Below, one piece after another: positions 1 through 64,000 of a stretch of 64,000 bases of DNA. The DNA is taken from NCBI GenBank assembly GCA_964387845.1, contig CAYLXA010000001.1, positions 192,001-256,000 of the forward strand, in the 5' to 3' direction. The notes beneath the pieces are model-generated. The model searched no databases, had not been told where the DNA came from, and was given only the letters and a program-made list of their open reading frames with translations. The stretch is from an uncultured bacterium (GTDB lineage: Bacteria > Omnitrophota > Omnitrophia > Omnitrophales > Abzuiibacteriaceae). The first letter of the stretch is position 1. Every line of letters starts with the position of its first letter. A program made the translations under genes and the position numbers.

Positions 1-320
1 ACCGCACCGTCCACAATCGCTTGTTTTAGTTCCGCAATACCGATACCGGAAAGAATGGTGATGGCCATTTTAGGCCCGATCCCCGAGACACTCATGAGAA
101 GCCGGAAAAGTTCGCGCTCTTCTTCGGTTGAAAATCCGTACAAAATTTGCGCGTCTTCACGCACAACAAAATGGATCAACAATTTCACATGCTGGCCGGT
201 GTTCGGCAACTTTTGATGTGTTGAAATCGGAACAATGAGCTCATAACCGACACCATGTGTTTCAATCACCACGTGCGCCGGTGATTTTTCAATTAATGTT
301 CCGGAAATATAGCTATACAT
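1..320 (-). CDS. ruvA: Holliday junction branch-migration protein RuvA; the N-terminal ~106 aa are present and the C-terminus lies beyond the window start
   Basis: My own translation of the reverse strand from the ATG at 320-318 gives MYSYISGTLIEKSPAHVVIETHGVGYELIVPISTH...LLMSVSGIGPKMAITILSG, i.e. the RuvA OB domain plus the GIGPK helix-hairpin-helix. The start overlaps the ruvC stop by 8 nt, the classic yebC-ruvC-ruvA order. Confidence 0.8.
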   Translation of the reverse strand, partial: MYSYISGTLIEKSPAHVVIETHGVGYELIVPISTHQKLPNTGQHVKLLIHFVVREDAQILYGFSTEEERELFRLLMSVSGIGPKMAITILSGIGIAELKQAIVDGA

Positions 321-828
321 AATTTGCTTTACCGAGCGCTATTTTTTTCTGAATGTTCCAACTGCTGGTATGAAGATGACAGTAAGCAATCGCAAGCGCA
401 TCCGCCGCATCGGGCAGCGGCAATTCTTTCATTTTGAGGACCTGCTTGACCATAAATTGAATTTGCTCTTTCGACGCCCTGCCGTTGCCGCAAATTGATT
501 CCTTGATCCGGTTCGGCATATATTCCGAAACGGGAATGTTGTGCTCCATCGCGGCCAGCATCGCGATCGCACGCGCTTCGCCGATTTTCACGGCAGCTTT
601 GAAATCCTTGCTAAAAAAGACGCTTTCAATCGCAACGGTTTCGGGCCGGTAAATGGAGAAAACTTCCTTTAAACCGCCGTAAATCATCCGCAAACGCTCG
701 GCCAACGGCTTTTTTTCGCCGGCTTCGATTGTTTCATGATGAATGGCCGTGATCATGCCGGATGCGGATTTTTCGACAATGCCAACGCCTGTTCGGATGG
801 TTCCCGGGTCGACTCCTGCGACGCGCAT
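313..828 (-). CDS. ruvC: Crossover junction endodeoxyribonuclease RuvC
   Basis: 171 aa; MRVAGVDPGTIRTGVGIVE N-terminus, the RNase H-like RuvC pattern; located between yebC and ruvA. Confidence 0.9.
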   Translation of the reverse strand: MRVAGVDPGTIRTGVGIVEKSASGMITAIHHETIEAGEKKPLAERLRMIYGGLKEVFSIYRPETVAIESVFFSKDFKAAVKIGEARAIAMLAAMEHNIPVSEYMPNRIKESICGNGRASKEQIQFMVKQVLKMKELPLPDAADALAIAYCHLHTSSWNIQKKIALGKANYV

Positions 829-1025
829 GCAAACCTTCTTTCGTTGACTAATCGTTTAATTCCGGAAGCACTAATTTGGCAATTGTCTGCTTCAACTTTT
901 CTACAATGAGAGCGACAAAAGATGTTCCGGAATTTTCCTGCCACAATTCCTGCTGAACCGAACGATTTTCGCTTTTTGCCATCTTTTGTTTTTTCTCTAA
1001 ATTACGGCTTTAAAAGAAGCTTTGA

Positions 1026-1772
1026 TTAGCCGAGTTCTTTCATGACTTCGGGCGGAATATCGCAATTGGTGTAAACGTTCTGCACATCATCATGATCTTC
1101 CAAAGCATCGACCAAATCCAGAACGGCACGCGCTTGGGCTGCATCAGCGGGCGCCATGTTCTTGGGAATCATCTGCAAAGCGGCAGATTCGTATTTAATC
1201 CCGGCATCGTCCAGCGCTTTTTTGACTTTTTCAAAATCTTGCGTCGACGTGGTAACTTCGAATTTATCATCCGACTTAACAAGATCATCCGCACCGGCGT
1301 TGACCGTTACATCCATCAACTGATCTTCGGACGCTGCACCAGCATCAAGAACAATCAAGCCTTTCTTTTCAAAAAGCCACGCCACGGATCCGGCACCGGC
1401 CATGTTGCCGTTTTTCTTGGTGAAAATACTACGGATTTCGGACGCCGTCCGGTTTTTATTGTCCGTCAGGCAATTCACCAAAATGGCGACTCCGGCTGCG
1501 CCGTAACCTTCGTAAGCCACTTCTTCGTAACTGACGCCTTCCAGTTCGCCGGTTCCCTTTTTAATGGCACGTTCGACATTGTCAGACGGCATGTTGGCCG
1601 CTTTGGCCGTTAAAATGGCCGTGCGCAGGCGCGGGTTCGTGTTGGGATCGCCGCCGCCCATTTTTGCCGCAACCGTGATTTCTCGGATAATCTTCGTAAA
1701 AATTTTACCGCGCTTGCTGTCGACCAGCGCTTTTTTATGTTTGATACTGGCCCACTTCGAATGACCGCTCAT
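1026..1772 (-). CDS. yebC: YebC/PmpR-family DNA-binding transcriptional regulator
   Basis: 248 aa; MSGHSKWASIKHKK signature N-terminus, full-length family match; conserved position upstream of ruvC. Confidence 0.9.
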   Translation of the reverse strand: MSGHSKWASIKHKKALVDSKRGKIFTKIIREITVAAKMGGGDPNTNPRLRTAILTAKAANMPSDNVERAIKKGTGELEGVSYEEVAYEGYGAAGVAILVNCLTDNKNRTASEIRSIFTKKNGNMAGAGSVAWLFEKKGLIVLDAGAASEDQLMDVTVNAGADDLVKSDDKFEVTTSTQDFEKVKKALDDAGIKYESAALQMIPKNMAPADAAQARAVLDLVDALEDHDDVQNVYTNCDIPPEVMKELG

Positions 1773-2608
1773 AACTTACCGACCTCCGTTGCGACTAAAA
1801 TAGCGTCTTTGGTTGAGGCAACATCGTGAACGCGGACAATATCAGCGCCGCGCTCCACAAGAAGCGCCGCCATCGCAGATGACGAAATATCGCGCGCTTC
1901 CGGATCTTTGCCTGTTAATTGGCCCAAAAATGATTTTCGGGATGCGCCGACCAGAATCGGGCGCGATAAATTTTTAAATTGAGAAAGCTCGCGGATAATT
2001 TCAAGATTTTGTTCGGCAGTTTTTGCAAATCCGAGCCCCGGGTCAATGGCGATTTGCTCTTCCGAAATACCGGCCGCTGAAGCAATCCGGATGCTTTGCG
2101 AAAGTTCATTCAAAATATCCTGAATTAAATTTTGGTAGTTTGTCAGTGTCTGCATTGTTTGCGGATTGCCGCGGCGGTGCATCACCACAAGCCCTGCGCC
2201 GTAGCGATTTACGCTTTCGGCCAATTTTGGGTCCTGACGAAGGCCGCTCACATCATTAATGATGTGCGCGCCCATTTTGAGCGCTTCTTCGGCGATTTCT
2301 GATTTGGTTGTATCGATCGAAACGGAAATGGCGATTTGCTTCAAAATTTCGCGCAAAACGGGAAAAAGCCGGCGCGCTTCTTCGTCTGCGGAAATCATGG
2401 GTGCATTGGGGCGTGTCGACTCTGCGCCAACGTCAAGAATGTGGGCGCCTTCGGCTTCCATGCGTTTCGCTTGCTCGAGAGCTTTTTCGATATTGAAATA
2501 CCGGCCGCCGTCTGAGAATGAATCGGGAGTGAGGTTGAGAATCCCCATGATCAGGGGTTTCTCGAAAGTCAGCTTGCCTTGTCTAATTTTCCATGTCGGA
2601 CAAGTCAC
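1769..2608 (-). CDS. folP: Dihydropteroate synthase
   Basis: GILNLTPDSFSDGGRY pterin-binding motif; 279 aa; 4-nt overlap with yebC. Confidence 0.9.
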   Translation of the reverse strand: MTCPTWKIRQGKLTFEKPLIMGILNLTPDSFSDGGRYFNIEKALEQAKRMEAEGAHILDVGAESTRPNAPMISADEEARRLFPVLREILKQIAISVSIDTTKSEIAEEALKMGAHIINDVSGLRQDPKLAESVNRYGAGLVVMHRRGNPQTMQTLTNYQNLIQDILNELSQSIRIASAAGISEEQIAIDPGLGFAKTAEQNLEIIRELSQFKNLSRPILVGASRKSFLGQLTGKDPEARDISSSAMAALLVERGADIVRVHDVASTKDAILVATEVGKL

Positions 2609-2616
2609 GGCTCGAT

Positions 2617-4575
2617 TTATGGGGTTGGATTGGCTGTTCCGTTAAAACCAATGATTTCTTTAACTTCAACGCTGTCCAAAACTTCTTTTTCGAGCAAGCG
2701 CTCGGAAAGCTTTTTCAAATTATGGATATTGTCGCCCAAAAGTTTTTTGGTCCGGACGTAGGCATCGTCCACAATCCGGCGGACTTCTTCGTCGATTGCA
2801 ACCGCTGTGCTTTCGGAATAGTCTTTATCACGCAGCATGTCGCGGCCCAAGAAAACTTCACGGTCTTTTTTACCGAAAGTCAAATTGCCGAGCCGTTTGC
2901 TCATTCCAAATTCACAAACCATCCGCTGAGCATAGCTGGTCGCGACTTCAAGATCGTTGGAAGCGCCGGTCGTAATTTCTTTAAAAACCAATTCTTCCGC
3001 CACGCGGCCGCCGAGACAAACCGCGATTTTGTCCGTGATTTGTTTCTCGGTCATCAAATAACGGTCTTCATTCGGTAAATGGAGCGTGTAACCAAGCGCT
3101 GCTTGTCCGCGCGGAATGATGGAAACTTTGTGTAATTGATCGGTATCGCCCGTCACGTAAAGCGTCATGAGGGCATGCCCGGATTCGTGGACCGCGACGA
3201 TTTCCTTTTCTTTCTTTGAAATCACGCGCGACTTCCGCTCGGGGCCCGCCATCACGCGCTCGATCGATTCCTCAAGCTCGCGCTGCTCAACCGCTTCTTT
3301 GCTGCGCCGTGCGGCTAACAGTGCGGCTTCATTCACAAGATTGGCCAAATCTGCGCCGGAAAATCCGGGTGTCTGTTTGGCGATTTTCTCCAAGTCAACA
3401 CCGGACGCTAATTTCACGCTCTTCACATGAACCTGCATGATCGCTTCACGGCCTTTGATGTCAGGGCGGTCAATAATGATTTGACGGTCAAAACGGCCCG
3501 GACGCAAAAGCGCAGGATCTAAGACATCGGGCCGATTGGTGGCGCCGATCATGATGACGCCAGCCTGTGTATCAAATCCATCCATCTCAACCAGGAGTGC
3601 ATTCAAGGTCTGCTCACGTTCATCATGTCCGCCGCCGATTCCGGCAAAACGCTGACGGCCCACCGCATCAATTTCATCGACAAAAATAATGGCGCCGCGT
3701 CCGCTGGTTTTCGCCGCGCGTTTTCCTTGTTCAAACAAATCACGCACGCGTGCCGCACCAACGCCGACAAACATTTCGACGAAATCCGAACCGCTAATCG
3801 AATAAAACGGAACATTCGCCTCGCCAGCAACCGCCTTAGCCAGCAATGTTTTTCCGGTTCCCGGAGGACCCATCAAAAGAACACCTTTCGGGATCCGTCC
3901 GCCCAGCTTTTGAAATTTCTTAGGATCTTTCAGAAATTCGATAATTTCCTGGAGCTCTTCTTTGGCTTCATCCACACCCGCCACATTTTTAAACGTAATT
4001 TGGCCTTGCTGTTCTTGGCCCATTAATTTTGCGCGGGATTTTCCAAACGAAAAAATTTTTCCGCCGCCCTGCTGGACACCGCGGTAAACGAAAAACCAAA
4101 AGAAGCCGATCAGCAACACAACCGGCAAAACAGAATAAATTAAATTTTTCCAGAAAGTCTGCGGCTGTACGACGCGGAAATCCTGAATGTTTTGCCGCAT
4201 CAAGGGAATGATTTCAACGTCATTCAGAGGAATCGTGACTTGGAAATATTTGCCGTCTCGGAGTTTGCCGCGAATCACATTATCTGCCATTTCAGCCGAA
4301 ATAATTTCGCCGCTATCCGTATTTTTTTCTACCCGGGAATAGAATTCGCTATAAGAAATCTGCTGGATTTCCATGCGCGGAAGCAGGAGCTGCAGCAAAA
4401 TAAAGAAAATAAGCGGAACTAAAAAGAAAACAGCCATTCGTTTTCTTTCCGGATCGGGCGGTTTTCCGGGCACCCCCGGACGTTTCTTATTAGAAGCCAG
4501 TCCTTCGGGATTCCCGCCGGGTTGGTAAAAATTAGGTGATTCTTTTTGGTCTGCCATAGTTGGAAATCTTATCAC
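2617..4575 (-). CDS. ftsH: ATP-dependent zinc metalloprotease FtsH
   Basis: N-terminal TM segments, AAA Walker [19 protein letters not shown], Zn-binding HESGHAL; 652 aa. Confidence 0.95.
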
Positions 4576-4626
4576 GGATAAACTGTTCCCTCAAGTGAAA
4601 TCGGAAGTATTTGAAAAATAAAGGAC

Positions 4627-6048
4627 TTACGATGATTTTAAGCTTGGATTGACACTTAATTTTAGAAAAGAGGTGGTCTGGGGAGTCACCTTGACGGATT
4701 CCGACATCGCAATACCGGGGATCCAATCCATCCGGTTTTTGGAAAAAACGAGCGGCAGCCGGTCGCGTAAACCATGTGGAATTTTGCGGCGAATCAAAAA
4801 ATCCTTCAATTTACTCGGCTGTGACTGGCCCAAAGGCTGAAATAAATCGCCCGGGCGCCGGCTCCGGATTTGAAGCGGAAATTGAACGCTGCCCGCATCC
4901 ATAATCACAAAATCTTCCCGGCGCTTCTTCAAATGCTTTGGGCGCTTCGAAAGCTTTGTAGCTTCAATGGTCATGCCTGACTCGGCAATATTGATTCTGC
5001 CGCCAAGTTTTAATGAATACCGGAATCCGTCTTCCCCGCTTTTCTTTTTTAATGTTAACGGTCGATTTGAATATCGGAGCAAAATTCTATTTTCAGATAC
5101 TGAACAAAGAAGATTCCCGGGAAACGACGTGGCGAACATTGATTTTTCCGAAAACAGAGCTTTAAAAGCAAACCAGTGTTTGGATTCAAATTCCAATTCG
5201 CCCAAATGCCGCACTGCAAGCTGCAAAAGCCGGAATTGAATTGCTTCCGGCAGCTTTGCAAATTTTAATTTTGCAAACGAAACATCATTACGGCTTAATT
5301 TGCCCAACTTTTTAAATTGCCGTTCGGATTCGGAATTCAGAAAATCAATATCGGCCGCAAGTGTTTGCGGCAGGCGCGCCAGCACTTTCTTGATTCCGGG
5401 ACTGAATTTTTTTTCAAGGAAAGGAATGAGCTCCAGCCGGATCCGGTTCCTGACAAACTGAACCGATTCGTTGCTTTTGTCTTTGCGGAACGTAAACCGG
5501 TGTTTTTTTAAGAATTTCAGAATCGCGGCTTTTTCGATATCGATAAACGGACGCGCAAATTTGATTTTGTTCCGGAAAAATACAGGCCGAGAGCCGCCGA
5601 GCCCTTGGATGCCTGACCCCGAAAGAAAACGCATGAGGACCGTTTCGGCTTGATCGTCCATCGTATGCGCCAGCAACACAGCATCAAACTTTTTCTCTTT
5701 TGCGAGCTTCACCAAATACGCATAGCGCAAATCGCGCGCGGCTTCCTCGATCGATAACCTTTTTAATTTTGCTTCGCGGCGGACGTCGACTTTTGCGGCA
5801 TAAAAAGGAATTTGGAGAGATGTGGCCAGATTTTTAACAAACTTTTCATCGCGCCCGGAATCCCGGCCGCGCAATTGGTGATTCACATGCGCAACGCTTA
5901 ATTTGATTTTGTGTGATTGCGCATAATCGGCAAAAAAATGAAGCAGCACGGTCGAGTCCGGCCCGCCGGAACACGCAACGCAGACGGAACGGGCGTTTTT
6001 CAGCATTTGGCAACGCCGGATGGTTTTTAAAACATCGTTTTCAAACAT
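4627..6048 (-). CDS. tilS: tRNA(Ile)-lysidine synthetase
   Basis: PP-loop SGGPDSTVLLH; 473 aa; conserved tilS-ftsH neighbourhood. Confidence 0.85.
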   Translation of the reverse strand: MFENDVLKTIRRCQMLKNARSVCVACSGGPDSTVLLHFFADYAQSHKIKLSVAHVNHQLRGRDSGRDEKFVKNLATSLQIPFYAAKVDVRREAKLKRLSIEEAARDLRYAYLVKLAKEKKFDAVLLAHTMDDQAETVLMRFLSGSGIQGLGGSRPVFFRNKIKFARPFIDIEKAAILKFLKKHRFTFRKDKSNESVQFVRNRIRLELIPFLEKKFSPGIKKVLARLPQTLAADIDFLNSESERQFKKLGKLSRNDVSFAKLKFAKLPEAIQFRLLQLAVRHLGELEFESKHWFAFKALFSEKSMFATSFPGNLLCSVSENRILLRYSNRPLTLKKKSGEDGFRYSLKLGGRINIAESGMTIEATKLSKRPKHLKKRREDFVIMDAGSVQFPLQIRSRRPGDLFQPLGQSQPSKLKDFLIRRKIPHGLRDRLPLVFSKNRMDWIPGIAMSESVKVTPQTTSFLKLSVNPSLKSS

Positions 6049-6056
6049 GGCAAGGT

Positions 6057-6761
6057 TTACGCCGGAACAGGCGCCAAAGCTCTGGCAAGGTCTGCGGCCG
6101 GAAACTGGCCGGGCGCCGAACTTTTTCCGATAAATCCATAACTTAAGAGCGATCCCAAAAACGGAAACACGAGGCGTGAAGCGCTGCCGATTTTACCCAT
6201 GGAAATCACGATCAGATTTTTTCCGCGGTTTTCCGCAAGAAAATCCATCATCCGTGTAAAATCTTCACGCGTCTCGGCGGCGGCTGCGATTTTGATAATA
6301 TCCGCGCCCGCTGATTTTGATTTTTTCAAAACGGAACGCAAATTTTGGTTAGACGGTGTTTTTTTAAAATCATGAAAAGACACGACAACTGCTTTGCGGT
6401 TTCTTTTCGCAAGCCGGGCCACAGACCGGCAGATCGGGCTGCCAAGCTCCACGTCGACGGCGTCAACCGATTTGATAATTTTTTCGAAAAGTTCGAGGCG
6501 GTCTTTTTCGGAACCGGAAAAGTGGCCGCCTTCTTTCTTAATGCGGATCGTTCCGATCACCGAAAATCCGGATTTTTTTAAAGCTTTCAACGCCTTCAGG
6601 ATTGATTCCGCGCGCGACGGGTTGAAGCGATCAATTCTCAATTCAACCAGCTGAATTCCGGACTTTTTGAGTATTTTGAAAGCAGACGCATTCGGCGCTT
6701 GCTGCAAAACCGCGCAGATAGTGGGTTTAACGCCTAATGTGACTTTTCCGATTTGGGGCAT
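6057..6761 (-). CDS. aroD: 3-dehydroquinate dehydratase, type I
   Basis: VELRIDRF, SFHDFKKTP (cf. E. coli SNHDFHKTP) and SAPGQ motifs; 234 aa. Confidence 0.8.
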   Translation of the reverse strand: MPQIGKVTLGVKPTICAVLQQAPNASAFKILKKSGIQLVELRIDRFNPSRAESILKALKALKKSGFSVIGTIRIKKEGGHFSGSEKDRLELFEKIIKSVDAVDVELGSPICRSVARLAKRNRKAVVVSFHDFKKTPSNQNLRSVLKKSKSAGADIIKIAAAAETREDFTRMMDFLAENRGKNLIVISMGKIGSASRLVFPFLGSLLSYGFIGKSSAPGQFPAADLARALAPVPA

Positions 6762-6797
6762 GATGATTGTCCGATCTGAAAATTGAAAATCGAAACT

Positions 6798-6870
6798 TGG
6801 CGGGGGGCGGGATCGAACCGCCGACGCGAGGCTTATGAGTCCTCTGCTCTACCAACTGAGCTACCCCGCC
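6798..6870 (-). tRNA. tRNA with CAU anticodon; elongator tRNA-Met or lysidine-modified tRNA-Ile2
   Basis: Reverse strand folds as GGCGGGG-TA-GCTC-AGTTGGTA-GAGC-A-GAGGA-CTCATAA-GCCTC-GCGTC-GGCGG-TTCGATC-CCGCC-CCCCGCC-A. It has a 7-bp acceptor stem, a G1-C72 pair (so not an initiator), and anticodon CAT; CCA is not encoded. Confidence 0.8.
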
Positions 6871-6987
6871 GGAAAAAGAGCATGCCATTATATGAAACAC
6901 TTTGACTTAATTCAATGATATTGAAAGTCTCCCGGAACCGAATGCCCGCTCTACAAATGGGGCTCAGAACATGTTAAAATTCAGCTT

Positions 6988-7761
6988 GTGATCATTCACT
7001 CACCCCTTAAAAATATCGGGATTTTAACCCTGACCGCCGCGCTTTCACTTCCGCCGGCCATACTTTACGCAGCACCGTCGTTGATCAAAACCATCCTGCG
7101 CGCCAATCAATCGACGGTTGCCATTTTGGCGGAATCCGGCGGAATGACGCCGATTGCCGCAAAGCCATTTGTGGTCCAGGAAACCGGTGAAATTTTGATC
7201 GCCATGGCGTACCGGGGCGTCAAATATAACCGGACGGGTTCCGGCATTATTTTGCACAGCTCGGGCTTTATTGCCGCAAACCATCACGTGGTCGATGAAG
7301 CCGGGCGCATCACGGTCACTTTGCCTAATGGCACTAATTATGAAGCTGAAATTGTACACAAGGCACCCGAAAGTGATATCGCGATTTTAAAAATCAAAGC
7401 GCCCGATGAACTAATTTCCGTAGAACTTGCCGATTCCGACACGATTCAGCTGGAAGACAAAGTTTACTTGATCGGTAATTCGGAATTGATTAAAAACACG
7501 CTCAGCGAAGGAAAAATCACGGGGATAGGCGAAAGCACAAATCCTTCCGAAAACGGCAGAAAACAAAACGCCATCATCGAAGTGAATTTTGAACTGCACA
7601 AAGGCGACAGCGGCTCGCCTATTCTCAATCAATACGGCGAATGTCTGGGTATCGTAACGGCCGGACGAGAAGGGCAAAGCGCGACCTACGTGATTCCTTC
7701 CAACTTAATCAAGGCGCATTTCAAGAATTATTCGAAGCAGAATCCGGTGGAAACAATGTAG
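6988..7761 (+). CDS. Secreted trypsin-like (S1/HtrA-type) serine protease
   Basis: Signal-peptide-like N-terminus; catalytic-Ser motif HKGDSGSPIL and GIVTAG; 257 aa, with no PDZ domain visible. Confidence 0.7.
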   Translation: MIIHSPLKNIGILTLTAALSLPPAILYAAPSLIKTILRANQSTVAILAESGGMTPIAAKPFVVQETGEILIAMAYRGVKYNRTGSGIILHSSGFIAANHHVVDEAGRITVTLPNGTNYEAEIVHKAPESDIAILKIKAPDELISVELADSDTIQLEDKVYLIGNSELIKNTLSEGKITGIGESTNPSENGRKQNAIIEVNFELHKGDSGSPILNQYGECLGIVTAGREGQSATYVIPSNLIKAHFKNYSKQNPVETM

Positions 7762-8107
7762 GAGCGTATTCCGCTTTCGGGATTGGAATTTCCGAAACCG
7801 GTTTTGATTTTTTAAGTAATTCTAAACACACCGATAAATCTGAAATTAATCTTTCGACATTCAAACCCATCATCGCCGGCTGATACGGCTCTAAATATGT
7901 CATCGAAGATTCCAACAAGCCTTTGGCGCCGCTCAAAGTTCCTTTGCGCAATAAATGAAGCGCGGCGGCGGCTTGAATCACGCCTTTGTAGAAATCTTTG
8001 TGAATTCCCCTTGTTTCAAGCCACAGGCCTTCGATTACTTCATGGGACTCAAAAAATTCTTCACGATTAAACAACTCCAGCCCCTTCACAAATCGATCGT
8101 CAACCAT
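7721..8107 (-). CDS. DUF309-family protein
   Basis: FNREEFFESHEVIEGLW...YKGVIQAAAALHLL resembles the DUF309 pattern; 128 aa. Confidence 0.55.
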   Translation of the reverse strand: MVDDRFVKGLELFNREEFFESHEVIEGLWLETRGIHKDFYKGVIQAAAALHLLRKGTLSGAKGLLESSMTYLEPYQPAMMGLNVERLISDLSVCLELLKKSKPVSEIPIPKAEYAPTLFPPDSASNNS

Positions 8108-8110
8108 GAA

Positions 8111-8530
8111 TCACAAATGCTTGGCAAGATATTTTAAAATATCGATTTGTGTCACAATCCCAACCAAAGCTTTATCAGATTGGACAATCGGAATAGCGCC
8201 GTATTTAAATTCAGCCATCATTTTGACTGCTTTGGAAATAGGATCGTCCGCATGCAAGGCGGCAGGATCCGGCGTCATATAATGCTTCAAGATAAATTCG
8301 TCCAGTTCATCAGGATCATAATAAGGCCCGTCATCCGTTTCCCGCGGCCGGGCGGCCCGAAGCAAGTCGCGCTGCGTAATGATGCCGATCAATTTGTTGC
8401 CCGAATCAACCACCGGCAAATGGCGGATCTTGTTCAGGCGGAGTTTTTCTTCCACATGGCTGAAAGGCTCGTCTTCTTTAATTGAAATGACTTTGGTTAT
8501 CATGATTTCTTTCACCGGAATATCGAGCAT
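8111..8530 (-). CDS. CBS-domain pair protein
   Basis: Two CBS-like segments (ITKVISIKEDEP...HLPVVD and GAIPIVQSDKALVGIVTQIDILK); 139 aa. Confidence 0.7.
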   Translation of the reverse strand: MLDIPVKEIMITKVISIKEDEPFSHVEEKLRLNKIRHLPVVDSGNKLIGIITQRDLLRAARPRETDDGPYYDPDELDEFILKHYMTPDPAALHADDPISKAVKMMAEFKYGAIPIVQSDKALVGIVTQIDILKYLAKHL

Positions 8531-8543
8531 GTGATTTCCTTTC

Positions 8544-10370
8544 CTAATTTACTTCCTGCAGCGACATGACAGGCGCATACAGCCCTTTTTGCTCCCGCGT
8601 CCACCAAGCGCCCGTCGCTTTTCGTGTTTTAAAATCCGTAAAATGGTATTCATACAAAACAGCGCGCAAATATTGAGGCGCTTTCTCCGGAAACGGATTT
8701 TTCTTCATCAATCCGAGCACTTCCTTCGAATTTTCCAGGATCTTTTTCGAAAAGGCAATCAACCAGCGGTTGTTTTGAAAACGCCCGAGCGCGGCAAACC
8801 ACATCTGCCAATCCAGGCGCGGCTGGTGCGGAATATTAAATTTCGGACGGCGCGTCACATCGCCGGGCTTATATTGAAATTCATATTCAAGCCACGTTTC
8901 ACCGTCTTCCGATCCCTCAATCATAATTTCCGGGCGTTTCGTGGTCATGACGGCAAACAAACCGTAACCATTGACGACTTGAAAAGACGACACGATTTCG
9001 GACAGAAAACGGATCGGCCGGAGGACGTAAGGGCGGCCGAAAAGCCGGTCAAGCGATTGCCCAACCGAAACCACCAACAACACGACGAGCATCATCACCG
9101 TCATTTTTTTCCGCAATGAAAGCGCCGGTGCACCATTTTGCCGAACGGATTTCTCACTTTCTTTCCGCCAGCCAAGCGTGCCGAGCACTTGGTCATCGAG
9201 CAGCATCAAGCAAAGCGCCATCGTGAGCAGATTGAAAAAGCAATAATTACCGGTTGCGAGAATGACGATCTGAAATGTGATTAATAGACTGTAAGCCCAA
9301 AGTCTTATTTTTTTCGGCGAGAAAATAAAAAACGGCACAATGAGCTCAATCGCAAACATGTACACGGCCGACACTTTTTGAAACCAGAGCGGCAGCTGGT
9401 GTATATACCACGCAACCCAGGTCGGAAGCGGCTGAGTTTCGTAATGATACAGAAGCGCCGTCAAATCGCGCCAAGTGGCATCACCGCTTGCCAGCTTCAC
9501 AAATCCGGAGAAGAACATCAAACGAAACAATAAAAATTTTAAAAGCCAAACGGCGAGCTTCGGCGGCTCGGGGCTTTCGGCTAGATGGTCAAACCGTTTG
9601 AAAGGCGATAAAAAAATGGTGAGAAATCCCGCTTCAAGCAAAAGCGCATCCCATTGGAATGATAAGAACTCGCGCCCGACATTTGCGATGGATAAATAAA
9701 ACAGCCACAACAAAAAGGAAACAGGTCCCGGATAAACGCCGGCGATTAATAGAATGGAACCGATGGTTCCGGCCGCACAAATGAAGTGGAGGGCAAAATC
9801 GTTTGCGCCGAACCAAAACAAAGTCGGCAGCAAAAAGAATTTTTCGAGCCCGATTTTTTCGGAAACCGCATTTAAAAAACTCTGGGCCGGCAAAATACCG
9901 TCTGTTCCCAAAAGCGCCGAGATCTGGGTCCACATCGAAACAAATGCAAGCAAATAAATGAAACCGATGGATTTTACGAAAATCCAGCGGACAATCGACA
10001 TTGGCGGAGCGCAAAGAGTGCAGGATTCGCCGGATTTTGAAAAAAACAGGCGGTTTTGCGCGACCAACTTGTAAACGAATTCTGAGACAGGTTTAAACAG
10101 CGGAACATGCTGATAGGCCCGCAAAAGCCACCGGTAGCGCGGCGACACCGACAAAACCCGGAAAGCGGCTTCTGCGGCGCGGTAGACGGAACCATCCGGG
10201 TCAACCAACTGAATCGCCTGACGGAATTGCGATTCGGGAATCTGCGGAAACTGAGCAGTAACTTCTTGGTAAGGCGCGTAATCAATCGCGGCGCCCGTTA
10301 TTTTCTTGGAGCGGTTAACCCAGCGAGTGCAAAAGGCACAATCGCCGTCGTAAATGAGGAGCGGTTTCAT
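8544..10370 (-). CDS. Fusion protein: N-terminal DCC-family thiol-disulfide oxidoreductase (DUF393) plus lipase-maturation-factor (LMF)-like polytopic membrane domain
   Basis: N-terminus MKPLLIYDGDCAFCTRWV (the DCC CxxC motif) followed by ~10 hydrophobic segments with LMF-like layout; 608 aa. Confidence 0.6.
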   Translation of the reverse strand: MKPLLIYDGDCAFCTRWVNRSKKITGAAIDYAPYQEVTAQFPQIPESQFRQAIQLVDPDGSVYRAAEAAFRVLSVSPRYRWLLRAYQHVPLFKPVSEFVYKLVAQNRLFFSKSGESCTLCAPPMSIVRWIFVKSIGFIYLLAFVSMWTQISALLGTDGILPAQSFLNAVSEKIGLEKFFLLPTLFWFGANDFALHFICAAGTIGSILLIAGVYPGPVSFLLWLFYLSIANVGREFLSFQWDALLLEAGFLTIFLSPFKRFDHLAESPEPPKLAVWLLKFLLFRLMFFSGFVKLASGDATWRDLTALLYHYETQPLPTWVAWYIHQLPLWFQKVSAVYMFAIELIVPFFIFSPKKIRLWAYSLLITFQIVILATGNYCFFNLLTMALCLMLLDDQVLGTLGWRKESEKSVRQNGAPALSLRKKMTVMMLVVLLVVSVGQSLDRLFGRPYVLRPIRFLSEIVSSFQVVNGYGLFAVMTTKRPEIMIEGSEDGETWLEYEFQYKPGDVTRRPKFNIPHQPRLDWQMWFAALGRFQNNRWLIAFSKKILENSKEVLGLMKKNPFPEKAPQYLRAVLYEYHFTDFKTRKATGAWWTREQKGLYAPVMSLQEVN

Positions 10371-11182
10371 TCTTTCATCTTTTTTAAAATCAACGCGGCG
10401 GTTTCTTCAATCGCGCGGTCGGAAATGTCAATCACCTGCCATTCAAATTTTCGATAAATTCCTCTCGCCCATTTGATTTCCTGATGAATGGCTTCTAAAT
10501 CAACGTAACTGCCCGGGACTTCGTCCCATTCCCTTTTACGCTTAATACGGACCTCCATCAGCTTCTCGGGCGTGATCGTAAATCCAATGACACGACGGTC
10601 GCCTTTTAGCCTTTCAAATTCGGCGGTCATATCCACTTGAGGCGCAATCGGGATATTGGCTACTTTGAAGCCTTTTGTTGCCAAATAAATGCTCGTCGGC
10701 GTTTTGGAAGTTCTTGAAGGCCCGACCAAAATGATGTCTGCTTGCTTTAAATTTCCGAATCCAGCGCCGTCATCATGATTGTTCGTAAACTCGATGGCGG
10801 CCACGCGGCGGAGATATTCATCGTCAATCGGGTGAATCGCTTTGGCATTCCAATCCGGCTTCGTTTTTAAATGCTGGATTAAAAAATCGGTCGGCGGGCC
10901 GGTAAGGTCGAAGACCGGGATTTTTTTCTTTTTTGCTTTCTTCTCAATGGAGTTTTTTAATTCTCGAGACACAACCGTATGAAATAAAACACTGTTGTGA
11001 TTGTGCATTTCGCCGAGAGCTTTGGCAACGCCGGCTTCATCTTCTACAAAATTAAACTTGGTCAGCGAAATCGGATCATTCGGAAACTGGGTGATGAGCG
11101 CATTGGTGAAACGTTCGCCCAATTCCCCCGTTGAATCGGAAATGAGATAAATATTTTTCGGCTTGGCTTCTGTTTTCGCCAT
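10367..11182 (-). CDS. PEP synthetase / pyruvate phosphate dikinase regulatory protein (PSRP, kinase/pyrophosphorylase)
   Basis: NIYLISDSTGELGERF N-terminal and ADIILVGPSRTSKTPTSIYLA C-terminal P-loop-like motifs, matching PpsR/YdiA; 271 aa. Confidence 0.85.
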   Translation of the reverse strand: MAKTEAKPKNIYLISDSTGELGERFTNALITQFPNDPISLTKFNFVEDEAGVAKALGEMHNHNSVLFHTVVSRELKNSIEKKAKKKKIPVFDLTGPPTDFLIQHLKTKPDWNAKAIHPIDDEYLRRVAAIEFTNNHDDGAGFGNLKQADIILVGPSRTSKTPTSIYLATKGFKVANIPIAPQVDMTAEFERLKGDRRVIGFTITPEKLMEVRIKRKREWDEVPGSYVDLEAIHQEIKWARGIYRKFEWQVIDISDRAIEETAALILKKMKE

Positions 11183-11191
11183 AAAGTTGAC

Positions 11192-11671
11192 TTACCCGCC
11201 GTAGTGCCACGGCGTATCGGACATAACCAAAAAATCGGCATCTTGAGGCAATTGAGCTTCCACAACTTCGGCAATGACGAGCGCATGATCGCCGAAACCT
11301 TCCGCCACCTGCTTGACCTCGCATTCCAAATAACCGATCGCATCATCCAAAATCGGCGCGCCGGTTTTCTCGGTGCGAAACGCATATTGGCCAAGCCGGT
11401 TCCCCTCGCGCGTTGCCGATTTGAAAAAGTGCTCGATAATCGCTTTGCCGTTCTTCCCCACAAAATTCACCGTGAGGACTTTACCTTCCTTAATCATTTC
11501 AAGCGATTTGGTTGCGTTCCGGACGCCAATCGCAACCGCAGGCGGGTTCATCGACACTTGTGTGAGCCAGCTCCCCGTAAATCCGTGCAATTCATTTCCG
11601 GATTTAACGCCGATCACGTAAAGCCCGTACGGGATTTTTCTGAGTAATTTCTTTTTAATATCGGGATTCAT
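11192..11671 (-). CDS. Flavin reductase-like domain protein
   Basis: IPYGLYVIGVKSGNELHGFTGSWLTQVSMNPPAVAIGV flavin-reductase fold signature; 159 aa. Confidence 0.7.
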   Translation of the reverse strand: MNPDIKKKLLRKIPYGLYVIGVKSGNELHGFTGSWLTQVSMNPPAVAIGVRNATKSLEMIKEGKVLTVNFVGKNGKAIIEHFFKSATREGNRLGQYAFRTEKTGAPILDDAIGYLECEVKQVAEGFGDHALVIAEVVEAQLPQDADFLVMSDTPWHYGG

Positions 11672-12009
11672 TAGATTTCCTTTTTTGCAAGCAATGCAAT
11701 TGCCTTATCCAAAATAGCCGGGAGATCTTTTTCTTCGACATACTTAAACCAAAGATTATCGGGCATCAGCAAAACATTGGCGCCTTCACTGCAAACGTCT
11801 AAGCATCCGGTGCGGCTGACGCGGATTTTGTGATTAAGGCCGCGCGCTTTTACCATTTCTTTTAAAGTTTCCCGGAGTTTGACGCCGTTTCGATGCGCGC
11901 AGCAAGCACCTTCTGTCTTTTCATTTTCACAAACTAGAATATATTTTCCGAAACGCGATTCCGAAATTTCCATGTCGATAATTGTAGCCGATGGAAAATC
12001 ATGGCTCAA
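11671..12009 (-). CDS. Thioredoxin-like (2Fe-2S) ferredoxin
   Basis: Four Cys in a CC...C...C pattern (EGACCAHRNG ... TGCLDVCSEG) typical of NuoE-like 2Fe-2S ferredoxins; 112 aa. Confidence 0.55.
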   Translation of the reverse strand: MSHDFPSATIIDMEISESRFGKYILVCENEKTEGACCAHRNGVKLRETLKEMVKARGLNHKIRVSRTGCLDVCSEGANVLLMPDNLWFKYVEEKDLPAILDKAIALLAKKEI

Positions 12010-12057
12010 CCATTAAATCCTGTTCACGGATCGTCAACTTTTTGATAAATTAGCGTT

Positions 12058-13017
12058 ATGCATCGCGCACTGAGGCTTCTCTTTTTATCCGCTTTGATCG
12101 CCATCTTCGCCGCTTCAAACCCAACCCGTGCAGAAGAATCCGATCAAAATCCGGAGGCAATTCAGAAAAGTTTTCAGATCGCGCTCGCTAACTCTATCGC
12201 ACAACTGCGTAAAATCGAGGCCGGAAAAAAATACAAACTCCGGTCCATCAATGACTCCATCCGTTCAACTATCCGGGCTGCTGATGCACTCATGCAATAC
12301 GGCAGTTACCAGCAATCAGAACGGCTCCTTAAAGAAGCTCTCGACGCTTATCCTGAAAATATTATCGCTGCACTGATCCTGGCCGATGTTTTTGAATCTC
12401 AAGGAAAGCAGCAGGAAGCCAACCGGGCTTACGAGCAATTTTTGAAAGAAGGCGAAAAAGCCAGCCAGCTGACGAATGACGTAACCAGCTTCGAAGCACG
12501 GGCGGCTTTCGCGGCGTATGTGCGCGAAAAATTGGCCGCTCAGCAAATTTTCCCGCCCAAACCGCGCGGCTACAGTTTTCTGCCGCTTTCGCTCCGGCTT
12601 CAGACCGGTGAAAAATCATGGCTCCTGAGTTTTGTCGCGGGCGGCCTTCCGATGCTGATGGTTGTAACCTCCATTATTTTCATTCTCAGAAAAATATTTA
12701 ACCTTTATGAACCGAACGTGGCGTTAATCGACAAAATCGTTTTTGGATTGTTCATGACTTTTCTTTCCGCTTATATTTTGTGGTCCCTTCATCTTTTTTT
12801 GAATTTGCCGCCGCTTATCAAACCGGTTGAGTATGAAATTTTGGCACTGGTATGCATCGGTATTTCACTTTCCATTTTCAATGTGATTATGGAAAACCGC
12901 AGGAAAGAAGAGCGGTTCAAAAGCGACCCAACCCTTCAGAAATGCCCGCACTGCAAACGTTATATCGAGAAATTGATGGTGATCTGTCCGGTTTGCAACC
13001 GGGAAATTAAGGATTAG
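12058..13017 (+). CDS. Hypothetical secreted/membrane protein with TPR-like helical region, three TM helices and a C-terminal CxxC...CxxC zinc ribbon
   Basis: Signal peptide, hydrophobic segments at ~190-270, CPHCKRYIEKLMVICPVCNREI at the C-terminus. Confidence 0.45.
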   Translation: MHRALRLLFLSALIAIFAASNPTRAEESDQNPEAIQKSFQIALANSIAQLRKIEAGKKYKLRSINDSIRSTIRAADALMQYGSYQQSERLLKEALDAYPENIIAALILADVFESQGKQQEANRAYEQFLKEGEKASQLTNDVTSFEARAAFAAYVREKLAAQQIFPPKPRGYSFLPLSLRLQTGEKSWLLSFVAGGLPMLMVVTSIIFILRKIFNLYEPNVALIDKIVFGLFMTFLSAYILWSLHLFLNLPPLIKPVEYEILALVCIGISLSIFNVIMENRRKEERFKSDPTLQKCPHCKRYIEKLMVICPVCNREIKD

Positions 13018-14482
13018 CCTGCTGAGACACAGGCTCTTCGGAAGATTTTTTGGGTTTTAAAAGTTGAGCGAGGCCCTGCTCAAGCAGCTCCGCCCCAACC
13101 GTTTGAATCGTGCGAGCCGCCAAATTTCCGAAATCGGGCTGCGGGACTGCGCCCGGAACTCGGCCGCGATAAATAAACGGGATTGTTAGCTGGCCTTCGG
13201 GGCCTAGAATCAGCGACAGCTCTTTTACTTTTTTCAACATCGCTTCGCTAAGCACTTGGCCGATTACCAATGAACCTTTCAGATCAATAAAGCCATCCAG
13301 CCCGGCCGAACCTTTGAGGCCCATCGCATAGTCTTGATGCGTCAGTTCAATCGACTGAAGCGTCACGGCCTGATTCGAAATTTTATAGTTGGTTTTAAAT
13401 TGATCGAATTGCGTATCGTTACTTTTTAAAAGCACATCAAACCGCGGGCCCAGATCAAATTCAAAAAGAGCACCGATGCCCGGGATTTGCGTGATGCGCT
13501 CCAAATTTTCCCGAAGCAAATTTTTGTTCTTGAGCGCGCCCGAATCAATCGTCACGTAACCGGCGCTGCTCAACGTTCTTTGTAAATCCTCCGCCTGACT
13601 GCCGCGTGCGCTTGCCGTTAATTCCGCAGACAAAATTCCCGTAAAATACTCGCCGCGCTTCTGCTCTGCCGTTAAAAATGTGGAAAGATCCAAACGATCG
13701 ATTTTGATTTTGAAAGTTCCGGAAGGAATTTCGAATAAATGATCCAGCGACCCCGAAATCTGGATTGATTGATCGAGGCGCGCGTCAAATTCTAAACTGC
13801 TTTCCGGATAGGAGAACCGGCCTTCAGCTGAAAAATATTTCCGCTCACCGAGCAGCAATTCCCCGCTCGTTTTGAACGCAACCGGCGATTTAAACGAAAT
13901 GTTGCGCAGTTCCAAGTTCAGTTTTTCAACCGAAATCACAAGCGGCGGATGCGCTGTTATGTCCCGGTAAACCAAACTTCCGTTTGAAATGAGCACTTTA
14001 GAGATTTTGAAATCGGAAATCTCGGGAGGAAGCGCGGCCGAAGCGGTGCTGGGAGACGGTTGAGACGCTCCGGTTTGAAGCGAAAGCGCCGGCGCAGAAT
14101 TGCCCGTATTTTCGATAAAGATTTTTGGAGATTCGAGCAGGCATTCCGAAATTTCGATCTCTTTGCGAAAAAGCGGGGCAACTTCCAGATTCAGAAAAAA
14201 ACGATCCGCTTCAAATGAAATTTTCGGCGAGTCCGTTGCGCGGGGCTCTCCGAGCGTGAATTGGTCAACTTGAAGCGCAAGGCCGTTCCTGAATTTCAGC
14301 GACAGAGAACCGATTTCGGCAGGACGGCCGATTGTCTGCGAAATTTGTTTTTCGATGGTAGATTTGTAGCGATTCGCATCAAATGTTGCCACAAAAATCG
14401 CAAGTGTAATGGCAACCATTAAAATAATAATGAAAAACGCGATCAATATTTTTTTCATAAAGTTATCAATGCGCAGTGTCAC
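13007..14482 (-). CDS. AsmA-family outer-membrane assembly protein
   Basis: N-terminal TM anchor MKKILIAFFIIILMVAITLAIFV, then a long beta-rich periplasmic region with AsmA-like N-terminus; 491 aa. Confidence 0.6.
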   Translation of the reverse strand: MTLRIDNFMKKILIAFFIIILMVAITLAIFVATFDANRYKSTIEKQISQTIGRPAEIGSLSLKFRNGLALQVDQFTLGEPRATDSPKISFEADRFFLNLEVAPLFRKEIEISECLLESPKIFIENTGNSAPALSLQTGASQPSPSTASAALPPEISDFKISKVLISNGSLVYRDITAHPPLVISVEKLNLELRNISFKSPVAFKTSGELLLGERKYFSAEGRFSYPESSLEFDARLDQSIQISGSLDHLFEIPSGTFKIKIDRLDLSTFLTAEQKRGEYFTGILSAELTASARGSQAEDLQRTLSSAGYVTIDSGALKNKNLLRENLERITQIPGIGALFEFDLGPRFDVLLKSNDTQFDQFKTNYKISNQAVTLQSIELTHQDYAMGLKGSAGLDGFIDLKGSLVIGQVLSEAMLKKVKELSLILGPEGQLTIPFIYRGRVPGAVPQPDFGNLAARTIQTVGAELLEQGLAQLLKPKKSSEEPVSQQANP

Positions 14483-14748
14483 TCATCATGAACAACATCA
14501 TCGTCGTCTTTATGCTTTAAATCATTCATGCGATCAGGGTCGCTTTTTATTTTCAAGAGCGCCCTTTCAATCCTCTGCAAGTCCTGCGGAGACGGCTGAA
14601 TCACCCGTTCTTCAATTTGATTCAAATAACTTTCGGGCATTCCGGTCAATGCCGCAAGTTCCAGCAGTTCGACTTTGAGCTCATTCCGTAAAATTTTTAA
14701 TTCGTGCAAATTCATGAATGCCTCGCCCTGTGTTCTTTTAGTATACAT
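14479..14748 (-). CDS. Small hypothetical protein; real start is probably the internal MNLHELK
   Basis: ORF only; helical, possible HTH; 4-nt coupling with the downstream gene. Confidence 0.3.
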   Translation of the reverse strand: MYTKRTQGEAFMNLHELKILRNELKVELLELAALTGMPESYLNQIEERVIQPSPQDLQRIERALLKIKSDPDRMNDLKHKDDDDVVHDE

Positions 14749-15146
14749 TTATTCATCACAACATGAAGCCCCGCCGCGCGGGCTTTTTCAGCGGATTCAT
14801 TATGCACAATGCCTTCTTGCATCCAAATCACGCGGGCTTTCAGCCGGATGGCCGCATCCACGATTTCCGGTATCGCTTCCGGCTTTCTGAAAATATCCAC
14901 AATATCAATTTTTTCTTTAATTTCGTCTAAACTATGATAGCTCTTCTCGTTGAATATCTCGTCGACGTTGGGATTAACGGGAATAATACGGTAGCCCTGA
15001 AATTTCAAATATTGCGCGACCCGGTAGCTGGGCCGGTCGGGCTTTTCGGATAAGCCAACGACTGCGATTGTTTTGGAAGTTTCTAAAATTCCGTCAATTT
15101 CGGCGGATTTTGCATTGGTTTTGGGGAATTCACATTCTCCAGCCAT
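14712..15146 (-). CDS. CoA-binding domain protein (YccU-like)
   Basis: KTIAVVGLSEKPDRPSYRVAQYLKFQGYRIIPVNP Rossmann-like CoA-binding signature; 144 aa. Confidence 0.75.
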   Translation of the reverse strand: MAGECEFPKTNAKSAEIDGILETSKTIAVVGLSEKPDRPSYRVAQYLKFQGYRIIPVNPNVDEIFNEKSYHSLDEIKEKIDIVDIFRKPEAIPEIVDAAIRLKARVIWMQEGIVHNESAEKARAAGLHVVMNKCILKEHRARHS

Positions 15147-15280
15147 TAAAACTCCTTATCAAATTGCGGCTCTTTTAACCGATATATAGTATCAAAATGA
15201 TTGTTTAAATCAAAATTCATATTTATACTCTTATCGTTTCTCAGTTTATAAAATCGGCTAACTAGAAAAGAACAACCTTT

Positions 15281-16744
15281 ATGAATCCTGTTCTGTTTTC
15301 CATCATTGTGATCGCGGCTTGCTTCGGCATTTTCTATCTTTTCATGAAGAAGCAGGAAGACCTCCAGCGGCGAGAAAATATGCCGCAACCGAGCGGCGAT
15401 ACACCTCAAGGCGAAGTCACGGACACCATTTATCAGGAAATCAGCAAACTAAACGTTCCGACTTTTGCGAAGTCTCAAGTTTCACAAACCCTCGCCAAAA
15501 TTGTCGATCAGGAAATCCACAAAACCAAAGCCTACGTTTCCCAGCAAGTCGAGAAAAAATACACGAAAGTCCTGGAAGAAAAAACAAAAGAAGTTAAGGT
15601 CATTACGCAAAAGTATGAGGCAAGCGAGAAAAAATACGAAGGCGTGGTAAAAGAGAAAAAACAAACCGAGGCCGTGATGAAATCTATCGCGGAAGGGTTG
15701 GTTGTTGTGAATGAAAAAGGCGAAACGCTGCTCATGAATCCGGCCGCCGAGAAAATTCTCGGGGTCAGCAAGGAAAATTTGGTCGGTAAAAACGTTTCCA
15801 CCGCGCAAAAGGAAGGCAAGGTGATTTCACTTGCCCAGCAAACACCCGGTAAAGAAGAAAGCGAAATCACGGTCGTCAGCGAAGACGACAACACAAAGCG
15901 TGTCATCCGTTCCAGCACGGCCGTCATTCAAAATGAATCCGGGCAAACCGTCGGCATGGTGTCGGTTTTAACGGACGTTACCAAGCAAAAAGAGCTTGAT
16001 GAATTAAAAAATAAGTTTGTCTCGAACGTTTCGCACGAACTTCGCGCGCCGATGAATTGCATCAAAGAGTCGATTAATTTATTGCTTGAGCGCTTTGCAG
16101 GCGAAGTGAACCCCGAGCAACAGAAAATTCTGGAGCTTGCCAAACGCAATATCATCCGGCTTTCCGATTTGATTAATGACCTTCTGGATTTGGCCAAATT
16201 GGAATCCAAAGAATACAAATTGAAATATTCCACGTTCCGCCTGGAGGGGTTATTGCATCAAGTCGTTGCAACCTTTGATGCCTGGGCAAAAAGCAAGAAA
16301 GTTACTCTGGAATTCAAAAGCAATCCCGCTTCAATCGAAATTGAAGCCGATCATGACAAAATCATTCAGATTTTGACCAACCTGGTCAGCAACGCGCTTA
16401 AGTTTACGCCTGAGAACGGTAAAATTACGCTGGATGCCAAGTTGCTGCTTGGTGATACGCCGGGAGCACAAGGTTACGTGCAGGTCACCGTACAAGATTC
16501 GGGTGTCGGCATGACACAGGAAGACATTAAAAAACTGTTCCAAAAATTCGTGCAAGTGAGCTCCGCAACCAAAACAACCGCGACCGGCACAGGGCTTGGC
16601 CTTGCGATCGTCAAGGAAATCTGCGATATGCACGGCGGCCGCGTATGGGTTGAAAGCGAAGTCGAAAAAGGCAGCCGTTTTATGTTCGTGCTTCCCCAGC
16701 GCAATCCAAAACCTGAAGCTGCGCCGGCGGCTCAGGCCGCTTAA
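15281..16744 (+). CDS. Membrane-anchored PAS-domain sensor histidine kinase
   Basis: N-terminal TM, PAS region, HisKA H-box SHELRAPMN, HATPase_c G-boxes (DSGVGM, GTGLGLAIV); 487 aa. Confidence 0.85.
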   Translation: MNPVLFSIIVIAACFGIFYLFMKKQEDLQRRENMPQPSGDTPQGEVTDTIYQEISKLNVPTFAKSQVSQTLAKIVDQEIHKTKAYVSQQVEKKYTKVLEEKTKEVKVITQKYEASEKKYEGVVKEKKQTEAVMKSIAEGLVVVNEKGETLLMNPAAEKILGVSKENLVGKNVSTAQKEGKVISLAQQTPGKEESEITVVSEDDNTKRVIRSSTAVIQNESGQTVGMVSVLTDVTKQKELDELKNKFVSNVSHELRAPMNCIKESINLLLERFAGEVNPEQQKILELAKRNIIRLSDLINDLLDLAKLESKEYKLKYSTFRLEGLLHQVVATFDAWAKSKKVTLEFKSNPASIEIEADHDKIIQILTNLVSNALKFTPENGKITLDAKLLLGDTPGAQGYVQVTVQDSGVGMTQEDIKKLFQKFVQVSSATKTTATGTGLGLAIVKEICDMHGGRVWVESEVEKGSRFMFVLPQRNPKPEAAPAAQAA

Positions 16745-16760
16745 TCCATAGGTTTATCGG

Positions 16761-18575
16761 ATGACAACCGCCGCAACGGACGATAATTTTTTGGCGAAAG
16801 GCGTCACATGGAATTTGGCCGACTTGTACGCTTCCCCGAATGATCCAAAGATTGAAAAAGATTTGAAGCTTGCCGAATCAAAATCGATTGATTTCGAAAA
16901 GAAATATAAACCGCTGTTCAAAAAAATTGCCGCTGATTTTCCGATTTCAGAACTTCTTTCCGATTACAAAGAAATTGTGACCCTGATGACTAAGCTCGGG
17001 GTTTACTCGCATCTGGCGTTTGCCGAACAAACCAACGCGCCCGGCATCGGCTCATTTCTGCAAAAAATCCGTGTCGCGCTCACCGACATCCAGTCTCACT
17101 TGCTTTTTTTTGACGTTTGTTGGAACCAGCTCGATCAAAAAACTGCGGAAATGCTCATGCAGAATCCGAAAGTAAAAGCCGACGTCCATTATCTTGAAAG
17201 AATGCGGGCTTTTGCACCTTACACACTAAGTGAAAACGAAGAAAAAATCATGGCCGTGAAATCCAATACCAGCGGCTCGGCTTTCTCGCGGTTGTTTGAT
17301 GAAATTATGAACAACATTCCGTTTTATATTGAAGAAAACGGAAAAAAGGTCAAAAAAAGCGAAGCCGAAGTGCTTTCGCTTTTTCATTCCAAGAACCGAG
17401 AAGAACGAAAACGCGCATCCGACAGTTTGGCGGAAGGCCTGAATGCCAACACGCACATCCTGACGTACATTTACAACATGATTTTGGCCGATCACCGCTC
17501 AAGCCTCAAAATCCGAAATTATAAACACCCGATGGATTCCATGAATTTGTCGAATGAAATCAGCTTTGAGATGGTTTCCAATTTAATCAAAACGGTCAAA
17601 AGCGCTTATCCGATTGCGCATCGTTATTACAATTTGAAAAGAAAATTGATCGGCCTGAGCGAACTTTACGATTATGACCGCTACGCGCCGATTGACACCG
17701 CCGAAGAAAAAATTGGCTTCGACAACTGCCAGAAAATCGTACTTTCGGGATATTATGAATTTTCTGAAGAAGTCGGAAAAATCGCAGAAGAATTCTTCAC
17801 AAAGCGCTGGATTGACGCCGAAATCCGGCAAGGCAAGCAAGGCGGCGGATTTTGCGCGCAAACAACACCCGACCTTCATCCCTATATTTTGGTCAATTAC
17901 ACCGGCAGCGCACGCGATGTGATGACCGTCGCGCACGAGCTCGGACACGGGCTTCATCAGTATTTGGCCGGAAAGCGTGTCGGAATCCTGCAGTCGGACG
18001 CGCCGCTTACGATGGCCGAAACGGCGTCTGTTTTTGGCGAAATGCTGATTTTTGAGAAAATCCTAAGTGCTGAAAAGGATCCTAAAAAGCGGCTTGCGCT
18101 CCTTTGCGGCAAAATCGACGATAACTTTGCGACGGTTTACCGACAGATTTGCATGACCGATTTTGAACTCATGAGCCACGAAACCGGTTTGAAACAAGGC
18201 GAGCTTTCAAGCGATCAGTTGAGTGACTTTTGGATCAAAGCTAACGCAGAATTTTACGGAAAAAGCGTCATTTTAACGGACAACTACCGCCACGGCTGGA
18301 AATACATTCCTCACTTCGTTCATTCGCCGTTTTACTGCTACGCTTATTCTTTCGCGCAGCTTTTCGTGCTGACTTTGTTCCAAAAATACAAACAAGATCA
18401 AAAGTCATTCATCCCGAAATATTTGGAAATGCTCTCACTCGGCGGGTCAAAAAAACCGGAAGAAATCGCGGACATTGCGGGATTAAATCTGAGCGATCCC
18501 AACTTTTTTAAAGCCGGCATTCAACTCTTGGACAAGCTGGTCAGCCAGGCCGAAGCGCTTGCCTCAGCGAATTGA
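16761..18575 (+). CDS. pepF: M3-family oligoendopeptidase F
   Basis: HELGHGLH zinc-binding motif and overall M3B length (604 aa). Confidence 0.85.
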   Translation: MTTAATDDNFLAKGVTWNLADLYASPNDPKIEKDLKLAESKSIDFEKKYKPLFKKIAADFPISELLSDYKEIVTLMTKLGVYSHLAFAEQTNAPGIGSFLQKIRVALTDIQSHLLFFDVCWNQLDQKTAEMLMQNPKVKADVHYLERMRAFAPYTLSENEEKIMAVKSNTSGSAFSRLFDEIMNNIPFYIEENGKKVKKSEAEVLSLFHSKNREERKRASDSLAEGLNANTHILTYIYNMILADHRSSLKIRNYKHPMDSMNLSNEISFEMVSNLIKTVKSAYPIAHRYYNLKRKLIGLSELYDYDRYAPIDTAEEKIGFDNCQKIVLSGYYEFSEEVGKIAEEFFTKRWIDAEIRQGKQGGGFCAQTTPDLHPYILVNYTGSARDVMTVAHELGHGLHQYLAGKRVGILQSDAPLTMAETASVFGEMLIFEKILSAEKDPKKRLALLCGKIDDNFATVYRQICMTDFELMSHETGLKQGELSSDQLSDFWIKANAEFYGKSVILTDNYRHGWKYIPHFVHSPFYCYAYSFAQLFVLTLFQKYKQDQKSFIPKYLEMLSLGGSKKPEEIADIAGLNLSDPNFFKAGIQLLDKLVSQAEALASAN

Positions 18576-19025
18576 AGCAGAAACATTCTGTCCGATTATC
18601 ATCCGGTCGTCTTCGATATCCAAATCAAACTCTGCAAAATCGATAAACGCGTTTTCAATCGGAATCCCGACGGCCCTCTCATCATCTTCGGTCCATTCGC
18701 CGAGCGCTTTTAAAACCTCAACATCCGCTTCGATTTGAGATTCCAACGAAATGGTTTTCTGTAAAACTAACTTTTCGCTGGATGCCGGTGCTTGTGTCAA
18801 ATTCGGCCATTGCCAAATCAACAAGCCGGCTGCTAATACCAAAGCAACGCTGAACACAACAGCGCCGGTGCCGAATGCCGGCATTCCTCCTTTTGATTTC
18901 AGAATCTCCTTCTCAACGGAATCTGAAAAATGATGCAGCGTACTTTCGGGAACTTTCTGATCCCGAAACTGCTTCAGGTTTTTCATCCACGATTCGTCCA
19001 TCTGGTTAAATGAATCTTCTTTCAT
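18564..19025 (-). CDS. Putative anti-sigma factor (single-pass membrane protein)
   Basis: Immediately downstream of and overlapping the ECF sigma gene; cytoplasmic N-terminus, one TM (AVVFSVALVLAAGLLIW), periplasmic C-terminus. Confidence 0.5.
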   Translation of the reverse strand: MKEDSFNQMDESWMKNLKQFRDQKVPESTLHHFSDSVEKEILKSKGGMPAFGTGAVVFSVALVLAAGLLIWQWPNLTQAPASSEKLVLQKTISLESQIEADVEVLKALGEWTEDDERAVGIPIENAFIDFAEFDLDIEDDRMIIGQNVSASIR

Positions 19026-19669
19026 AACCGCCCCCCTTCCATTTCCAATATTCCCGCCAACTTTTCACGCATTTTCTGTCCCGCCTGCCACAAATGCGCT
19101 TTCACGGCACCTTCACTCAATTCCATGCTTTCGGCAATTTCCAAAAGACTCAAACCTTCCAAATACCGGAGTGCAAATGCGCTGCGCTGTTGAAAAGGCA
19201 GGGTTTCAAGCGCCGCAAAGATCGCCGACTGAATTTCCTGATTCATGACTGTTCTTAATGCGCTTGGAGCCGAAGACGGCGCCTGATCAAGCGGGTTTGC
19301 CACTTCACCCTTCTCATTCGTGAAACTTGCCGCAATTGGCGGCTGTTTTTGTGCTCTCCGTTTCCGGAGAAAATCTTTGCAGCTATTCATCAAAATCCGG
19401 TACAGCCATGTCGAAAACTTGCTGCTGCCTTTAAACTGCGGAAGATTTTGGTACACTTTCACGAATGATTCTTGCGCCACATCGCGCGCATCTTCAAGAT
19501 TGCCCAGAAACGAAAATGCCGCGTGAACGGCGCGTTCTTGATGAGCCTTCACCAGCTCACCGAACGCTTTAACATCTCCGCCGCGTGCTTTTTCGATTAA
19601 TTCCTTTTCAATCGAAGCCTGCGTTTTAAGTTCTGGCATTCTTCTCTCTCCGGGCCTTCTTTTTTTCAA
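19022..19669 (-). CDS. ECF-type RNA polymerase sigma-70 factor; start is probably the internal MPELK at ~19639
   Basis: Region 2 (FSTWLYRILMNSCKDFLR) and region 4 (LSLLEIAESMELSEGAVKAHL) motifs. Confidence 0.85.
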   Translation of the reverse strand: MKKRRPGERRMPELKTQASIEKELIEKARGGDVKAFGELVKAHQERAVHAAFSFLGNLEDARDVAQESFVKVYQNLPQFKGSSKFSTWLYRILMNSCKDFLRKRRAQKQPPIAASFTNEKGEVANPLDQAPSSAPSALRTVMNQEIQSAIFAALETLPFQQRSAFALRYLEGLSLLEIAESMELSEGAVKAHLWQAGQKMREKLAGILEMEGGRL

Positions 19670-20285
19670 AATGGTTATTCAAACGCGGATGATTTTCCTT
19701 AAATTGCCTGACCCGGTCAGGATTGTTTTGTTTCCATTCTGCGAACTGTTGCCGTTTTTCCCGTTTCATTTGTTCAAACTTTTCGGGATTTTCTTCCTTC
19801 ATCCTCTTCCACTCTTCGCGCTTTTGCTGCCATTTCTGCTGTTTCTCCGCAAATTTCGGATGTTCCTGTAAAAATTTCTGATAGCGTTCCGGATTTTCTG
19901 ATTTCCAGTGCTCGAACTTCGCGCGGCGCTCCTTCATCATTCCGCGGAATTTTTCCGGATTCTCCTCTTTTAATTGCTGGAGTTTTTCTTTCCGCTCGGA
20001 AATAAACTTTTCCTTCATTTGTTCGTATTTTTCAGGATCGCTCTGCTTCAAGTTTTCCATCCGCTGACGAATCCCGTCTTTACGCTCCAGCGCAAGCCGC
20101 TTGAATTCCTCCGGATTTTCTTCCCGGAGCTGTTTCCATTTTTGAATCCTGGCCTGGATTTCTTCCTGACTTAACTCAGATTGAGAACCAGTTTCGGCCG
20201 ACACGGGCGGCGCAAATAACCCGGCGGTAAAACCAATCAACATCACGAGCGGTATTGCAGCTTGTGTAAAATGTTTGCGATTCAT
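19626..20285 (-). CDS. Secreted, highly charged repetitive protein with iterated (E/Q)NPE(K/R)(F/Y) motifs
   Basis: Signal peptide, then at least seven ENPEEF/DPEKY/ENPEKF/ENPERY/EHPKF/ENPEKF/NNPDRV units spaced ~20-25 aa apart; first gene of the sigma/anti-sigma operon. Confidence 0.5.
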   Translation of the reverse strand: MNRKHFTQAAIPLVMLIGFTAGLFAPPVSAETGSQSELSQEEIQARIQKWKQLREENPEEFKRLALERKDGIRQRMENLKQSDPEKYEQMKEKFISERKEKLQQLKEENPEKFRGMMKERRAKFEHWKSENPERYQKFLQEHPKFAEKQQKWQQKREEWKRMKEENPEKFEQMKREKRQQFAEWKQNNPDRVRQFKENHPRLNNHFEKKKARREKNART

Positions 20286-20426
20286 GGGTATCTCCTGTTT
20301 GCATTTTCTGATAAAAGTAAGCCTTTTTCAATCCTGCTAACTTAGACGCCAAACCGCTTAAAAGGTTTAACTGCAAATATTAGGTGTTTTGTGATAAGCT
20401 AGCCCCATATCAACAAGGAGAAAACA

Positions 20427-20939
20427 ATGGAACGTAAAGGTGAAATTACATTTAAAGGAAACCCACTAACCCTTTTAGGCAATACGCCCAAAGTCGGCGA
20501 TACGGCTCCGGATTTTACGGCCGTCAACGGTGCTTTGCAGCCTGCGAAATTGTCTGATTTTAAAGGCCAAACGGTCGTGATCAGTGCAGTCCCTTCGCTG
20601 GATACTCCAGTTTGTGAAATTCAAACCAAGAAATTCAATCAGGAAGCCGCGGGCCTCAACGCCAAAATCCTAACAGTCAGCATGGATTTGCCGTTTGCAC
20701 AAAAGCGGTTTTGCGATGCGCACAGCATTCAAAATGTTACGGTCGTTTCTGATTACAAAGACCACGATTTTGCGAATAAATACGGTCTCTTAATCAAGGA
20801 ACTCGGGCTCATTGCAAGAGCCGTTTTGGTTGTGAATTCCAAAGGCAAAATCACGCACGCGGAAATCGTTAAAGAAGTCACGCAGGAACCGAATTACGGA
20901 GCAGCGCTCGGCAAAGTTAAAGAAGCAGTCGCCGCTTAA
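20427..20939 (+). CDS. tpx: Thiol peroxidase
   Basis: Full-length Tpx family match; peroxidatic Cys in SAVPSLDTPVCEIQ. Confidence 0.9.
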   Translation: MERKGEITFKGNPLTLLGNTPKVGDTAPDFTAVNGALQPAKLSDFKGQTVVISAVPSLDTPVCEIQTKKFNQEAAGLNAKILTVSMDLPFAQKRFCDAHSIQNVTVVSDYKDHDFANKYGLLIKELGLIARAVLVVNSKGKITHAEIVKEVTQEPNYGAALGKVKEAVAA

Positions 20940-20953
20940 GCTTTCAAAGCAAA

Positions 20954-20986
20954 AAACCCTTTCTCAAATCGAGAAAGGGTTTTTTG
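20954..20986. terminator. Bidirectional rho-independent terminator between convergent tpx and orn
   Basis: aaaaaACCCTTTCTCaaatcGAGAAAGGGTttttt: a 10-bp perfect stem flanked by an A-run and a T-run. Confidence 0.8.
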
Positions 20987-20989
20987 TTT

Positions 20990-21538
20990 CTACTTAAAAT
21001 AAGTCTTTCGGTAAAATATCAACTCTTCAATCGATTCCCGGATATCGGTTAAAGAACGGTGAGATTCCTGCTTTTTGGGTAGGTCTTTATTCTTCGGATA
21101 CCAGCGTTTCACAAGTGTTTTGATGGTGCTCACATCAATATTTCTGTAATGAAAATAATCCGCAAGCTTCGGCATATACTTCATCAAAAATCGGCGATCA
21201 TGGTCGATTGAATTTCCGCACAGCGGCGATTTTTTCGGCAGACAGTATTTTTTGACAAATTTCAGAATAAGCGCTTCGGCTTTCTTGGTGCTGATTTTTG
21301 AAGCTTTCACGGCATCAATCAACCCCGATTGGCCGTGATGTTTTTGATTCCACGCGTCCATCTGCTTCAAAATCTTGGCCGGCTGATGAATCGCCAGATT
21401 TGGCCCCTCTTCGATGATATTTAAATCGGAATCCGTCACTATTGCGGCAATTTCGATAATCCTCTCTTTTTCAACATCAAGACCGGTCATCTCAAGGTCA
21501 ATCCACACAAAATGATCTGCGTTCTGTTTTTTCGTCAT
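20990..21538 (-). CDS. orn: Oligoribonuclease
   Basis: HFVWIDLEMTGLDVEKERIIEIAAIV DEDDh exonuclease motif I; 182 aa. Confidence 0.9.
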   Translation of the reverse strand: MTKKQNADHFVWIDLEMTGLDVEKERIIEIAAIVTDSDLNIIEEGPNLAIHQPAKILKQMDAWNQKHHGQSGLIDAVKASKISTKKAEALILKFVKKYCLPKKSPLCGNSIDHDRRFLMKYMPKLADYFHYRNIDVSTIKTLVKRWYPKNKDLPKKQESHRSLTDIRESIEELIFYRKTYFK

Positions 21539-22122
21539 GACAATGCTTTCTGAATCAAAGCTTCCTCTCTGGGTTGATACGACAATGTTAATGCAATTTT
21601 CTGTGCTTCGGGCGTCATCTTTTTCCAGGTTTTGCGTAAAATGTCGACCATTTTAACGGGTTCTGTTTTTTCGGCAAGCTCCGAAAATTGAAATTCCAGG
21701 AACATAAGGCTCAGGGCATCTTCCAAAACCCGGCCTTCCGGATCTTTCGGAAAATTCTTTTTTAAAATTAAAGTTTTGACACGCTGGACAAAATCTTCCG
21801 GAAATCCGATTTCTTGAAGAACGGTTCCAACTTTCTCGGCATGAAACTTTTTCAAATCTTCACGCCATTTCAAATATCCGACGCGCGTCATTGGGTATGT
21901 ATTTCTCGGAATCGACCAACGTGCAATATGCTGGCCACGCGCCGCGATTAAAAGCGCTTCCGTCGCGTCAGGTTTTAATTTTTTGACCCAATCGGTCAAA
22001 CGCTCGGAATAAATAAGTTCCCGTGCTATTTTTTTCCCGTCTGCCAAATCCTGATTAGGATCTTTTGCGTTTTCCGCATCAATCAGCCGGATAGCTTTTT
22101 CAAATTTTGGATCACCTGTCAT
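21535..22122 (-). CDS. Conserved hypothetical protein (possibly DUF4202 family)
   Basis: ORF translationally coupled to cyaY and orn; family assignment from memory only. Confidence 0.45.
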   Translation of the reverse strand: MTGDPKFEKAIRLIDAENAKDPNQDLADGKKIARELIYSERLTDWVKKLKPDATEALLIAARGQHIARWSIPRNTYPMTRVGYLKWREDLKKFHAEKVGTVLQEIGFPEDFVQRVKTLILKKNFPKDPEGRVLEDALSLMFLEFQFSELAEKTEPVKMVDILRKTWKKMTPEAQKIALTLSYQPREEALIQKALS

Positions 22123-22436
22123 GACAAACGAACGGGGTTGCCAATTTGACTGCTGATCAAACGCTCTAAATCCTGAAACAATTCGACGCCGCGCTTATCA
22201 CAAACCCATTTGCCGTCTTTCAGCACAAAATGCCATCCGCCGCCGGGCTCGGCAAGCCAAAGCTGATGAACCGGCGTTTGACGACTCACAATCAAAGGCG
22301 CGCCGTCCTCAATTTGAATCACGAGCTTTCCGTCTGAGAGCTCGGCCTCAACACGATCAAGCTCGAGTTTGTCCAAGATCGAAACAAGACAATGTAAAGT
22401 CTCGTCGACAATTTTTAAATATGCTTTGGTTTCCAT
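22119..22436 (-). CDS. cyaY: Frataxin-like iron donor protein CyaY
   Basis: IVSRQTPVHQLWLAEPGGGWHFVLKDGKWVCDKRGVELFQDL aligns with E. coli CyaY [40 protein letters not shown]. Confidence 0.8.
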   Translation of the reverse strand: METKAYLKIVDETLHCLVSILDKLELDRVEAELSDGKLVIQIEDGAPLIVSRQTPVHQLWLAEPGGGWHFVLKDGKWVCDKRGVELFQDLERLISSQIGNPVRLS

Positions 22437-22443
22437 TCAACCG

Positions 22444-22791
22444 TTACAGCCGTTTTTCTATTTCTTTGATATTGTTAAGACAATTCTGCAACGCCGCATA
22501 CGAACCCTCCACATCCTTCGGGCTTGCATAAGACGGCCCGAGCGCGGAATAAATTTTGTAAGATTCTTCAAACATCTGCCCTGCCTTCATATAAAGCTGG
22601 ATTGCAAGTTCTAAACTGGCTCGATCTGGTGTCCCCGCCAGCGTTTTTTCGGCTTGCCGCACAAGCTCCTGCGCAGCCGTTGCGGTGCTGTTGGCATCAC
22701 TTAAGTACTGCGTCGGAGAATCTGCGAAAAGCAAAGTCGAAGACCACAAAACCGCACTGAACAACAATCCTATGCAAAATTTTTTTGTCAT
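22444..22791 (-). CDS. Hypothetical secreted protein
   Basis: Signal peptide MTKKFCIGLLFSAVLWSSTLLFA; 115 aa; no recognisable domain. Confidence 0.45.
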   Translation of the reverse strand: MTKKFCIGLLFSAVLWSSTLLFADSPTQYLSDANSTATAAQELVRQAEKTLAGTPDRASLELAIQLYMKAGQMFEESYKIYSALGPSYASPKDVEGSYAALQNCLNNIKEIEKRL

Positions 22792-23023
22792 GAAAGTCTC
22801 CTATTTTATCTGCAAAAGTAAGCCGGTCATGGTATCGGGCCGATCAAAAATATTGGGCGAATATCGCATGAATTCGCAGGGCTTTCAACTGCTTTCCCGC
22901 GCCGCTAATTTTTTGAAAACTTCTCGTGCATGAATGCTCAAGATAGTGCTATAATGCCCCATATTAAAGTTTGCTGGTTTTAAACTAAGAATAATAACAA
23001 AACGAACTAAGGAGTATGTGCCA

Positions 23024-23278
23024 ATGGCAAAAGCAAATTCAGCGTTCATGAAACCTTTGACGGTTAGTTCTGAGCTCGCAACGGTTGTCGGAAAAGGTCC
23101 GATGGCCCGCAGTGAAGTAGTTAAGAAGCTCTGGGCATACATTAAGAAGAACAACCTTCAAGATGCAAAAAACAAACGGAATATTAATGCGGATGCCAAT
23201 TTGAAAGCAGTGTTCGGCGGCAAATCAGTCGTCAACATGTTTGAAATGACAAAGCTCGTTTCAAAGCATTTGTCATAA
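23024..23278 (+). CDS. SWIB/MDM2-domain protein
   Basis: LTVSSELATVVGKGPMARSEVVKKLWAYIKKNNLQDAKNKRNINADANLKAVFG...MFEMTKLVSKHL is a canonical standalone SWIB signature. The ATG at 23024 follows an AAGGAG RBS; the track start at 23018 is GTG. Confidence 0.8.
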   Translation: MAKANSAFMKPLTVSSELATVVGKGPMARSEVVKKLWAYIKKNNLQDAKNKRNINADANLKAVFGGKSVVNMFEMTKLVSKHLS

Positions 23279-23296
23279 ATTCGCCTTCTAAACGCA

Positions 23297-23348
23297 AAAC
23301 CGCACTCACCGGTACACATGCATTTCTACCAGTGAGTGCGGTTTTTTT
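23297..23348 (+). terminator. Rho-independent terminator after the SWIB gene
   Basis: aaaaCCGCACTCACcggtacacatgcatttctaccaGTGAGTGCGGttttttt. Confidence 0.75.
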
Positions 23349-23448
23349 CTCTCACCCAGACTCATTTTCATTAAATAACCAATTTGATTGATAAAAAATG
23401 AGTCTGACCCCAATGCGTTGTTGGCAGCATTGGGGCTACCATTCAAAA

Positions 23449-23646
23449 TTAGCGAGCGCGCGGCGCTTTCCCTGCTAACTCAAATCCCTTGCGCTTCACA
23501 GCCTTTGCCATTCTTGCCAAGGCCTCGCCGGGCGAACGGCCTTCGGTTAGATTATTCATGCAAATTGCGGCAAACCCGCGCCGGTTCTTGATTTTAAAAA
23601 TGGATACACGGCCGGTTGAAAGCTTCTTTAAAATTTTCTTTGCCAT
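23449..23646 (-). CDS. Small basic hypothetical protein (65 aa)
   Basis: Excellent RBS (AAAGGAGttttt-ATG); sequence MAKKILKKLSTGRVSIF...EALARMAKAVKRKGF. Two hairpins (23354-23431) follow its stop. Confidence 0.5.
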   Translation of the reverse strand: MAKKILKKLSTGRVSIFKIKNRRGFAAICMNNLTEGRSPGEALARMAKAVKRKGFELAGKAPRAR

Positions 23647-23741
23647 AAAAACTCCTTTCTTTGAAAAGTAAGCCGGATTAACGTACTTAACTTAACGGAC
23701 TTTTGATTCAAAGTATTGAGAAAATTAAATCTGGAAAGGTG

Positions 23742-24212
23742 CTAGGAGAAAACTTTCGGAAAACCGACGCGTAAGTAGTAAATGAAATGGCATTCACAAA
23801 TCGAATCGGAATCGACGGTTTTGATAACCACGGATACCGGTAAATCAGCTTTTTTTGATTCCTTAAGCTGCGTCAAAGTTTTTTCAATGAGCAAAGGATC
23901 TGCCTTTGCTTCCGCGATTAATTCTTTCGAAGTTGCTTTCAAAAATGAGATATCGCCTTTTTTGGTGATCAGCAGATTTTCGGAAAGATTCAGGAAGGTT
24001 CCGCACAATGTTCCACCGGCAACTTCAGCCAGCGTAAAAAGCGAGCCGGCCTGATAAGTTTTAAAATGATTGAGAAGTCCTTGGGCCGGATTCATGGCGA
24101 GAGAAACAGAACCGTATTCAGCATGCTTTACACGGATTCCAAGCGGCCGGACAAACGGAATCCGGTCAATATAAGCTTGCAGTGATTCAAGTGTTAAGGA
24201 TGCGGGCTGCAT
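23742..24212 (-). CDS. Hotdog-fold thioesterase-like protein (PaaI/DUF4442-like)
   Basis: 156 aa; pattern and length of the hotdog fold; weak call. Confidence 0.45.
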   Translation of the reverse strand: MQPASLTLESLQAYIDRIPFVRPLGIRVKHAEYGSVSLAMNPAQGLLNHFKTYQAGSLFTLAEVAGGTLCGTFLNLSENLLITKKGDISFLKATSKELIAEAKADPLLIEKTLTQLKESKKADLPVSVVIKTVDSDSICECHFIYYLRVGFPKVFS

Positions 24213-24259
24213 GCGGCATTATTGCGCAAATTCGCTGTCTGTTGCAAGGGCAGAAATGA

Positions 24260-27200
24260 TCAATCGTACCAGTTCATGTTGAATTTCTGCTTGCAGTGTT
24301 CGCACATCCAAAACTGGCGCTTGCGCATTTTCAAGCTTGAACCATACAGCATCAGCGGAACGCCGATTAAGACGGGAAGCAAAATGCATCCTATGATGAT
24401 TAACATGCGAGCAGTCGTTGAACGTATGTTTTCGGTATGCAAAAGGTCGATTTGCCTGGTTGCCTTGTTACAGCTCGGACAGCGGATCATATCCGGAAGC
24501 CCCTCGCCTTTTGTATCTCCCAAAATTCCAAGCGATTCAACGGCGTTGGCGCGTACCGTCGCATCGGGATCTGCGAGCAATTGGATCAAACCGAATGCCG
24601 CACGCTTAACACCGATCCGGCCGAGTGCTTGTGAACATTTAGCACGTACACTGGGTGCGGTATGCGTCAAAAGTTCCATTAATGGATCAACCGCTCTTTG
24701 ATCACCAATTCTTCCAAGCGCCTCAGCCGCATTGGCTTGGATCGTAGAATCCGTTTCTGACAGAGCTTGAATGAGCGAATCGGCCGCGCGCTGGTCGCGG
24801 ATTCTGCCCAATGCTTCGGCTGATTTTGCGCGAACTTCGGAATCATAATCCTTAAGCGATTGGATCAACGGAAAGCAGGCTGCCGGATCGCCGATTTTTC
24901 CCAAAATTTCAGCTGCTTTTGCCCTTAACGTATAATCCGGCTCTTTCAAAGAAGGGATCAAATACGGCACAACCGCATCCCCGAGCAGCGCCAAGTAATG
25001 CGCAACTTTGTTTCGGACATTCGGATCCGGATCTCTCATGGCATCTACCAAGCAAATAATGGCTTTTTTGCCTCCGATTTTCCAGACTACTTCGAAAATT
25101 TTGATCCGCATATTGTTATCCGCATCTTTGGACGATTCAATAAGCCCGTCCAACGCCGAACCTCCGATAGCGCCCAAAGCCCATGCCGCTTTTGCCTGCA
25201 CCGTAAAATCCGGATCTTTTCGGAGAATTTTAATTAAAGGATCGACTGCATGCTTATCTTTAATTTCGCCCAGCACTTCCACAACTTTCCCGCGAACTGC
25301 TGCTTCCGAATCCTTCAATGCCTCAAGCAAGTACTGAACAGCAGAACTACCTAAGGCACCGACCGCTTCTCCGGCCTTCGCGCGGACCAAATGGTTTTCG
25401 TCTTTCATGGCAACCACGAGCGAGCGGATGGCTCTCTTGTCTTTTATTTTCCCCAGAACTTCGGCTGATTTAGCTCGGACACTGGCAGATTTATCGTCCA
25501 ATGTCTTAATTAGAGGCTCAACCGCACGCTTATCGGCAATCTTGCCAAGCGCATCCGCAACTCTTGTCCGGACCGTTTCCAATTCGCTTTCCAGCGTATC
25601 TACCAGCGGATGAACGGCACGTTTATCGCCAATTTCACCCAAGCCCTCAATCGCTCTCGACTGCACATTTTCATCGCCTGTTTTCAAAACATCAATCAGC
25701 GCGAATGTGGCGCGTTTATCGCCGATTTTGCCTAAGATTTGCGCTGCCTGAGCGCGCAGACGAAGATTTTCATGTGAAAGTGCTTTAATGAGCGGTTCGA
25801 CGGCACGCGGGCCAATGAGGGCCAACACCCAGCTTGCTTGATTACGGACGTGATGATTGGTATCTTTCAGTGCGTTAATGAGCGGCTCGATAGCCTTCGG
25901 ATCGCCAATTTGGCCCAAGTGCTCCGTTGCTTTGAGCCGTACTTTTGGATCACTGTCCTTGAGGGCCTGGATCAGAAGCGGGACCACATCTTTTTCGCCG
26001 ATTTTGCCAAGCGTTTCGGCTGCTTTCGCGCGCACTTCCTGATCCGGATCGCCCAAAATTTGGATCACGGGATAAATCGCTTCTTTATTGCCTATGCGCC
26101 CGAGCGCTTCGGCTGATTTTGCCCGGACAATCGCATCTTTATCTTGAAGTATTTTAATAAGCGGCAGCACGGCCTTCTGGGTATTAATTTTTCCGAGTGC
26201 TTCGGCCGATTTTCCGCGTACGTAACGGTTTTCATCCTTAAGCGATACGATCAAAATCTCTACCGTCGGCTCACCGATACTCACCAAAGCCGTAACGGCC
26301 GAATTCCGGACACGTTCATTTTTGTCTTTAAGCGCTTGTATGAGCGCGGGAATCGCAGGAACGCCGATTTCGGCAAGCGCCCAGGCTATTTCCTCCCGCA
26401 CGTTGTCGTTTTTATCGTTTAATGCCTGGATGAGCGGTTCGATTGCTTTCGCATCGCCAATGCGCCCCAAAAATTCAGCTGCTTTATAGCGCACGGTTGA
26501 GTGGCCGTCGTGCAATGCTTGCGCAAGCGGCATTTCGGCTTTTCGATCCGCGATTTTGCCGAGCGCTTCAACTGCTTTGGTGCGTACGTTTTCATTAGAA
26601 TCCCTGATCGCCCGAATCAAAAGTTCGACGGGACTGATTTCCTGCAGCTTTTTAAGCGCCTCCTCGGCTTTTGATTTCACCTCACCGCTTGAGCGCTTAA
26701 CTAATTGCGAAATGGGATCGATGGCCTGCTGATCGCAAATCTTACCGAGCGCTTCCACTGCCGCTGCTTGGACATTTGGATCCGAATCATTCAAAGACTG
26801 AATAAGTTGTGGAACTGATTTTTGATCGGCGATTTGGCCCAAAGCCTCGGCGGCTCTGGCACGCACAATCCCGTCGGCATCTTTTATTAACAGCTGCGTA
26901 AGCGGAAAGCTGACTTTGCGGTCGCCGATTTTTCCTAAAATTTCGGCGATTTTGGCACGGACAATCGGATCTTTGTCTTTGATGGATGCAACCAAAAGCC
27001 CCATCGCGCTTCTCCCGATATTCTGAAGAACGACCATCGACTCATGCCGCACCCAATCATTTTCATCATTTAAAACACGAATCAGCGAGCCGACTGCCGG
27101 CCCTTCAATCAGGCTGAGCGCCCAGGCAGCTTCTTTACGGACATTCTCATTAGTGTCCCGTAGAATTTCAATCAGGGGCGGTACGGCCAAAGCACCCATG

Positions 27201-27583
27201 TTGCCGAGCATCTTGGCAGTTTTAGAACGCACGGTTTCATCTTTCTCGCGGCGCAAAAGGTGAATGAGCGGAAGAACGCATTCGGGGTCTTCGATAACGC
27301 CAAGCGCTTCAGCGGCTGCATCTCTCACTTTCGAATCAGTATCTTTCAGGCATTTAATCAAAGGTTCGACAGCCTGCCGGTCTTTTAGATGGCCTAAGAG
27401 TTCGGCAGCTTTTGTCCGGACATGTGTATCTTCATCTTTGAGCGCAGCGATAAAAACGGACACTTCACGCCGGTCGCCGATCGAAGCAAGCTGTTCCAAC
27501 GACTCCCTGCGCAGAGGCCACTCTTTGGCATGCTGAATACTATCAATCAGCTCATCAGCTGCTGTCCGTTGTGCGTTGGCCAC
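24260..27583 (-). CDS. Giant HEAT-repeat (PBS-lyase type) protein with C-terminal TM helix and split CxxC zinc ribbon
   Basis: About 30+ tandem ~31-aa units of the form VRxxAAEALGxIGDxRAVEPLIxxLKDxDxxV fill residues 1-1030. Then CPSCNKATRQ...TM (LIIIGCILLPVLIGVPLMLYG)...CEHCKQKF. Confidence 0.85.
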   Translation of the reverse strand: MANAQRTAADELIDSIQHAKEWPLRRESLEQLASIGDRREVSVFIAALKDEDTHVRTKAAELLGHLKDRQAVEPLIKCLKDTDSKVRDAAAEALGVIEDPECVLPLIHLLRREKDETVRSKTAKMLGNMGALAVPPLIEILRDTNENVRKEAAWALSLIEGPAVGSLIRVLNDENDWVRHESMVVLQNIGRSAMGLLVASIKDKDPIVRAKIAEILGKIGDRKVSFPLTQLLIKDADGIVRARAAEALGQIADQKSVPQLIQSLNDSDPNVQAAAVEALGKICDQQAIDPISQLVKRSSGEVKSKAEEALKKLQEISPVELLIRAIRDSNENVRTKAVEALGKIADRKAEMPLAQALHDGHSTVRYKAAEFLGRIGDAKAIEPLIQALNDKNDNVREEIAWALAEIGVPAIPALIQALKDKNERVRNSAVTALVSIGEPTVEILIVSLKDENRYVRGKSAEALGKINTQKAVLPLIKILQDKDAIVRAKSAEALGRIGNKEAIYPVIQILGDPDQEVRAKAAETLGKIGEKDVVPLLIQALKDSDPKVRLKATEHLGQIGDPKAIEPLINALKDTNHHVRNQASWVLALIGPRAVEPLIKALSHENLRLRAQAAQILGKIGDKRATFALIDVLKTGDENVQSRAIEGLGEIGDKRAVHPLVDTLESELETVRTRVADALGKIADKRAVEPLIKTLDDKSASVRAKSAEVLGKIKDKRAIRSLVVAMKDENHLVRAKAGEAVGALGSSAVQYLLEALKDSEAAVRGKVVEVLGEIKDKHAVDPLIKILRKDPDFTVQAKAAWALGAIGGSALDGLIESSKDADNNMRIKIFEVVWKIGGKKAIICLVDAMRDPDPNVRNKVAHYLALLGDAVVPYLIPSLKEPDYTLRAKAAEILGKIGDPAACFPLIQSLKDYDSEVRAKSAEALGRIRDQRAADSLIQALSETDSTIQANAAEALGRIGDQRAVDPLMELLTHTAPSVRAKCSQALGRIGVKRAAFGLIQLLADPDATVRANAVESLGILGDTKGEGLPDMIRCPSCNKATRQIDLLHTENIRSTTARMLIIIGCILLPVLIGVPLMLYGSSLKMRKRQFWMCEHCKQKFNMNWYD

Positions 27584-27841
27584 AATGAATAAACTCCTTC
27601 CTGACGCGGATACACTTTTCTTGTGCGTCGAGAGATTTAAAGCCGGTATGGCTTAAAAATTGCAGCTAAAACGATCTACATAAAGTGTCCCATATTTTTT
27701 AAAACTTACAAAATAGGCACGGTAAGCATGATGCACGGTTTTGAGAATTGCCGGAACGGACAGGTAAAATGACTTCCTAAATGGTCAAAGGAAGTCTCGG
27801 GGCTAGAATTTCAAACGCGGGATAAAGCATTCGAGAAGAGC

Positions 27842-28204
27842 TTATCGAGCGGCTTGGATTTTGCGGATTTGGCTGATCAACTTACTACTGTCGAACGGTT
27901 TTTTAAGAAACCCTTGCGCACCTTCCAAACGAAAAACGTCTTCCATGAGCGAAGCGGTTCCTGTCATGATAATGACCGGGATTTTCTTGGCTGTTACTGA
28001 ATTGATTTTCTTGAGCGCCGTGAGACCGTCCATCTCGGGCATGATCACATCCATCACAATCAAATCCGGCGGATTAGATTCGATGACTTTCAGGCCGCCC
28101 GAAATACCGGAGGCATCTTCCACCTGGAAGCCTTCCGATGCCAGGCGCATGCTAAGCGCCATTCGCAAATCATCGTCATCGTCGATTATTAAAATACGGT
28201 TCAC
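27842..28204 (-). CDS. Stand-alone response-regulator receiver (CheY-like)
   Basis: ILIIDDDDDLR...DLIVMDVIMPEMDG...KIPVIIMTG with the conserved Asp; 120 aa. Confidence 0.8.
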   Translation of the reverse strand: MNRILIIDDDDDLRMALSMRLASEGFQVEDASGISGGLKVIESNPPDLIVMDVIMPEMDGLTALKKINSVTAKKIPVIIMTGTASLMEDVFRLEGAQGFLKKPFDSSKLISQIRKIQAAR

Positions 28205-28247
28205 AATGCCCTCGTTTGAAATGATTTACGACAAATCCGAGAAAAAA

Positions 28248-28847
28248 TTAACCCGTTGATTTTGCGCTCTCTGCTTGTGTCTTTACTTTTTCTAATTGCT
28301 TCCTGACTAATTCCAAGTTGTGTTTGGCGCGTTCGTAATCGGGATTTAGCTTAGTTGCCTTCAAAAAATGCTTTTCGGCTTCCTTAAACTTCTCCTGCTG
28401 AGCAAGGATGGTGCCGTAACTGTTCTGAATTTGTGCAGATTTCGGAAACCGCTTTACAGCTTCATCATAAATTTTCAACGCATCTTCATAAAGTTCGATA
28501 CTGCCTAACGCGATACCTAAATTGTTATAGGCCTCGATATAATCGGGATTCAGTTCGATTGCTTTGCGGTAATGTTTGATCGCGTCTTGAACTTTTCCGA
28601 TTGCCACAAAAGTATTCGCTAAATTGTTGTGTGCATTCACATGATTGGGATCTTTGCGGACCGTTTCTTGATAATATTTGATCGCATCATCCATTTTACC
28701 CTGCTTAATGGCTTCGTTACCCCGGTGGTAGGATTGTTCGGCACCCCTTGGTCCGCTTGAATTGACAAGGTAAATAGTCGTGGCAAGAGCAGCAATAACC
28801 ACAATCGCGACTATAAACTTTAGAGTTGGGCTAGGCAATAATTTCAT
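28248..28847 (-). CDS. Membrane-anchored TPR-repeat protein
   Basis: N-terminal TM, then 4-5 TPR units (AIKYYQETVRKDPNHVNAHNNLANTF...); 199 aa. Confidence 0.8.
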   Translation of the reverse strand: MKLLPSPTLKFIVAIVVIAALATTIYLVNSSGPRGAEQSYHRGNEAIKQGKMDDAIKYYQETVRKDPNHVNAHNNLANTFVAIGKVQDAIKHYRKAIELNPDYIEAYNNLGIALGSIELYEDALKIYDEAVKRFPKSAQIQNSYGTILAQQEKFKEAEKHFLKATKLNPDYERAKHNLELVRKQLEKVKTQAESAKSTG

Positions 28848-28917
28848 ACGATAGATTTAAAAATGTCTGCATACAATAAATCGGAATAATTGGAAATGCA
28901 AGCAGAAGATGAACGGT

Positions 28918-29463
28918 TCATTTGACGCGAGCCATCAAGCTTTCTACAATCCGAATCGACGGAAGCAGCCGCAAATTACTTTTTTGCTTAATAGCTTTGA
29001 GATACCGGCTCGTTTTTCGTACGGTTTTTGGCAATTGATTGGACGCAGCGGTAGAGACATCAAGTAAATTATCATGAATGTCGGCGAGCTTGATTAATTT
29101 GACTTCATCCGGCGCGTCCCGCAGCTGCTTGGCGTATGCCGCTTCGCACTCTTCTTCCGGCAAGCGCTTGTCCTTTGACATGAGCGCCGCCCACCGGGCA
29201 ACATCGCGCCCGAAACGCTCTTCAATATCGTCAAAATCTTTGTCGGTATCTTCGATCACGTCATGCAATACCGCGGCAGCCAAAATCTTTTCATCTTTAA
29301 CACCGAATACATGCCGTAAAGTCATGCAGACGCGGAACACATGCGCCGCATAAGGTGTTTTGTTGTCTTTGCGGTATTGCCCTTCATGAGCACGTGCCGC
29401 AAGCGAAATGGCCCGCGCTAAAAGTTCAAAATTACTTTTCGCTGATTTTGATTTACGCTTCAT
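28918..29463 (-). CDS. HD-domain small (p)ppGpp hydrolase-like protein (SpoT/RelA-type HD domain only)
   Basis: [20 protein letters not shown]...[13 protein letters not shown]...[12 protein letters not shown]...KLADIHDNL matches the alarmone-hydrolase HD signature; 181 aa with no synthetase domain. Confidence 0.65.
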
Positions 29464-32400
29464 ACGCTAAATTGGGCGAAAGCCATTTTTCAATTTCCTT
29501 TAAATTCATCTGCTTGCGTTTCGCATAGTCAGAGGTTTGATCTTTGTCAATCCGTCCGACGGCAAAATACTTGGCCTGCGGATGTGCGAAATAAAGCCCG
29601 CTCACGGATGCGGCCGGCCACATCGCGCAGCTTTCGGTCAATTTAATGCCCGCATTTTTTTCGGCTTGCAAAAATTGAAACAGAGTGCGCTTCTCCGTGT
29701 GATCAGGGCAAGCCGGATAACCCGGCGCCGGGCGGATGCCGCGGTATTTTTCTTTGATTAAATCTTCATTTGAGAATTTTTCGTCTTTGGCATAACCCCA
29801 ATATTCTTGCCGGACCCGTTCGTGCAGCCGCTCGGCAAAAGCTTCCGCCAGCCGGTCCGCAAGCGCTTTGGTCATGATTGAATGATAATCGTCATTTTCT
29901 GACTCAAACTTTTTTACCAATGAATCTATTTTAATACCGGCCGTGACCGCAAAAACGCCAAGATAATCTTTCGCGCCGGAATTTTTTGGCGCAATAAAAT
30001 CAGAAAGCGCAAAATAAGGATCATTTTCCGATTTAAGAACCTGCGATTGCTGCCTTAAAGTATGAAAAATGGCCGCCACTTTATTCCGCTTCTCATCCTC
30101 ATAAACTTCAATATCGTCGCCCACGCTGTTGGCCGGATAAAGCGCAAATACCGCATTCGCTGCAAGCGACTTTTGTGCGATCATTTTTTGCAGGAGCCGC
30201 CCAGCATCTTCAAAAAGCTTTTTGGCTTCTTTGCCGATTACTTTGTCTTCTAAGATCTGCGGATATTTCCCTTTCAGTTCCCACGTTTGGAAAAACGGCG
30301 TCCAGTCGATGTAATTTGCGAGTTCATCCAGCGGATAATTTTTGAGAATTTTCAAACCCGGAAACGCAGGCTTCACGATTTTTGTTTTTGCCCAATCGGT
30401 TTTGAATGCACGCTCCCTGGCTTGTGAAATCGGGAGATACTTCACATCTTCTTTTTTCCCAAGGTGCTCCTTCCGGATTTTTTCGTAATCCTCTTTCTTT
30501 TCTGCCGCAAATTTCTCTTTGATCTGCGGAGCCAAAATATTCGATGCCATATTGACGCTTCGTGAAGCATCCAGCACATGGACGGTCGGGCCGCTATATT
30601 GCGGCGCAATCTTAACGGCAGTATGCGTAATCGAGGTCGTTGCACCGCCGATAAAAAGCGGCACCTTAAAGCCCTGGCGTTCCATTTCCTTGGCCACGTG
30701 CACCATTTCATCCAAACTCGGCGTAATCAGGCCGCTCAAGCCAATCACGCTCACGTTTTTTTCTTTGGCGGTTTCCAATATTTTTTCGCAAGGCGTCATG
30801 ACACCGAGATCAATGATTTCATAGTTGTTGCACGCGAGCACAACACCCACAATATTTTTTCCGATATCATGCACATCGCCCTTCACGGTTGCGAGCAGAA
30901 TTCTCCCGGCTGTTTTCGCGCCGGTTTTTTCTTTTTCTTTCTCAATGTAAGGCGTGAGAATGGAAACGGCCTTTTTCATAACACGAGCTGATTTAACCAC
31001 TTGCGGCAAAAACATCTTCCCCGATCCAAAAAGATCCCCCACAATGTTCATGCCGCTCATGAGCGGGCCTTCAATTACATCGAGAGGCTTAGGATATTTC
31101 TGACGTGCTTCCTCAACGTCTTGATCAATGTAATCCGTGATGCCGTGCACAAGCGCATGCGCAAGACGTTCTTCAACCGGCGCCTTCCGCCATTTTTCAT
31201 CCTTAACGGTAACTTTCCCCTGCTTTTTCGCAGTTTCGGCAAACTTCAAAAGCCGCTCGGTTGCATCCGGCTTTCGGTTGAGGACAACATCTTCGACAAG
31301 CCCCAAAAGATCTTTTGGAATTTCATCGTAAACGGTAATCAAACCGGCGTTCACAATTCCCATGTCCATACCGGCTTTGATTGCGTGAAATAAAAATGCC
31401 GAGTGCATGGCTTCGCGAATGCTGTTGATGCCGCGAAATGAAAACGAGAGATTGCTGATGCCGCCTGAAATATGGACAAGCGGAAAACACCTTTTAATTT
31501 CGCGTGCGGCTTCGATAAATTCCACGGCATAATTGTTGTGCTCTTCCATTCCCGTGGCAACCGTCAAAATATTCGGGTCAAAAATAATATCCTGCGGCGG
31601 AAAATGAATTTTCTCAGTCAGTAATTTGTAAGCACGCGAGCAAATTTCGATTTTACGCTTGGCCGTATCGGCCTGCCCTTTTTCATCAAATGCCATCACA
31701 ATGGCTGCGGCGCCATATTGGCGGATCTTGCGCGCTTGCTCCAAAAATTTCTCCTCACCTTCTTTGAGCGAAATTGAATTCACAACGCCTTTGCCTTGAA
31801 TACATTTCAGGCCGGCTTCGATGACAGTCCATTTGGAAGAATCGATCATGATCGGCACGCGCGCGATATCGGGTTCAGACGCTATCAGATTCAAAAATTT
31901 CGTCATCGCCGCTTCGGAATCAAGCAAACCTTCGTCAAAATTGATATCAATGATCTGCGCACCGGCCTCCACTTGCTGCCTAGCAACTTTCAAGGCTGAG
32001 TCATAGTCATTACTTTTGATAAGTTCCGCAAACTTGGGCGATCCCGTCACGTTAGTCCGTTCGCCGACATTCACAAAATTGGTTTCGGGCGTAATCACAA
32101 GCGGCTCAAGCCCCGAGAGGCGGGTGTACGGTTTCAATTTCGGCGGAACACGCGGCGGATATTTCGCGGCAAGCTCGGCGATTTTCTGAATGTGCGCAGG
32201 CGTTGTGCCGCAGCAGCCGCCGATAATGTTGAGAAATCCGTTTTTCAGGAATTCCTCAATCACTTTGCCCATGATTTCCGGAGAATCGTCGTAGCCGCCG
32301 AATTGATTCGGAAGCCCGGCATTCGGATGTGCGCTGGTATAAAACTCCGAAAAATTGGAGAGTTCCTCAACGTACGGACGAAGCTCTTTGGCGCCGAGCG

Positions 32401-33130
32401 CGCAATTAAATCCGAGTGATAACAAATTGGCGTGTGACATTGAAATTGCAAACGCTTGCGCCGTTTGGCCCGACAGCGTGCGGCCGCTGGCATCTGTAAT
32501 GGTCCCCGAAACCATAATCGGAAAGTGTTTCTTTACTTTTTTGGAATATTCCTCAATCGCAAAAAGTGCGGCTTTGGCGTTCAGCGTATCAAAAACGGTT
32601 TCGACCAATAAAATATCGGCACCGCCGTCAATCAATCCCCGGATTTGTTCCGTATAAGCATCCACCAATTCATCAAACGAGACCGCACGAAAACCGGGAT
32701 TGTTCACATCGGGCGACAGCGATGCCGTCCGGTTGGTCGGGCCGATGGACCCTGCAACAAAACGGGGCTTTTTTGGGTTTTTGTCCGTAAATTCGAGCGT
32801 GAGCTTTTTGGCAAGCTGCGCACCTTGAACATTCAAATCGTAAACCAGATTCTCCATTTTGTAATCTGCCATGGAAATCCGCTGTGAATTAAACGTGCTG
32901 GTTTCCAAAATATCGGCGCCGGCTTCAAGATAAGCCCGATGGATATCGGAGATAATTTTAGGCTGCGTCAGGACAAGGAGGTCGTTATTGCCCTTCACGC
33001 TCACGGGGTGGTTGGCAAACTGCTTTCCGCGATAACCGGCCTCATCAAGCCCATAAGTCTGGACCATGGTGCCCATGGCACCGTCAAGAATCAAAATCCG
33101 CTTTTTAAGTTCCTGGGTAATATCGGTCAT
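29453..33130 (-). CDS. metH: Cobalamin-dependent methionine synthase
   Basis: 1225 aa with Hcy-binding, pterin-binding, B12-binding ([10 protein letters not shown]) and AdoMet activation regions in order. Confidence 0.95.
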
Positions 33131-33193
33131 AAGTGGGATATTTTAGCAGACTTAGGGCAAAAACGCTTTAGAACTTTAAGAATACAAAGGGGG

Positions 33194-34438
33194 CTAAATA
33201 ATAAAGGCAAACGGCAAATGCAGAAGCGCCCAAAAAGCATATTTGAAGATGGTTTCCTTCCGGGCTTTCTTAGCCAAAACAGCGAAATAAATACCTTTCA
33301 TGATGGTATTACTCATCATGGTGAGCAAAATAGCAGACACAACAATACTCTGAATATCGGCAGTCCGGTGAATCATAGACAAAACAAACGGATCGACATC
33401 CACAACGCCGACAATGATCGACAAAAGATAAAGTCCGGCATCGCCAAAAAATTGTTTACAGAGCTCTATAATAATTGAGATTCCGACAAATAAGGCAGCG
33501 AAAATCAAAGCCGGACGGACTTCAAACGGATTCTTAAATGATTTAACAGCGCTCTTCGTGACAGAGCGCTCGTCCTGGGCAGTCGATAACGCAAGCCCTG
33601 CGCCGATAGCTGCCAGCACGAGCAGTTTCGGCCATAGATAAGCGATAAAATTTGAGTTCACAAACGAAACCAGCACCAGAATCCGAAGATACATAACACT
33701 GCTTGCTAAAAGAGTTGCTCGAAGCGCGTTCTTCGATTGTGCAGGCGACTGCTGGGCAATGCGGCCAGCGGCAATGCTGACAGCAGTTGACGAAACAATG
33801 CCGCCCATGATTCCCGAAAGCCAAAGGCCGACATTATTGCCGAAACGTTTGATCAAAAAATAGCCGCCGAAACTGATGCTTGAAACCATGATTACAATCA
33901 TCCAAATGGCTGCCGGATTGAGATTAAATTGCGTATAATTCCGGTTTGGCAGGACCGGGAAAATAATGACTGTCACCACAAGAAACCTGAGTGCGGCCAG
34001 AAATTCTGATTTTTCCAGGTTGGCAACTTGGTCTTCTATTTTTGCCTTCTCAGAAAGTAAAAGTGTGCTGATAATGCCGATCGTGATTGGAATCGTCACG
34101 TTCGCCATCAAGCAAAGCGCTCCGATTACAAATGTCAGAAGCGACATGACTTGGCTGGTCCATCCGAAATGTTCTTCCTGAATTTTAGCAAGATAAGTCA
34201 CAACCACGAGCGCCGTCATTGAAATCAATCCGACGGCGAATGCGAATCCAACGTTATAGTAACTTAGAATTGCGCAGCCGAATCCATAAAGTGAAATAAG
34301 GGTATAAGTTCTGACCCCTGCGCGATAGCGGTCGTCTTGGCGGGAGCTTTCGCGTTCAAGCCCGATCAAAATTCCGAGTGTAAACGCAAGAAAAAACCTG
34401 AATAAAAAAGTCCATTCAAACAAATTTAAATCGACCAT
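33194..34438 (-). CDS. MgtC/SapB-family membrane protein with C-terminal DUF4010-like extension
   Basis: N-terminus LFEWTFLFRFFLAFTLGILIGLERESSRQ (MgtC signature); 414 aa and polytopic. Confidence 0.65.
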   Translation of the reverse strand: MVDLNLFEWTFLFRFFLAFTLGILIGLERESSRQDDRYRAGVRTYTLISLYGFGCAILSYYNVGFAFAVGLISMTALVVVTYLAKIQEEHFGWTSQVMSLLTFVIGALCLMANVTIPITIGIISTLLLSEKAKIEDQVANLEKSEFLAALRFLVVTVIIFPVLPNRNYTQFNLNPAAIWMIVIMVSSISFGGYFLIKRFGNNVGLWLSGIMGGIVSSTAVSIAAGRIAQQSPAQSKNALRATLLASSVMYLRILVLVSFVNSNFIAYLWPKLLVLAAIGAGLALSTAQDERSVTKSAVKSFKNPFEVRPALIFAALFVGISIIIELCKQFFGDAGLYLLSIIVGVVDVDPFVLSMIHRTADIQSIVVSAILLTMMSNTIMKGIYFAVLAKKARKETIFKYAFWALLHLPFAFII

Positions 34439-34532
34439 GCCGGCTTAGCCCTTTGCTTTTTGATTCAAACTGTCTCCACTTGTTAACGAACGGAAACACT
34501 AGAATCTTTAACCGTTTCAAATTCCGTTTTCG

Positions 34533-35180
34533 TCAAGATTTGCTCCGCTTTTTCTCCATCGCTCTGATATAACCCGCGCGGCCAGAGCCTTCTTTGTACA
34601 TTTCGTAGTGCACTTTATTTTTTTTGTAATATTGCTGATGATAATCTTCGGCCGGGAAAAAATCACCGGCAGGTTCAATGGAAGTGACGATCGGACGGTC
34701 GTACCAGCCGGAATTCACAATTTTTTCTTTGGAGGCCTGCGCAAGCTTCTTCTGCTCATCATCCAAATAGAAAATTGCGGTCCGGTATTGGGACCCTCGG
34801 TCGGCAAACTGCTGATCAACCGTTGTTGGATCGATGTTTTTCCAAAACACATCGAGCAATTTTTCATAGTCTACTTTTGACGGATCGTAGGCAACTTCAA
34901 TCACCTCTGCATGGCCACTTGCGCCCGATGAAACTTCTTCATAAGACGGATTGCTCGTTTTTCCGCCGGCGTACCCGACGCGGGTTTTAACAACACCTTC
35001 CGTTTGATCGAACGGCGGCTGCATGCACCAAAAACATCCCCCTGCAAAAATTGCGGTTTTCAAATTCATATCGGATTCCTCTTTCGCTTGAAGATTGATG
35101 TTAAACAAAACTGAAAATATTAAAAGGAGTGCAATCTTTTTCATTCTTTTGCGATTAAATGCTGAATCACGGTTTCGCAC
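34533..35180 (-). CDS. msrA: Peptide methionine sulfoxide reductase MsrA (secreted form)
   Basis: Signal peptide, then the GGCFWC active site. Confidence 0.9.
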   Translation of the reverse strand: MRNRDSAFNRKRMKKIALLLIFSVLFNINLQAKEESDMNLKTAIFAGGCFWCMQPPFDQTEGVVKTRVGYAGGKTSNPSYEEVSSGASGHAEVIEVAYDPSKVDYEKLLDVFWKNIDPTTVDQQFADRGSQYRTAIFYLDDEQKKLAQASKEKIVNSGWYDRPIVTSIEPAGDFFPAEDYHQQYYKKNKVHYEMYKEGSGRAGYIRAMEKKRSKS

Positions 35181-36265
35181 AGAAACCGGCCGCGGGCCGT
35201 TAAGGCAACTCGATGCCCGGTTTTTGACAAAAGATTATTTTCAACTAAAAAGTCCAGCCGGTTTGATATGCGCGGCTTACTTAAAAGGAAATCGCCCATA
35301 TCAACACCCTGCCTGAGCCGGAGGCCGGTCATGAGATTTTCAATTTCACGTTCCTCGGCTGAAATTACGTCTTCGGTGTCATTCGCAAAATTTCCCGCTT
35401 CACACTTTTTGAAATAACGTGCCACATCGAGCGCGAATTGATAGCGGACGCCGTGCATATAAGAAAATGCGCCCGGCCCAAGTCCTAAATATTCCTGATT
35501 GTGCCAATAAATTAGATTATGCTTTGATTCGAATCCGGGCTTTGCGAAATTAGAAACCTCATACGGTAAAAATCCGGCTTCGGATAAAATTGATTCGGCG
35601 CTTGCGAACATTTGCTCGTGTGTATCGCTTGCAGGCAAACTCAATTTTCCCTGCTTCTGCATCCGGCCATAAACCGTTTTTTCGTGAACGTCTAAATCAT
35701 AAAGCGATACTTGCTGGGCACCCAACTCGAATGCGCGCCTAATTGAATCCTCGACATCCCGTATGGTTTGGTTCGGCAATTTGAGAATAAAATCCACGCT
35801 GATATTCTGAAAACCGGTTTCCCGCAAAAGCTCCATGGTGCGCATAATATCCGCAGCCGAATGAGTTCGGCCCATGGCTTTCAAGAGTTCGTCATTGAAT
35901 GATTGCGCGCCTACACTCATCCTATTTATTCCTAGATCCTTGTAGAATAATAATTTATGACGATCCGCGTCGCCGGGATTGATTTCGCAGGTGAACTCGT
36001 AACCGTTTTCAAATTCAAACTTGGCACGCAGCATCGCCAAAAGCTTTGACATTTCCTGCGACGATAAAAGCGAAGGCGTTCCGCCGCCCAAATAGAGCGT
36101 ATCGAAACGGAGCGTGCCGTATTTTTCCGCTGCAAAATCAATTTCTTTCCCAAGATTTTTGAAAAAACGCTTCCGTACTTCCGCAGAGTGATTCACTGTA
36201 ATCACAAAATCGCAGTAGAAACATTTCTTCGAACAAAATGGGATATGGACGTAAAGGCCGCGCAT
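35141..36265 (-). CDS. hemW: Radical-SAM heme chaperone HemW (HemN-like); start taken at the internal ATG (MRGLYVHIPFC)
   Basis: CxxxCxxC radical-SAM motif PFCSKKCFYCDF; HemN_C-like C-terminus. The track ORF extends 19 aa upstream through the uppP 3' end. Confidence 0.85.
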   Translation of the reverse strand: MRGLYVHIPFCSKKCFYCDFVITVNHSAEVRKRFFKNLGKEIDFAAEKYGTLRFDTLYLGGGTPSLLSSQEMSKLLAMLRAKFEFENGYEFTCEINPGDADRHKLLFYKDLGINRMSVGAQSFNDELLKAMGRTHSAADIMRTMELLRETGFQNISVDFILKLPNQTIRDVEDSIRRAFELGAQQVSLYDLDVHEKTVYGRMQKQGKLSLPASDTHEQMFASAESILSEAGFLPYEVSNFAKPGFESKHNLIYWHNQEYLGLGPGAFSYMHGVRYQFALDVARYFKKCEAGNFANDTEDVISAEEREIENLMTGLRLRQGVDMGDFLLSKPRISNRLDFLVENNLLSKTGHRVALTARGRFLCETVIQHLIAKE

Positions 36266-36269
36266 GAAA

Positions 36270-37040
36270 CTATCGGATGATGAACCAGAATGAGAGTGCG
36301 ATAAAAATCCGGTAAAGGCCAAACAGGATAAACGTATGGTTTTTCACAAATTCAAGCAGCCATTTGATGCAAAAAATCGCAACCACAAAAGAAGTTAGAA
36401 ACCCTACAGCCAAGAAAATAAACTGATCGGATGAGAAAGTATAGGCGCTCTTCATTAAATCAAGGCCGGTTGCAGCCAGCATCGTCGGGACCGCCAATAA
36501 AAATGAAAACTCGACGATTAACTTCCGGTCAAGCCCGAGCATTAACCCGCCCACGATCGTTGCGGCAGATCTCGAAACGCCCGGAATCATGGCGAGCGAC
36601 TGAAAGACACCGATCAGCACCGCACTTTTAAACGGCATATCAGAAATCGAATTGACCGGCGTTTCTTTGTCCTTAAACCATAATTCAAATAAAATCAGGA
36701 AAATACCGCCGGCAAACAAGGACCACAAAACGACTTCCGTGCTTTCCAGCAGGACTTCCTTGATAACCTTGTACAAAAACAATCCGAGAACGGCGGTGGG
36801 AATAAAAGCGGCGATGACACGCGTGAGCGCTTTGAAATCGATTAAGAGCGATCTCCAATATAAAACTACCACGGCCAAAATGGCCCCGAGCTGAATCGCT
36901 ATTTCAAAACTTTTCAAAAAATCTGTTTGCTTAAGCCCAAGCAGTTTTGCGGTTAGAATCAGGTGGCCCGTAGATGAAATGGGGAGAAACTCCGAAGCGC
37001 CCTCAACAATTCCGAAGATAACTGCATGAAATAAATCCAT
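36270..37040 (-). CDS. uppP: Undecaprenyl-diphosphatase
   Basis: GASEFLPISSTGHLIL signature; eight TM segments; 256 aa. Confidence 0.9.
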   Translation of the reverse strand: MDLFHAVIFGIVEGASEFLPISSTGHLILTAKLLGLKQTDFLKSFEIAIQLGAILAVVVLYWRSLLIDFKALTRVIAAFIPTAVLGLFLYKVIKEVLLESTEVVLWSLFAGGIFLILFELWFKDKETPVNSISDMPFKSAVLIGVFQSLAMIPGVSRSAATIVGGLMLGLDRKLIVEFSFLLAVPTMLAATGLDLMKSAYTFSSDQFIFLAVGFLTSFVVAIFCIKWLLEFVKNHTFILFGLYRIFIALSFWFIIR

Positions 37041-37084
37041 AGGCAGACATTATAGAATGAAACAAAAATTTGATAAATGAAGTT

Positions 37085-37510
37085 TTAGGAGGTCTTGCGC
37101 CAGATATGTTTTATCGCTTCAAGTCGCCCCGAACACTCGTCGCGGACTAATTGAAAGGACAACTGATTGCCCCGAAGTTCCGGTATGTAGACACCATCGC
37201 GGCCGCATTCGGGAATAATCAATCCGCCTTTGTCATTAAAAATCATTTGCCCATTGACGAGCTGGTAATAGCCCAAAATGTCCGGATTCTTGTCGCCCTC
37301 TGAATCAATTTTAAACTCACGGCTCCCTAAAAACTCGACGGTTTTATAAGCACCGGGTCCGCCGTTCACTTTCCAGGTACCAATGAGCGATTCGGGCGTA
37401 ACGCTTTGGATAGAGGGCTCTTTTTGACAACTCGAGAAGAGCATTACCGGCAGTAATCCTAGAACGATAAAAATGAGGGCGGATGATCGTTTGCGGCTCA
37501 TTGGCGTCAT
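37085..37510 (-). CDS. Hypothetical lipoprotein
   Basis: Signal peptide with lipobox LFSSC; 141 aa; start lies 10 nt from the att fragment. Confidence 0.5.
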   Translation of the reverse strand: MTPMSRKRSSALIFIVLGLLPVMLFSSCQKEPSIQSVTPESLIGTWKVNGGPGAYKTVEFLGSREFKIDSEGDKNPDILGYYQLVNGQMIFNDKGGLIIPECGRDGVYIPELRGNQLSFQLVRDECSGRLEAIKHIWRKTS

Positions 37511-37520
37511 TTAAAAGCGA

Positions 37521-37565
37521 TGGTAGCGGGGGCCGGATTTGAACCGACGACCTTCAGGTTATGAG
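37521..37565 (-). other. 45-nt 3' fragment of an initiator-like tRNA-Met (anticodon loop through CCA) lacking any 5' half; putative att site (displaced tRNA end) of the integrated element
   Basis: Reverse strand reads CTCATAACCTGAAGGTCGTCGGTTCAAATCCGGCCCCCGCTACCA, near-identical to the 3' half of E. coli tRNA-fMet (..CTCATAACCCGAAGGTCGTCGGTTCAAATCCGGCCCCCGCAACCA). The upstream 30 nt do not form a D-arm or acceptor 5' strand. Confidence 0.7.
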
Positions 37566-37647
37566 TGCCCCACTCGTTCTTGTTACTTTTGTTTAATTTT
37601 GCTTAACTCTTGTTGTTATTATGAGTTAATTGAAATGGTTTTTGTTG

Positions 37648-38856
37648 CTAGTTCTTACAATTGTTTCTTATTTGTGCTGGTTTTGTTAGCACCATGTTAG
37701 CACGGCTTCCAAAAACTTCTTCATCCAATCTCTTCCCTACACCTTCATAAACAACCGGTAGCAAGTGTCCATATCGGTCAAGTGTTGTCTGAATAGAAGC
37801 ATGCCCTAATTGCGACTGAATAAGCTTAATATTTTCCCCCTGTGAAATCAAGAGGGTCGTGTAAGTATGTCTAAGGTCGTGAAACCGCACCCTTCTTAAT
37901 CCAGCCTTTTTGAGAGCACTAGAAAAATCCCGTTTCACCAAATTATCGGGATCCAGCGGATCGCCGTTTACATTGCAAAATATCAGATCGTGAAGTTTGG
38001 GAGGGAACAACTCACGGTATAAATTCAGTCCTTTCTCTAGAACTTTCGACATAACGATTGTTCTTATAGACCTTCTTGATTTTGGTGTAATAAATTTCCA
38101 ACGGTTACAATTCGTTTCTTTAATTTCGCGCCAACAGCGCCAATATAAACTCCTTCTCACGAAAATTATCTTCCGATTCCAGTCGATGTCTTTCCACTGG
38201 AGACCAAGCAACTCCCCTCTTCTCATCCCCGTCAGCACAGCTGTTAAAATGATGGTTCTTAGAGGTTCATCAGAGTTCTTTAAGAGAAGTCTGATATCTT
38301 GCGGTGTAAGAAAATCCATTTCTCTTTGCTCTTCTCGAATTCTGTCAATATCTGCCGCTGGATTTTCAAAGATATATTTCCATTTTCGAGCATGATTAAA
38401 CATGGTTTTTAAAAGGGACAGGTGGTGATTTACCGTCTTGGCGCTTCTTTTATCGTTTAACTCTGAAATGAATTTCTGAATATCATGCGGACGGATACCT
38501 AAAATAGCTCGGTCTCCCAACGCCGGAACAATGGTTGAATTAATCATTGACTCATAATTTCGGAATGTTGAGTCTTTAATAGAAACTCGAGCATAACTGT
38601 CTAGCCATTTCTTTGAAAATTCGGAAAACAAAATCTTGGGTGGCGCAAAGAAAGTTCCTTTATTAACGGATGAGAGTATTTCACTCAGCCTAGCCTCTGC
38701 GTCCTTTTTCTTCGGGCCAATGCGTTCCCACTTTTGCAAACGGCCTGACCTGAATATGATATAGTAGGCTGCTGATTGATGGCTGCATTTGCCGACACCG
38801 TCAGTCGCGTTTTTCCTGCATTTTCCACACCGCCATACGATACTACCTCTTGCCAT
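37648..38856 (-). CDS. int: Tyrosine-type site-specific integrase
   Basis: C-terminal catalytic box VRFHDLRHTYTTLLISQG...LGHASIQTTLDRYGHL (R..H-R-H..Y). Start taken at MARGSIVW; the track start at 38877 is further upstream. Confidence 0.9.
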   Translation of the reverse strand: MARGSIVWRCGKCRKNATDGVGKCSHQSAAYYIIFRSGRLQKWERIGPKKKDAEARLSEILSSVNKGTFFAPPKILFSEFSKKWLDSYARVSIKDSTFRNYESMINSTIVPALGDRAILGIRPHDIQKFISELNDKRSAKTVNHHLSLLKTMFNHARKWKYIFENPAADIDRIREEQREMDFLTPQDIRLLLKNSDEPLRTIILTAVLTGMRRGELLGLQWKDIDWNRKIIFVRRSLYWRCWREIKETNCNRWKFITPKSRRSIRTIVMSKVLEKGLNLYRELFPPKLHDLIFCNVNGDPLDPDNLVKRDFSSALKKAGLRRVRFHDLRHTYTTLLISQGENIKLIQSQLGHASIQTTLDRYGHLLPVVYEGVGKRLDEEVFGSRANMVLTKPAQIRNNCKN

Positions 38857-38907
38857 GACTGCCTCCAGGATTAGCAAGATTTATTGTACCGTATTTCGGT
38901 CTATTTA

Positions 38908-39117
38908 TCAACGCTTTCTTACAGGACGGCCGGCTTTTCTCCGTGTTTGAAGGTAATATCTGATGGAAGGCTCTTCTATAAGCCAGATTTTCGCGGTGTT
39001 CGTTATTTGCGCTTCCCTGCCCCTGATTAATCGCTTTCGAAGTAGGCGACGCAGATAACCCGGTGTCAATTTGTACTTCTTTGATGCTTCGAGTGTCGTT
39101 AGCATGACGTTTGCCAA
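38908..39117 (-). CDS. Small HTH DNA-binding protein (excisionase/MerR-like HTH_17)
   Basis: LEASKKYKLTPGYLRRLLRKRLIRG HTH; basic C-terminal tail; 69 aa. Preferred over the overlapping 99-aa ORF in another frame. Confidence 0.5.
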   Translation of the reverse strand: MANVMLTTLEASKKYKLTPGYLRRLLRKRLIRGREAQITNTAKIWLIEEPSIRYYLQTRRKAGRPVRKR

Positions 39118-39131
39118 AAGAAATATTTGCC

Positions 39132-39329
39132 TTATGATACATTATTTCTGCTCGTTTGGAAGAACCTTATTACCTCATCCTGATTGAAGCGAACGTACTT
39201 TCCCATCTTGATATGCGGAATTGCCTTTTGGCCCAAGCGTGTACGCTGATAAATCCACGTTTTAGGAACTCGCAATACTTTTGAAAGTTCACTAACTGTG
39301 ACCAAATTCTCAGACTGATTTCGTATCAT
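39132..39329 (-). CDS. AlpA-like phage transcriptional regulator/excisionase HTH protein
   Basis: LVTVSELSKVLRVPKTWIYQRTRLGQKAIPHIKMGKYVRFNQDEV is the AlpA-family pattern; 65 aa. Confidence 0.6.
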   Translation of the reverse strand: MIRNQSENLVTVSELSKVLRVPKTWIYQRTRLGQKAIPHIKMGKYVRFNQDEVIRFFQTSRNNVS

Positions 39330-40076
39330 TTAGGATTGCCCCGGCAAACGCGCATTTAACTCGCTATATGTCTGCATATCACCGATATCCTTCCAAATGC
39401 CTTCAATGCGCATTGCCACAGTCGGAACCATTCTATAAAGCCATGTAATGAAATCGCCGATCCTGTCGGGCTCATGCTTGTAGATTTTTAGATACTTATA
39501 AATCATGAAAGGAATTTCTTTCGGCAACAAGTAGACTCCAGCGCTCACTAAAGTCGATTTTGGCGCGCGGGGCTTTTCATCAAAACTTGTAATAATATGG
39601 TCTTCGTTCATTTCAATGACGCCGTACTTCTTGGCTTGTTCAATATTCTTAATGTCATAGCAAGCCAACACCGGTTTTGGCAGATGATGAAGCGCCTGCA
39701 GGATGAAATGATTCAGGGGGTAATCAAAATAATTGTCACTCGCCAAGACCAAATACTCCGAACCTCTCACTCGGGAGTCGCAGACTGCATAATAAAGGTC
39801 TAAAACAGCGCCGTTTCTTTCGTCATTGGAATTTATCCCATTATTCAATATATGAATTGGAAACACGTATTTTTGAAATGACTTCCAATACACAAATTGC
39901 TCATAAAACCGGTTGTTCGTCACAATCAAAACAGAATCTGGTTTAGTCTTGGCGACATTTTCCATCAAATGCTCCAACAGGTATTTACCACCAATATCAA
40001 GCAGCGCTTTAGGCTTACCGAGAGTTAATGGATAAAGCCTTGTCCCAAATCCTCCCGCGAGAATGATCGTGTTCAA
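39330..40076 (-). CDS. Sugar-1-phosphate nucleotidyltransferase (NDP-sugar pyrophosphorylase)
   Basis: ILAGGFGTRLYPLTLGKPKALL matches the LAGGxGTRLxPLT motif of G1P nucleotidyltransferases; 248 aa. Confidence 0.75.
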   Translation of the reverse strand: MNTIILAGGFGTRLYPLTLGKPKALLDIGGKYLLEHLMENVAKTKPDSVLIVTNNRFYEQFVYWKSFQKYVFPIHILNNGINSNDERNGAVLDLYYAVCDSRVRGSEYLVLASDNYFDYPLNHFILQALHHLPKPVLACYDIKNIEQAKKYGVIEMNEDHIITSFDEKPRAPKSTLVSAGVYLLPKEIPFMIYKYLKIYKHEPDRIGDFITWLYRMVPTVAMRIEGIWKDIGDMQTYSELNARLPGQS

Positions 40077-41023
40077 TTCCGCACCTCTACATTCGGAATT
40101 TTCAGCACAAAGTCTGATTTGATTTGAACAAATCCGCGTAAACCCGGCACAAGACCCATCGGCGGATTGGTAAGCCGGACAAGAATTCGTGAGACATATT
40201 TTGTCCGGTAGATTTTCACGATTGTTTCTTCAACCTTAGCGTCTTTTTCGGAGATTTCGCCGTCGAAATTCCCCCGCACTGAATTAAACGTTACTCTAGC
40301 CCTGTCACCTACTTTTACATGGTTCAACTTCTCTTCTGTGATAAATGCCTCAAAATAGAACTCCTTGGGATTGAACAAAATACCAAGTTTTTCTCCTTGT
40401 TTGAAATAGCTCCCGATCCTCGGCTCAAGTTCACCTAGAAATATCCCGTCAAACGGCGCTTTAATTAGGAGCGATTCTTTGCGAAGTTGAAGCAGGTTTA
40501 AATACAGTGTTGATTGTTCAACGGCCTTAGCTTTCGCATTAAGTTTATCCTTAGCGGTATTTGCTTTGAATTCTTCATTATCAAGGTCAAGTTTTGAAAT
40601 AACTCCGTTTTCATACAAGACTCGCGCACTTTCTACGCGTTGACCCGCCAAGGCACTTTCCTTCTCCATTAGTTTTAACTCGTTTTCTTCAATTTCCTTC
40701 TTTTGAAGCAAATTCACAATTTCCAATTCAAGGTCTGGATTTTCGAATTCAAAAAGGATGTCATTGATATGGACCTCCTGCGCATTTCGAATATAGGCCT
40801 TCTTCAAAACACCTTCAGTCATGAGCTGAATATCGAGTTCCTGAGCGGATTTAGCCTTTCCTTCAATTGGGGACAGCATGGCGGGAACAATCTGAAATGC
40901 GAAATGCGCTGATAAAAGCAAGGCGAAAACCATTAATATTATTTTTATTTTTTTAAAAAGGTTCACCTTCTTTAATGGTTTATTTTTTTCTGATTCATCC
41001 AAAAGATTAGGTTCTTGTGTCAT
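40073..41023 (-). CDS. HlyD-family membrane-fusion/periplasmic adaptor protein
   Basis: N-terminal TM, lipoyl-like hairpin, coiled coil, and the LIKAPFDGIF signature. The ATG at 41023 sits behind an AAGGAT RBS; the track start at 41152 is upstream inside the GT2 gene. Confidence 0.65.
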   Translation of the reverse strand: MTQEPNLLDESEKNKPLKKVNLFKKIKIILMVFALLLSAHFAFQIVPAMLSPIEGKAKSAQELDIQLMTEGVLKKAYIRNAQEVHINDILFEFENPDLELEIVNLLQKKEIEENELKLMEKESALAGQRVESARVLYENGVISKLDLDNEEFKANTAKDKLNAKAKAVEQSTLYLNLLQLRKESLLIKAPFDGIFLGELEPRIGSYFKQGEKLGILFNPKEFYFEAFITEEKLNHVKVGDRARVTFNSVRGNFDGEISEKDAKVEETIVKIYRTKYVSRILVRLTNPPMGLVPGLRGFVQIKSDFVLKIPNVEVRN

Positions 41024-42570
41024 ATAGTATTTATCCTTTTTCTGTGCATAGTTTTTGCTGAGTAATAAACAAGCGGAATAGAGAACAAAAGTGATGTGAA
41101 AATGGGGACTGCTGCCATATGGGGAAACGGTGTTCCTTGTGCTAGGTACCAAATACCCGTCAGTCCAATCACGGTCCCGGGCAACAACGCATCAATAGTT
41201 TCTGTCCACGTGATTTGCTCAAACGGATTTTTCTTCATGGGCTGCCAAATAAGCTTTTTAAGGGGGAGCGTCAGTATGTCAAATGCGGTGTAAACAAAAT
41301 TGCCCGCATAGATGAGCGTTGCAACAGTAATCTCATAGAGGAAGCGCTTAATATCATCAAATGTACGGATAAGGACTGCCTTGTGAAAGTAATTCACGAA
41401 AAGACTAAAGATCAAGATTCCGCAAAGCATCTCATTGGCCGGTTGCCCCAGGCATACGGTATTAACTTTAAATGAAATCAATTCACCGAATAGATAACTT
41501 TGCGATAAGAGGCCCAAGAGAAGCCAAAAGAGAAAAACCGGCTGCATGACGTAGCAGTAAATACCGTAAAAAGTCAAAAAACGGATAATAGGGCTGATGG
41601 ACTTCCTATATATAAGCGGAATCCCCTGCAAAGTGCCCTGCGCCCACCTAGATTCCCTGCGTCTTGATTCCAAATAATTAGAAGGCGTTTCATCATATGT
41701 CGTCACATCTGAAATAAACGCCACCCTTAATCCCAACTCATCGAGCAAGGCGGTGTCCCAGTTGTCATGTGAGAGCAGTCCTTTTGGCAGTTGAATTCTC
41801 TTAAACTGCTTTGCTCGTACGAGATGCTGATGGCCGAAAGAGATGGACTTCCTAAAGAGCGAAAAAAGAGTCGTGAAGTAAAGTCTCTGGCTTGATTCCG
41901 ACGCCAATCCTTCAAATTTGGCATAGTAAGTCTTAGCGTGCGCGGTTTTAATCAGCGTTTGAAATATGGCGATGTCCTCATTCTCCGGGTGTTGAGCCTT
42001 CCTCAGTAACTTGAGTACCGTTCTTGGAGGCACCATTGAATCGGCATCGCAGACATACAAATATTCATACACCGGATGACTGGATAGAAATTCGCTTAAA
42101 TTGCCTTGTTTCCGCTCAAAAGGTTCAGGCCGCCTTCTGTAAAACACTTTACGCCCAAGCGTTGCTTCGAGTTTTACTTGAAGTTGAAATTCTGATGGTT
42201 CATAGGCCGCGTCTGAATCACTCAGTATCCAAAAATCAACCCCGGGAAGCTGATTGTTCCTAAATGAATAAAGCATTCTTTCAAAGAGGCCGTCTTTCTC
42301 ATTTCGAATAAAATAGCAAAGCGCCGTTTTCGGAAAACGATTCACATACACTTCTTTCAGATGATGAGGCGGCGCAAACAAAAACATCAAAGCTAGGAGA
42401 AAAAGATAGATGACGTTAAGGAACAGGAAACCGAATCCGGCGATCCATCCGATTAAAATCAGACTCGACTGATATGCCGTAATCTGGTCCAAGACTAAAA
42501 ATACCGCGAGAGCATCCAGCCCGGCCAGCAACGCGATAAACCAATATTCCCGCAACCGCTTTTGTGTCAT
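41020..42570 (-). CDS. Polytopic family-2 glycosyltransferase, OpgH/MdoH-like processive beta-glycan synthase
   Basis: DSD and CDADS (DxD) motifs, RRRESRWAQG (Q/RxxRW processivity motif), and TM bundles at both ends; 516 aa. Confidence 0.7.
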   Translation of the reverse strand: MTQKRLREYWFIALLAGLDALAVFLVLDQITAYQSSLILIGWIAGFGFLFLNVIYLFLLALMFLFAPPHHLKEVYVNRFPKTALCYFIRNEKDGLFERMLYSFRNNQLPGVDFWILSDSDAAYEPSEFQLQVKLEATLGRKVFYRRRPEPFERKQGNLSEFLSSHPVYEYLYVCDADSMVPPRTVLKLLRKAQHPENEDIAIFQTLIKTAHAKTYYAKFEGLASESSQRLYFTTLFSLFRKSISFGHQHLVRAKQFKRIQLPKGLLSHDNWDTALLDELGLRVAFISDVTTYDETPSNYLESRRRESRWAQGTLQGIPLIYRKSISPIIRFLTFYGIYCYVMQPVFLFWLLLGLLSQSYLFGELISFKVNTVCLGQPANEMLCGILIFSLFVNYFHKAVLIRTFDDIKRFLYEITVATLIYAGNFVYTAFDILTLPLKKLIWQPMKKNPFEQITWTETIDALLPGTVIGLTGIWYLAQGTPFPHMAAVPIFTSLLFSIPLVYYSAKTMHRKRINTI

Positions 42571-43814
42571 GAAAGCATACCTCGCTTGAGCGCTTCCAGT
42601 TTCGCCTCGAGAATGCGGAAATTCGCAACACCTTGAATGAAATAAATCCGCGACTTTAAATAATCCTGATAAGCTTCAAAAACCTGAAGACGAGAGGCTT
42701 CGTTAACAATCATTTTCGTTTTTTCATTCTCATAGACCTCTTTCTTTTCCCGTTCAGCGGCTTTGTCTGCCTGAATCTTCTTCCTCGCAACTTCTAATTG
42801 AACCGACATGGCCTTGATCTGCCGTTCAAACTGTTTTATCTCAATCTCACCCTGCAGTTCCGCTTCCTCAACTTCCAGTCTTTTAGCTTGCACGAGATCC
42901 CGTGTCCGTCCAAAGTCCCAAATGTTCCACACGCCTTCAACGCCGAATTCGTAACGGTTCTGGTCCAGAAAGGAATCCTTGGCAACCTTGTACCGGTTTA
43001 GAACTGAAATCTGTGGATAAAGCGAAGAGCGCTCCCTCTTTTCTTCCAATCGCTTTTCTTGGGCGCGCAGCTTCACTTCCTGATAAATGGGATTTTCAGA
43101 ATATTGACTCAAGTCCGGTTTGAACCGTTTAAGATCTTGGAGGGGTTCAAGATCAATGCGAAAATCATCGGGCAGTTTCAAGAGATCTCGCAATAGGTCA
43201 ACCCCGTAATCCATCGTTTTCTTATGACTGACGAGCTCATACTGCGCAGATTTGTATAACGCTTCTGCGCGGTAAACTTCACGTTTTGTAATGAGCTCTT
43301 TTTCATGAAGCGCTTTAAAAGAGCGGTAAATCCTCTCTGACTCTTTCAGCCATTCTTGAGCAAGCAGAGTCATTTCCTTTTCCGTTATTGTTTGAATGAA
43401 AAGCGTCCTGACCTCAAACTGAACGCGCTCACGCTCATTTGAAATCTCGAGCTTCACCTGCTCTTTCTTAACAGAATGAATTTGCGCTTCGCTCCGTGCT
43501 TTCCATCCGTCAAATACCGGAAACACGATTTCGTTGGTCCAAAATAAAACGCCGGAATCCTTCTGCGTGACGGCTGCGCCGTAAGCGCTCGTTCTTACAT
43601 AAGGCCAGCAGAACTTCTTGGCATGTTTCAGCAGCGCTTGTTCCTTTTCAAGGCGGATTTGAAGCAGACGGATGCCCTCGTTGTCATTGAGCACCCGTTC
43701 AAAAGCTTCGTCCAACGTTAAGAGCTTTCCCGCTGGAAGGCCTTCTTCCGGAAACGCGGATGCCGCGTTTCCAAGAAGAAGCATGATGAGTAAACCTGCC
43801 CGCAACAATCTCAT
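42567..43814 (-). CDS. TolC-like outer-membrane factor
   Basis: Signal peptide, then two halves of long helical/coiled-coil repeats typical of the outer-membrane-efflux-protein (OEP) family; 415 aa. Confidence 0.55.
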   Translation of the reverse strand: MRLLRAGLLIMLLLGNAASAFPEEGLPAGKLLTLDEAFERVLNDNEGIRLLQIRLEKEQALLKHAKKFCWPYVRTSAYGAAVTQKDSGVLFWTNEIVFPVFDGWKARSEAQIHSVKKEQVKLEISNERERVQFEVRTLFIQTITEKEMTLLAQEWLKESERIYRSFKALHEKELITKREVYRAEALYKSAQYELVSHKKTMDYGVDLLRDLLKLPDDFRIDLEPLQDLKRFKPDLSQYSENPIYQEVKLRAQEKRLEEKRERSSLYPQISVLNRYKVAKDSFLDQNRYEFGVEGVWNIWDFGRTRDLVQAKRLEVEEAELQGEIEIKQFERQIKAMSVQLEVARKKIQADKAAEREKKEVYENEKTKMIVNEASRLQVFEAYQDYLKSRIYFIQGVANFRILEAKLEALKRGMLS

Positions 43815-43819
43815 CCTGT

Positions 43820-44065
43820 TTAGTCCGCCTTCCCGCTGCCCGTCTCGTCCATCAGCCGCTCAATGCCCTGCTTGAATTCGGCCAGCTTCGTCACGGCGAT
43901 AAACAATCCCTTTCCCGTGGCTTCTTTTGAGCCGTCTTCATGTATGTGATAGACCTGAATGTCCGCATAGGGCTTTCCCTTGTAATCCTTCACCGCAAAC
44001 TGCACTTCTTCGTATTTTGATTTTTCGAAGCTGTGCACCTTTCTCTTGTCGTAATATCTGCTCAT
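43820..44065 (-). CDS. PC4/YdbC-like ssDNA-binding protein (paralog 1)
   Basis: 81 aa; ...QVYHIHEDGSKEATGKGLFIAVTKLAEFKQGIERL parallels the 55142-55369 paralog (..RVFFADAVTGEARPTKKGVTINCALIGELIEGLRRA). Confidence 0.45.
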   Translation of the reverse strand: MSRYYDKRKVHSFEKSKYEEVQFAVKDYKGKPYADIQVYHIHEDGSKEATGKGLFIAVTKLAEFKQGIERLMDETGSGKAD

Positions 44066-44083
44066 GCTTGTTCTCCTTTTTCA

Positions 44084-44980
44084 TTAAATCCCGTCCAGCA
44101 AAATCACCTGAATCGGGGTAAACCCGTCAACCGTGACGGATGTCTCGACTTTTACGTTCCGTAAATCCTGCCGGGCCTGGCCCGTTAAATTCTGGGCAAG
44201 GTTCATTCTGAGATTATCTTCCAATGAATAGGGGTCTCTGCTCACACCGCCTGCAAACAGACTCACCCCCGCAAGCGCTGTTTCGCCCACCGCTTTCAGA
44301 ATCCTCATGTCCGTCTGCTTGCTTACGCGCCCTTTGATGCCCGCTGAACCGTCCTCTGAAAGGGCAATCGCTCGAATCCGCCTTTCACTGCCGTCAGGCA
44401 TAATCAAAAGTTCAAAACGTACGTTGATGCGGTTGAGACTTTTTAAGACACCCGCTTCACCTAGAAACTTGGAATCCTTGGGGATAACAACTTTTCCTTC
44501 TGCTTCAAAATCTTTTGTAATAACCGCGGTTACAGGCGCCGCGACATTGAATGAAAAGATCGTATCCTTCACGAAGGCGGGAATCTTCGTGCCGGATGGA
44601 ATATTAAATTTCTGAAGCGTGGTTGATTGCGTGCCGTAAACGCTTTGGCTTCTTTTTTCCTCTTCCTTAAAAAGAAAGACATCGATATCCGTGTTGTAGT
44701 TTCTTGCTTTCCTGACCGGCCTTGCGCCGGAGAGTGCGGATGGTTTACCGTTTGATGCCTTAGGCGGCCCCGCAAAATCCGATTGGCCAAATATCTTCCT
44801 GCCGGCAGTCTCAGAATTCTTCGTGGGTTCCCCCTTATCCGTGCGCCTTTTCTGCTTGGCGCTTTGAGAATAGAAGAGAACAAGAATCATGAGCACAAGC
44901 AGTAAGACCAGCAAGACCCTGTGCTTCTTCGCCGCGCGCAACAATGTTAAGAGAGATGTCGATTTTCTAAATTCAGTCAT
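44084..44980 (-). CDS. trbI: T4SS VirB10/TrbI-family protein
   Basis: N-terminal TM, Pro/Ser-rich linker, and C-terminal IPSGTKIPAFV...VTAVITKDFEAEGKVVIPKDSKFLGEAG...RINVRFELLIMPDGSERRIRAIALSEDGSAGIKGRV matching the TrbI beta-barrel pattern. Confidence 0.65.
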   Translation of the reverse strand: MTEFRKSTSLLTLLRAAKKHRVLLVLLLVLMILVLFYSQSAKQKRRTDKGEPTKNSETAGRKIFGQSDFAGPPKASNGKPSALSGARPVRKARNYNTDIDVFLFKEEEKRSQSVYGTQSTTLQKFNIPSGTKIPAFVKDTIFSFNVAAPVTAVITKDFEAEGKVVIPKDSKFLGEAGVLKSLNRINVRFELLIMPDGSERRIRAIALSEDGSAGIKGRVSKQTDMRILKAVGETALAGVSLFAGGVSRDPYSLEDNLRMNLAQNLTGQARQDLRNVKVETSVTVDGFTPIQVILLDGI

Positions 44981-44990
44981 AATTATTTCC

Positions 44991-46007
44991 TCAATCTAGC
45001 CAGCGAAAGCCTTCGATCCGTAAGTTGCGCTCTCCCTCATCTTCAAACAGGAGGACTACCGGCTTTTCGCCTTTCTTCAAGGATCGTCTGTCAAATTGAA
45101 TGATGCCGTACTGATAAGAATCCGGAGCTACGCTTTTTTCACTCTTAAGATCAGACGGCAGTTCGACCAAGCCTTCTTTGACTTTGCGCAGACCCAAAGA
45201 TTTTTTCTCATAAGTCTGAAGCCCTACGACCATTTCCCTGATTTTGTAATCTGTTTTCGATAAATTACGAATACTGAACCTAAGATACGCTTTCTCGCCA
45301 ATCGTGGAGATGGTTAATAGGTTGAGCCTCACACCGCCCTCCTCTGCGTAATCTTTCAGCTGAACCGCTTCATTTCCTTTTTTGATTTCCTCTTTCAATT
45401 TTTCTTCGGACAAGTCCTCGGCTTTCGCATCAAGCGCTTCTTCCTTCTGTTTAAACTTTTCTTTTATAGCCGTTTCGGTTTCGTTAACCCGCTTTTCAAA
45501 TGCGTTGTCTACGATCATGTCCTCATCCGGATACCTGAAATCAATTACGAAATCAGCTGTTTCGGGTTTCCCGACCGTAACATCAAAAGTAAGCCGCGAG
45601 GATTGCGTCATGATAGTCAGATTTGTCCGCGCATCAGGATCATCCGTGACCGGTTTTATAATGACTTCCTTCTCAAAAACGCCGACTTTGAAGAGTTCCT
45701 GATCTCCGATAAACACCTTGAGCGCGGGCTCTGGCAGATCGATTGTGGAAGCATAACCGAGAGCTGTTTGGAGTTTGTAAACCACGTTCGGCCTCATGCT
45801 TGCGGAGTAAATCCTCTTCTCGCTAACGGAATTCCTATTGATCCGTTTTCTTTCGGCTACAGCGTCCTGCGGCACCTGGTCTGGGTTGGCGACGCTAAGC
45901 TCTGCTTGCTCTACGCTATTTAAATCCTTCCCAAATTCCTCTGCGCAATAGCCATCGTGCGCAAGTGCAATTAAAATTACTGCGATTAAAGTAAAGCATT
46001 TCATCAT
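44991..46007 (-). CDS. T4SS VirB9/TrbG-like secreted protein
   Basis: Signal peptide; 338 aa and beta-rich; position between the VirB8-like and VirB10-like genes. Confidence 0.5.
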   Translation of the reverse strand: MMKCFTLIAVILIALAHDGYCAEEFGKDLNSVEQAELSVANPDQVPQDAVAERKRINRNSVSEKRIYSASMRPNVVYKLQTALGYASTIDLPEPALKVFIGDQELFKVGVFEKEVIIKPVTDDPDARTNLTIMTQSSRLTFDVTVGKPETADFVIDFRYPDEDMIVDNAFEKRVNETETAIKEKFKQKEEALDAKAEDLSEEKLKEEIKKGNEAVQLKDYAEEGGVRLNLLTISTIGEKAYLRFSIRNLSKTDYKIREMVVGLQTYEKKSLGLRKVKEGLVELPSDLKSEKSVAPDSYQYGIIQFDRRSLKKGEKPVVLLFEDEGERNLRIEGFRWLD

Positions 46008-46663
46008 GATTTCTGTTCATCCTTTCTTGACAAATCATTGAGAATCAACTCTTTGTAACCATCCACAAGAAGACCTTCGGGCGTGTTTGAACTTCGGGAG
46101 ACTTTCTTTAAAACGATATCTGCGCGGAATAAGATTTCCTCCCGGAAGGACGGTTCGTCATATCTCGAGATTCGCCTGACACCAAGGAGCGAAACAACCG
46201 CGGCATCGGGTGCATCACGCTCGATTTTCGTTTCTTTAAATTCAAGTTGGGTGTCAATTTGAGCGGTCTTCAGTTTTTCAACCAAGCCCGAATCAATAAG
46301 TGATTTTCTAGCCTCATGTTGAAGCCTCGTGGTCATTAAATTGAAGGCTTCCGCGAGGTCTTTTGTGACTGTGTACGAATTAAAGCCCGTATATCTGAGC
46401 GTAAACCGTTTTGATAGGGCAATGATTTCATGGTGCGTGGGCTCGTTATGTTTTGGCAGGTCTCGAATTACTTGTGCGCCCTCAACTTCTGAAACTCTGA
46501 TGACTACCGGAGGTTTCATGCCTAATATGACGGAACCCGCAAAGGCAAGCAGCACGATGAAGGCAAGTATAAGGTTGGCTTTCCTTAAGAATTGAATTTC
46601 CATTTCGAGGTCGCCAAAAGCTTCAAAGTAGCGGCGTTTGACCTTTGCAATGATTTCGCTCAT
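46004..46663 (-). CDS. T4SS VirB8/TrbF-like bitopic protein
   Basis: Cytoplasmic N-terminus, single TM (ILAFIVLLAFAGSVILG), and a ~150-aa periplasmic domain; synteny. Confidence 0.5.
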   Translation of the reverse strand: MSEIIAKVKRRYFEAFGDLEMEIQFLRKANLILAFIVLLAFAGSVILGMKPPVVIRVSEVEGAQVIRDLPKHNEPTHHEIIALSKRFTLRYTGFNSYTVTKDLAEAFNLMTTRLQHEARKSLIDSGLVEKLKTAQIDTQLEFKETKIERDAPDAAVVSLLGVRRISRYDEPSFREEILFRADIVLKKVSRSSNTPEGLLVDGYKELILNDLSRKDEQKS

Positions 46664-47505
46664 GAATTTCCTCCTGAGTAATTCGTCTGCCCTCTGCGGC
46701 TAGGAGTGAACCGGACAGCCGGAATGTGCCGCACGATTCTTTCCATGATTCTTCCGCCGATGCCGAACACTCGTCCGCCCGCCTGCGTGAAACCTTCTGC
46801 GCCCCGGATCATCATCAAAGAAATCATGGGCACAAAGAAAAGTATGATCAAAATGATGATGACGTTCATCGCAAACAAATCAAGATTGAGCGTTTGGGTA
46901 TTGGTGTAAAACTCGAAGAAATTAAGTTCGAAGAGAATACGGACAAAAAGAGACAACACGACGTTCCAATTCAACACTTCAAAGAGCCAGCGTACCCATA
47001 TCCGTGCCATGCCGGGCTGGAAAATACCGACACCCAAGAAGACAGGCCCTGAGATATAAAGCGCTGAAAGGAAAACGATCCTCACCCATCCAAATCCCCG
47101 AAGAATTGCGTAGGATATGTTGTAAGTTCCCTGCATCATCAAATCGAGAAAAGTCATCTTAAGAAGCGCAAGCATTCCCAGGTCATGATTTTGACGATAA
47201 GCCGTGAAAATCTTCTGTATCTGGTCTTTAAATTCTTCAGCCGGCATGAAGAAATTGGCAAGCAAATCCATTCCTCTTGAAACTTCTTCAAAGAAGGGCG
47301 TATAAATTGAATAAAGGCCGGTGATGAGCAGGACTCGGACGAAAAGTCCCGCGTAGTCGCTCCGCCCCTCCATTCCGTGCAAAAATTCTTTAATCAAGGC
47401 GAGTGTTAGAAACACGAAGATAAAACTGTAGCCGACTTCCCGAACCTCATGATAGAAGGCCGCGAAAATAGTGATGATTTCTTGGGTGGTGGGAAGTGAA
47501 CTCAT
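46660..47505 (-). CDS. T4SS VirB6/TrbL-like polytopic membrane protein
   Basis: 281 aa with at least five TM helices; synteny between the VirB5-like and VirB8-like genes. Confidence 0.5.
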   Translation of the reverse strand: MSSLPTTQEIITIFAAFYHEVREVGYSFIFVFLTLALIKEFLHGMEGRSDYAGLFVRVLLITGLYSIYTPFFEEVSRGMDLLANFFMPAEEFKDQIQKIFTAYRQNHDLGMLALLKMTFLDLMMQGTYNISYAILRGFGWVRIVFLSALYISGPVFLGVGIFQPGMARIWVRWLFEVLNWNVVLSLFVRILFELNFFEFYTNTQTLNLDLFAMNVIIILIILFFVPMISLMMIRGAEGFTQAGGRVFGIGGRIMERIVRHIPAVRFTPSRRGQTNYSGGNS

Positions 47506-48296
47506 CAGCCCGGCCTTCCCAAACTTTCAATACCAAGCTGCATCTCGCGCATATATTTAAGACGCTCCCGCTCGAAGCGCTTTTCATCGCGCGACACTTG
47601 CTCTAATTTGGTTGCTTCAACCTCAAGCAACTTGGCGAATATTTCCTGATTCTCTTGCGTAACGACAATCAATTTTCCGGAGGCATCCGCTGAAAGTCTT
47701 GCCGCCCCTTTTGGACTTGCCGTCTGCGATAATTCTTGAATGGTCTCGCCCGCTTGCTTTGTTTCATCTGAGCGCTTTCTAATTTCATGCGCCATTAAGT
47801 AAGCTTCGCCCACCTGCGATTCATCAAATGTGATATAGGGACGCTCCACAGATTGAGGGTCCATTCCATGAATGGTTTCAATATAGGACTTGATGCCTGA
47901 CGGGTCGCCGTAACCTTCAAGTATGGTCCCCAAATTTCGGATGGCGTCTTGTTCAACGGACGGTTCGAATCCAGCAAGGAATCCATCCCGAAATGTCGAC
48001 TGTGAATCTCTGAAGGCCCGCGCCGCATCCTGGACAAAACTTCTCACGAATTCTTCGATGCCAGCGTTAAAGCGCATCATTTCCTGATACGTGTTTTCAA
48101 GTTCCGTAAGCTGATCGAATAATACGATAATTTCCTGTGCAAACTGATTTTCCATCAAGGAATTGCGAAGTTCATTCAGCGCGGCATTGACAAAATCAAT
48201 CACAGGCAGATCCGCCTTCGCTGTGCCGGGGCAGACGGCTAGGCTTGCTGCTAAGTAAAGCGAGATGACCGTCAACCTTAATTTTGGTGATTTCAT
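47505..48296 (-). CDS. T4SS VirB5/TrbJ-like secreted coiled-coil protein
   Basis: Signal peptide, helical region; 263 aa; synteny after VirB4. Confidence 0.45.
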   Translation of the reverse strand: MKSPKLRLTVISLYLAASLAVCPGTAKADLPVIDFVNAALNELRNSLMENQFAQEIIVLFDQLTELENTYQEMMRFNAGIEEFVRSFVQDAARAFRDSQSTFRDGFLAGFEPSVEQDAIRNLGTILEGYGDPSGIKSYIETIHGMDPQSVERPYITFDESQVGEAYLMAHEIRKRSDETKQAGETIQELSQTASPKGAARLSADASGKLIVVTQENQEIFAKLLEVEATKLEQVSRDEKRFERERLKYMREMQLGIESLGRPG

Positions 48297-50773
48297 ATGG
48301 CAGGAGCCTCCTTACGCCACGTGATTCCTCGCGGATATTTACCCGCGAGTATTCTCAGCCGTTCCAACTCACTCAAACTTGGCTCCATTGCGCGGAGCCT
48401 TTCCTCCTCGATTTGGTCGTTGGGCTCTGTTGTTGCAATCCAGTAGTCAAGGGGCGAGGGCTCAAGCTTAGCCGTGACAGCTTTGTTAAAAAACTTGATG
48501 AAGATTTCGGAGAAAACACCGGGCCTTATTTCCAATTCTTCGCAAGCGCTGACCTCATTCGGATTCAGGTCAAACTTAGACAGCAATTCATGCCCCTTTT
48601 GAAGCTTTAAAATGTATTTCACGTAGGAATTGGAAAGAATGGCGGGTGCCGCCTTTGATTGAAGAAAATCCACAGGGCTTTGGCTGATTGAAAGAACGAG
48701 ACCGTTTGTCTTTCTGGCTGTTCTGTAAAGCTCTTCAATCAGCTTTGAGCCGACATCGTCATTAAAAAAGCGCCATCCTTCGTCAATGACAATGATTTTG
48801 CGGAGCGAAATGTCACCCAGTTTTCTAGCAATGGCGGATCGGATCACAAAAAAAAGAATGGATTGCAGTTCAGGGTGCTGTGAAAGCTTGCCCAAGTCAA
48901 AAACAATGAATCGGTTATCAAAAGTCAGGCTGCTTTGCCGGTTCAAGAGCCTGCCAAAGCGACCTTCGGTCCACATGCTTAAATTCTTTGAGAATTGATA
49001 CGCTTTCCGCTTGTCCTCGTCATCACCCGCCGCATAATTTCGAAGAATCATTTGCACATCGCCCAAAAGAGGTCGGTGTGTATCCTGAATGCTTTCGTAG
49101 ACTTTCAGAATTGATTGTTCAAGAATTCGAAGCTCTGAACTTTTCACTCTCTCCCTCTCAGAGACCATCTTTTCAAGCAGGGTGCTCAGAAAACCTAAAA
49201 GATCGGCGTTCACTTCGCCGGGCTTTGGGAATAATTGACGTTTCTCAGGAAATAGGTTAAGCGCATATTCTTCCGTGCAGTCGATTTGCAAGTAATGACC
49301 GTCAAATAAACGCGCAAGTTTTTTATAACTGCCGCCCATATCGATTACGATAACGTGATTCCGATCTCCTGCGATGAGAAAACTGCTCAGCAAATGATTC
49401 GCAGTGAATGACTTCCCGGAACCCGTGCTCCCAATCATGACTGCATGCTTCGCCGGAAGCGACGGATCAAAAAGATTAAGCGCAAACCCTTCGTCTTCGT
49501 GAGTTTTGAGCAAAATATCGAAGTCATCCGTTCCCTTCCATTCTTCCCCGAGCGGCAATAGATGGCTCAATGCGCCTGTTAAGACAGGAAACACGGATTG
49601 ATTTTGATCGGCCTGCAGGGGTAAATGTGACAGAAACAACGTGTCATGCTCCAAATGATCGAAGATTCCGACTGAGCCGCCCAGTTTCGGGAAAGCTTTC
49701 AAAACAGCTTCCTTCTTACGAGCAAGCGCCGCTTCGTCCTTTGCCTTAATGAGCACAGAAAGCGAGATATCAAAGACGCTTTCGCCTTGCTCGGCCATTT
49801 GATGAAGAAATGATTCGTATTGGGACGCCTTTTGCCTTGCAAAGTGATCCTCTGAAATCCGGAAGAAGGCGTTTGCGTGCGCGAAATTGGCTCTGATTCG
49901 AAGCTTGCCAATTTCTTTGTCCTGGTCTTTCTTCCTAAGAGTAATCATCCATTCTGAATCATCCGGCATAAGGCGATCAAATGACTTAATCATTTTCAAG
50001 CCGACATGGCCGGGCAGCGTCCTTAAATTAGCAGCCGAATGAAAATAACCGTCCATATAAAGCGAATTTCTGTAAATTTTGGGCGGATGAAGCAAGAGCC
50101 GCGACCTCAGCGTTTCAAACTTGGGATTGGTTAATGGATTCTCCTGAAACGCGTCTTCGTATCGGACAATCTGAGATAGTGAAGGATTAAGTTTCCTGTA
50201 GTACTCGCGGATAACGTCCATTGCGGAAAGTCTCTCGACCGTGACACCCAAGGCCTTCAACGCCGTGATGATCAACGACTCAGCTTGAAGCAGATAAGCC
50301 TTGCCTTCTTCATGATTTGAGCGATGAAATGATCTTGACCGCTTCCGTTTTTTCTCAGGGCTTAAATGGCTTAAAAACAAAAAAATTTCCTTTTTTACCA
50401 AACGCGAATTTGTTAGTACATTTACTTTCTCCCGCACGATCACGTTGACCAATGGGTCTTGGCGTGAGGTGTTCGCTTGACACCTCCCGAGCATCTCATC
50501 GTCGCCCCGGCTTGAGCGTTTAACGAATGACAATAAAATCCCTGAGGGCAGCCGATTCAGCAGTTTCTGAAGTTCATGCATGAACGCGACTATTTCGGCG
50601 TCATCATAAAGAAGGTAATCAACACCTGAAACTTTATAGACAAGCGCCATTCGCCCTGAAACCCCGACGGCTAAGCCATCTTCTTCAACAGCCATGAGAT
50701 CAAGTGCCGGGAAAAATGGAACGCGTTGCAGTGAGTCGCTCAATTCTTTAATCGTCAGCAATGTTTCCATCAA
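48293..50773 (-). CDS. T4SS VirB4/TrbE ATPase
   Basis: 826 aa; Walker A MIGSTGSGKSF, Walker B IVIDEGW; CagE/TrbE/VirB4 organisation. Confidence 0.9.
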   Translation of the reverse strand: MMETLLTIKELSDSLQRVPFFPALDLMAVEEDGLAVGVSGRMALVYKVSGVDYLLYDDAEIVAFMHELQKLLNRLPSGILLSFVKRSSRGDDEMLGRCQANTSRQDPLVNVIVREKVNVLTNSRLVKKEIFLFLSHLSPEKKRKRSRSFHRSNHEEGKAYLLQAESLIITALKALGVTVERLSAMDVIREYYRKLNPSLSQIVRYEDAFQENPLTNPKFETLRSRLLLHPPKIYRNSLYMDGYFHSAANLRTLPGHVGLKMIKSFDRLMPDDSEWMITLRKKDQDKEIGKLRIRANFAHANAFFRISEDHFARQKASQYESFLHQMAEQGESVFDISLSVLIKAKDEAALARKKEAVLKAFPKLGGSVGIFDHLEHDTLFLSHLPLQADQNQSVFPVLTGALSHLLPLGEEWKGTDDFDILLKTHEDEGFALNLFDPSLPAKHAVMIGSTGSGKSFTANHLLSSFLIAGDRNHVIVIDMGGSYKKLARLFDGHYLQIDCTEEYALNLFPEKRQLFPKPGEVNADLLGFLSTLLEKMVSERERVKSSELRILEQSILKVYESIQDTHRPLLGDVQMILRNYAAGDDEDKRKAYQFSKNLSMWTEGRFGRLLNRQSSLTFDNRFIVFDLGKLSQHPELQSILFFVIRSAIARKLGDISLRKIIVIDEGWRFFNDDVGSKLIEELYRTARKTNGLVLSISQSPVDFLQSKAAPAILSNSYVKYILKLQKGHELLSKFDLNPNEVSACEELEIRPGVFSEIFIKFFNKAVTAKLEPSPLDYWIATTEPNDQIEEERLRAMEPSLSELERLRILAGKYPRGITWRKEAPAI

Positions 50774-51033
50774 ATTTCCTCCCGTGTCTGTGTGAAATAG
50801 GCGGGCATGAAAAAATAACGAATCAAATTCTTAGTAAACCTGTCTGCCTTATTCCTTTTGTAATATCTGAGAAATAAATAGACCGCGAAGACAAATGAAA
50901 GATTGACCATGAGATTCTTTGAGCCGAGAAAGACCATAAGATAGACCGCTAACAAACCAAGCAAGTCCATCCATTCAAGACCGAAGAATTTGTTTTTTTG
51001 TGTAATCATTGGATACATCGTTATTGGCTTCAT
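50770..51033 (-). CDS. T4SS VirB3/TrbD-like small membrane protein
   Basis: 87 aa with two TM helices; translationally coupled between the VirB2-like and VirB4-like genes. Confidence 0.55.
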   Translation of the reverse strand: MKPITMYPMITQKNKFFGLEWMDLLGLLAVYLMVFLGSKNLMVNLSFVFAVYLFLRYYKRNKADRFTKNLIRYFFMPAYFTQTREEI

Positions 51034-51034
51034 G

Positions 51035-51337
51035 CTAAAACCCCGTCACATTCTTTATTAAGTCAAGCACTGCTCGGGCAAGCATAATGAGCGCTCCGCC
51101 CCCTGCTGCCAGGGCACCGCGCCTCATGCCTTGTTCATTTCCAAGCGCCATTGAAATACCAGATACCGCAATTCCGATCACAAGTATTCCAGGACCTACG
51201 CTCTGTATTAGAAAAGTCCCAACAGCATCCAGGAAATAGCCCAACTCTTCTTGATTCTGCGCCTCCGCATACGCAATGCCCGCGTGAAGATAAATAGCCG
51301 TCAGTATCACAAGATATTTCGCAATCATTTTCCGCAT
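51035..51337 (-). CDS. T4SS pilin VirB2/TrbC-like; start taken at the internal ATG (MRKMIAKYL)
   Basis: Long signal peptide ending AYA, then two hydrophobic helices (GILVIGIAVSGISMALG / ALAAGGGALIMLARAV) typical of conjugative pilins. The track start at 51430 is a TTG. Confidence 0.6.
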   Translation of the reverse strand: MRKMIAKYLVILTAIYLHAGIAYAEAQNQEELGYFLDAVGTFLIQSVGPGILVIGIAVSGISMALGNEQGMRRGALAAGGGALIMLARAVLDLIKNVTGF

Positions 51338-51412
51338 ATATTCACCTTGGGGGATAGCGGGGTCAATTTTGACCCCGCCCTTTGGAACAGCCGCATGCGC
51401 TGTAAAAGTCCC

Positions 51413-51456
51413 CTCATAGATGTTGTGCAAAAACGGGCATTTCGTAACAAGAAATT
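51413..51456. promoter_or_regulatory. Conserved ~45-nt element (copy 1), ~75 nt upstream of the pilin gene; candidate promoter/operator
   Basis: ctcatagatgttgtgcaaaaacGGGcatttcgtaacaagAaaatt is about 90% identical to 58630-58674. Confidence 0.5.
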
Positions 51457-51468
51457 TAAAATCCCATC

Positions 51469-51837
51469 TTAAAATTTATTTTTCAGTATCTGGATTCCCA
51501 CATATTTCTTGAGTTTGGTCGCAGCCCTGCGTATATGCATCCGTACGATCGCGCTATCTGAAATATTCAACTCTTCTGCTATTTCCAGATTGCTCAATCC
51601 TTGCAATGTTAATCTGACGCACTCACGCTCTCTCTTAGACAGCCCGGCACGACTTATGGCTCGTCTTGCCATTTCTTTCTGTTCATTTTCAATCAGCACC
51701 TCGACCGGCGAGGGCTGAGTGGCCACCTTCTTCAGAATTTCTTGATGCAAATCGGTTTTTGGGTCATTTTCGATCTTCTGAAAATCGACACCGATACGCA
51801 CCGTTCTCTTTGTTTTCCATTGAGTGTTGTTTTCCAT
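51469..51837 (-). CDS. LuxR/GerE-type HTH transcriptional regulator
   Basis: C-terminal LSKRERECVRLTLQGLSNLEIAEELNISDSAIVRMHIRRAATKL; 122 aa. Confidence 0.7.
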   Translation of the reverse strand: MENNTQWKTKRTVRIGVDFQKIENDPKTDLHQEILKKVATQPSPVEVLIENEQKEMARRAISRAGLSKRERECVRLTLQGLSNLEIAEELNISDSAIVRMHIRRAATKLKKYVGIQILKNKF

Positions 51838-51997
51838 TTTCCACCTCCATATGGTGGAAAATGGGCGAATACCTCCTTCTATAACTCTTTAACTAATAAA
51901 TACTTACGATAATTTTATAGGCGAATATACGGATAGACACAAAAAAAGACACCTGTAAGCGGACGAGGGCGGAAGGAATTCCGCCCTCGTTTCACAC

Positions 51998-52312
51998 TTA
52001 ATTCCTAATCCTCCGGATTGTTGAGATCCAAGCTTGAAGATCGCGATTCAAGAATCGCAACCGTTCAGCAATGTTTGCCATTGGAGGCTTCTGCTCGATG
52101 ACCTCAATACTCTTTGCGCCTGCCGAATTCGGCTGTCTGGCTTGGAGCCATCCCGCAAACGATTGGGCAAAGAAGCAAATTGCTAAGACCACCGGAGCGA
52201 TGAGAAACATTAAATTGATAAAGGCAGCCAGCATGCACTTCAGCAAGAAAATGGTGAAATTCCGCAGCCTGCCTAATGCCTTTTTTATTTCGGTTAGAAT
52301 GAATTGTTTCAT
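51998..52312 (-). CDS. Hypothetical membrane protein
   Basis: 104 aa with one or two TM helices; no recognisable domain. Confidence 0.35.
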   Translation of the reverse strand: MKQFILTEIKKALGRLRNFTIFLLKCMLAAFINLMFLIAPVVLAICFFAQSFAGWLQARQPNSAGAKSIEVIEQKPPMANIAERLRFLNRDLQAWISTIRRIRN

Positions 52313-52324
52313 TTTGAATTATCC

Positions 52325-53362
52325 TTATACGAGTTGATATTGCCGGTTTTGAATTTCCAAGTTACTTTCCTCCTTTTCGTACTCCGTTAGATAATCAAAG
52401 CTGCAATCTTCACAGAATGAGCCGCCGGTTGCTTCGTCATAAAAGAGTTTGCCGGCTTCCACTTGGTCTTTACACAGTGAACATAGAAGCTTTGATTTTT
52501 CAGTGATGTTTGAATCTTCGAGAAATCCCATATACCGAAGCTCATCAAAGCTGTAGAGATAGGGATTCCCCGGCACTTTGAAGTCATCCTCTGTGAGCGA
52601 CTTGCGCATCGGGTTCTCCATCTCGCAAGGTATTTTTCGCATGGGACATTTTTCAGAAAGTTCTTCAACGTTAATTTTGTAAAGCACGTTGGATTGAATC
52701 TCGAGAAAATTGCCTTTCATGAAGTTTCTTGCAAGAGCGTATTGCAAGTGGATTTTCTCGCTCGACCAAAGCAAGGTTTTGAACTTAGGGACATAAACAG
52801 CGTAAAGCGTCCGTTCAACATTTCGGATGAGATAAAGCGTTTTCCTGTCATCCGTTTGCATGAATGCCAACGCAAAATCCCCAAACATCATCGAAAGCCG
52901 TTCAGCGACTTCTCTGTCGGAGGAGGCGCCATCCAAAACACGGAATACCGCCTCGCTATCGACGTCAGTTTTTTGCTCCGTGTTAAATCGTTTGAGAAGT
53001 TCAGTTCGATTTAGAAAATGCCCATTGTGCACACCGGCAAAATTCTCCGAGACAAACGGATGACAATTCCGGGATGAGATTGCTCCTACTGTGGCAAGCC
53101 GCGTATGGCCCAGAACAATGAGCGTATCCGCACCGATTTTCTTGATGACGTTACGCATCCGGACGGTGCGCAAAAGCTCGCTCGCTGGTCTGGCTTCCTT
53201 GAAAACGGTCATGCTCTCTTCTGCTGCTGTGAGCAATCCAGTTCCGTCTTGACCTCTTGTTTCATTGAGAAAAGCCAAATCCATCACTACGCCTTGAAGC
53301 CTCAGTTTCTCTGCTCCGCTTAAGGGCAGGGCCTCTCTCACAAATCCGAATATTCCACACAT
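52325..53362 (-). CDS. Class-II (Ntn) glutamine amidotransferase domain protein with C-terminal Cys-rich zinc ribbon
   Basis: N-terminal MCGIFGF, the Cys-2 nucleophile hallmark of GAT-II/Ntn hydrolases; ...HTRLATVG...NCHPF; C-terminus CSLCKD...CEDCSFDY. Confidence 0.65.
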   Translation of the reverse strand: MCGIFGFVREALPLSGAEKLRLQGVVMDLAFLNETRGQDGTGLLTAAEESMTVFKEARPASELLRTVRMRNVIKKIGADTLIVLGHTRLATVGAISSRNCHPFVSENFAGVHNGHFLNRTELLKRFNTEQKTDVDSEAVFRVLDGASSDREVAERLSMMFGDFALAFMQTDDRKTLYLIRNVERTLYAVYVPKFKTLLWSSEKIHLQYALARNFMKGNFLEIQSNVLYKINVEELSEKCPMRKIPCEMENPMRKSLTEDDFKVPGNPYLYSFDELRYMGFLEDSNITEKSKLLCSLCKDQVEAGKLFYDEATGGSFCEDCSFDYLTEYEKEESNLEIQNRQYQLV

Positions 53363-53410
53363 GGTAAGTCTCCTTAGGTTTAATTGGGATTGAACTACTG
53401 AAGTGATAAA

Positions 53411-54685
53411 TTACTTTTGAACAGCTGCCAGAGTGGGAGCTGTTTCGAAGAACTTCTCGGGATGAAACTTTAAGATCCTTTGCTCGATGTAATTCCGAAT
53501 CTTCGTCCGGAATTTCAGCAGCACGCAGAATGCCTCAAACTGTTCTTTGAATGAAGCAAACTCCGAAAACCTGAAGTCTCTTTGACGCTTTGACTCGTCT
53601 ACGATCGCTTGGCAGATCACAATGAAATTTGTAATCTTAAGCGGGTTCGTTGTTCCCGAGTGATAGCGAAACTCCACTGAACGCCTGAAGAACCAAGAGT
53701 GAATGTTGACACCGAAGTATCTTGAGTTGTCAAACTTAGACTTCGTATCCACTCGCGCATTCCTTCTGCCGTACCAGAGCCGCTTTAAATCCATCTCATC
53801 TTTGACTTTGAACCGGAACCGTGATTTGGGAAATCGATTGAGCGGCACGGAGTAAGAACCGGAAAACCTTGATTCCGGAAGCATGGCATAAATCACCGGC
53901 TCAAACGCCACCGCAATCTTCAGCAATTTCTTGATGTTCTGAAAATCAAGATCCCGCCCATCAATGTGGACATGAAGACCGCAGCGCTTGTCCACGAAGT
54001 AATTCCAGTCAAGCAGCTTTTGAGTGAAAATGGCGATTTCGTTAAAGCCGTCATCGCCTTGAAGAATCGGGCTCGCAAATTCCATGCCCCAATCTCCCAG
54101 AGAGCCGTCATGCTGTTTGCTCCAAGCGCCCACTTCATCAACCGGAAGATGCATTTCCTCATCCCGAAGTATGGCTTCAATTTCCACGCCGTATTTTCTT
54201 TTTGATTTGCACAGTTTGAATTTAGCCGACGAAAATTCATGGTGCTGAATCAGCTCGCCGTTCTCCACCATGCGGTCGTAACAGTCTTCACAGTAAGTTG
54301 ACTCCCCTCTTCTAAAGCAGCGGGTAGAGTCAACCTCAGAACCGCAATCCTCGCAGAAGATTATGTTTTCAGATTCACAGGCGGAGCAGTAATAGACGTC
54401 CTGCAAATCTGAATAACGAGCGTCCTCTGACGCCGCATATTCCCCGCAGGCATTGCATTCCCTGTAATTGGCGTGAAAGCAGCTTTCACAAAGCCTCAAC
54501 CCTGCAACTGCAAAGGATTCGTCAAGCCACATGGGACGTTCGCATTTCCCGCACGGCTTCACACGTTTTTCAAAACACGCCGGGCAAAGATACCGGTCTT
54601 GATAGGTTTTAAACAAATCGACGTTTACGACAACACTGCAGGACGGGCATTTCTTTTCTTCTGCCCGTATTTCCAAAAGTTCCAT
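53411..54685 (-). CDS. Putative amidoligase (glutamine-synthetase/GCS2-like, Amidoligase_2-type) with N-terminal array of six CxxC zinc ribbons
   Basis: N-terminal 150 aa contain CPSC, CPAC, CGKC, CESC, CNAC, CSAC, CEDC, CEDC pairs. The C-terminus has YGVEIE, GLHVHIDG and VEFRYHSGT motifs reminiscent of the amidoligase family. Confidence 0.5.
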   Translation of the reverse strand: MELLEIRAEEKKCPSCSVVVNVDLFKTYQDRYLCPACFEKRVKPCGKCERPMWLDESFAVAGLRLCESCFHANYRECNACGEYAASEDARYSDLQDVYYCSACESENIIFCEDCGSEVDSTRCFRRGESTYCEDCYDRMVENGELIQHHEFSSAKFKLCKSKRKYGVEIEAILRDEEMHLPVDEVGAWSKQHDGSLGDWGMEFASPILQGDDGFNEIAIFTQKLLDWNYFVDKRCGLHVHIDGRDLDFQNIKKLLKIAVAFEPVIYAMLPESRFSGSYSVPLNRFPKSRFRFKVKDEMDLKRLWYGRRNARVDTKSKFDNSRYFGVNIHSWFFRRSVEFRYHSGTTNPLKITNFIVICQAIVDESKRQRDFRFSEFASFKEQFEAFCVLLKFRTKIRNYIEQRILKFHPEKFFETAPTLAAVQK

Positions 54686-54709
54686 GGCTCATCTCCTTTT
54701 CTATTGTTT

Positions 54710-54898
54710 TCAAACTGTCTGGTGATCTTGGCTTTGGTTTTTAACTGACATGCGATCTCTGCGCTTTCGCTCATAGAGACGCTTTAATATCCACAAGGGA
54801 ACGAACGTCCAATACCCTCTTGGCCTTCCTGTCCACTCCGAAAGCTGGTCCGCATAAACTGATTTGTCTTCTGAGTCAAAAATGATGTAGGGATTCAT
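54710..54898 (-). CDS. Small hypothetical protein (62 aa)
   Basis: AAGGAG RBS directly after a hairpin; sequence MNPYIIFDSEDK... Confidence 0.35.
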   Translation of the reverse strand: MNPYIIFDSEDKSVYADQLSEWTGRPRGYWTFVPLWILKRLYERKRRDRMSVKNQSQDHQTV

Positions 54899-54965
54899 GG
54901 CAAGCTCCTTAAGTGAGAGGGCGGAAACTTTTTATTTCCGCCCTCTTTGTGTGACATGGCTTTGA

Positions 54966-55061
54966 TCAGCGCAGGACAATGGCCCAGCCGAACCGAACAA
55001 AATCTGTAATAAGATCCGGCATCAGCATTGCTTTGGCGCGTGAAACAATCAGCGTCTTCAT
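54966..55061 (-). CDS. Candidate 31-aa peptide MKTLIVSRAKAMLMPDLITDFVRFGWAIVLR
   Basis: Hand-translated; strong RBS AAAGGAGGT 8 nt upstream; flanked by two related GC-rich hairpins. Confidence 0.3.
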   Translation of the reverse strand: MKTLIVSRAKAMLMPDLITDFVRFGWAIVLR

Positions 55062-55141
55062 GGAATAAACCTCCTTTGAAAAGACAAAGGGCGAAGAATC
55101 GCTTCTCCGCCCTTTGCTTAATAGTTTGATCGAAGTTCTTA

Positions 55142-55369
55142 CTAGCTGACTTGGACTTGCTGTTCAGCTCTGCGCAAACCTTCAATCAGTTCGCCGATGA
55201 GCGCACAGTTAATTGTGACGCCTTTCTTCGTCGGCCGCGCTTCGCCCGTTACGGCATCAGCGAAAAAGACCCTGACATCAACGTAATCACGGTCTTTGTA
55301 CTTGCCGACTGAGATTTTAACTTCTTCGTTTTCATTACGTTTAAAACTGTAAATTTCCTGCTTTTCCAT
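55142..55369 (-). CDS. PC4/YdbC-like ssDNA-binding protein (paralog 2)
   Basis: 75 aa; ...VGKYKDRDYVDVRVFF...KKGVTINCALIGELIEGL is the PC4-like pattern; AAGGAGA RBS. Confidence 0.5.
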   Translation of the reverse strand: MEKQEIYSFKRNENEEVKISVGKYKDRDYVDVRVFFADAVTGEARPTKKGVTINCALIGELIEGLRRAEQQVQVS

Positions 55370-55454
55370 TTGAATTCTCCTTTTTTTGATTTAATGTTGG
55401 TTTATTTGAGCTTTAGTGTTTGGTCTCTTTCGCTTGAACCTCCTTTCTAAGAAC

Positions 55455-55499
55455 AAAAAAGGGGAAGAAGCCTGCTGAACAGACCTCTTCCCCTCTTTT
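55455..55499 (-). terminator. Rho-independent terminator downstream of the coupling-protein gene
   Basis: aaaaaaGGGGAAGAAGcctgctgaacagaCCTCTTCCCCtctttt; flanked by a 15-nt direct repeat ttttgatttaatgtt (55384-55398 and 55496-55510). Confidence 0.65.
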
Positions 55500-55536
55500 G
55501 ATTTAATGTTAAATTAGGACTTAATTAGCGATTAAC

Positions 55537-57360
55537 TCATCGTTTGGCTCCTCTTATCTTTTCAAATTTATGCGCAGTATCACTGAGCGTTTGAAACTGA
55601 TCGCTTTCGTCTTGAACGATTTCAGGCTTTGCGCTTTCACGTTTCCAATGCTCTGTTGCCCGCTCACGTTCATCTTTAATCTTCATGTGTATCCATGTTA
55701 AATTAATGTCTGTTTCAGAGGACAGCCGCAGATAATCAATTTTAAAACTTGGATATTTCATGACAACAATCGCTTCGCCGCGTCCAAGTGAACGAACCAA
55801 GTCAGGGTCGATGCGAAACGTCTGCGCTTCTCTGACAGATCCTCGCCCTGTCATGTCTGTGCCGAGCATGCCGGATTCAGTCTGATACGTGGAAACAAAA
55901 GTTCTTCGGGAGCCTCCAATTTTTGAATATTTGTCAATCGAGAATGGGTCATCCTGACGCATGATGATTTTTACGTTTGTGTTCTCGAGGATTTGCTGCT
56001 GAAAGGTCATGCGCTTCGCCGCGAGGTCAGCCAGGCTTTGGTGAAGAAGCGTTACAGCAAGTTTGGCGCCGCGCGCTTTATTCATGAAATCGATGAAGTT
56101 CTCGTAGACAAAGCTTGAAAATTCATCCACGTACACAGGAAAAAAGTGCCGCTCACCCTCTTCCATCTGCGTTTGAATGTAGTTGGAAACTGTTTTAATG
56201 TCCTGCAGGATGAGACGCCCGAATCTTTTCGCCGTTTCTTCGTAGCCCTGCGTATTGAGTGCGAAATAGACAATTTTATTCTTCTGATAAACCTCTAGGA
56301 GGTCAATTTTTGATTCCTGAGAATCCGTCAGTCTTGAAAACTCTGATTTAGTTACGAGGCCTAAATCCGCGATGAATCCAGAGAGAAACTTGGTATTATC
56401 ATGAAACATGTCTTTCATGACTTCCAAGTCCTTCGACATCCGGATATCGTCAAGCTGCGCTATCAGCGCTCGTAATTGATTCTTGTCCGTTAAAAGCTCA
56501 TACAAATCCCGGAACCTGACTTTTCTGTTCAAACTCACCAAAGCTCTGAGCAATGTCAATGCGGCTTCTTCCGCCTTTTTTCTGTAAAATTCCTCGCGCC
56601 ATTCAGTAGAGCCGATCAGTTTGTCCTTAATCTCTGATGCGTTTCCGCGCAAGAGTGGGTTGTATGTGTCCGATATTTCCGGATGTGATAGCGAGAAGAA
56701 TAGAAAGTCATCTTTCCTGCCGTTAATTTGAACAAAGTAACGAATCTTCGCCAATAATTCCAAATCGCCCTTGGCGTCCACGACTATCGCCCCGCGGCCT
56801 CGCTCGATATCCCTTTTAAGCAGCGGAAGCATGACTGATTCTGTTTTACCAACGCCCGTTGAACCTACAACATGCGTATGCATGAGCCTCATGTCATCCG
56901 TTAAGTAACAGCCCTTGCCCGACCAATAACTCGTACCCAGATAAGCTTGATTCGCCTCAACCGCCGTTTTTTGCTTCGTGATTTCTCTCGAAGAAATTCT
57001 CTTCAATCTGCGTTTCTTATCGTCAGAGGATGTATCTTTCGAATTCTTCATTGCATATCCCGTCAACATGAAAAACGGCAATGTAATCAACAAATAGGCG
57101 CTGTAGAGGCACGTAGCCGCGACTCCCGCTTTCGTCCAAGGTCTCGCCTCAAACCTTTCAACAAACCCATTTAAATATTTAATTGACCAAATGGTCGTAA
57201 GCGCTGCAAGCAAGGTGCTCAAATAAGCTATTATCTTGACCCAAGAACTAGATTGATTCTTGACCCATCCGTCAAGCTTCTTGCCCAACCATACCGGAAC
57301 GGATACGAAAAGGAATTCAAACGTTGACCCCGTAAGGCCCTTTGACGGCTTCTCATTCAT
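55537..57360 (-). CDS. Type IV coupling protein (VirD4/TraG/TraD family)
   Basis: Two N-terminal TM helices; Walker A VVGSTGVGKTES, Walker B-like IVVDAKGDLE, and the TraG/VirD4-like C-terminal all-alpha region; 607 aa. Confidence 0.8.
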   Translation of the reverse strand: MNEKPSKGLTGSTFEFLFVSVPVWLGKKLDGWVKNQSSSWVKIIAYLSTLLAALTTIWSIKYLNGFVERFEARPWTKAGVAATCLYSAYLLITLPFFMLTGYAMKNSKDTSSDDKKRRLKRISSREITKQKTAVEANQAYLGTSYWSGKGCYLTDDMRLMHTHVVGSTGVGKTESVMLPLLKRDIERGRGAIVVDAKGDLELLAKIRYFVQINGRKDDFLFFSLSHPEISDTYNPLLRGNASEIKDKLIGSTEWREEFYRKKAEEAALTLLRALVSLNRKVRFRDLYELLTDKNQLRALIAQLDDIRMSKDLEVMKDMFHDNTKFLSGFIADLGLVTKSEFSRLTDSQESKIDLLEVYQKNKIVYFALNTQGYEETAKRFGRLILQDIKTVSNYIQTQMEEGERHFFPVYVDEFSSFVYENFIDFMNKARGAKLAVTLLHQSLADLAAKRMTFQQQILENTNVKIIMRQDDPFSIDKYSKIGGSRRTFVSTYQTESGMLGTDMTGRGSVREAQTFRIDPDLVRSLGRGEAIVVMKYPSFKIDYLRLSSETDINLTWIHMKIKDERERATEHWKRESAKPEIVQDESDQFQTLSDTAHKFEKIRGAKR

Positions 57361-58088
57361 CCCAAGATGGAGCGTAGAGGAATTCTGGATGCCTTATTCA
57401 TCAGCTCCGCATCTTTCTTTTTCAGTAAGAGCTCATCATAGAGCACAAAGCAAAGCTTATTCTGAGGAACTTCAATGTCCAATAGCCAGCTCTTCACCAT
57501 GTGCCAAGACAGGATATAAATCACCAGGGTGAAATCATTTAGACGGCTGTATTTCGCAAACCTTGTCTCATACCTTTCCCGTTCCCTGAAGGAATTTTCA
57601 AGTTCAATCGCAATTCTCTGCCCGCTTACTTCGATGACCGCGTCAGGAAAAAATTCCCGGTCGTGCTCTTCTTTTCTGACAACCCGTTCGCTCAGCCATT
57701 TAACACCCTTAAAGTCCCGAAACAGGCACCGCAACGTCGCCAACTTGAGCGTATGCTCTATCGTATATTGGTTGATATCCCCGATTTCTCCAAAGCCACG
57801 GTCCAGCCCTTTCTCTTTCAAGACATCTATCCCCTCAGCCGTCAGCAGAAAAAGTCTCACTTTTTCTGATTTCGCCTTCTGGACATCCAAAGTCCTAATA
57901 AATCCTGCATCAACAAGCTTGCTCAAACGCTGCCTTGCAGTTCCTGACCTCACTTCGCTGTCAGGCCAAAATGCCGAGTAAATTTGATTCGCCATCATGT
58001 ACTTTTGTTCATTCAAGTACGTGAATATCTCGATATCACGCTCTGTAATGACGACACGCCGCAATTTATCCAATAAGTTTTCAGCCAC
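57357..58088 (-). CDS. Replication-relaxation family protein (winged-helix N-terminus); candidate non-canonical relaxase/accessory factor
   Basis: N-terminal wHTH ERDIEIFTYLNEQKYMMANQIYSAF...RQRLSKLVDAGFI; 243 aa; translationally coupled to the coupling-protein gene. Confidence 0.4.
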   Translation of the reverse strand: MAENLLDKLRRVVITERDIEIFTYLNEQKYMMANQIYSAFWPDSEVRSGTARQRLSKLVDAGFIRTLDVQKAKSEKVRLFLLTAEGIDVLKEKGLDRGFGEIGDINQYTIEHTLKLATLRCLFRDFKGVKWLSERVVRKEEHDREFFPDAVIEVSGQRIAIELENSFRERERYETRFAKYSRLNDFTLVIYILSWHMVKSWLLDIEVPQNKLCFVLYDELLLKKKDAELMNKASRIPLRSILG

Positions 58089-58141
58089 AGATTCACTCCC
58101 TCGCCATGGAAAGCCGGTTGGGCCCTTCCATGGCTTGCGAA

Positions 58142-58549
58142 TTACCGAATGGCCAGATCGGCCATTTTCCTCGCTAGATTTCTTGTTTCACTGACCGTAT
58201 TGCCAATGCTCCTTAAGTCATCCCTCAAGTTCAGCTGCCTATCCTTAAACCGATTTGGCGTCTTTGGCGCTTGAACAGGCTTCATCTGATAAACTTTTGG
58301 GGCTACCGTCAAACGAGCCTCCCTTGCCGCTGGTTCAATCTTACTCACACCCGCCTCAGCGTCTTTTGTCCATTGCAATTTCATGACCTGTTTTACGAGA
58401 TAAGCAGGCAGAGTCAGCCCTATTGCCGTTGACCCGATGATCATCCAGCAAGAAATACTGATACTTACAAGCTTAACTCCTAGTTTTCTCAGCTTGAGAT
58501 CCGTACGATCAACCGTTTCACTGACTTGCTTTTCAATTTCTTTCAACAT
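58142..58549 (-). CDS. Hypothetical membrane protein
   Basis: 135 aa with one TM helix; preceded by the conserved 45-nt element. Confidence 0.35.
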   Translation of the reverse strand: MLKEIEKQVSETVDRTDLKLRKLGVKLVSISISCWMIIGSTAIGLTLPAYLVKQVMKLQWTKDAEAGVSKIEPAAREARLTVAPKVYQMKPVQAPKTPNRFKDRQLNLRDDLRSIGNTVSETRNLARKMADLAIR

Positions 58550-58629
58550 TGTGGAACTCCTTATGTGGAAGCTTTATCGCTTCAAGTCTTTCATCCAAGT
58601 TTATGCTTGGCGGTTTCTGTTTATTTTTC

Positions 58630-58674
58630 GAAATGTTCTCTCATAGATGTTGTGCAAAAACAGCCATTTCGTAA
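58630..58674. promoter_or_regulatory. Conserved ~45-nt element (copy 2), ~80 nt upstream of the 58142-58549 gene
   Basis: ctcatagatgttgtgcaaaaacAGCcatttcgtaacaagCaaatt; see copy 1. Confidence 0.5.
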
Positions 58675-58761
58675 CAAGCAAATTCAATTAACAGATGGAA
58701 AATATTTTTTTATGTCTATTAATGAACTCAATTCATTCAACTCACCACTTCCTCACGAGCA

Positions 58762-58852
58762 CCTGTCCAAAAACCCTATCTCTCTACACACACCACACCC
58801 ACTGACAAGTACCCCTCGATTACGGATGGGAGAGATAGGGTTTTTGGACGGG
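58762..58852. repeat. Long perfect inverted repeat (20-bp arms, extendable to 23 bp with one G-U pair, 45-nt loop); candidate oriT or structured RNA
   Basis: 58765-58784 gtccaaaaaccctatctctc and 58830-58849 gagagatagggtttttggac; lies in the 455-nt non-coding gap between the STAND gene and the relaxation/T4CP block. Confidence 0.6.
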
Positions 58853-59004
58853 GACTCTCCCCGACGCTTGTGCGAAGTGAGGAAGTTACGTAGAATGCTT
58901 CAGTTACGAAGGAAGCGATGAATTCAAGTTCCCCTAAGTTACAATTTTTTGCGGGGATGAATGCGGAAATTTAAAATTAAACAAACATGTTCTTACGGTA
59001 ATGC

Positions 59005-62000
59005 TTATATAGTAGCCTCTGCGTCTTGGGTAAGCTCTTGTTTCATTTGTTCATCGCCGTAATTTCCAACATCTAAATAAAATTGATGCGCAGGGTGTTC
59101 TACACTAAAAAGCTTTGCGGTTTCCTTACCGCGAGTTGCTAGATTTTGGCTCTTTGCTGAGACTTCTCCAAATGACCTTGATGATCCCCCGCTAATTGCT
59201 ATTCCAAATAGATTGGATTTTACACGTTTAAGGCATTCAGCAGATTTATTTGAAGCCAATAGAATCAACTCTCCAACAAAAGCGTGCTCGTTAAATATAA
59301 AATTATCCTCCGCGTCTCTGACTAAAAGAGATATGCCCACAAGTTTATTTACAGTAGGATTTTTAAACCACTCTTTTAATATAGCTAAAGATTTAGCCGA
59401 ATACCCATCTGAAACTGCCCGAAAAAGCTTTTCAAGCCAAAAACGATCCGCTGTTTTTGCTAAAGACAGATTTCGAACTACTCTTACGTGCTTCTCATAT
59501 CCCATCATCGTGGAAATACCTTTATAAGCAGTGTCAAATCCTAAATACGGAAGGGGCGTATAATTTTCTCTTCTTGTAAGTTTTTTGACGGGCTTAGTTG
59601 ATTGACTATATAAATAGCGTGCAACTAAAAACTCAACGGCTGCCTGCGGATATTTTCTACAAACAAAAGAAAGGAATTCCTCAACATGGAAATCCTGCCG
59701 TTCAAAGATGTTAAATTTAACCAATTTGCTTAATAAGGATTTTAATTCGGTTTCATTCAGCTTAGAAAATGGAATGCCATAGTTCTCATTATAAATTTCA
59801 AAAAATTGGTCGAGCACTATTCCTCTTTCTTTCAAATCAATGCCCACAGCAAGTTTCTTAGCAGCTTCCGCATCAACCTGCCCTAGTTTTTGAAGTGCCT
59901 GAAGCGCCGTGCCAAAAATATTGTCGTTGCTATGTTTGAGTAAATACCCTACATTCTGGATATCCTCTTTAAAGGGTTTTTCTAAAAGGCCGCCCCAAGC
60001 GTAGGCATGAGCAATGTTGTGGTAGACGATTTGCCTTTTTGTTTTTAGTCCTTGTTTAATTAACGCCCTACTGATTTCTCGATAACTTTCCAATCCATTC
60101 AAGGGCCATAAAATTGATGAGCAAAATTTTTCCACTTCACCATTCTTTCTAGCGAGGCAAAGCTTAAATAATTTTACGGCGAAATCGGGATTGAGTTTTG
60201 TAATTTGAGAAAGAAGGTAATTGGGGTTAGCTGATCTTTTGTAGTGATTTAAATCGCGTAATCTTTTTTCTAAAACCATTAACAACTGACGAGGATTCTT
60301 AGCCTGTTTCAATAAGATTTCAGCTACCCCGCTCACCTCTTTTGCCGTTATTTCAGTTTGTTTACTAAAATCATGCTTTTTATTAACAAATTCTTCGAAA
60401 TCGTGAGCTATCGCACGGACAAGACGATATTCGAAATTCTCCGGTATAAGCTCATAAATACTTTTGATTTTTTTCTTTAATTCGTCGTGCCTTCCAAACA
60501 AACTAAACCAACGAAGTTGCGATCTTACGGCAAGTCGGAAACAGGACGACTTAATGATCTTTAATTTTCTTTTAACCAATTCGAGAATTGATAACTGTTC
60601 TGGCAAATAAACATCTTGCTCTGACTTTCCAGCGCGACGACCGTATAGTCCATGAGAATAGCTCAATGCTTTTAAGAGAGTATAAAGAGCTTCCATTAAC
60701 ATCTTTGGCGGGGCATCCGGTTGGATGAAGGAGCCAAGTAATTCTATAGTGCTATTACGCAAGTTTTTCACGGCTTCGTAATTTAAAGGCAAAGACCTGA
60801 AGGACATGCTTCCTTCATCGTACGAAGACTCTTCAATCTCTTTCGCGAGGAATTCTTCCAAAATATTCAAAGGTGTATAACGGTAAATAAAGTTATTTTT
60901 CTTGGCCACGGTTTCTTTAAGGAAGGCAAAAACTTTCTTATTGTAAACAAGGGGCTTTCCGACTTGATATTCAGCCAACTCTTTTAAGATTCTAACGGAA
61001 TGCTGCGGATGAGGATTTAATTCTCTTTCGTCAGTTTTTGCAATTTCCCAGAGAATTTTACAGGCAGGAGTGACATATTCTAAATTAAAGGCTATCTTTT
61101 TTAATATAGATGGAATTTTTTCCAATACATGACGATGCTTCCAGAAATCTCCATATAATTGCTTCTTAGGATTAGGGCGTGCGGGCGCTTTAATGGCGTG
61201 GTTTACTAGCTCTAATGCTTTATCAGGTTGATAATACGCCGACTCTTCGATTTCTTCCAAGATTTTAGTTCGCTCATAATGATCAGCTTTTCTAAAATCT
61301 TCGTGGATTTTTTTCCAAACGGAACTTAAAAGATCTACATTCAAGGCATTTTTTCTTGCTCGCCACTCTACTTCAGAAATATTTTTAAGAATGTTTTTTG
61401 CTAGAGTTGATTTAAATTTCTCATACACATGATCAGCAAATTTAGTGCTTGAGCCATCTTTGGCAATACAGGCTGAGTGAAGAATATGATCACTCAATAA
61501 ATCAGGAGCAAGCCTTGCCAACGCTCCGCGTCTTATCAAAACCCCTTTTTCTTCCATCGCATCAAATGCTTTGACAATATCAAAAACAGGACACGCAAGA
61601 AGTTCGGACAATTGTTTCCGTAACTCCTCGTTATTCAATCTCACTGGGGCAAGCACAGAAAGATATTGAAGAAGCTTATCTGCTAATCCCGGATTGGAGT
61701 AATTTTCTCCTTTAAGTTCATCTATAAATTTATCTAAAACGGTTCTTTGAAATTCATCGCTTTTGCTTATTTTGTATGGATGCAGCTTTTTATCGCGAAT
61801 TAATTTGCTGGCAATTACCGCTGCCAGGGGGCAGTCTCTGGTCATAGCCACGATATATTTAATCAGGCCAGAATCATGTCCGACAATGCTTTCAACGATT
61901 TCTTCTAAATCAACCTTTTTCAAATCACTTAACTCCGGAGGCCGTTCGATTTCGTTTAACAAAAGATTTGTATGCGCCAATACACTATCGACAAATTCTT

Positions 62001-62919
62001 TTCCGCGAGGGCGAATAGACAAAATGATTTTGATTTCGTCTTTCCGTGGAGAGTTGAAAATTGATAAAAGGTTGGGAAGACTCGTATATCTATGAGCATC
62101 ATCAATAACCAAAATGCTGCGGCCAGCCGGAAGAAGAGAAATTGTTTCAGTAGTTAGAACAAAGTTTTCACGAACAAATAAGACCCTAGCCCACTCACTC
62201 ACACCCACTTCTTGTTTTTTAGAAAATTCTAATAATAATTTACTTTTACCAATGCCGCCTCTTCCCGTAAGAACGATTACCTTCTTATCCGAGTTTGCAA
62301 AAGCTTCTAGACTAGACAATTCTGAGCTACGACCGACAAGATTAATCTCATGAGAAAATAAAACATCGCGCCGTAAGAGCGTACGAAAAAAATCTTGATA
62401 CGAAACAAGCGGCCCCTTTTTTCTATCTTCAAACTCCTTATAGGCGCTTATTGCGTTTAAAAATTCCTCACGAAGCTGATCAGACTCTGAAAATCTCTTA
62501 AATGTTCGCTCTTGTGCAACCTTATCAAAAAAAGCTTGGTGTTTCTTTTTTACTTCCAGGTCTTCGTCTTTAGGCTGCCATTCTTTTCCATTCGGAGTTT
62601 TTAAAAAAACAAAAACTTTTAAGCCTAAGCGGGTAGCTCGCTCATATTCTATTTGAGTATAAGAAATGCCAGCTTTGGGATTTACGGTTCCATACAGAGG
62701 CCCGATTAACAAGACAACGCAATCAGATCCCTCTAGATGCCGAAGACACGTTTCTTCAGGCGTATCAGGACTTGAAGGAAACCATTCCATTGCAGAAAAT
62801 TCTGTACCTTGTGCCGGAGTTAAACCTAAGAGGTTATTCCGTTCATCATTTAGACCAGCTTGTGGTGAACTTAAGAAGATTTTGAACTTTTTGAGGTCAG
62901 CCATTGAAAACTCTTCCAA
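59005..62919 (-). CDS. STAND-class P-loop NTPase with DUF4062-like N-terminal domain and ~900-aa C-terminal helical-repeat domain (Avs-like candidate antiphage protein)
   Basis: N-terminus KIFLSSPQAGLNDERNNL...CLRHLEGSDCVVLLIGPLYGT...ISYTQIEYERATRLGLKVFVF (FLSS motif); Walker A VIVLTGRGGIGKSKLL, Walker B SILVIDDAHRY; the remainder is all-alpha and repetitive; 1304 aa. Confidence 0.7.
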   Translation of the reverse strand: MEEFSMADLKKFKIFLSSPQAGLNDERNNLLGLTPAQGTEFSAMEWFPSSPDTPEETCLRHLEGSDCVVLLIGPLYGTVNPKAGISYTQIEYERATRLGLKVFVFLKTPNGKEWQPKDEDLEVKKKHQAFFDKVAQERTFKRFSESDQLREEFLNAISAYKEFEDRKKGPLVSYQDFFRTLLRRDVLFSHEINLVGRSSELSSLEAFANSDKKVIVLTGRGGIGKSKLLLEFSKKQEVGVSEWARVLFVRENFVLTTETISLLPAGRSILVIDDAHRYTSLPNLLSIFNSPRKDEIKIILSIRPRGKEFVDSVLAHTNLLLNEIERPPELSDLKKVDLEEIVESIVGHDSGLIKYIVAMTRDCPLAAVIASKLIRDKKLHPYKISKSDEFQRTVLDKFIDELKGENYSNPGLADKLLQYLSVLAPVRLNNEELRKQLSELLACPVFDIVKAFDAMEEKGVLIRRGALARLAPDLLSDHILHSACIAKDGSSTKFADHVYEKFKSTLAKNILKNISEVEWRARKNALNVDLLSSVWKKIHEDFRKADHYERTKILEEIEESAYYQPDKALELVNHAIKAPARPNPKKQLYGDFWKHRHVLEKIPSILKKIAFNLEYVTPACKILWEIAKTDERELNPHPQHSVRILKELAEYQVGKPLVYNKKVFAFLKETVAKKNNFIYRYTPLNILEEFLAKEIEESSYDEGSMSFRSLPLNYEAVKNLRNSTIELLGSFIQPDAPPKMLMEALYTLLKALSYSHGLYGRRAGKSEQDVYLPEQLSILELVKRKLKIIKSSCFRLAVRSQLRWFSLFGRHDELKKKIKSIYELIPENFEYRLVRAIAHDFEEFVNKKHDFSKQTEITAKEVSGVAEILLKQAKNPRQLLMVLEKRLRDLNHYKRSANPNYLLSQITKLNPDFAVKLFKLCLARKNGEVEKFCSSILWPLNGLESYREISRALIKQGLKTKRQIVYHNIAHAYAWGGLLEKPFKEDIQNVGYLLKHSNDNIFGTALQALQKLGQVDAEAAKKLAVGIDLKERGIVLDQFFEIYNENYGIPFSKLNETELKSLLSKLVKFNIFERQDFHVEEFLSFVCRKYPQAAVEFLVARYLYSQSTKPVKKLTRRENYTPLPYLGFDTAYKGISTMMGYEKHVRVVRNLSLAKTADRFWLEKLFRAVSDGYSAKSLAILKEWFKNPTVNKLVGISLLVRDAEDNFIFNEHAFVGELILLASNKSAECLKRVKSNLFGIAISGGSSRSFGEVSAKSQNLATRGKETAKLFSVEHPAHQFYLDVGNYGDEQMKQELTQDAEATI

Positions 62920-63071
62920 TATTACTCTGGTGATTTGCGCTCTTTCTTATACATGATTCCATGACAAGAAATTATATCCTAATTTAGAGTTCCCCCATAA
63001 AACTAATTGGGGGGCAATTAGACTTAAACGAGGATCCTCACACTGCCCCAATCTCACTAGCGCGCAAAAAC

Positions 63072-63428
63072 TCACGCTGAGGAATTATCAAGTGAAATCG
63101 ATAAGAGCCAATGGCCATTGTGCTGATTTTTGATTTTTTTAAGATTTTCATACCGTTTAAACAAATCATCCGGCAAACGTTCAAGGGCGTTTTCGATATG
63201 CTTATTGACAGTCTTTGGCTTAATTTTCATGGCTTGAGCGATTTCCTTCCGCTTCATGAAAAGCGAGAGAATAAAAGACGCCTTCTGGCTTGCCGTCAGC
63301 GAACGGAATAAGACCGGAGAACGGGGATTAATCTTTTCAGAGAACACGCGAGAGTTTGATTGGTCTCGCTCCTGCTCTCTGACAAGTTGTTCTAATTCCG
63401 GTGAAAACTTTTTAAATTGTTTTGGCAT
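63072..63428 (-). CDS. Small sigma-70 region-4-like HTH regulator
   Basis: LTASQKASFILSLFMKRKEIAQAMKIKPKTVNKHIENALERL; 118 aa. Confidence 0.5.
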   Translation of the reverse strand: MPKQFKKFSPELEQLVREQERDQSNSRVFSEKINPRSPVLFRSLTASQKASFILSLFMKRKEIAQAMKIKPKTVNKHIENALERLPDDLFKRYENLKKIKNQHNGHWLLSISLDNSSA

Positions 63429-63576
63429 AAGTTCTGAGAAATAAAACCGATTTCCTCAGAAGTCTCTTATGCCTGGCCGGCTTGCTGGAACGCGCTTCCT
63501 TTTGATCAAAATCAAAAGGCCAGCAGCGCTCCTGCCTCCAGCGTTAAGCCGACTTTCTGAAAACTTAGTTGGACTT

Positions 63577-63766
63577 TTACACGATAAGCCTGATTGGACT
63601 GTCCACGATTATTTCAGCGCGGACACCGAAACGGCCGGGTCGATCTATTCGTTGCTTGGGGACAATGGCGAGCTTGCCATTAATAATCTTAAGCCTGACT
63701 TCGCCAAATTCTACTTCCCCAAGAAAGTCTTCCATCTTTATTTCGGGGTGATCCATTTCTCTTGGC
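63577..63766 (-). CDS. Small hypothetical protein (start taken at MDHPEIK)
   Basis: Strong RBS AAAGGAGGTG 9 nt upstream of the ATG at 63766; about 62 aa. Confidence 0.35.
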
Positions 63767-64000
63767 ACCTCCTTTTCTGTTGAAAGCTGTTATAAAAATC
63801 CAGTTTGAGCATTTTGAATATGACTCAACTTTAATCGGCGATGATGCACTGGTCAAGAAAATCGGTGCACATTTTGAGAGTTATCTACTCACAGTAGATG
63901 AATATCCATCCACACTAGATATTTTTTAGACAAAGATTTGCAAAAGCTTTTTATAAAGTCGGGTGATTTATCTGTAACGATGACTAACCTAACCTACGCA

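What the first reader, a model, noticed from the sequence alone, without database searches (positions are those of the whole stretch)
58762..58852. Perfect 20-bp inverted repeat with 45-nt loop in the large non-coding gap beside the coupling-protein/relaxation genes: candidate oriT or sRNA
gtccaaaaaccctatctctc ... gagagatagggtttttggac (extendable to 23 bp with a G-U pair) is far more stable than the other hairpins in the window and is not followed by a U-tract, so it is not a simple terminator. Its position within ~1.5 kb of the replication-relaxation and VirD4 genes, in a 455-nt intergenic region, is where oriT sites with inverted repeats flanking a nic site are typically found. The CA-rich loop (acacacaccacaccc) could be the nick region.
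Basis: partly seen in the sequence, partly recalled or inferred. Interest (0 to 1): 0.55.

Follow-up and report, generated by a model that had tools for sequence, protein, structure and literature searches.

The report
Nested DNA palindrome: likely transfer origin
The hairpin is real and is the core of a larger, conserved DNA palindrome that sits just upstream of the DNA-nicking (relaxase) gene in every related mobile element found, so it is most likely the site where conjugative DNA transfer starts and not a small RNA.

Summary
The perfect 20-bp inverted repeat exists (58765-58784 / 58830-58849, 45-nt loop) and is far beyond chance. It is the inner stem (P2) of a two-tier palindrome of 140 bp (58747-58886) with an outer stem (P1), a 20-nt one-sided junction carrying TCCCCG, and flanking TCCCCG(C) repeats at fixed distances.

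The same architecture occurs upstream of the relaxase operon in all 12 other related loci that reach that far. P1, the junction and the start of the loop keep their sequence. P2 changes sequence, with 16 of 18 pairs changed on both sides. It stays Watson-Crick: 232 Watson-Crick pairs, 1 G-T, 8 mismatches. Both strands fold equally well and nothing in Rfam matches. These point to a DNA element, not an RNA.

The adjacent 243-aa gene is a distant MOBC (PD-(D/E)XK, PF13814) relaxase. pAM373, a MOBC plasmid whose oriT has been mapped experimentally, shows the same layout: a nested 142-bp palindrome with adjacent short repeats, between the coupling-protein and relaxase genes.

Best reading: the oriT core of this integrative conjugative element (ICE). 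A single-strand-origin-like priming role is possible as well. The CA-rich loop is not conserved, so it is a poor nick candidate. This is a new member of a known kind, of moderate interest.

The parts
58765..58849 (.). Perfect 20-bp arms at 58765-58784 and 58830-58849, with a 45-nt loop at 58785-58829.
   Evidence: In 13 loci the arms differ in sequence but stay complementary: 232 Watson-Crick pairs, 1 G-T, 8 mismatches. 16 of 18 pairs have changes on both sides and none has a one-sided change.
58747..58886 (-). The whole two-tier palindrome. P1 outer stem is 58747-58756 with 58877-58886, plus 58759-58762 with 58870-58873, around a conserved internal loop. It encloses J1 and P2. The asymmetric features read on the gene-sense (-) strand.
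   Evidence: The P1 sequence is nearly invariant in 12 loci. The covariance model scores 104.7 bits on the - strand and 39.4 on the + strand, and finds only one copy in the window.
58849..58869 (-). J1: a one-sided junction between P1 and P2, on the 5' side in gene orientation. It ends in the conserved TCCCCG(T/C) at 58849-58854 and holds a small side hairpin CGGGGA/TCCCCG at 58849-58863.
   Evidence: TCCCCG lies at +30 to +32 from the start of P1 in 11 of 12 loci.
58819..58829 (-). The part of the P2 loop next to the 5' arm (gene-sense CCATCCGTAAT). It corresponds to the CCATTAT-like motif kept in relatives. The rest of the loop, including the CA-rich tract on the + strand, is not conserved.
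58903..58910 (-). Conserved TTTC-N-TAAC motif (TTCGTAAC here), 17-20 nt upstream of P1 in gene orientation. In the window GTAACT occurs three times (58884-58941 region).
   Evidence: (D6).
58930..58969 (-). Array of TCCCCG(C) motifs. A degenerate direct copy lies at 58963-58969 and a direct copy at 58951-58957. An inverted copy (GGGGA on the gene-sense strand) lies at 58930-58934 and pairs with the 58951-58957 copy into a small hairpin. This is the candidate protein-binding site.
   Evidence: Motif positions are about -86, -72 and -50 (inverted) relative to P1 in nearly all loci. The background frequency of TCCCCG is 0.7 per kb.
58669..58746 (.). AT-rich spacer between the palindrome and the conserved leader block.
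   Evidence: AT- or T-rich in all loci.
58550..58668 (-). Conserved promoter/leader block of the relaxase operon, with two small hairpins (58595-58610 and 58569-58584) and the ribosome-binding site. It is adjacent to, and probably separate from, the transfer-origin core.
   Evidence: One of the hairpins was also picked up.
57357..58088 (-). MOBC-type relaxase candidate of 243 aa: an N-terminal HTH plus a PD-(D/E)XK Replic_Relax domain.
   Evidence: PF13814 E 5e-7 (above cut-off) and HTH_20. NCBIfam MobC_subf E 2e-15. PF13814 equals CONJscan MobC (PMC5357655). Collinear 23% match to the pAM373 relaxase. Invariant D/E/H/K residues.
55537..57360 (-). VirD4/TraD-type coupling protein of 607 aa, overlapping the relaxase stop.
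58142..58549 (-). Conserved 135-aa ORF between the palindrome and the relaxase gene. Function unknown; it has a hydrophobic segment.
   Evidence: Homologues are in 10 loci. The ORF appears absent in L018, where the palindrome lies about 300 nt from the relaxase gene.

Best explanation
The hairpin is the inner stem of a roughly 140-bp two-tier DNA palindrome. Together with TCCCCG(C) repeats 50-90 bp to one side and an AT-rich stretch on the other, it forms the origin of transfer (oriT) of an integrative conjugative element. That element uses a MOBC-family (PD-(D/E)XK, restriction-endonuclease-like) relaxase.

The following mechanism is inferred by analogy with pAD1/pAM373 and is not shown here. 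The relaxase, through its N-terminal HTH and possibly with the small HTH protein encoded upstream in relatives, binds the repeated short motifs and the sequence-conserved outer stem and junction. The palindrome extrudes from supercoiled DNA or folds in the displaced single strand. The nuclease domain nicks one strand within or next to the palindrome. The neighbouring VirD4-type coupling protein then hands the strand to the type IV secretion system. The refolded hairpin on the transferred strand marks the site for termination and rejoining, and possibly for priming of the complementary strand.

What is shown is the anatomy, its conservation and covariation, its DNA-like character, the link to the relaxase gene, and the architectural match to pAM373.
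For: 1. Position. The element lies upstream of the relaxase operon, 660-760 nt from the relaxase start codon in the window. The same arrangement holds in the window and in 12 related loci from independent metagenomes and one genome. A truncated copy lies about 300 nt from the relaxase gene in L018. The upstream neighbours differ between loci.
2. Conservation pattern. P1, J1 (TCCCCG) and the start of the loop are nearly invariant while the relaxases fall to 44-54% identity. This indicates sequence-specific protein recognition.
3. P2 covaries. 16 of 18 pairs change on both sides. 95.9% of cells are paired, against 79% in shuffles and about 44% when the partners are slid. Loop length varies from 15 to 48 nt. 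Intrastrand pairing is therefore what is selected, not a fixed-spacing dimer site.
4. DNA character. There are no one-sided or G-U changes in P2, the DNA folding energies of the two strands are equal at -36.1 and -35.7 kcal/mol, and there is no Rfam family.
5. TCCCCG(C) copies sit at fixed positions -86, -72, -50 (inverted) and +31.
6. The neighbouring gene is a MOBC relaxase followed by a VirD4 gene, inside a T4SS/integrase island.
7. pAM373 has an oriT mapped between its TraG-like and relaxase genes (PMC3084688, gives the pAD1 location; PMC5587640, notes the inverted repeats). That interval holds an 18-bp outer stem, a 25-bp perfect inner stem with a 27-nt loop, one-sided junctions, a 142-bp span and five 12-bp direct repeats alongside. 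TraX of pAD1 binds 5 direct repeats 70-120 bp from nic (PMC12857230).
8. The enterococcal family shows the same mix of a conserved outer stem and junction with a partly compensated inner stem.
Against: No experiment was done and no nick site is known. There is no detectable sequence homology to the enterococcal oriT: the covariance model finds nothing in pAM373-type loci. The relaxase matches MOBC models only weakly (NCBIfam 56.6 bits against a cut-off of 200; 23% identity to the pAM373 relaxase). My recollection that TraX nicks inside the 140-bp repeat (Francia and Clewell 2002) could not be read in the library. Short direct repeats as regular as those of pAM373 are not present here. The same anatomy would also fit a single-strand origin.
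Confidence: 0.7

Rival explanations
1. A single-strand origin (sso-like) only. The folded hairpin on the transferred or rolling-circle single strand recruits RNA polymerase or a primase to start complementary-strand synthesis. Nicking takes place elsewhere.
For: ssoA-type origins are roughly 160-nt hairpins that act only as single-stranded DNA. They have a conserved stem-base motif (RSB) and a conserved loop motif (CS-6), and their sequence is otherwise diverse (PMC5703833; PMC8860593). The pattern here is similar: a conserved base and junction, a conserved loop start, a compensated stem, and strand asymmetry of 104.7 against 39.4 bits. The pAM373 oriT palindrome is 82% identical to a stretch of the 2.7-kb Rep plasmid pER371 and about 74% identical to stretches of small E. 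faecium plasmids.
Against: The constant linkage is to the relaxase gene, whereas sso position relative to other genes is flexible. No -35/-10-like hexamers were seen in the stems (and inspection). No RSB or CS-6 sequence is present. The flanking repeated protein-site-like motifs are typical of a relaxosome. In pAD1/pAM373 the homologous-looking structure lies inside the mapped oriT. The two roles need not exclude each other.
Confidence: 0.13
2. A structured RNA. Either a small RNA, or the 5' leader of the relaxase operon read from the - strand, regulating transfer-gene expression.
For: The fold is very stable (z about -7) and the stems covary. The element lies upstream of an operon and its asymmetric conserved features read on the gene-sense strand. 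The two G-U cells in P1 are both on the sense strand.
Against: P2 has 232 Watson-Crick pairs and 1 G-U in 13 sequences, and no one-sided change in 18 covarying pairs. This is unlike RNA helices, which usually tolerate wobble. Both strands fold equally well. No promoter-like site was called in 58000-59400 and no terminator was called on the element. No Rfam family scores above noise. Direct and inverted TCCCCG copies lying outside the fold look like protein sites on DNA.
Confidence: 0.07
3. An operator, insulator or non-canonical terminator. The palindrome would bind a repressor (for example the small LuxR/sigma-70-region-4 HTH protein encoded upstream in relatives) or block read-through into the transfer operon.
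For: An HTH gene lies directly upstream of the element in L005, L015, L016 and L017, and beyond the STAND insertion in the window. Repeated TCCCCG motifs are present. oriT regions often overlap promoters.
Against: Operators do not need 18-21-bp perfect arms with loops that vary from 15 to 48 nt. No T tract follows the element. The promoter-like conserved block lies about 80-100 nt further downstream.
Confidence: 0.07
4. A recombination site (att, res or dif-like), or a retron-like msr/msd template.
For: Nested inverted repeats with a conserved outer pair and a long, near-perfect inner hairpin superficially resemble retron a1/a2 plus msd. MOBC relaxases can catalyse oriT-specific recombination (PMC5714925).
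Against: No reverse transcriptase gene occurs in any locus. The integrase is about 20 kb away in the window. The element stays internal to the island, next to the relaxase gene.
Confidence: 0.03

Closest known systems
oriT2 of Enterococcus faecalis pAD1 and the oriT of pAM373 (MOBC relaxases TraX / Orf8; Francia and Clewell 2002; Francia et al. 2013)
   Same: Both have a two-tier palindrome of about 140 bp. pAM373 has an 18-bp outer stem, a 25-bp perfect inner stem and a 27-nt loop, spanning 142 bp. The window has a 10+4-bp outer stem, a 20-bp perfect inner stem and a 45-nt loop, spanning 140 bp. In both, a longer single-stranded junction lies on the 5' side in gene orientation (17 nt against 20 nt, ending TCTCCGCC against TCCCCGT). 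Both have short repeated motifs on the upstream side, and both sit next to a MOBC relaxase gene and a coupling-protein gene. Within each family the outer stem and junction are conserved and the inner stem is partly compensated.
   Different: There is no detectable sequence homology. Gene order differs: T4CP - oriT - relaxase in pAM373, and oriT - 135-aa ORF - relaxase - T4CP here. The repeats here are 3-4 copies of a 6-7-nt TCCCCG(C) motif, one of them inverted, and not five regular 12-bp direct repeats. The hosts here are uncultivated bacteria (one locus is from an Omnitrophota MAG) with a VirB-like T4SS, not Firmicutes pheromone plasmids. Here the element is on a chromosomal island with a tyrosine integrase.
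ssoA-type single-strand origins of rolling-circle plasmids
   Same: Both are large (about 150-nt) imperfect DNA hairpins that act in single-stranded form and are orientation-specific. Both have a conserved stem-base motif and a conserved loop motif, with otherwise variable but complementary stems.
   Different: No RSB or CS-6 sequence is present here. No Rep/dso module is nearby. The element is tied to a relaxase gene.
Classical HUH-relaxase oriTs (RP4, R388, F, RSF1010)
   Same: An inverted repeat lies next to the relaxase operon, with an AT-rich flank and accessory-protein binding repeats.
   Different: Those have a single short inverted repeat (8-19 bp) about 8 nt 5' of a conserved nic sequence. 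No such nic consensus is present here, and the relaxase is not an HUH enzyme.

Membership tests
MOBC-type oriT (pAD1 oriT2 / pAM373 oriT architecture) | Lies in the non-coding region next to a MOBC (PF13814, PD-(D/E)XK) relaxase gene and a coupling-protein gene. | tested here: met
   The same holds in 12 related loci. PF13814 equals MobC according to PMC5357655.
MOBC-type oriT (pAD1 oriT2 / pAM373 oriT architecture) | A large (about 140-bp) compound inverted repeat. | tested here: met
   Window 58747-58886, 140 bp and two-tier. pAM373 14392-14533, 142 bp and two-tier.
MOBC-type oriT (pAD1 oriT2 / pAM373 oriT architecture) | A series of short repeats beside the palindrome that act as the relaxase binding site, 70-120 bp from nic. 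| tested here: inconclusive
   TCCCCG(C) copies lie at -86, -72, -50 (inverted) and +31 in nearly all loci. They are fewer and less regular than the five 12-bp repeats of pAM373. Binding was not tested.
MOBC-type oriT (pAD1 oriT2 / pAM373 oriT architecture) | Sequence homology to the enterococcal palindrome. | tested here: not met
   The covariance model of this family finds nothing in L021-L024. No plasmid DNA match was found. The resemblance TCTCCGCC-TGCAAAA against TCCCCGT-CCAAAA is only suggestive.
MOBC-type oriT (pAD1 oriT2 / pAM373 oriT architecture) | Site- and strand-specific nick by the relaxase inside the palindrome, and cis-acting mobilisation. | not testable with these tools
   Requires mobilisation assays and nick mapping.
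ssoA-type single-strand origin | Conserved RSB at the stem base and CS-6 (TAGCGT/A) in the loop. | tested here: not met
   Neither sequence is present in 58747-58886. Analogous but different conserved motifs occupy those positions.
ssoA-type single-strand origin | Orientation-dependent priming by RNA polymerase on single-stranded DNA. | not testable with these tools
   Only strand asymmetry of the conserved features could be shown.
Known structured RNA families (Rfam 15) | A score at or above a family's gathering threshold. | tested here: not met
   The best hits are microRNA hairpin models at 18 bits against thresholds of 72-81.
Intrinsic terminator | A G+C-rich hairpin with a short loop, followed by a U tract. 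| tested here: not met
   a 45-nt loop and no T run on either strand.
Retron msr/msd | An adjacent reverse transcriptase gene. | tested here: not met
   No RT domain occurs in the window neighbourhood or in any related locus.

The most novel reading that the evidence does not exclude
The two-tier palindrome is a dual-purpose single-stranded-DNA device. The same hairpin would be both the nicking and termination substrate of a restriction-endonuclease-like (MOBC) relaxase and a single-strand origin that primes complementary-strand synthesis in the recipient. MOBC transfer origins in general would then descend from, or double as, ssoA-like origins. Two observations point this way. The mapped pAM373 oriT palindrome is 82% identical to a stretch of a 2.7-kb Rep-only plasmid. 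The family described here evolves exactly like an sso, with a conserved base motif, a conserved loop motif and a wobble-free compensated stem.
Probability: 0.2. Interest if true: 0.6.

Novelty: new member of a known kind. Interest (0 to 1): 0.38.

Why it matters
MOBC relaxases are the least understood relaxase family. No covalent intermediate is known, and only one oriT system (pAD1/pAM373) has been dissected. This finding adds a second, sequence-unrelated family, from uncultivated bacteria, with the same two-tier palindrome plus flanking repeats. That suggests the architecture is a general requirement of PD-(D/E)XK relaxases and not an enterococcal peculiarity. It also gives a set of naturally covarying variants that show which positions are read as sequence and which as structure. 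In practice it pins down the cis-acting site needed to test or track mobilisation of this island and of its cargo, which includes a STAND NTPase gene inserted right beside the site.

Tried and rejected
- **Rfam:** gathering thresholds on the whole window and a permissive scan of 58400-59150 gave only noise.
- **Window DNA against PLSDB plasmids** (blastn, 55500-59100): no match.
- **Genome-contig scan with the relaxase profile:** only one relative.
- **Exact 15-mer of P1 in IMG/VR:** 61 hits, all chance. None has the partner arm within 220 nt.
- **Relaxase profile against the PDB:** no hit.
- **Distant MOBC plasmids** (Acinetobacter pAYTCM-4, Thermobacillus pTHECO01): no clear equivalent palindrome next to mobC, so uninformative.
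- **Francia et al. 2013 (PMC3746933):** could not be read. The statement that TraX nicks inside the 140-bp repeat therefore rests on my memory of Francia and Clewell 2002.
- **Logan contig ends as a possible nick or recombination point:** three contigs end within 2 nt of each other, about 120 nt upstream of the 135-aa ORF, at GTTACG|AAATG. I rejected this as evidence. The GTTACGAAA motif is not conserved at that place in other loci. The break also coincides with the 5' edge of a block that is nearly identical between related elements, which is where an assembly graph would branch.
- **ORF 58526-58921 (+, 131 aa) across the hairpin:** rejected as a gene, because relatives have indels and variable loops there.
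- **Taxonomy of the window:** could not be obtained.

Full report
**1. The observation**

The sequence GTCCAAAAACCCTATCTCTC lies at 58765-58784 and its exact reverse complement at 58830-58849, 45 nt apart. With up to three mismatches allowed, the 20-mer occurs only at these two places in the 64-kb window. Dinucleotide shuffles give a mean of 0.01 matches. It is the longest close-spaced inverted repeat in the window. The region folds far better than shuffled controls as RNA or DNA on either strand, with z-scores of -6.8 to -8.5.

No T/U run follows the hairpin, and the terminator scan does not call it. It lies in the 455-nt gap 58550-59004. On one side is the start of a 135-aa ORF (58142-58549, - strand). 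On the other is the stop of a 1304-aa DUF4062/STAND-NTPase gene (59005-62919, - strand).

**2. The hairpin is part of a larger element**

The 20-bp stem (called P2 here) is nested inside an outer stem, P1. P1 pairs ACTTCCTCAC (58747-58756) with GTGAGGAAGT (58877-58886), and continues after an internal loop with GCAC/GTGC. The full unit is 58747-58886, 140 bp.

Read on the gene-sense (-) strand the order is:
- P1 5' arm.
- A 20-nt one-sided junction, J1, which ends in TCCCCG and forms a small side hairpin (58849-58863).
- P2 and its loop.
- A 2-3-nt junction.
- P1 3' arm.

**3. Genomic context**

All genes around the element are on the - strand.
- The 243-aa protein (57357-58088) has an N-terminal HTH and a Replic_Relax domain (PF13814, above Pfam's cut-off). 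It matches NCBIfam MobC_subf at E 2e-15.
- PF13814 is the family that CONJscan calls the MobC relaxase superfamily (PMC5357655). These are PD-(D/E)XK enzymes (PMC3424549; PMC12857230).
- A profile of its 16 relatives has invariant D, E, H and K residues. The protein aligns collinearly, at 23% identity, with the pAM373 relaxase.
- Its stop codon overlaps a VirD4/TraD-type coupling-protein gene (55537-57360).
- Further along lie a PC4-like single-stranded-DNA-binding protein, an amidoligase and a glutamine amidotransferase. Beyond these are a VirB2-like pilin, VirB4, VirB9, VirB10 and a tyrosine integrase at 37648-38877.

The window therefore holds an integrative conjugative element, and the palindrome sits at the head of its DNA-processing operon.

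**4. Comparative evidence**

The relaxase has only 17 relatives among 5.8 billion proteins. Loci were fetched from a genome scan, a metagenome scan and exact look-ups.

In every locus that extends far enough upstream (12, plus the window) the same two-tier palindrome is present at the same place. L018 starts inside the element, and there its 3' part lies about 300 nt from the relaxase gene with no 135-aa ORF between them. The genes upstream of the element differ between loci. A small LuxR/sigma-70-region-4 HTH gene is directly upstream in L005, L015, L016 and L017. Its homologue in the window (63072-63428) lies beyond the STAND gene. The STAND gene, which has a lower G+C content (0.38), is therefore an insertion. 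The element cannot be a 3' UTR specific to that gene.

**5. What is conserved and what varies**

The following are nearly invariant across relaxases that share only 44-80% identity:
- P1, consensus ACTTCCTCACCTCGCAG / CTGCTCGGTGAGGAAGT, with a conserved 2x2 internal loop.
- The end of J1 (TCCCCGY).
- The base of P2 (CCAA/TTGG).
- The first bases of the loop (CCATTAT-like).
- A TTTC-N-TAAC motif 17-20 nt upstream of P1.

P2 exists in at least nine different sequence versions, yet it stays paired. Taken sequence by sequence there are 232 Watson-Crick pairs, 1 G-T and 8 mismatches. On the alignment, 16 of 18 P2 pairs show changes on both sides and none shows a one-sided change. Overall 95.9% of cells are paired, against 79% in column shuffles and about 44% when the partners are slid. 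The loop varies from 15 to 48 nt.

Outside the palindrome, TCCCCG(C) recurs at fixed offsets from P1: about -86, -72, an inverted copy at -50, and +31 inside J1. In the window these are 58963-58969 (degenerate), 58951-58957, 58930-58934 and 58849-58854. Downstream lie an AT-rich spacer and then a conserved leader block with two small hairpins and the ribosome-binding site.

**6. DNA or RNA**

Several results point to a DNA element:
- The long, freely covarying helix contains no wobble pairs.
- The two strands fold with equal DNA stability, -36.1 and -35.7 kcal/mol.
- No promoter or terminator was called.
- No Rfam family matches.
- Direct and inverted copies of a short motif lie outside the fold, as protein-binding sites would.

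The variable loop length argues for intrastrand pairing (a cruciform or a single-stranded hairpin) and against a dimer site on duplex DNA.

The element is nonetheless strand-asymmetric. A covariance model built from it scores 104.7 bits on the gene-sense strand and 39.4 on the other, and finds a single copy in the window. One particular strand is therefore probably the one read when folded. Which strand is transferred could not be determined.

**7. Comparison with what is known**

The only MOBC transfer origins that have been dissected are oriT2 of pAD1 and the oriT of pAM373. The pAD1 site lies between ORF53 (TraG-like) and ORF57 (the relaxase TraX) (PMC3084688) and contains inverted repeats (PMC5587640). 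TraX binds five direct repeats 70-120 bp from nic through a winged HTH and has a restriction-endonuclease-like active site (PMC12857230). From memory of Francia and Clewell 2002, which I could not read here, the inverted repeat spans about 140 bp and the nick lies inside it.

I read the pAM373 record directly. Between its coupling-protein-like gene and its replication-relaxation gene are the following features:
- An 18-bp perfect outer stem (14392-14409 / 14516-14533).
- A 25-bp perfect inner stem (14422-14446 / 14474-14498) with a 27-nt loop.
- Junctions of 17 nt and 12 nt, for a total span of 142 bp.
- Five 12-bp direct repeats alongside (14552-14629).

This is the same design as the window's element. 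Within the enterococcal family the outer stem and junction are likewise conserved while part of the inner stem is compensated. There is no detectable sequence homology between the two families. The element is therefore a new family with the known MOBC-oriT architecture, not a relative by sequence.

**8. A link to single-strand origins**

The pAM373 palindrome matches 318 plasmids. These include the 2.7-kb Streptococcus thermophilus plasmid pER371 (82% identity) and 4.5-kb E. faecium plasmids that carry no MOBC relaxase. In small Rep plasmids such a structure would be expected to be an ssoA-type single-strand origin. An ssoA is a roughly 160-nt DNA hairpin with a conserved stem-base motif (RSB) and a conserved loop motif (CS-6), and it is recognised by RNA polymerase on single-stranded DNA (PMC5703833; PMC8860593).

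The evolutionary pattern of the family in this window is what one would expect of such an origin: conserved base and loop motifs with a wobble-free, compensated stem. A priming role is therefore a serious alternative or additional function. It does not fit as well as oriT on three counts: the constant linkage to the relaxase gene, the flanking repeat array, and the lack of RSB and CS-6.

**9. Verdict**

The most likely reading (about 0.7) is that 58747-58886, together with 58887-58969, is the oriT of this element. In that model, proteins bind the TCCCCG(C) array and the conserved P1/J1. The palindrome folds, the MOBC nuclease nicks within or beside it, and the strand passes to the adjacent VirD4. 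The binding, folding and nicking steps are inferred by analogy and are not shown.

The rivals, with rough probabilities, are:
- A single-strand origin only (about 0.13).
- A structured RNA (about 0.07).
- An operator or terminator (about 0.07).
- A recombination site or retron-like template (about 0.03).

The finding is a new member of a known kind. It is useful for understanding MOBC relaxases but is not categorically new.

Noticed in passing
window 59005-62919 (- strand), with 63072-63428: A 1304-aa DUF4062 + STAND-NTPase gene with lower G+C (0.38 against about 0.45) lies between a small LuxR/sigma-70-r4 HTH gene and the palindrome. In L005, L015, L016 and L017 the HTH homologue is directly upstream of the palindrome. 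The STAND gene, a possible defence cargo, therefore looks like an insertion right beside the transfer origin.
   Followed up: partly
window 58550-58668; L001, L012 and L013 contig ends: The leader of the 135-aa ORF is conserved in all loci and contains two small hairpins, CCAAGcataaaCTTGG (58595-58610) and GAAGCgataaaGCTTC (58569-58584). It is almost identical between the window and L003/L012, although the encoded proteins are only 70-80% identical. Three independent Logan contigs end within 2 nt of its 5' edge (GTTACG|AAATG). This could be assembly-graph branching or a recombination boundary.
   Followed up: partly
L021 (pAM373) 14392-14533; L024 (pER371) 301-436; L023: The palindrome inside the mapped pAM373 oriT region is 82% identical to a stretch of the 2.7-kb S. 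thermophilus plasmid pER371 and about 74% identical to stretches of small E. faecium plasmids that lack a MOBC relaxase. This suggests a relationship between MOBC transfer origins and ssoA-type single-strand origins, or oriT-only hitchhiker plasmids.
   Followed up: partly
window 52325-55369 (- strand): A class-II glutamine amidotransferase, an Amidoligase_2 protein and a PC4-like single-stranded-DNA-binding protein are embedded between the T4SS genes and the coupling-protein gene. PC4 and the amidoligase recur in related loci (L001, L012, L015).
   Followed up: no
window 58142-58549 (- strand): A 135-aa ORF with a hydrophobic segment and no Pfam or NCBIfam match lies between the palindrome and the relaxase gene in 10 related loci. 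It is absent in L018. It could be an unrecognised relaxosome or T4SS accessory protein.
   Followed up: partly
window 23296-23345: A 25-bp, 88% complementary palindrome with no spacer lies in a non-coding stretch. A terminator-like 19-bp hairpin lies at 20947-20989.
   Followed up: no
window 6798-6870 (- strand) and 37648-38877 (- strand): A tRNA-Met gene and a tyrosine integrase gene lie about 31 kb apart, with housekeeping genes (for example MetH at 29453-33130) between them. The left end of the island is therefore probably near the integrase and not at the tRNA. The right end lies beyond the window.
   Followed up: no

Follow-up and report, generated by a model that had tools for sequence, protein, structure and literature searches.

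A candidate Avs-like antiviral receptor: a DUF4062-headed STAND protein from a conjugative island in a probable Omnitrophota genome

We analysed a stretch of 64,000 nucleotides of probable Omnitrophota DNA (the window) and found on its conjugative island a gene whose product is probably an Avs-like antiviral STAND (NLR-like) receptor that acts as a single protein and has a DUF4062 TIR-like NADase effector. At the sequence level, this Avs-type reading is supported by the swapping of heads among relatives and by the defence and mobile-element context in which these relatives occur.

The gene is contained in an uninterrupted ORF (59005..62919, minus strand) of 1304 aa, counted from a TTG at 62919; residue numbers follow this 1304-aa version. 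All motifs quoted in an earlier note on this DNA (FLSS, VLLIGPLYG, QIEYERA, GRGGIGKSKLL and LVIDDAHRY) were found in the ORF. Most likely, the true start is the ATG at 62904, which would give a complete gene at 59005..62904 (minus strand; stop codon 59005-59007) encoding 1299 aa (MADLKKF...). This start is preferred because a Shine-Dalgarno-like element (GGAAGAG, 62917-62911) is located 6 nt 5′ of the ATG, because the exact 1299-aa protein was found in a public assembly, and because P0002, the 83%-identical homologue, begins at the equivalent methionine. The same public assembly contained no exact protein match to the 1304-aa version.

The gene is under purifying selection. Compared to the P0002 gene, dN/dS was 0.078 overall and 0.05-0.11 in each domain, and no indels were observed over 1299 codons, which shows that this is no decaying ORF. 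The ORF has moved on its own, as a self-contained unit. DNA homology to the nearest copy, 83% identical at the amino acid level, is confined to 62907-59006, i.e. the ORF, and the gene has a GC content of 0.38, whereas the ICE has 0.46 and the chromosome 0.47.

The N-terminal domain (62473..62892, minus strand; aa 10-149) is a predicted DUF4062/TIR-like NADase head. Pfam DUF4062 (PF13271) matched aa 13-95 with E=5e-17 and 62.3 bits against a cut-off of 24.7, over the full length of the profile (1-82 of 82), and the head matched the sequence of the solved KpSwz DUF4062 structure (PDB 10wc_A) with E=4e-12. The fold of the head is flavodoxin-like and closest to TIR and nucleoside-deoxyribosyltransferase domains, with MilB also a structural neighbour. 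The profile hit, the KpSwz match and the TIR-like fold bear out the DUF4062-like N-terminus that had been proposed in the earlier note. Alignment to KpSwz E97 points to E91 (codon 62647..62649, minus strand; in TQIEYE) as the predicted catalytic glutamate; the deposited KpSwz chain (10wc_A) is an E97A mutant, and E91 aligns with its mutated Ala. E91 is identical in 18 of 18 aligned DUF4062-bearing family members, and these 18 relatives show little or no variation in the ME motif, the G..YG motif and T88. The head alone shows 33% identity to a DUF4062 protein of 184 aa encoded on S. aureus cadD plasmids of the size of pMW2, and defence by Eva01 has been demonstrated on that S. aureus plasmid type (10.64898/2026.06.25.731849).

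It has been shown by experiment that DUF4062 is a TIR-like NADase in anti-phage defence (10.64898/2026.05.01.722283; 10.64898/2026.06.25.731849), so the effector chemistry is not unusual, contrary to what had been supposed for this protein. The catalytic glutamate of DUF4062 (E97 in KpSwz, E1008 in TEP1) is part of an E-Y motif, and two bacterial systems and human TEP1 use the equivalent of E91 to hydrolyse NAD(P)+ to ADP-ribose and nicotinamide (10.64898/2026.05.01.722283). The published activity implies an effector mode like that of TIR and SIR2 effectors, for instance the SIR2 head of Avs5. It is very unlikely that the head instead makes a nucleotide signal (a cyclic ADP-ribose isomer, in the manner of Thoeris TIRs) or attacks nucleotides or nucleosides like nucleoside-deoxyribosyltransferase and MilB, so that immunity would act through signalling or damage to the nucleotide pool. 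Besides the products of the tested bacterial systems and TEP1 (10.64898/2026.05.01.722283), two findings argue against this: no linked partner effector gene is present in the window or beside P0002, and on the same body the place of the head can be taken by domains that kill directly (Mrr, SIR2, caspase).

The head is connected to the NTPase by a long helical linker (62350..62472, minus strand; aa 150-190), which harbours, directly before the P-loop, an LF.H...VGR segment that is conserved across the family. Then follows a STAND nucleotide-binding oligomerisation module (61450..62349, minus strand; aa 191-490) consisting of a P-loop domain, a helical domain and a winged helix. Walker A (GRGGIGKS, 62242-62265, minus strand; aa 219-226, with K225) and Walker B (LVIDDAHR, 62089-62112, minus strand; aa 270-277) are both present, and the domains are arranged in the NOD order, in which the NTPase domain precedes the helical domain and the winged helix and a large repeat region comes last. 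The STAND-type Walker A/B NTPase recognised earlier is thus confirmed. Further NTPase motifs are SIRPRG (aa 301-306), the GxP-like RDCPLA (aa 361-366) and the MHD-like LLSDHIL (aa 474-480). Among 91 sequences, the Walker A/B residues G, G, G, K and DD vary hardly or not at all, and the Arg after beta-4 and the GxP-like and MHD-like motifs are also conserved. Weak AAA_16 and NB-ARC matches were obtained for this region, and nSTAND_NTPase5 (PF25199) scored 31.2 bits on aa 208-304, just below its gathering cut-off of 34 bits. Since many full-length relatives, including P0001 and P0002, bear a precomputed PF25199 match, membership of nSTAND_NTPase5 is likely at the family level.

The C-terminal alpha-solenoid (59008..61449, minus strand; aa 491-1304) is the presumed sensor. 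When aa 170-1304 were modelled with AlphaFold2 (mean pLDDT 89.7, pTM 0.79), this region of ~800 aa came out as almost entirely helical. It is more than the ~900 aa of irregular helical repeats described earlier: the region is a family-specific solenoid of ~800 aa conserved across phyla, and it contains a family-conserved block (ILWEIAKTDERELNPHPQHSVRIL, aa 622-645). No sequence match to the solenoid was found among PDB chains. A Foldseek search against the PDB gave the Avs3-terminase chain 8dgc_A as top match (E=1.5e-7), followed by HEAT/ARM solenoids (CRM1, CAND1, importins). The solenoid is unusually conserved and evolves no faster than the other domains, which is less divergence than one might expect of a sensor engaged in an arms race. 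Avs sensors that recognise conserved folds are likewise slow-evolving.

The NTPase-plus-solenoid body represents a family of ~790 clusters (at 50% identity) found in both bacteria and archaea (Methanosarcina), and 787 representatives matched the whole 1135-aa body at E<=1e-30. In a set of 206 members, at least 25 unrelated head clusters were found on this one body. Mrr with or without HTH was present in 109 members, DUF4062 in 48, DUF4365 and an archaeal helical head in 8 each and SIR2 in 3, and the other clusters include caspase, PNP_UDP_1, a calcineurin-like phosphoesterase (Metallophos) and a glycine-zipper membrane segment. Besides the fusion described here and the DUF4062-NACHT type (see below), a third type exists, DUF4062 with NB-ARC and TPR (P0105). 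In the broad sense of the term, the protein is a candidate Avs: a tripartite effector-NOD-sensor with a predicted death or nucleotide-depleting head that is interchangeable among relatives.

Upstream of the gene and in the same orientation, we found a GerE-type HTH protein (63072-63428) and a stand-alone receiver, and many family members have an N-terminal XRE-type HTH. Both observations would fit a STAND regulator like MalT, AfsR or GutR, with a housekeeping or signalling role, that controls the transcription of its neighbours, e.g. in concert with the small proteins of GerE/LuxR and receiver type. This possibility is strongly disfavoured, to the point of being barely credible: the protein has no DNA-binding domain according to Pfam and NCBIfam, the HTH of relatives precedes an Mrr nuclease head, unlike the C-terminal output of MalT/AfsR, and the head is a predicted enzyme with a conserved catalytic residue. 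In addition, the gene has moved unaccompanied by the GerE and receiver neighbours, and the neighbours differ at every locus examined. When compared with MalT/AfsR-type regulators, as the earlier note had suggested, the protein groups with effector-swapping, defence-island proteins instead.

The STAND gene is part of an island, at least 35 kb long, that is inserted at a tRNA-Met. The sole visible island junction, beside the integrase, is the 3′ half of tRNA-Met(CAT), from the anticodon loop to the acceptor end (37524..37565, minus strand). An island-free relative (L016) has an intact tRNA-Met at the corresponding place in its chromosome, to which the half-site is identical at 42 of 42 positions. 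Allowing up to 14 mismatches, no second copy of this half-site was found up to 72904. The gene is on the island side, 21 kb from the tRNA-Met junction, and the insertion runs past 72.9 kb, so the location at the ICE periphery that had been proposed is not supported. The island encodes a tyrosine integrase (37648..38877, minus strand; Pfam Phage_integrase, E=8e-28) and a conjugation module (44084..58088, minus strand) with TrbI, CagX-like, VirB4/TraG P-loop, TrbC-like, T4 coupling and Replic_Relax proteins. The STAND gene is situated 0.9 kb upstream of this module and shares its orientation. A homologous conjugation module with the same gene order is present at L004, the locus of one of the relatives (identities of 50% for T4CP, 40% for VirB4, 47% for TrbC and 31% for Replic_Relax).

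Defence-type or mobile-element genes were found in the neighbourhoods of six of seven relatives, which is in line with the prediction that homologues occur in defence islands; these comprise RM, Lit, DrmD, TIR, transposase or ICE genes. L001, in an island after tmRNA, contains Lit (E=2e-24), DrmD (E=3e-212) and an HNH effector, and L004 has a Type IIG RM (E=7e-274) and an HKD-Snf2 protein on an ICE homologous to that of the window. L020 harbours an integrase, CcdA and a Type IIG RM, L021 TraU/TraH, a TIR_2 protein and a BsuBI/PstI RM, L022 transposases, and L023 a Type I RM and IS elements. A defence context is absent from L006. As none of its immediate neighbours is a recognised defence gene, the STAND gene of the window is outside a classical defence island in its own genome. 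The PADLOC check that had been proposed returned no matches for the protein (E<=1; PADLOC-DB v2) or for its immediate neighbours.

The same architecture and chemistry could instead serve the mobile element, either by sensing proteins of rival conjugative elements or plasmids (inter-MGE conflict, exclusion) or by killing cells in which the ICE is lost or mis-regulated (addiction, stabilisation), which we regard as improbable. A family member is found just upstream of Replic_Relax/T4CP in two diverged ICEs of the same family (those of the window and L004), a third relative adjoins TraU/TraH, and the window copy lacks recognised defence neighbours. This alternative would also fit the finding that no homologue of the STAND protein was present among the phages of a 50,697-record collection. 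Against it, the nearest copy (83% aa) is off conjugative elements, in the tmRNA-adjacent island with Lit and DrmD, and other members are chromosomal and adjoin RM systems. Moreover, all characterised death-effector STANDs and both characterised DUF4062 systems respond to phage. The location of the gene does not discriminate between the phage and the mobile-element reading, because ICE-borne defence cargo is common. There is a small but appreciable chance that the conserved ~800-aa solenoid acts as a pattern-recognition sensor for a target other than those known for Avs (terminase, portal, capsid, tail and replication proteins), with a conserved component of conjugative or non-phage mobile elements or a host process as candidates. 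If so, this would be a widespread cross-domain STAND immune family in which the commonest heads, Mrr and DUF4062, report a new kind of trigger. With regard to such a target, we note that the family is present in bacteria and archaea and that its members recur in one and the same position within a family of conjugative elements.

For the antiviral receptor that we favour, a mechanism can be proposed. In the resting state, the C-terminal alpha-solenoid would be folded onto the ADP-bound NTPase, such that the protein stays monomeric. Binding of a phage (or other mobile-element) protein to the solenoid would lift this autoinhibition, after which nucleotide exchange would lead to oligomerisation via the NOD module. 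NAD+ depletion would then halt the infected cell, resulting in abortive infection, which would shield the host population and thereby also protect the mobile island carrying the gene. The trigger, the autoinhibition, the oligomerisation, NAD+ as substrate and the abortive outcome are all suggested by analogy with Avs1-5, Avs7-24, Swarozyc and Evangelion. To our knowledge, phages of Omnitrophota are essentially unknown.

The DUF4062 TIR-like heads of Swarozyc (KpSwz) and Evangelion (Eva01-04) are homologous to that of the window protein and share its catalytic glutamate, and both systems are likewise single-gene and mobile-element-borne (10.64898/2026.05.01.722283; 10.64898/2026.06.25.731849). 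By analogy, NAD+ depletion and abortive infection would be expected here as well. However, these proteins are small (326 and 184 aa in the records examined) and consist of the head and a short auxiliary (AUX)/stalk region, required for defence, without NTPase, whereas the head in the window is joined to a 1100-aa STAND NTPase and solenoid, and no similarity to them was found beyond aa ~150. KpSwz is activated by direct assembly on the phage portal, while an NTP-dependent switch is expected for the window protein. The AUX/stalk region being absent and replaced by a STAND NTPase and solenoid, the protein is not assigned to Swarozyc or Evangelion. Avs5 (AVAST type 5; PMC11897194; 10.1101/2025.07.08.663546) differs in its SIR2 effector, in its NTPase (nSTAND3, PF20720, versus the likely nSTAND5, PF25199) and in its sensor. 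The terminase- and portal-sensing Avs3 and Avs4 (PDB 8dgc, 8dgf) have nuclease heads, no detectable sequence similarity and low global TM-scores (0.16), and no sequence match to the Avs3, Avs4 and Avs5 chains in the PDB was found at E<=1. We did not place the protein in Avs1-5, models of which are included in PADLOC-DB v2, where it had no match at E<=1. The paper on Avs7-24 never mentions DUF4062 (Nature 2026, PMC13581612).

In the eukaryotic DUF4062-NACHT proteins TEP1, NWD1, NWD2 and NPHP3, and in bacterial TEP1-like proteins, DUF4062 is also directly N-terminal to a STAND NTPase, and an activation logic has been proposed in which a repeat sensor leads to NOD oligomerisation and TIR-like activation (10.64898/2026.05.01.722283). 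In contrast to the nSTAND5-type NTPase and alpha-solenoid described here, these have a NACHT-clade NTPase and WD40 repeats (TEP1 also TROVE). Since both the NTPase type and the sensor differ, the DUF4062-STAND fusion looks independent of DUF4062-NACHT. TIR-NLRs (plant TNLs, bacterial TIR-STAND) have a canonical TIR (PF01582/PF13676) instead of the DUF4062 branch, and LRRs instead of the solenoid. A LuxR/GerE HTH or SARP output domain, as in MalT/AfsR-type regulators, was not detected by Pfam or NCBIfam, and the protein is not one of them.

The protein would extend the catalogue of bacterial NLR-like sensors with a receptor armed with a TIR-like NADase, and would supply a prokaryotic counterpart, arisen by a separate fusion, to human TEP1, NWD1 and NPHP3 with their DUF4062-NACHT arrangement. 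The gain is incremental, because effector-STAND-sensor proteins and NAD+ depletion are established concepts and the chemistry of DUF4062 was already made public in 2026. Novelty is also modest as the abstract of a further preprint names both DUF4062 and Avs. With a sensor that is well conserved and confidently modelled, the family is a practical target for trigger screens. Moreover, defence-type cargo is documented on a conjugative island of a probable member of Omnitrophota, and little is known about the mobile elements and viruses of this lineage.

Putative expression signals of the gene were read directly from the sequence at 62911..62976 (minus strand): besides the GGAAGAG element, there is a perfect TATAAT (62976-62971) without a good -35. 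A consensus promoter scan did not call this TATAAT, which makes the promoter assignment weak. At the other end, 160 nt beyond the stop codon, we found a perfect 16-bp inverted repeat (AAAAACCCTATCTCTC / GAGAGATAGGGTTTTT, 58772..58844), which represents a terminator-like hairpin or else a palindromic element of small size. The RNA fold of this region (58750-58870) has an energy of -53.8 kcal/mol (z = -5.4), and a public short-read contig ends at 58838, exactly at the inverted repeat.

The STAND gene is a single minus-strand ORF at 59005-62919, the position given in the earlier note; it reads without interruption for 1304 codons counted from a TTG, and all of the motifs quoted in that note were found in the protein. 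The start codon is likely the ATG at 62904 (MADLKKF..., 1299 aa), because a GGAAGAG element is located 6 nt upstream of it, the 1299-aa version is the exact protein in a public assembly, from which the 1304-aa version is absent, and the closest homologue, P0002, starts at the equivalent position. Compared to the P0002 gene, the STAND gene is 83% identical at the amino acid level and 80.7% at the nucleotide level, with no indels over 1299 codons. In this comparison, in which dS is near saturation (~1.2), the dN/dS ratio was 0.078 overall (head, 0.11; NTPase, 0.07; C-terminal region, 0.08). The gene is intact and evolves under purifying selection.

The assignment of the N-terminus to DUF4062 was borne out, as the head agrees with this family in profile, catalytic residue and fold. 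It is followed by an NTPase that is likely of the nSTAND5 type. Numbered from the TTG, this central module harbours a Walker A motif (GRGGIGKS, aa 219-226), a Walker B motif (LVIDDAHR, aa 270-277), the stretch SIRPRG (aa 301-306), a GxP-like motif (RDCPLA, aa 361-366) and, within the winged helix, an MHD-like motif (LLSDHIL, aa 474-480). The catalytic and P-loop residues are intact, and the key residues of the NTPase motifs are invariant, or almost so, in 91 family sequences. Residues ~490-1304 are predicted to form an alpha-solenoid (model of aa 170-1304: pLDDT 89.7, pTM 0.79). This C-terminal region had no sequence match in the PDB. In a Foldseek comparison, in which global TM-scores were low (~0.16-0.27), its top match was Avs3 in complex with terminase (8dgc_A, E=1.5e-7), with HEAT/ARM solenoids ranking next. 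It is hardly conceivable that the protein acts as a transcription regulator, since it has no DNA-binding domain and its head is an enzyme.

In total, a search with the whole protein gave 105 relatives. Those that are 28-87% identical over their full length carry a DUF4062 head. In the others, the match is confined to the NTPase and solenoid (~87% of the query), and the head is Mrr_cat, XRE-HTH plus Mrr_cat, DUF4365 or SIR2_2, or none that Pfam knows. When the 1135-aa body (NTPase and solenoid) was searched with phmmer against 1.84 billion representatives, there were 787 matches at E<=1e-30, a number that rose to 1209 at E<=1e-10 and to 1644 at E<=1e-3; almost all of them extend from end to end. 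We clustered the heads of 206 members with a head of at least 90 aa. Mrr-type heads accounted for 109 of these and DUF4062 for 48, a share that is overestimated because the sample was ranked by similarity to a DUF4062-bearing query. Smaller clusters were formed by DUF4365 (8/206), an archaeal all-helical head from Methanosarcina and relatives (8/206) and SIR2 (3/206), beyond which we found about 20 additional clusters or singletons. Among the rarer heads, Pfam recognised a caspase (E=8e-17), PNP_UDP_1 (2e-13) and a calcineurin-like phosphoesterase (2e-8); one family head is a glycine-zipper membrane segment. The combination of one fixed switch and sensor with many killing domains is a hallmark of Avs/NLR-like conflict systems, and the effector position of this architecture is taken here by DUF4062. 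Relatives matching in the body only were also found on (mega)plasmids of Rhizobium, Xanthobacter and Ralstonia. A collection of 50,697 phage records contained no homologue. A homology search with the head alone returned no matches and missed even the 83% identical relative, a result of the word index and the short query and not of biology. Furthermore, a scan of genome contigs with the family alignment, whose pattern is that of a generic P-loop, gave at least eight loci and was little informative.

Homologues are found in defence islands, where the earlier note had proposed to look for them, with RM, Lit, DrmD and TIR_2 genes near the relatives. For instance, smpB and tmRNA directly precede the P0002 gene, whose island also encodes an HNH effector-like protein, Lit (PADLOC E=2e-24), an HTH_17 protein and DrmD (E=3e-212). 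In the locus of P0006 (36% identity), an HKD-Snf2 helicase and a Type IIG RM enzyme (E=7e-274) come before the STAND gene, and after it comes a Replic_Relax-T4CP-TrbC-VirB4 module, which is homologous to that of the window and has the same order (identities of 50% for T4CP, 40% for VirB4, 47% for TrbC and 31% for Replic_Relax). The gene of P0020 stands last in the order integrase, CcdA, Type IIG RM and STAND gene, and that of P0003 has TraU/TraH conjugation genes before it and a TIR_2 protein and a BsuBI/PstI RM pair after it. Among the relatives with other heads, the gene of P0057 (HTH-Mrr head, Citricoccus) adjoins a Type I RM system and IS elements, and that of P0026 (Mrr head) is surrounded by transposases. 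The neighbourhood of P0017 gave no informative context, and the immediate neighbours of the STAND gene in the window had no match to PADLOC models. The family recurs at one slot of a conjugative-element family, as seen in the window and the P0006 locus; we consider it unlikely that the same machine is aimed at competing mobile elements or serves the maintenance of the ICE.

The DNA similarity to the P0002 locus extends from 3 nt upstream of the ATG to the stop codon. This restriction to the ORF indicates that the ORF is a self-contained, horizontally exchanged unit. Its GC content of 0.38 is below that of the conjugation module (0.46) and of the chromosome (0.47), and the P0002 gene is likewise AT-rich in its own host (0.39 versus 0.52). 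We also considered a conserved partner gene, a ~260-aa ORF that overlaps the STAND stop codon by 8 nt in the loci of P0006 (L004, 13881-14660) and P0003 (L021, 13878-14684). These ORFs are homologues of each other (24% identity, E=4e-14), and neither has a match in Pfam or PADLOC. Because the ORF is missing, with no remnant, from the window and the P0002 locus, it was rejected as a conserved partner and is specific to the sub-clade of 36-37% identical relatives, in which it may be translationally coupled and form a two-gene system.

An Avs-like receptor is the best-supported model for the STAND protein, and the proposal of an Avs-type antiphage sensor gains support, by analogy, from the effector swapping and from the defence and mobile-element context of the relatives. 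The solenoid would capture a foreign protein, after which autoinhibition would be lifted and nucleotide exchange would enable oligomerisation of the NOD. Once clustered, the DUF4062 heads would turn into active NADases, and the infection would be aborted through NAD+ loss. We infer the ligand, oligomeric state, substrate and phenotype from characterised relatives. KpSwz and TEP1 serve as analogues for the chemistry (NAD(P)+ to ADPR and nicotinamide), and the switch is modelled on Avs1-5 and Avs7-24. The earlier note had expected the effector chemistry to be unusual, which does not hold, since DUF4062 NADase chemistry is already published for KpSwz and TEP1; it is very unlikely that this head carries out another kind of nucleotide chemistry or acts in signalling.

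The STAND protein falls outside Swarozyc and Evangelion, which are small and without an NTPase; the stretch in common ends at aa ~150. The head alone is 33% identical to a 184-aa DUF4062 protein that 20.7-kb cadD plasmids of S. aureus encode. These plasmids are of the pMW2 type, on which phage protection by Eva01 was demonstrated (10.64898/2026.06.25.731849), and the 184-aa protein would appear to be Eva01 itself. Avs5 shares the NADase-STAND-repeats scheme but has another effector fold and an NTPase of nSTAND3 instead of nSTAND5 (10.1101/2025.07.08.663546). No PADLOC model, those of Avs1-5 included, matched the STAND protein. The eukaryotic DUF4062-NACHT proteins TEP1, NWD1/2 and NPHP3, as well as bacterial TEP1-like proteins, have a parallel layout, but differ in NTPase clade and sensor, for which reason the DUF4062-nSTAND5 fusion looks independent. 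P0105, a protein with DUF4062, NB-ARC and TPR, shows that such fusions arose more than once. A 2026 Nature survey of prokaryotic STANDs describes 589 clades, of which 198 are defence-associated, nSTAND clades among them, and tested Avs7, Avs8 and Avs10-24 by experiment; its text does not mention DUF4062 (PMC13581612). In a September 2026 preprint DUF4062 was renamed 'NIR' (10.64898/2026.09.04.749371). Its abstract contains both 'DUF4062' and 'Avs', and STAND is mentioned 8 times. Fusions of DUF4062 with Avs may already be described there. Publications already cover the principle, the chemistry of the effector and how diverse Avs systems are; the STAND protein is a new member of this known kind, from an uncharacterised, cross-domain, probably nSTAND5-type Avs-like family, and its effector is the DUF4062 NADase that was characterised recently.

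The window probably represents a tRNA-Met-integrated conjugative island in an Omnitrophota genome, and the nearest named relatives of the chromosomal MetH are Candidatus Omnitrophica MAG proteins (72-74% identity). The chromosome side (MetH, MgtC, PMSR, HemN, BacA and a 94-aa ORF) is collinear with the island-free loci L016 and L017 (76% nt identity) as far as ~37381. At the equivalent point, L016 harbours an intact tRNA-Met(CAT) (5422-5495), of which the window retains only the 3' 42 nt (37524-37565, 100% identical). This fragment and the abutting tyrosine integrase (37648-38877) form a standard tRNA-targeted junction. The tRNA half is inverted relative to L016, where the 3' end points toward DivIC, while in the window it points toward the 94-aa ORF and BacA. 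Simple insertion does not explain this, and a local inversion or another tRNA orientation in the lineage is required. The synteny of the relatives also includes a SWIB-domain protein, and a chromosomal 1107-aa protein (24260-27583) consisting almost entirely of HEAT/PBS-lyase repeats (HEAT_2 E=5e-207) keeps its position beside a receiver-domain protein in the island-free relatives.

A sequence-identical public contig, L015, extends the view to the equivalent of 72904 (L015 1-8904 = 64001-72904). Up to this point we found no second copy of the att core, even at <=14 mismatches, so the insertion spans at least 35 kb. In the part that is covered, the STAND gene is inside the island; its placement at the periphery of the ICE is no more than possible, as the far junction is outside the data. 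The 16-bp direct repeat TTTATCGCTTCAAGTC (37110-37125 and 58573-58588), as a pair of att sites, would delimit a 21.5-kb ICE from the integrase to Replic_Relax, without the STAND gene. We rejected this reading because the DNA at 37110 is chromosomal and conserved in L016, and because it is the tRNA-Met half-site that marks the true junction; a repeat of this length was equalled in 1 of 500 shuffles, and the pair was judged a chance match. The break of a public short-read contig at 58838 was also rejected as an element boundary, as it falls inside a perfect 16-bp inverted repeat, and perfect inverted repeats are a typical cause of assembly breaks. This repeat (58772-58844, between the STAND gene and a 135-aa ORF) encloses a 41-nt structured loop (fold of -53.8 kcal/mol, z -5.4), reads alike on both strands and ends in a T-run. 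It resembles a terminator that works in both directions, or else a small palindromic repeat element.

Counted from the junction, the first segment of the island is a low-GC glycosyltransferase/HlyD/OEP/nucleotidyl-transferase block, followed by a type IV secretion module (TrbI, CagX-like, VirB4), a GATase-amidoligase pair, a PC4-like protein, the coupling protein and Replic_Relax, and, last in the window, the membrane-like 135-aa ORF, the STAND gene and a GerE-type HTH protein. The first block (39330-43814, GC 0.41-0.42), adjoining the integrase, encodes a sugar nucleotidyl-transferase, an HlyD-type membrane-fusion protein, a 516-aa family-2 glycosyltransferase and an outer-membrane efflux protein, and looks like a cargo module for polysaccharide synthesis and export. 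The stretch 52325-55369 of the conjugation module, which separates VirB4 from the coupling protein, encodes a class-II glutamine amidotransferase, a putative amidoligase (Amidoligase_2, E=1e-24) and a PC4/p15-like ssDNA-binding protein. The small HTH proteins encoded at 51469-51837 (122 aa) and 63072-63428 (118 aa) are alike in class (Sigma70_r4/GerE-type) and are probably element regulators. The 122-aa protein matches the HTH part of the PADLOC CARF3 model (E=1e-8), and the related ICE of L004 harbours a comparable small sigma-r4-like protein at the equivalent place. Upstream of the STAND gene, L015 encodes a stand-alone receiver protein, a 210-aa ORF, a TPR protein, a Big/Glucodextran_B-domain protein and a 2070-aa Rhs/Tc-type toxin with SpvB, TcdB_toxin_midN and RHS repeats, and this stretch is a polymorphic-toxin cargo region.
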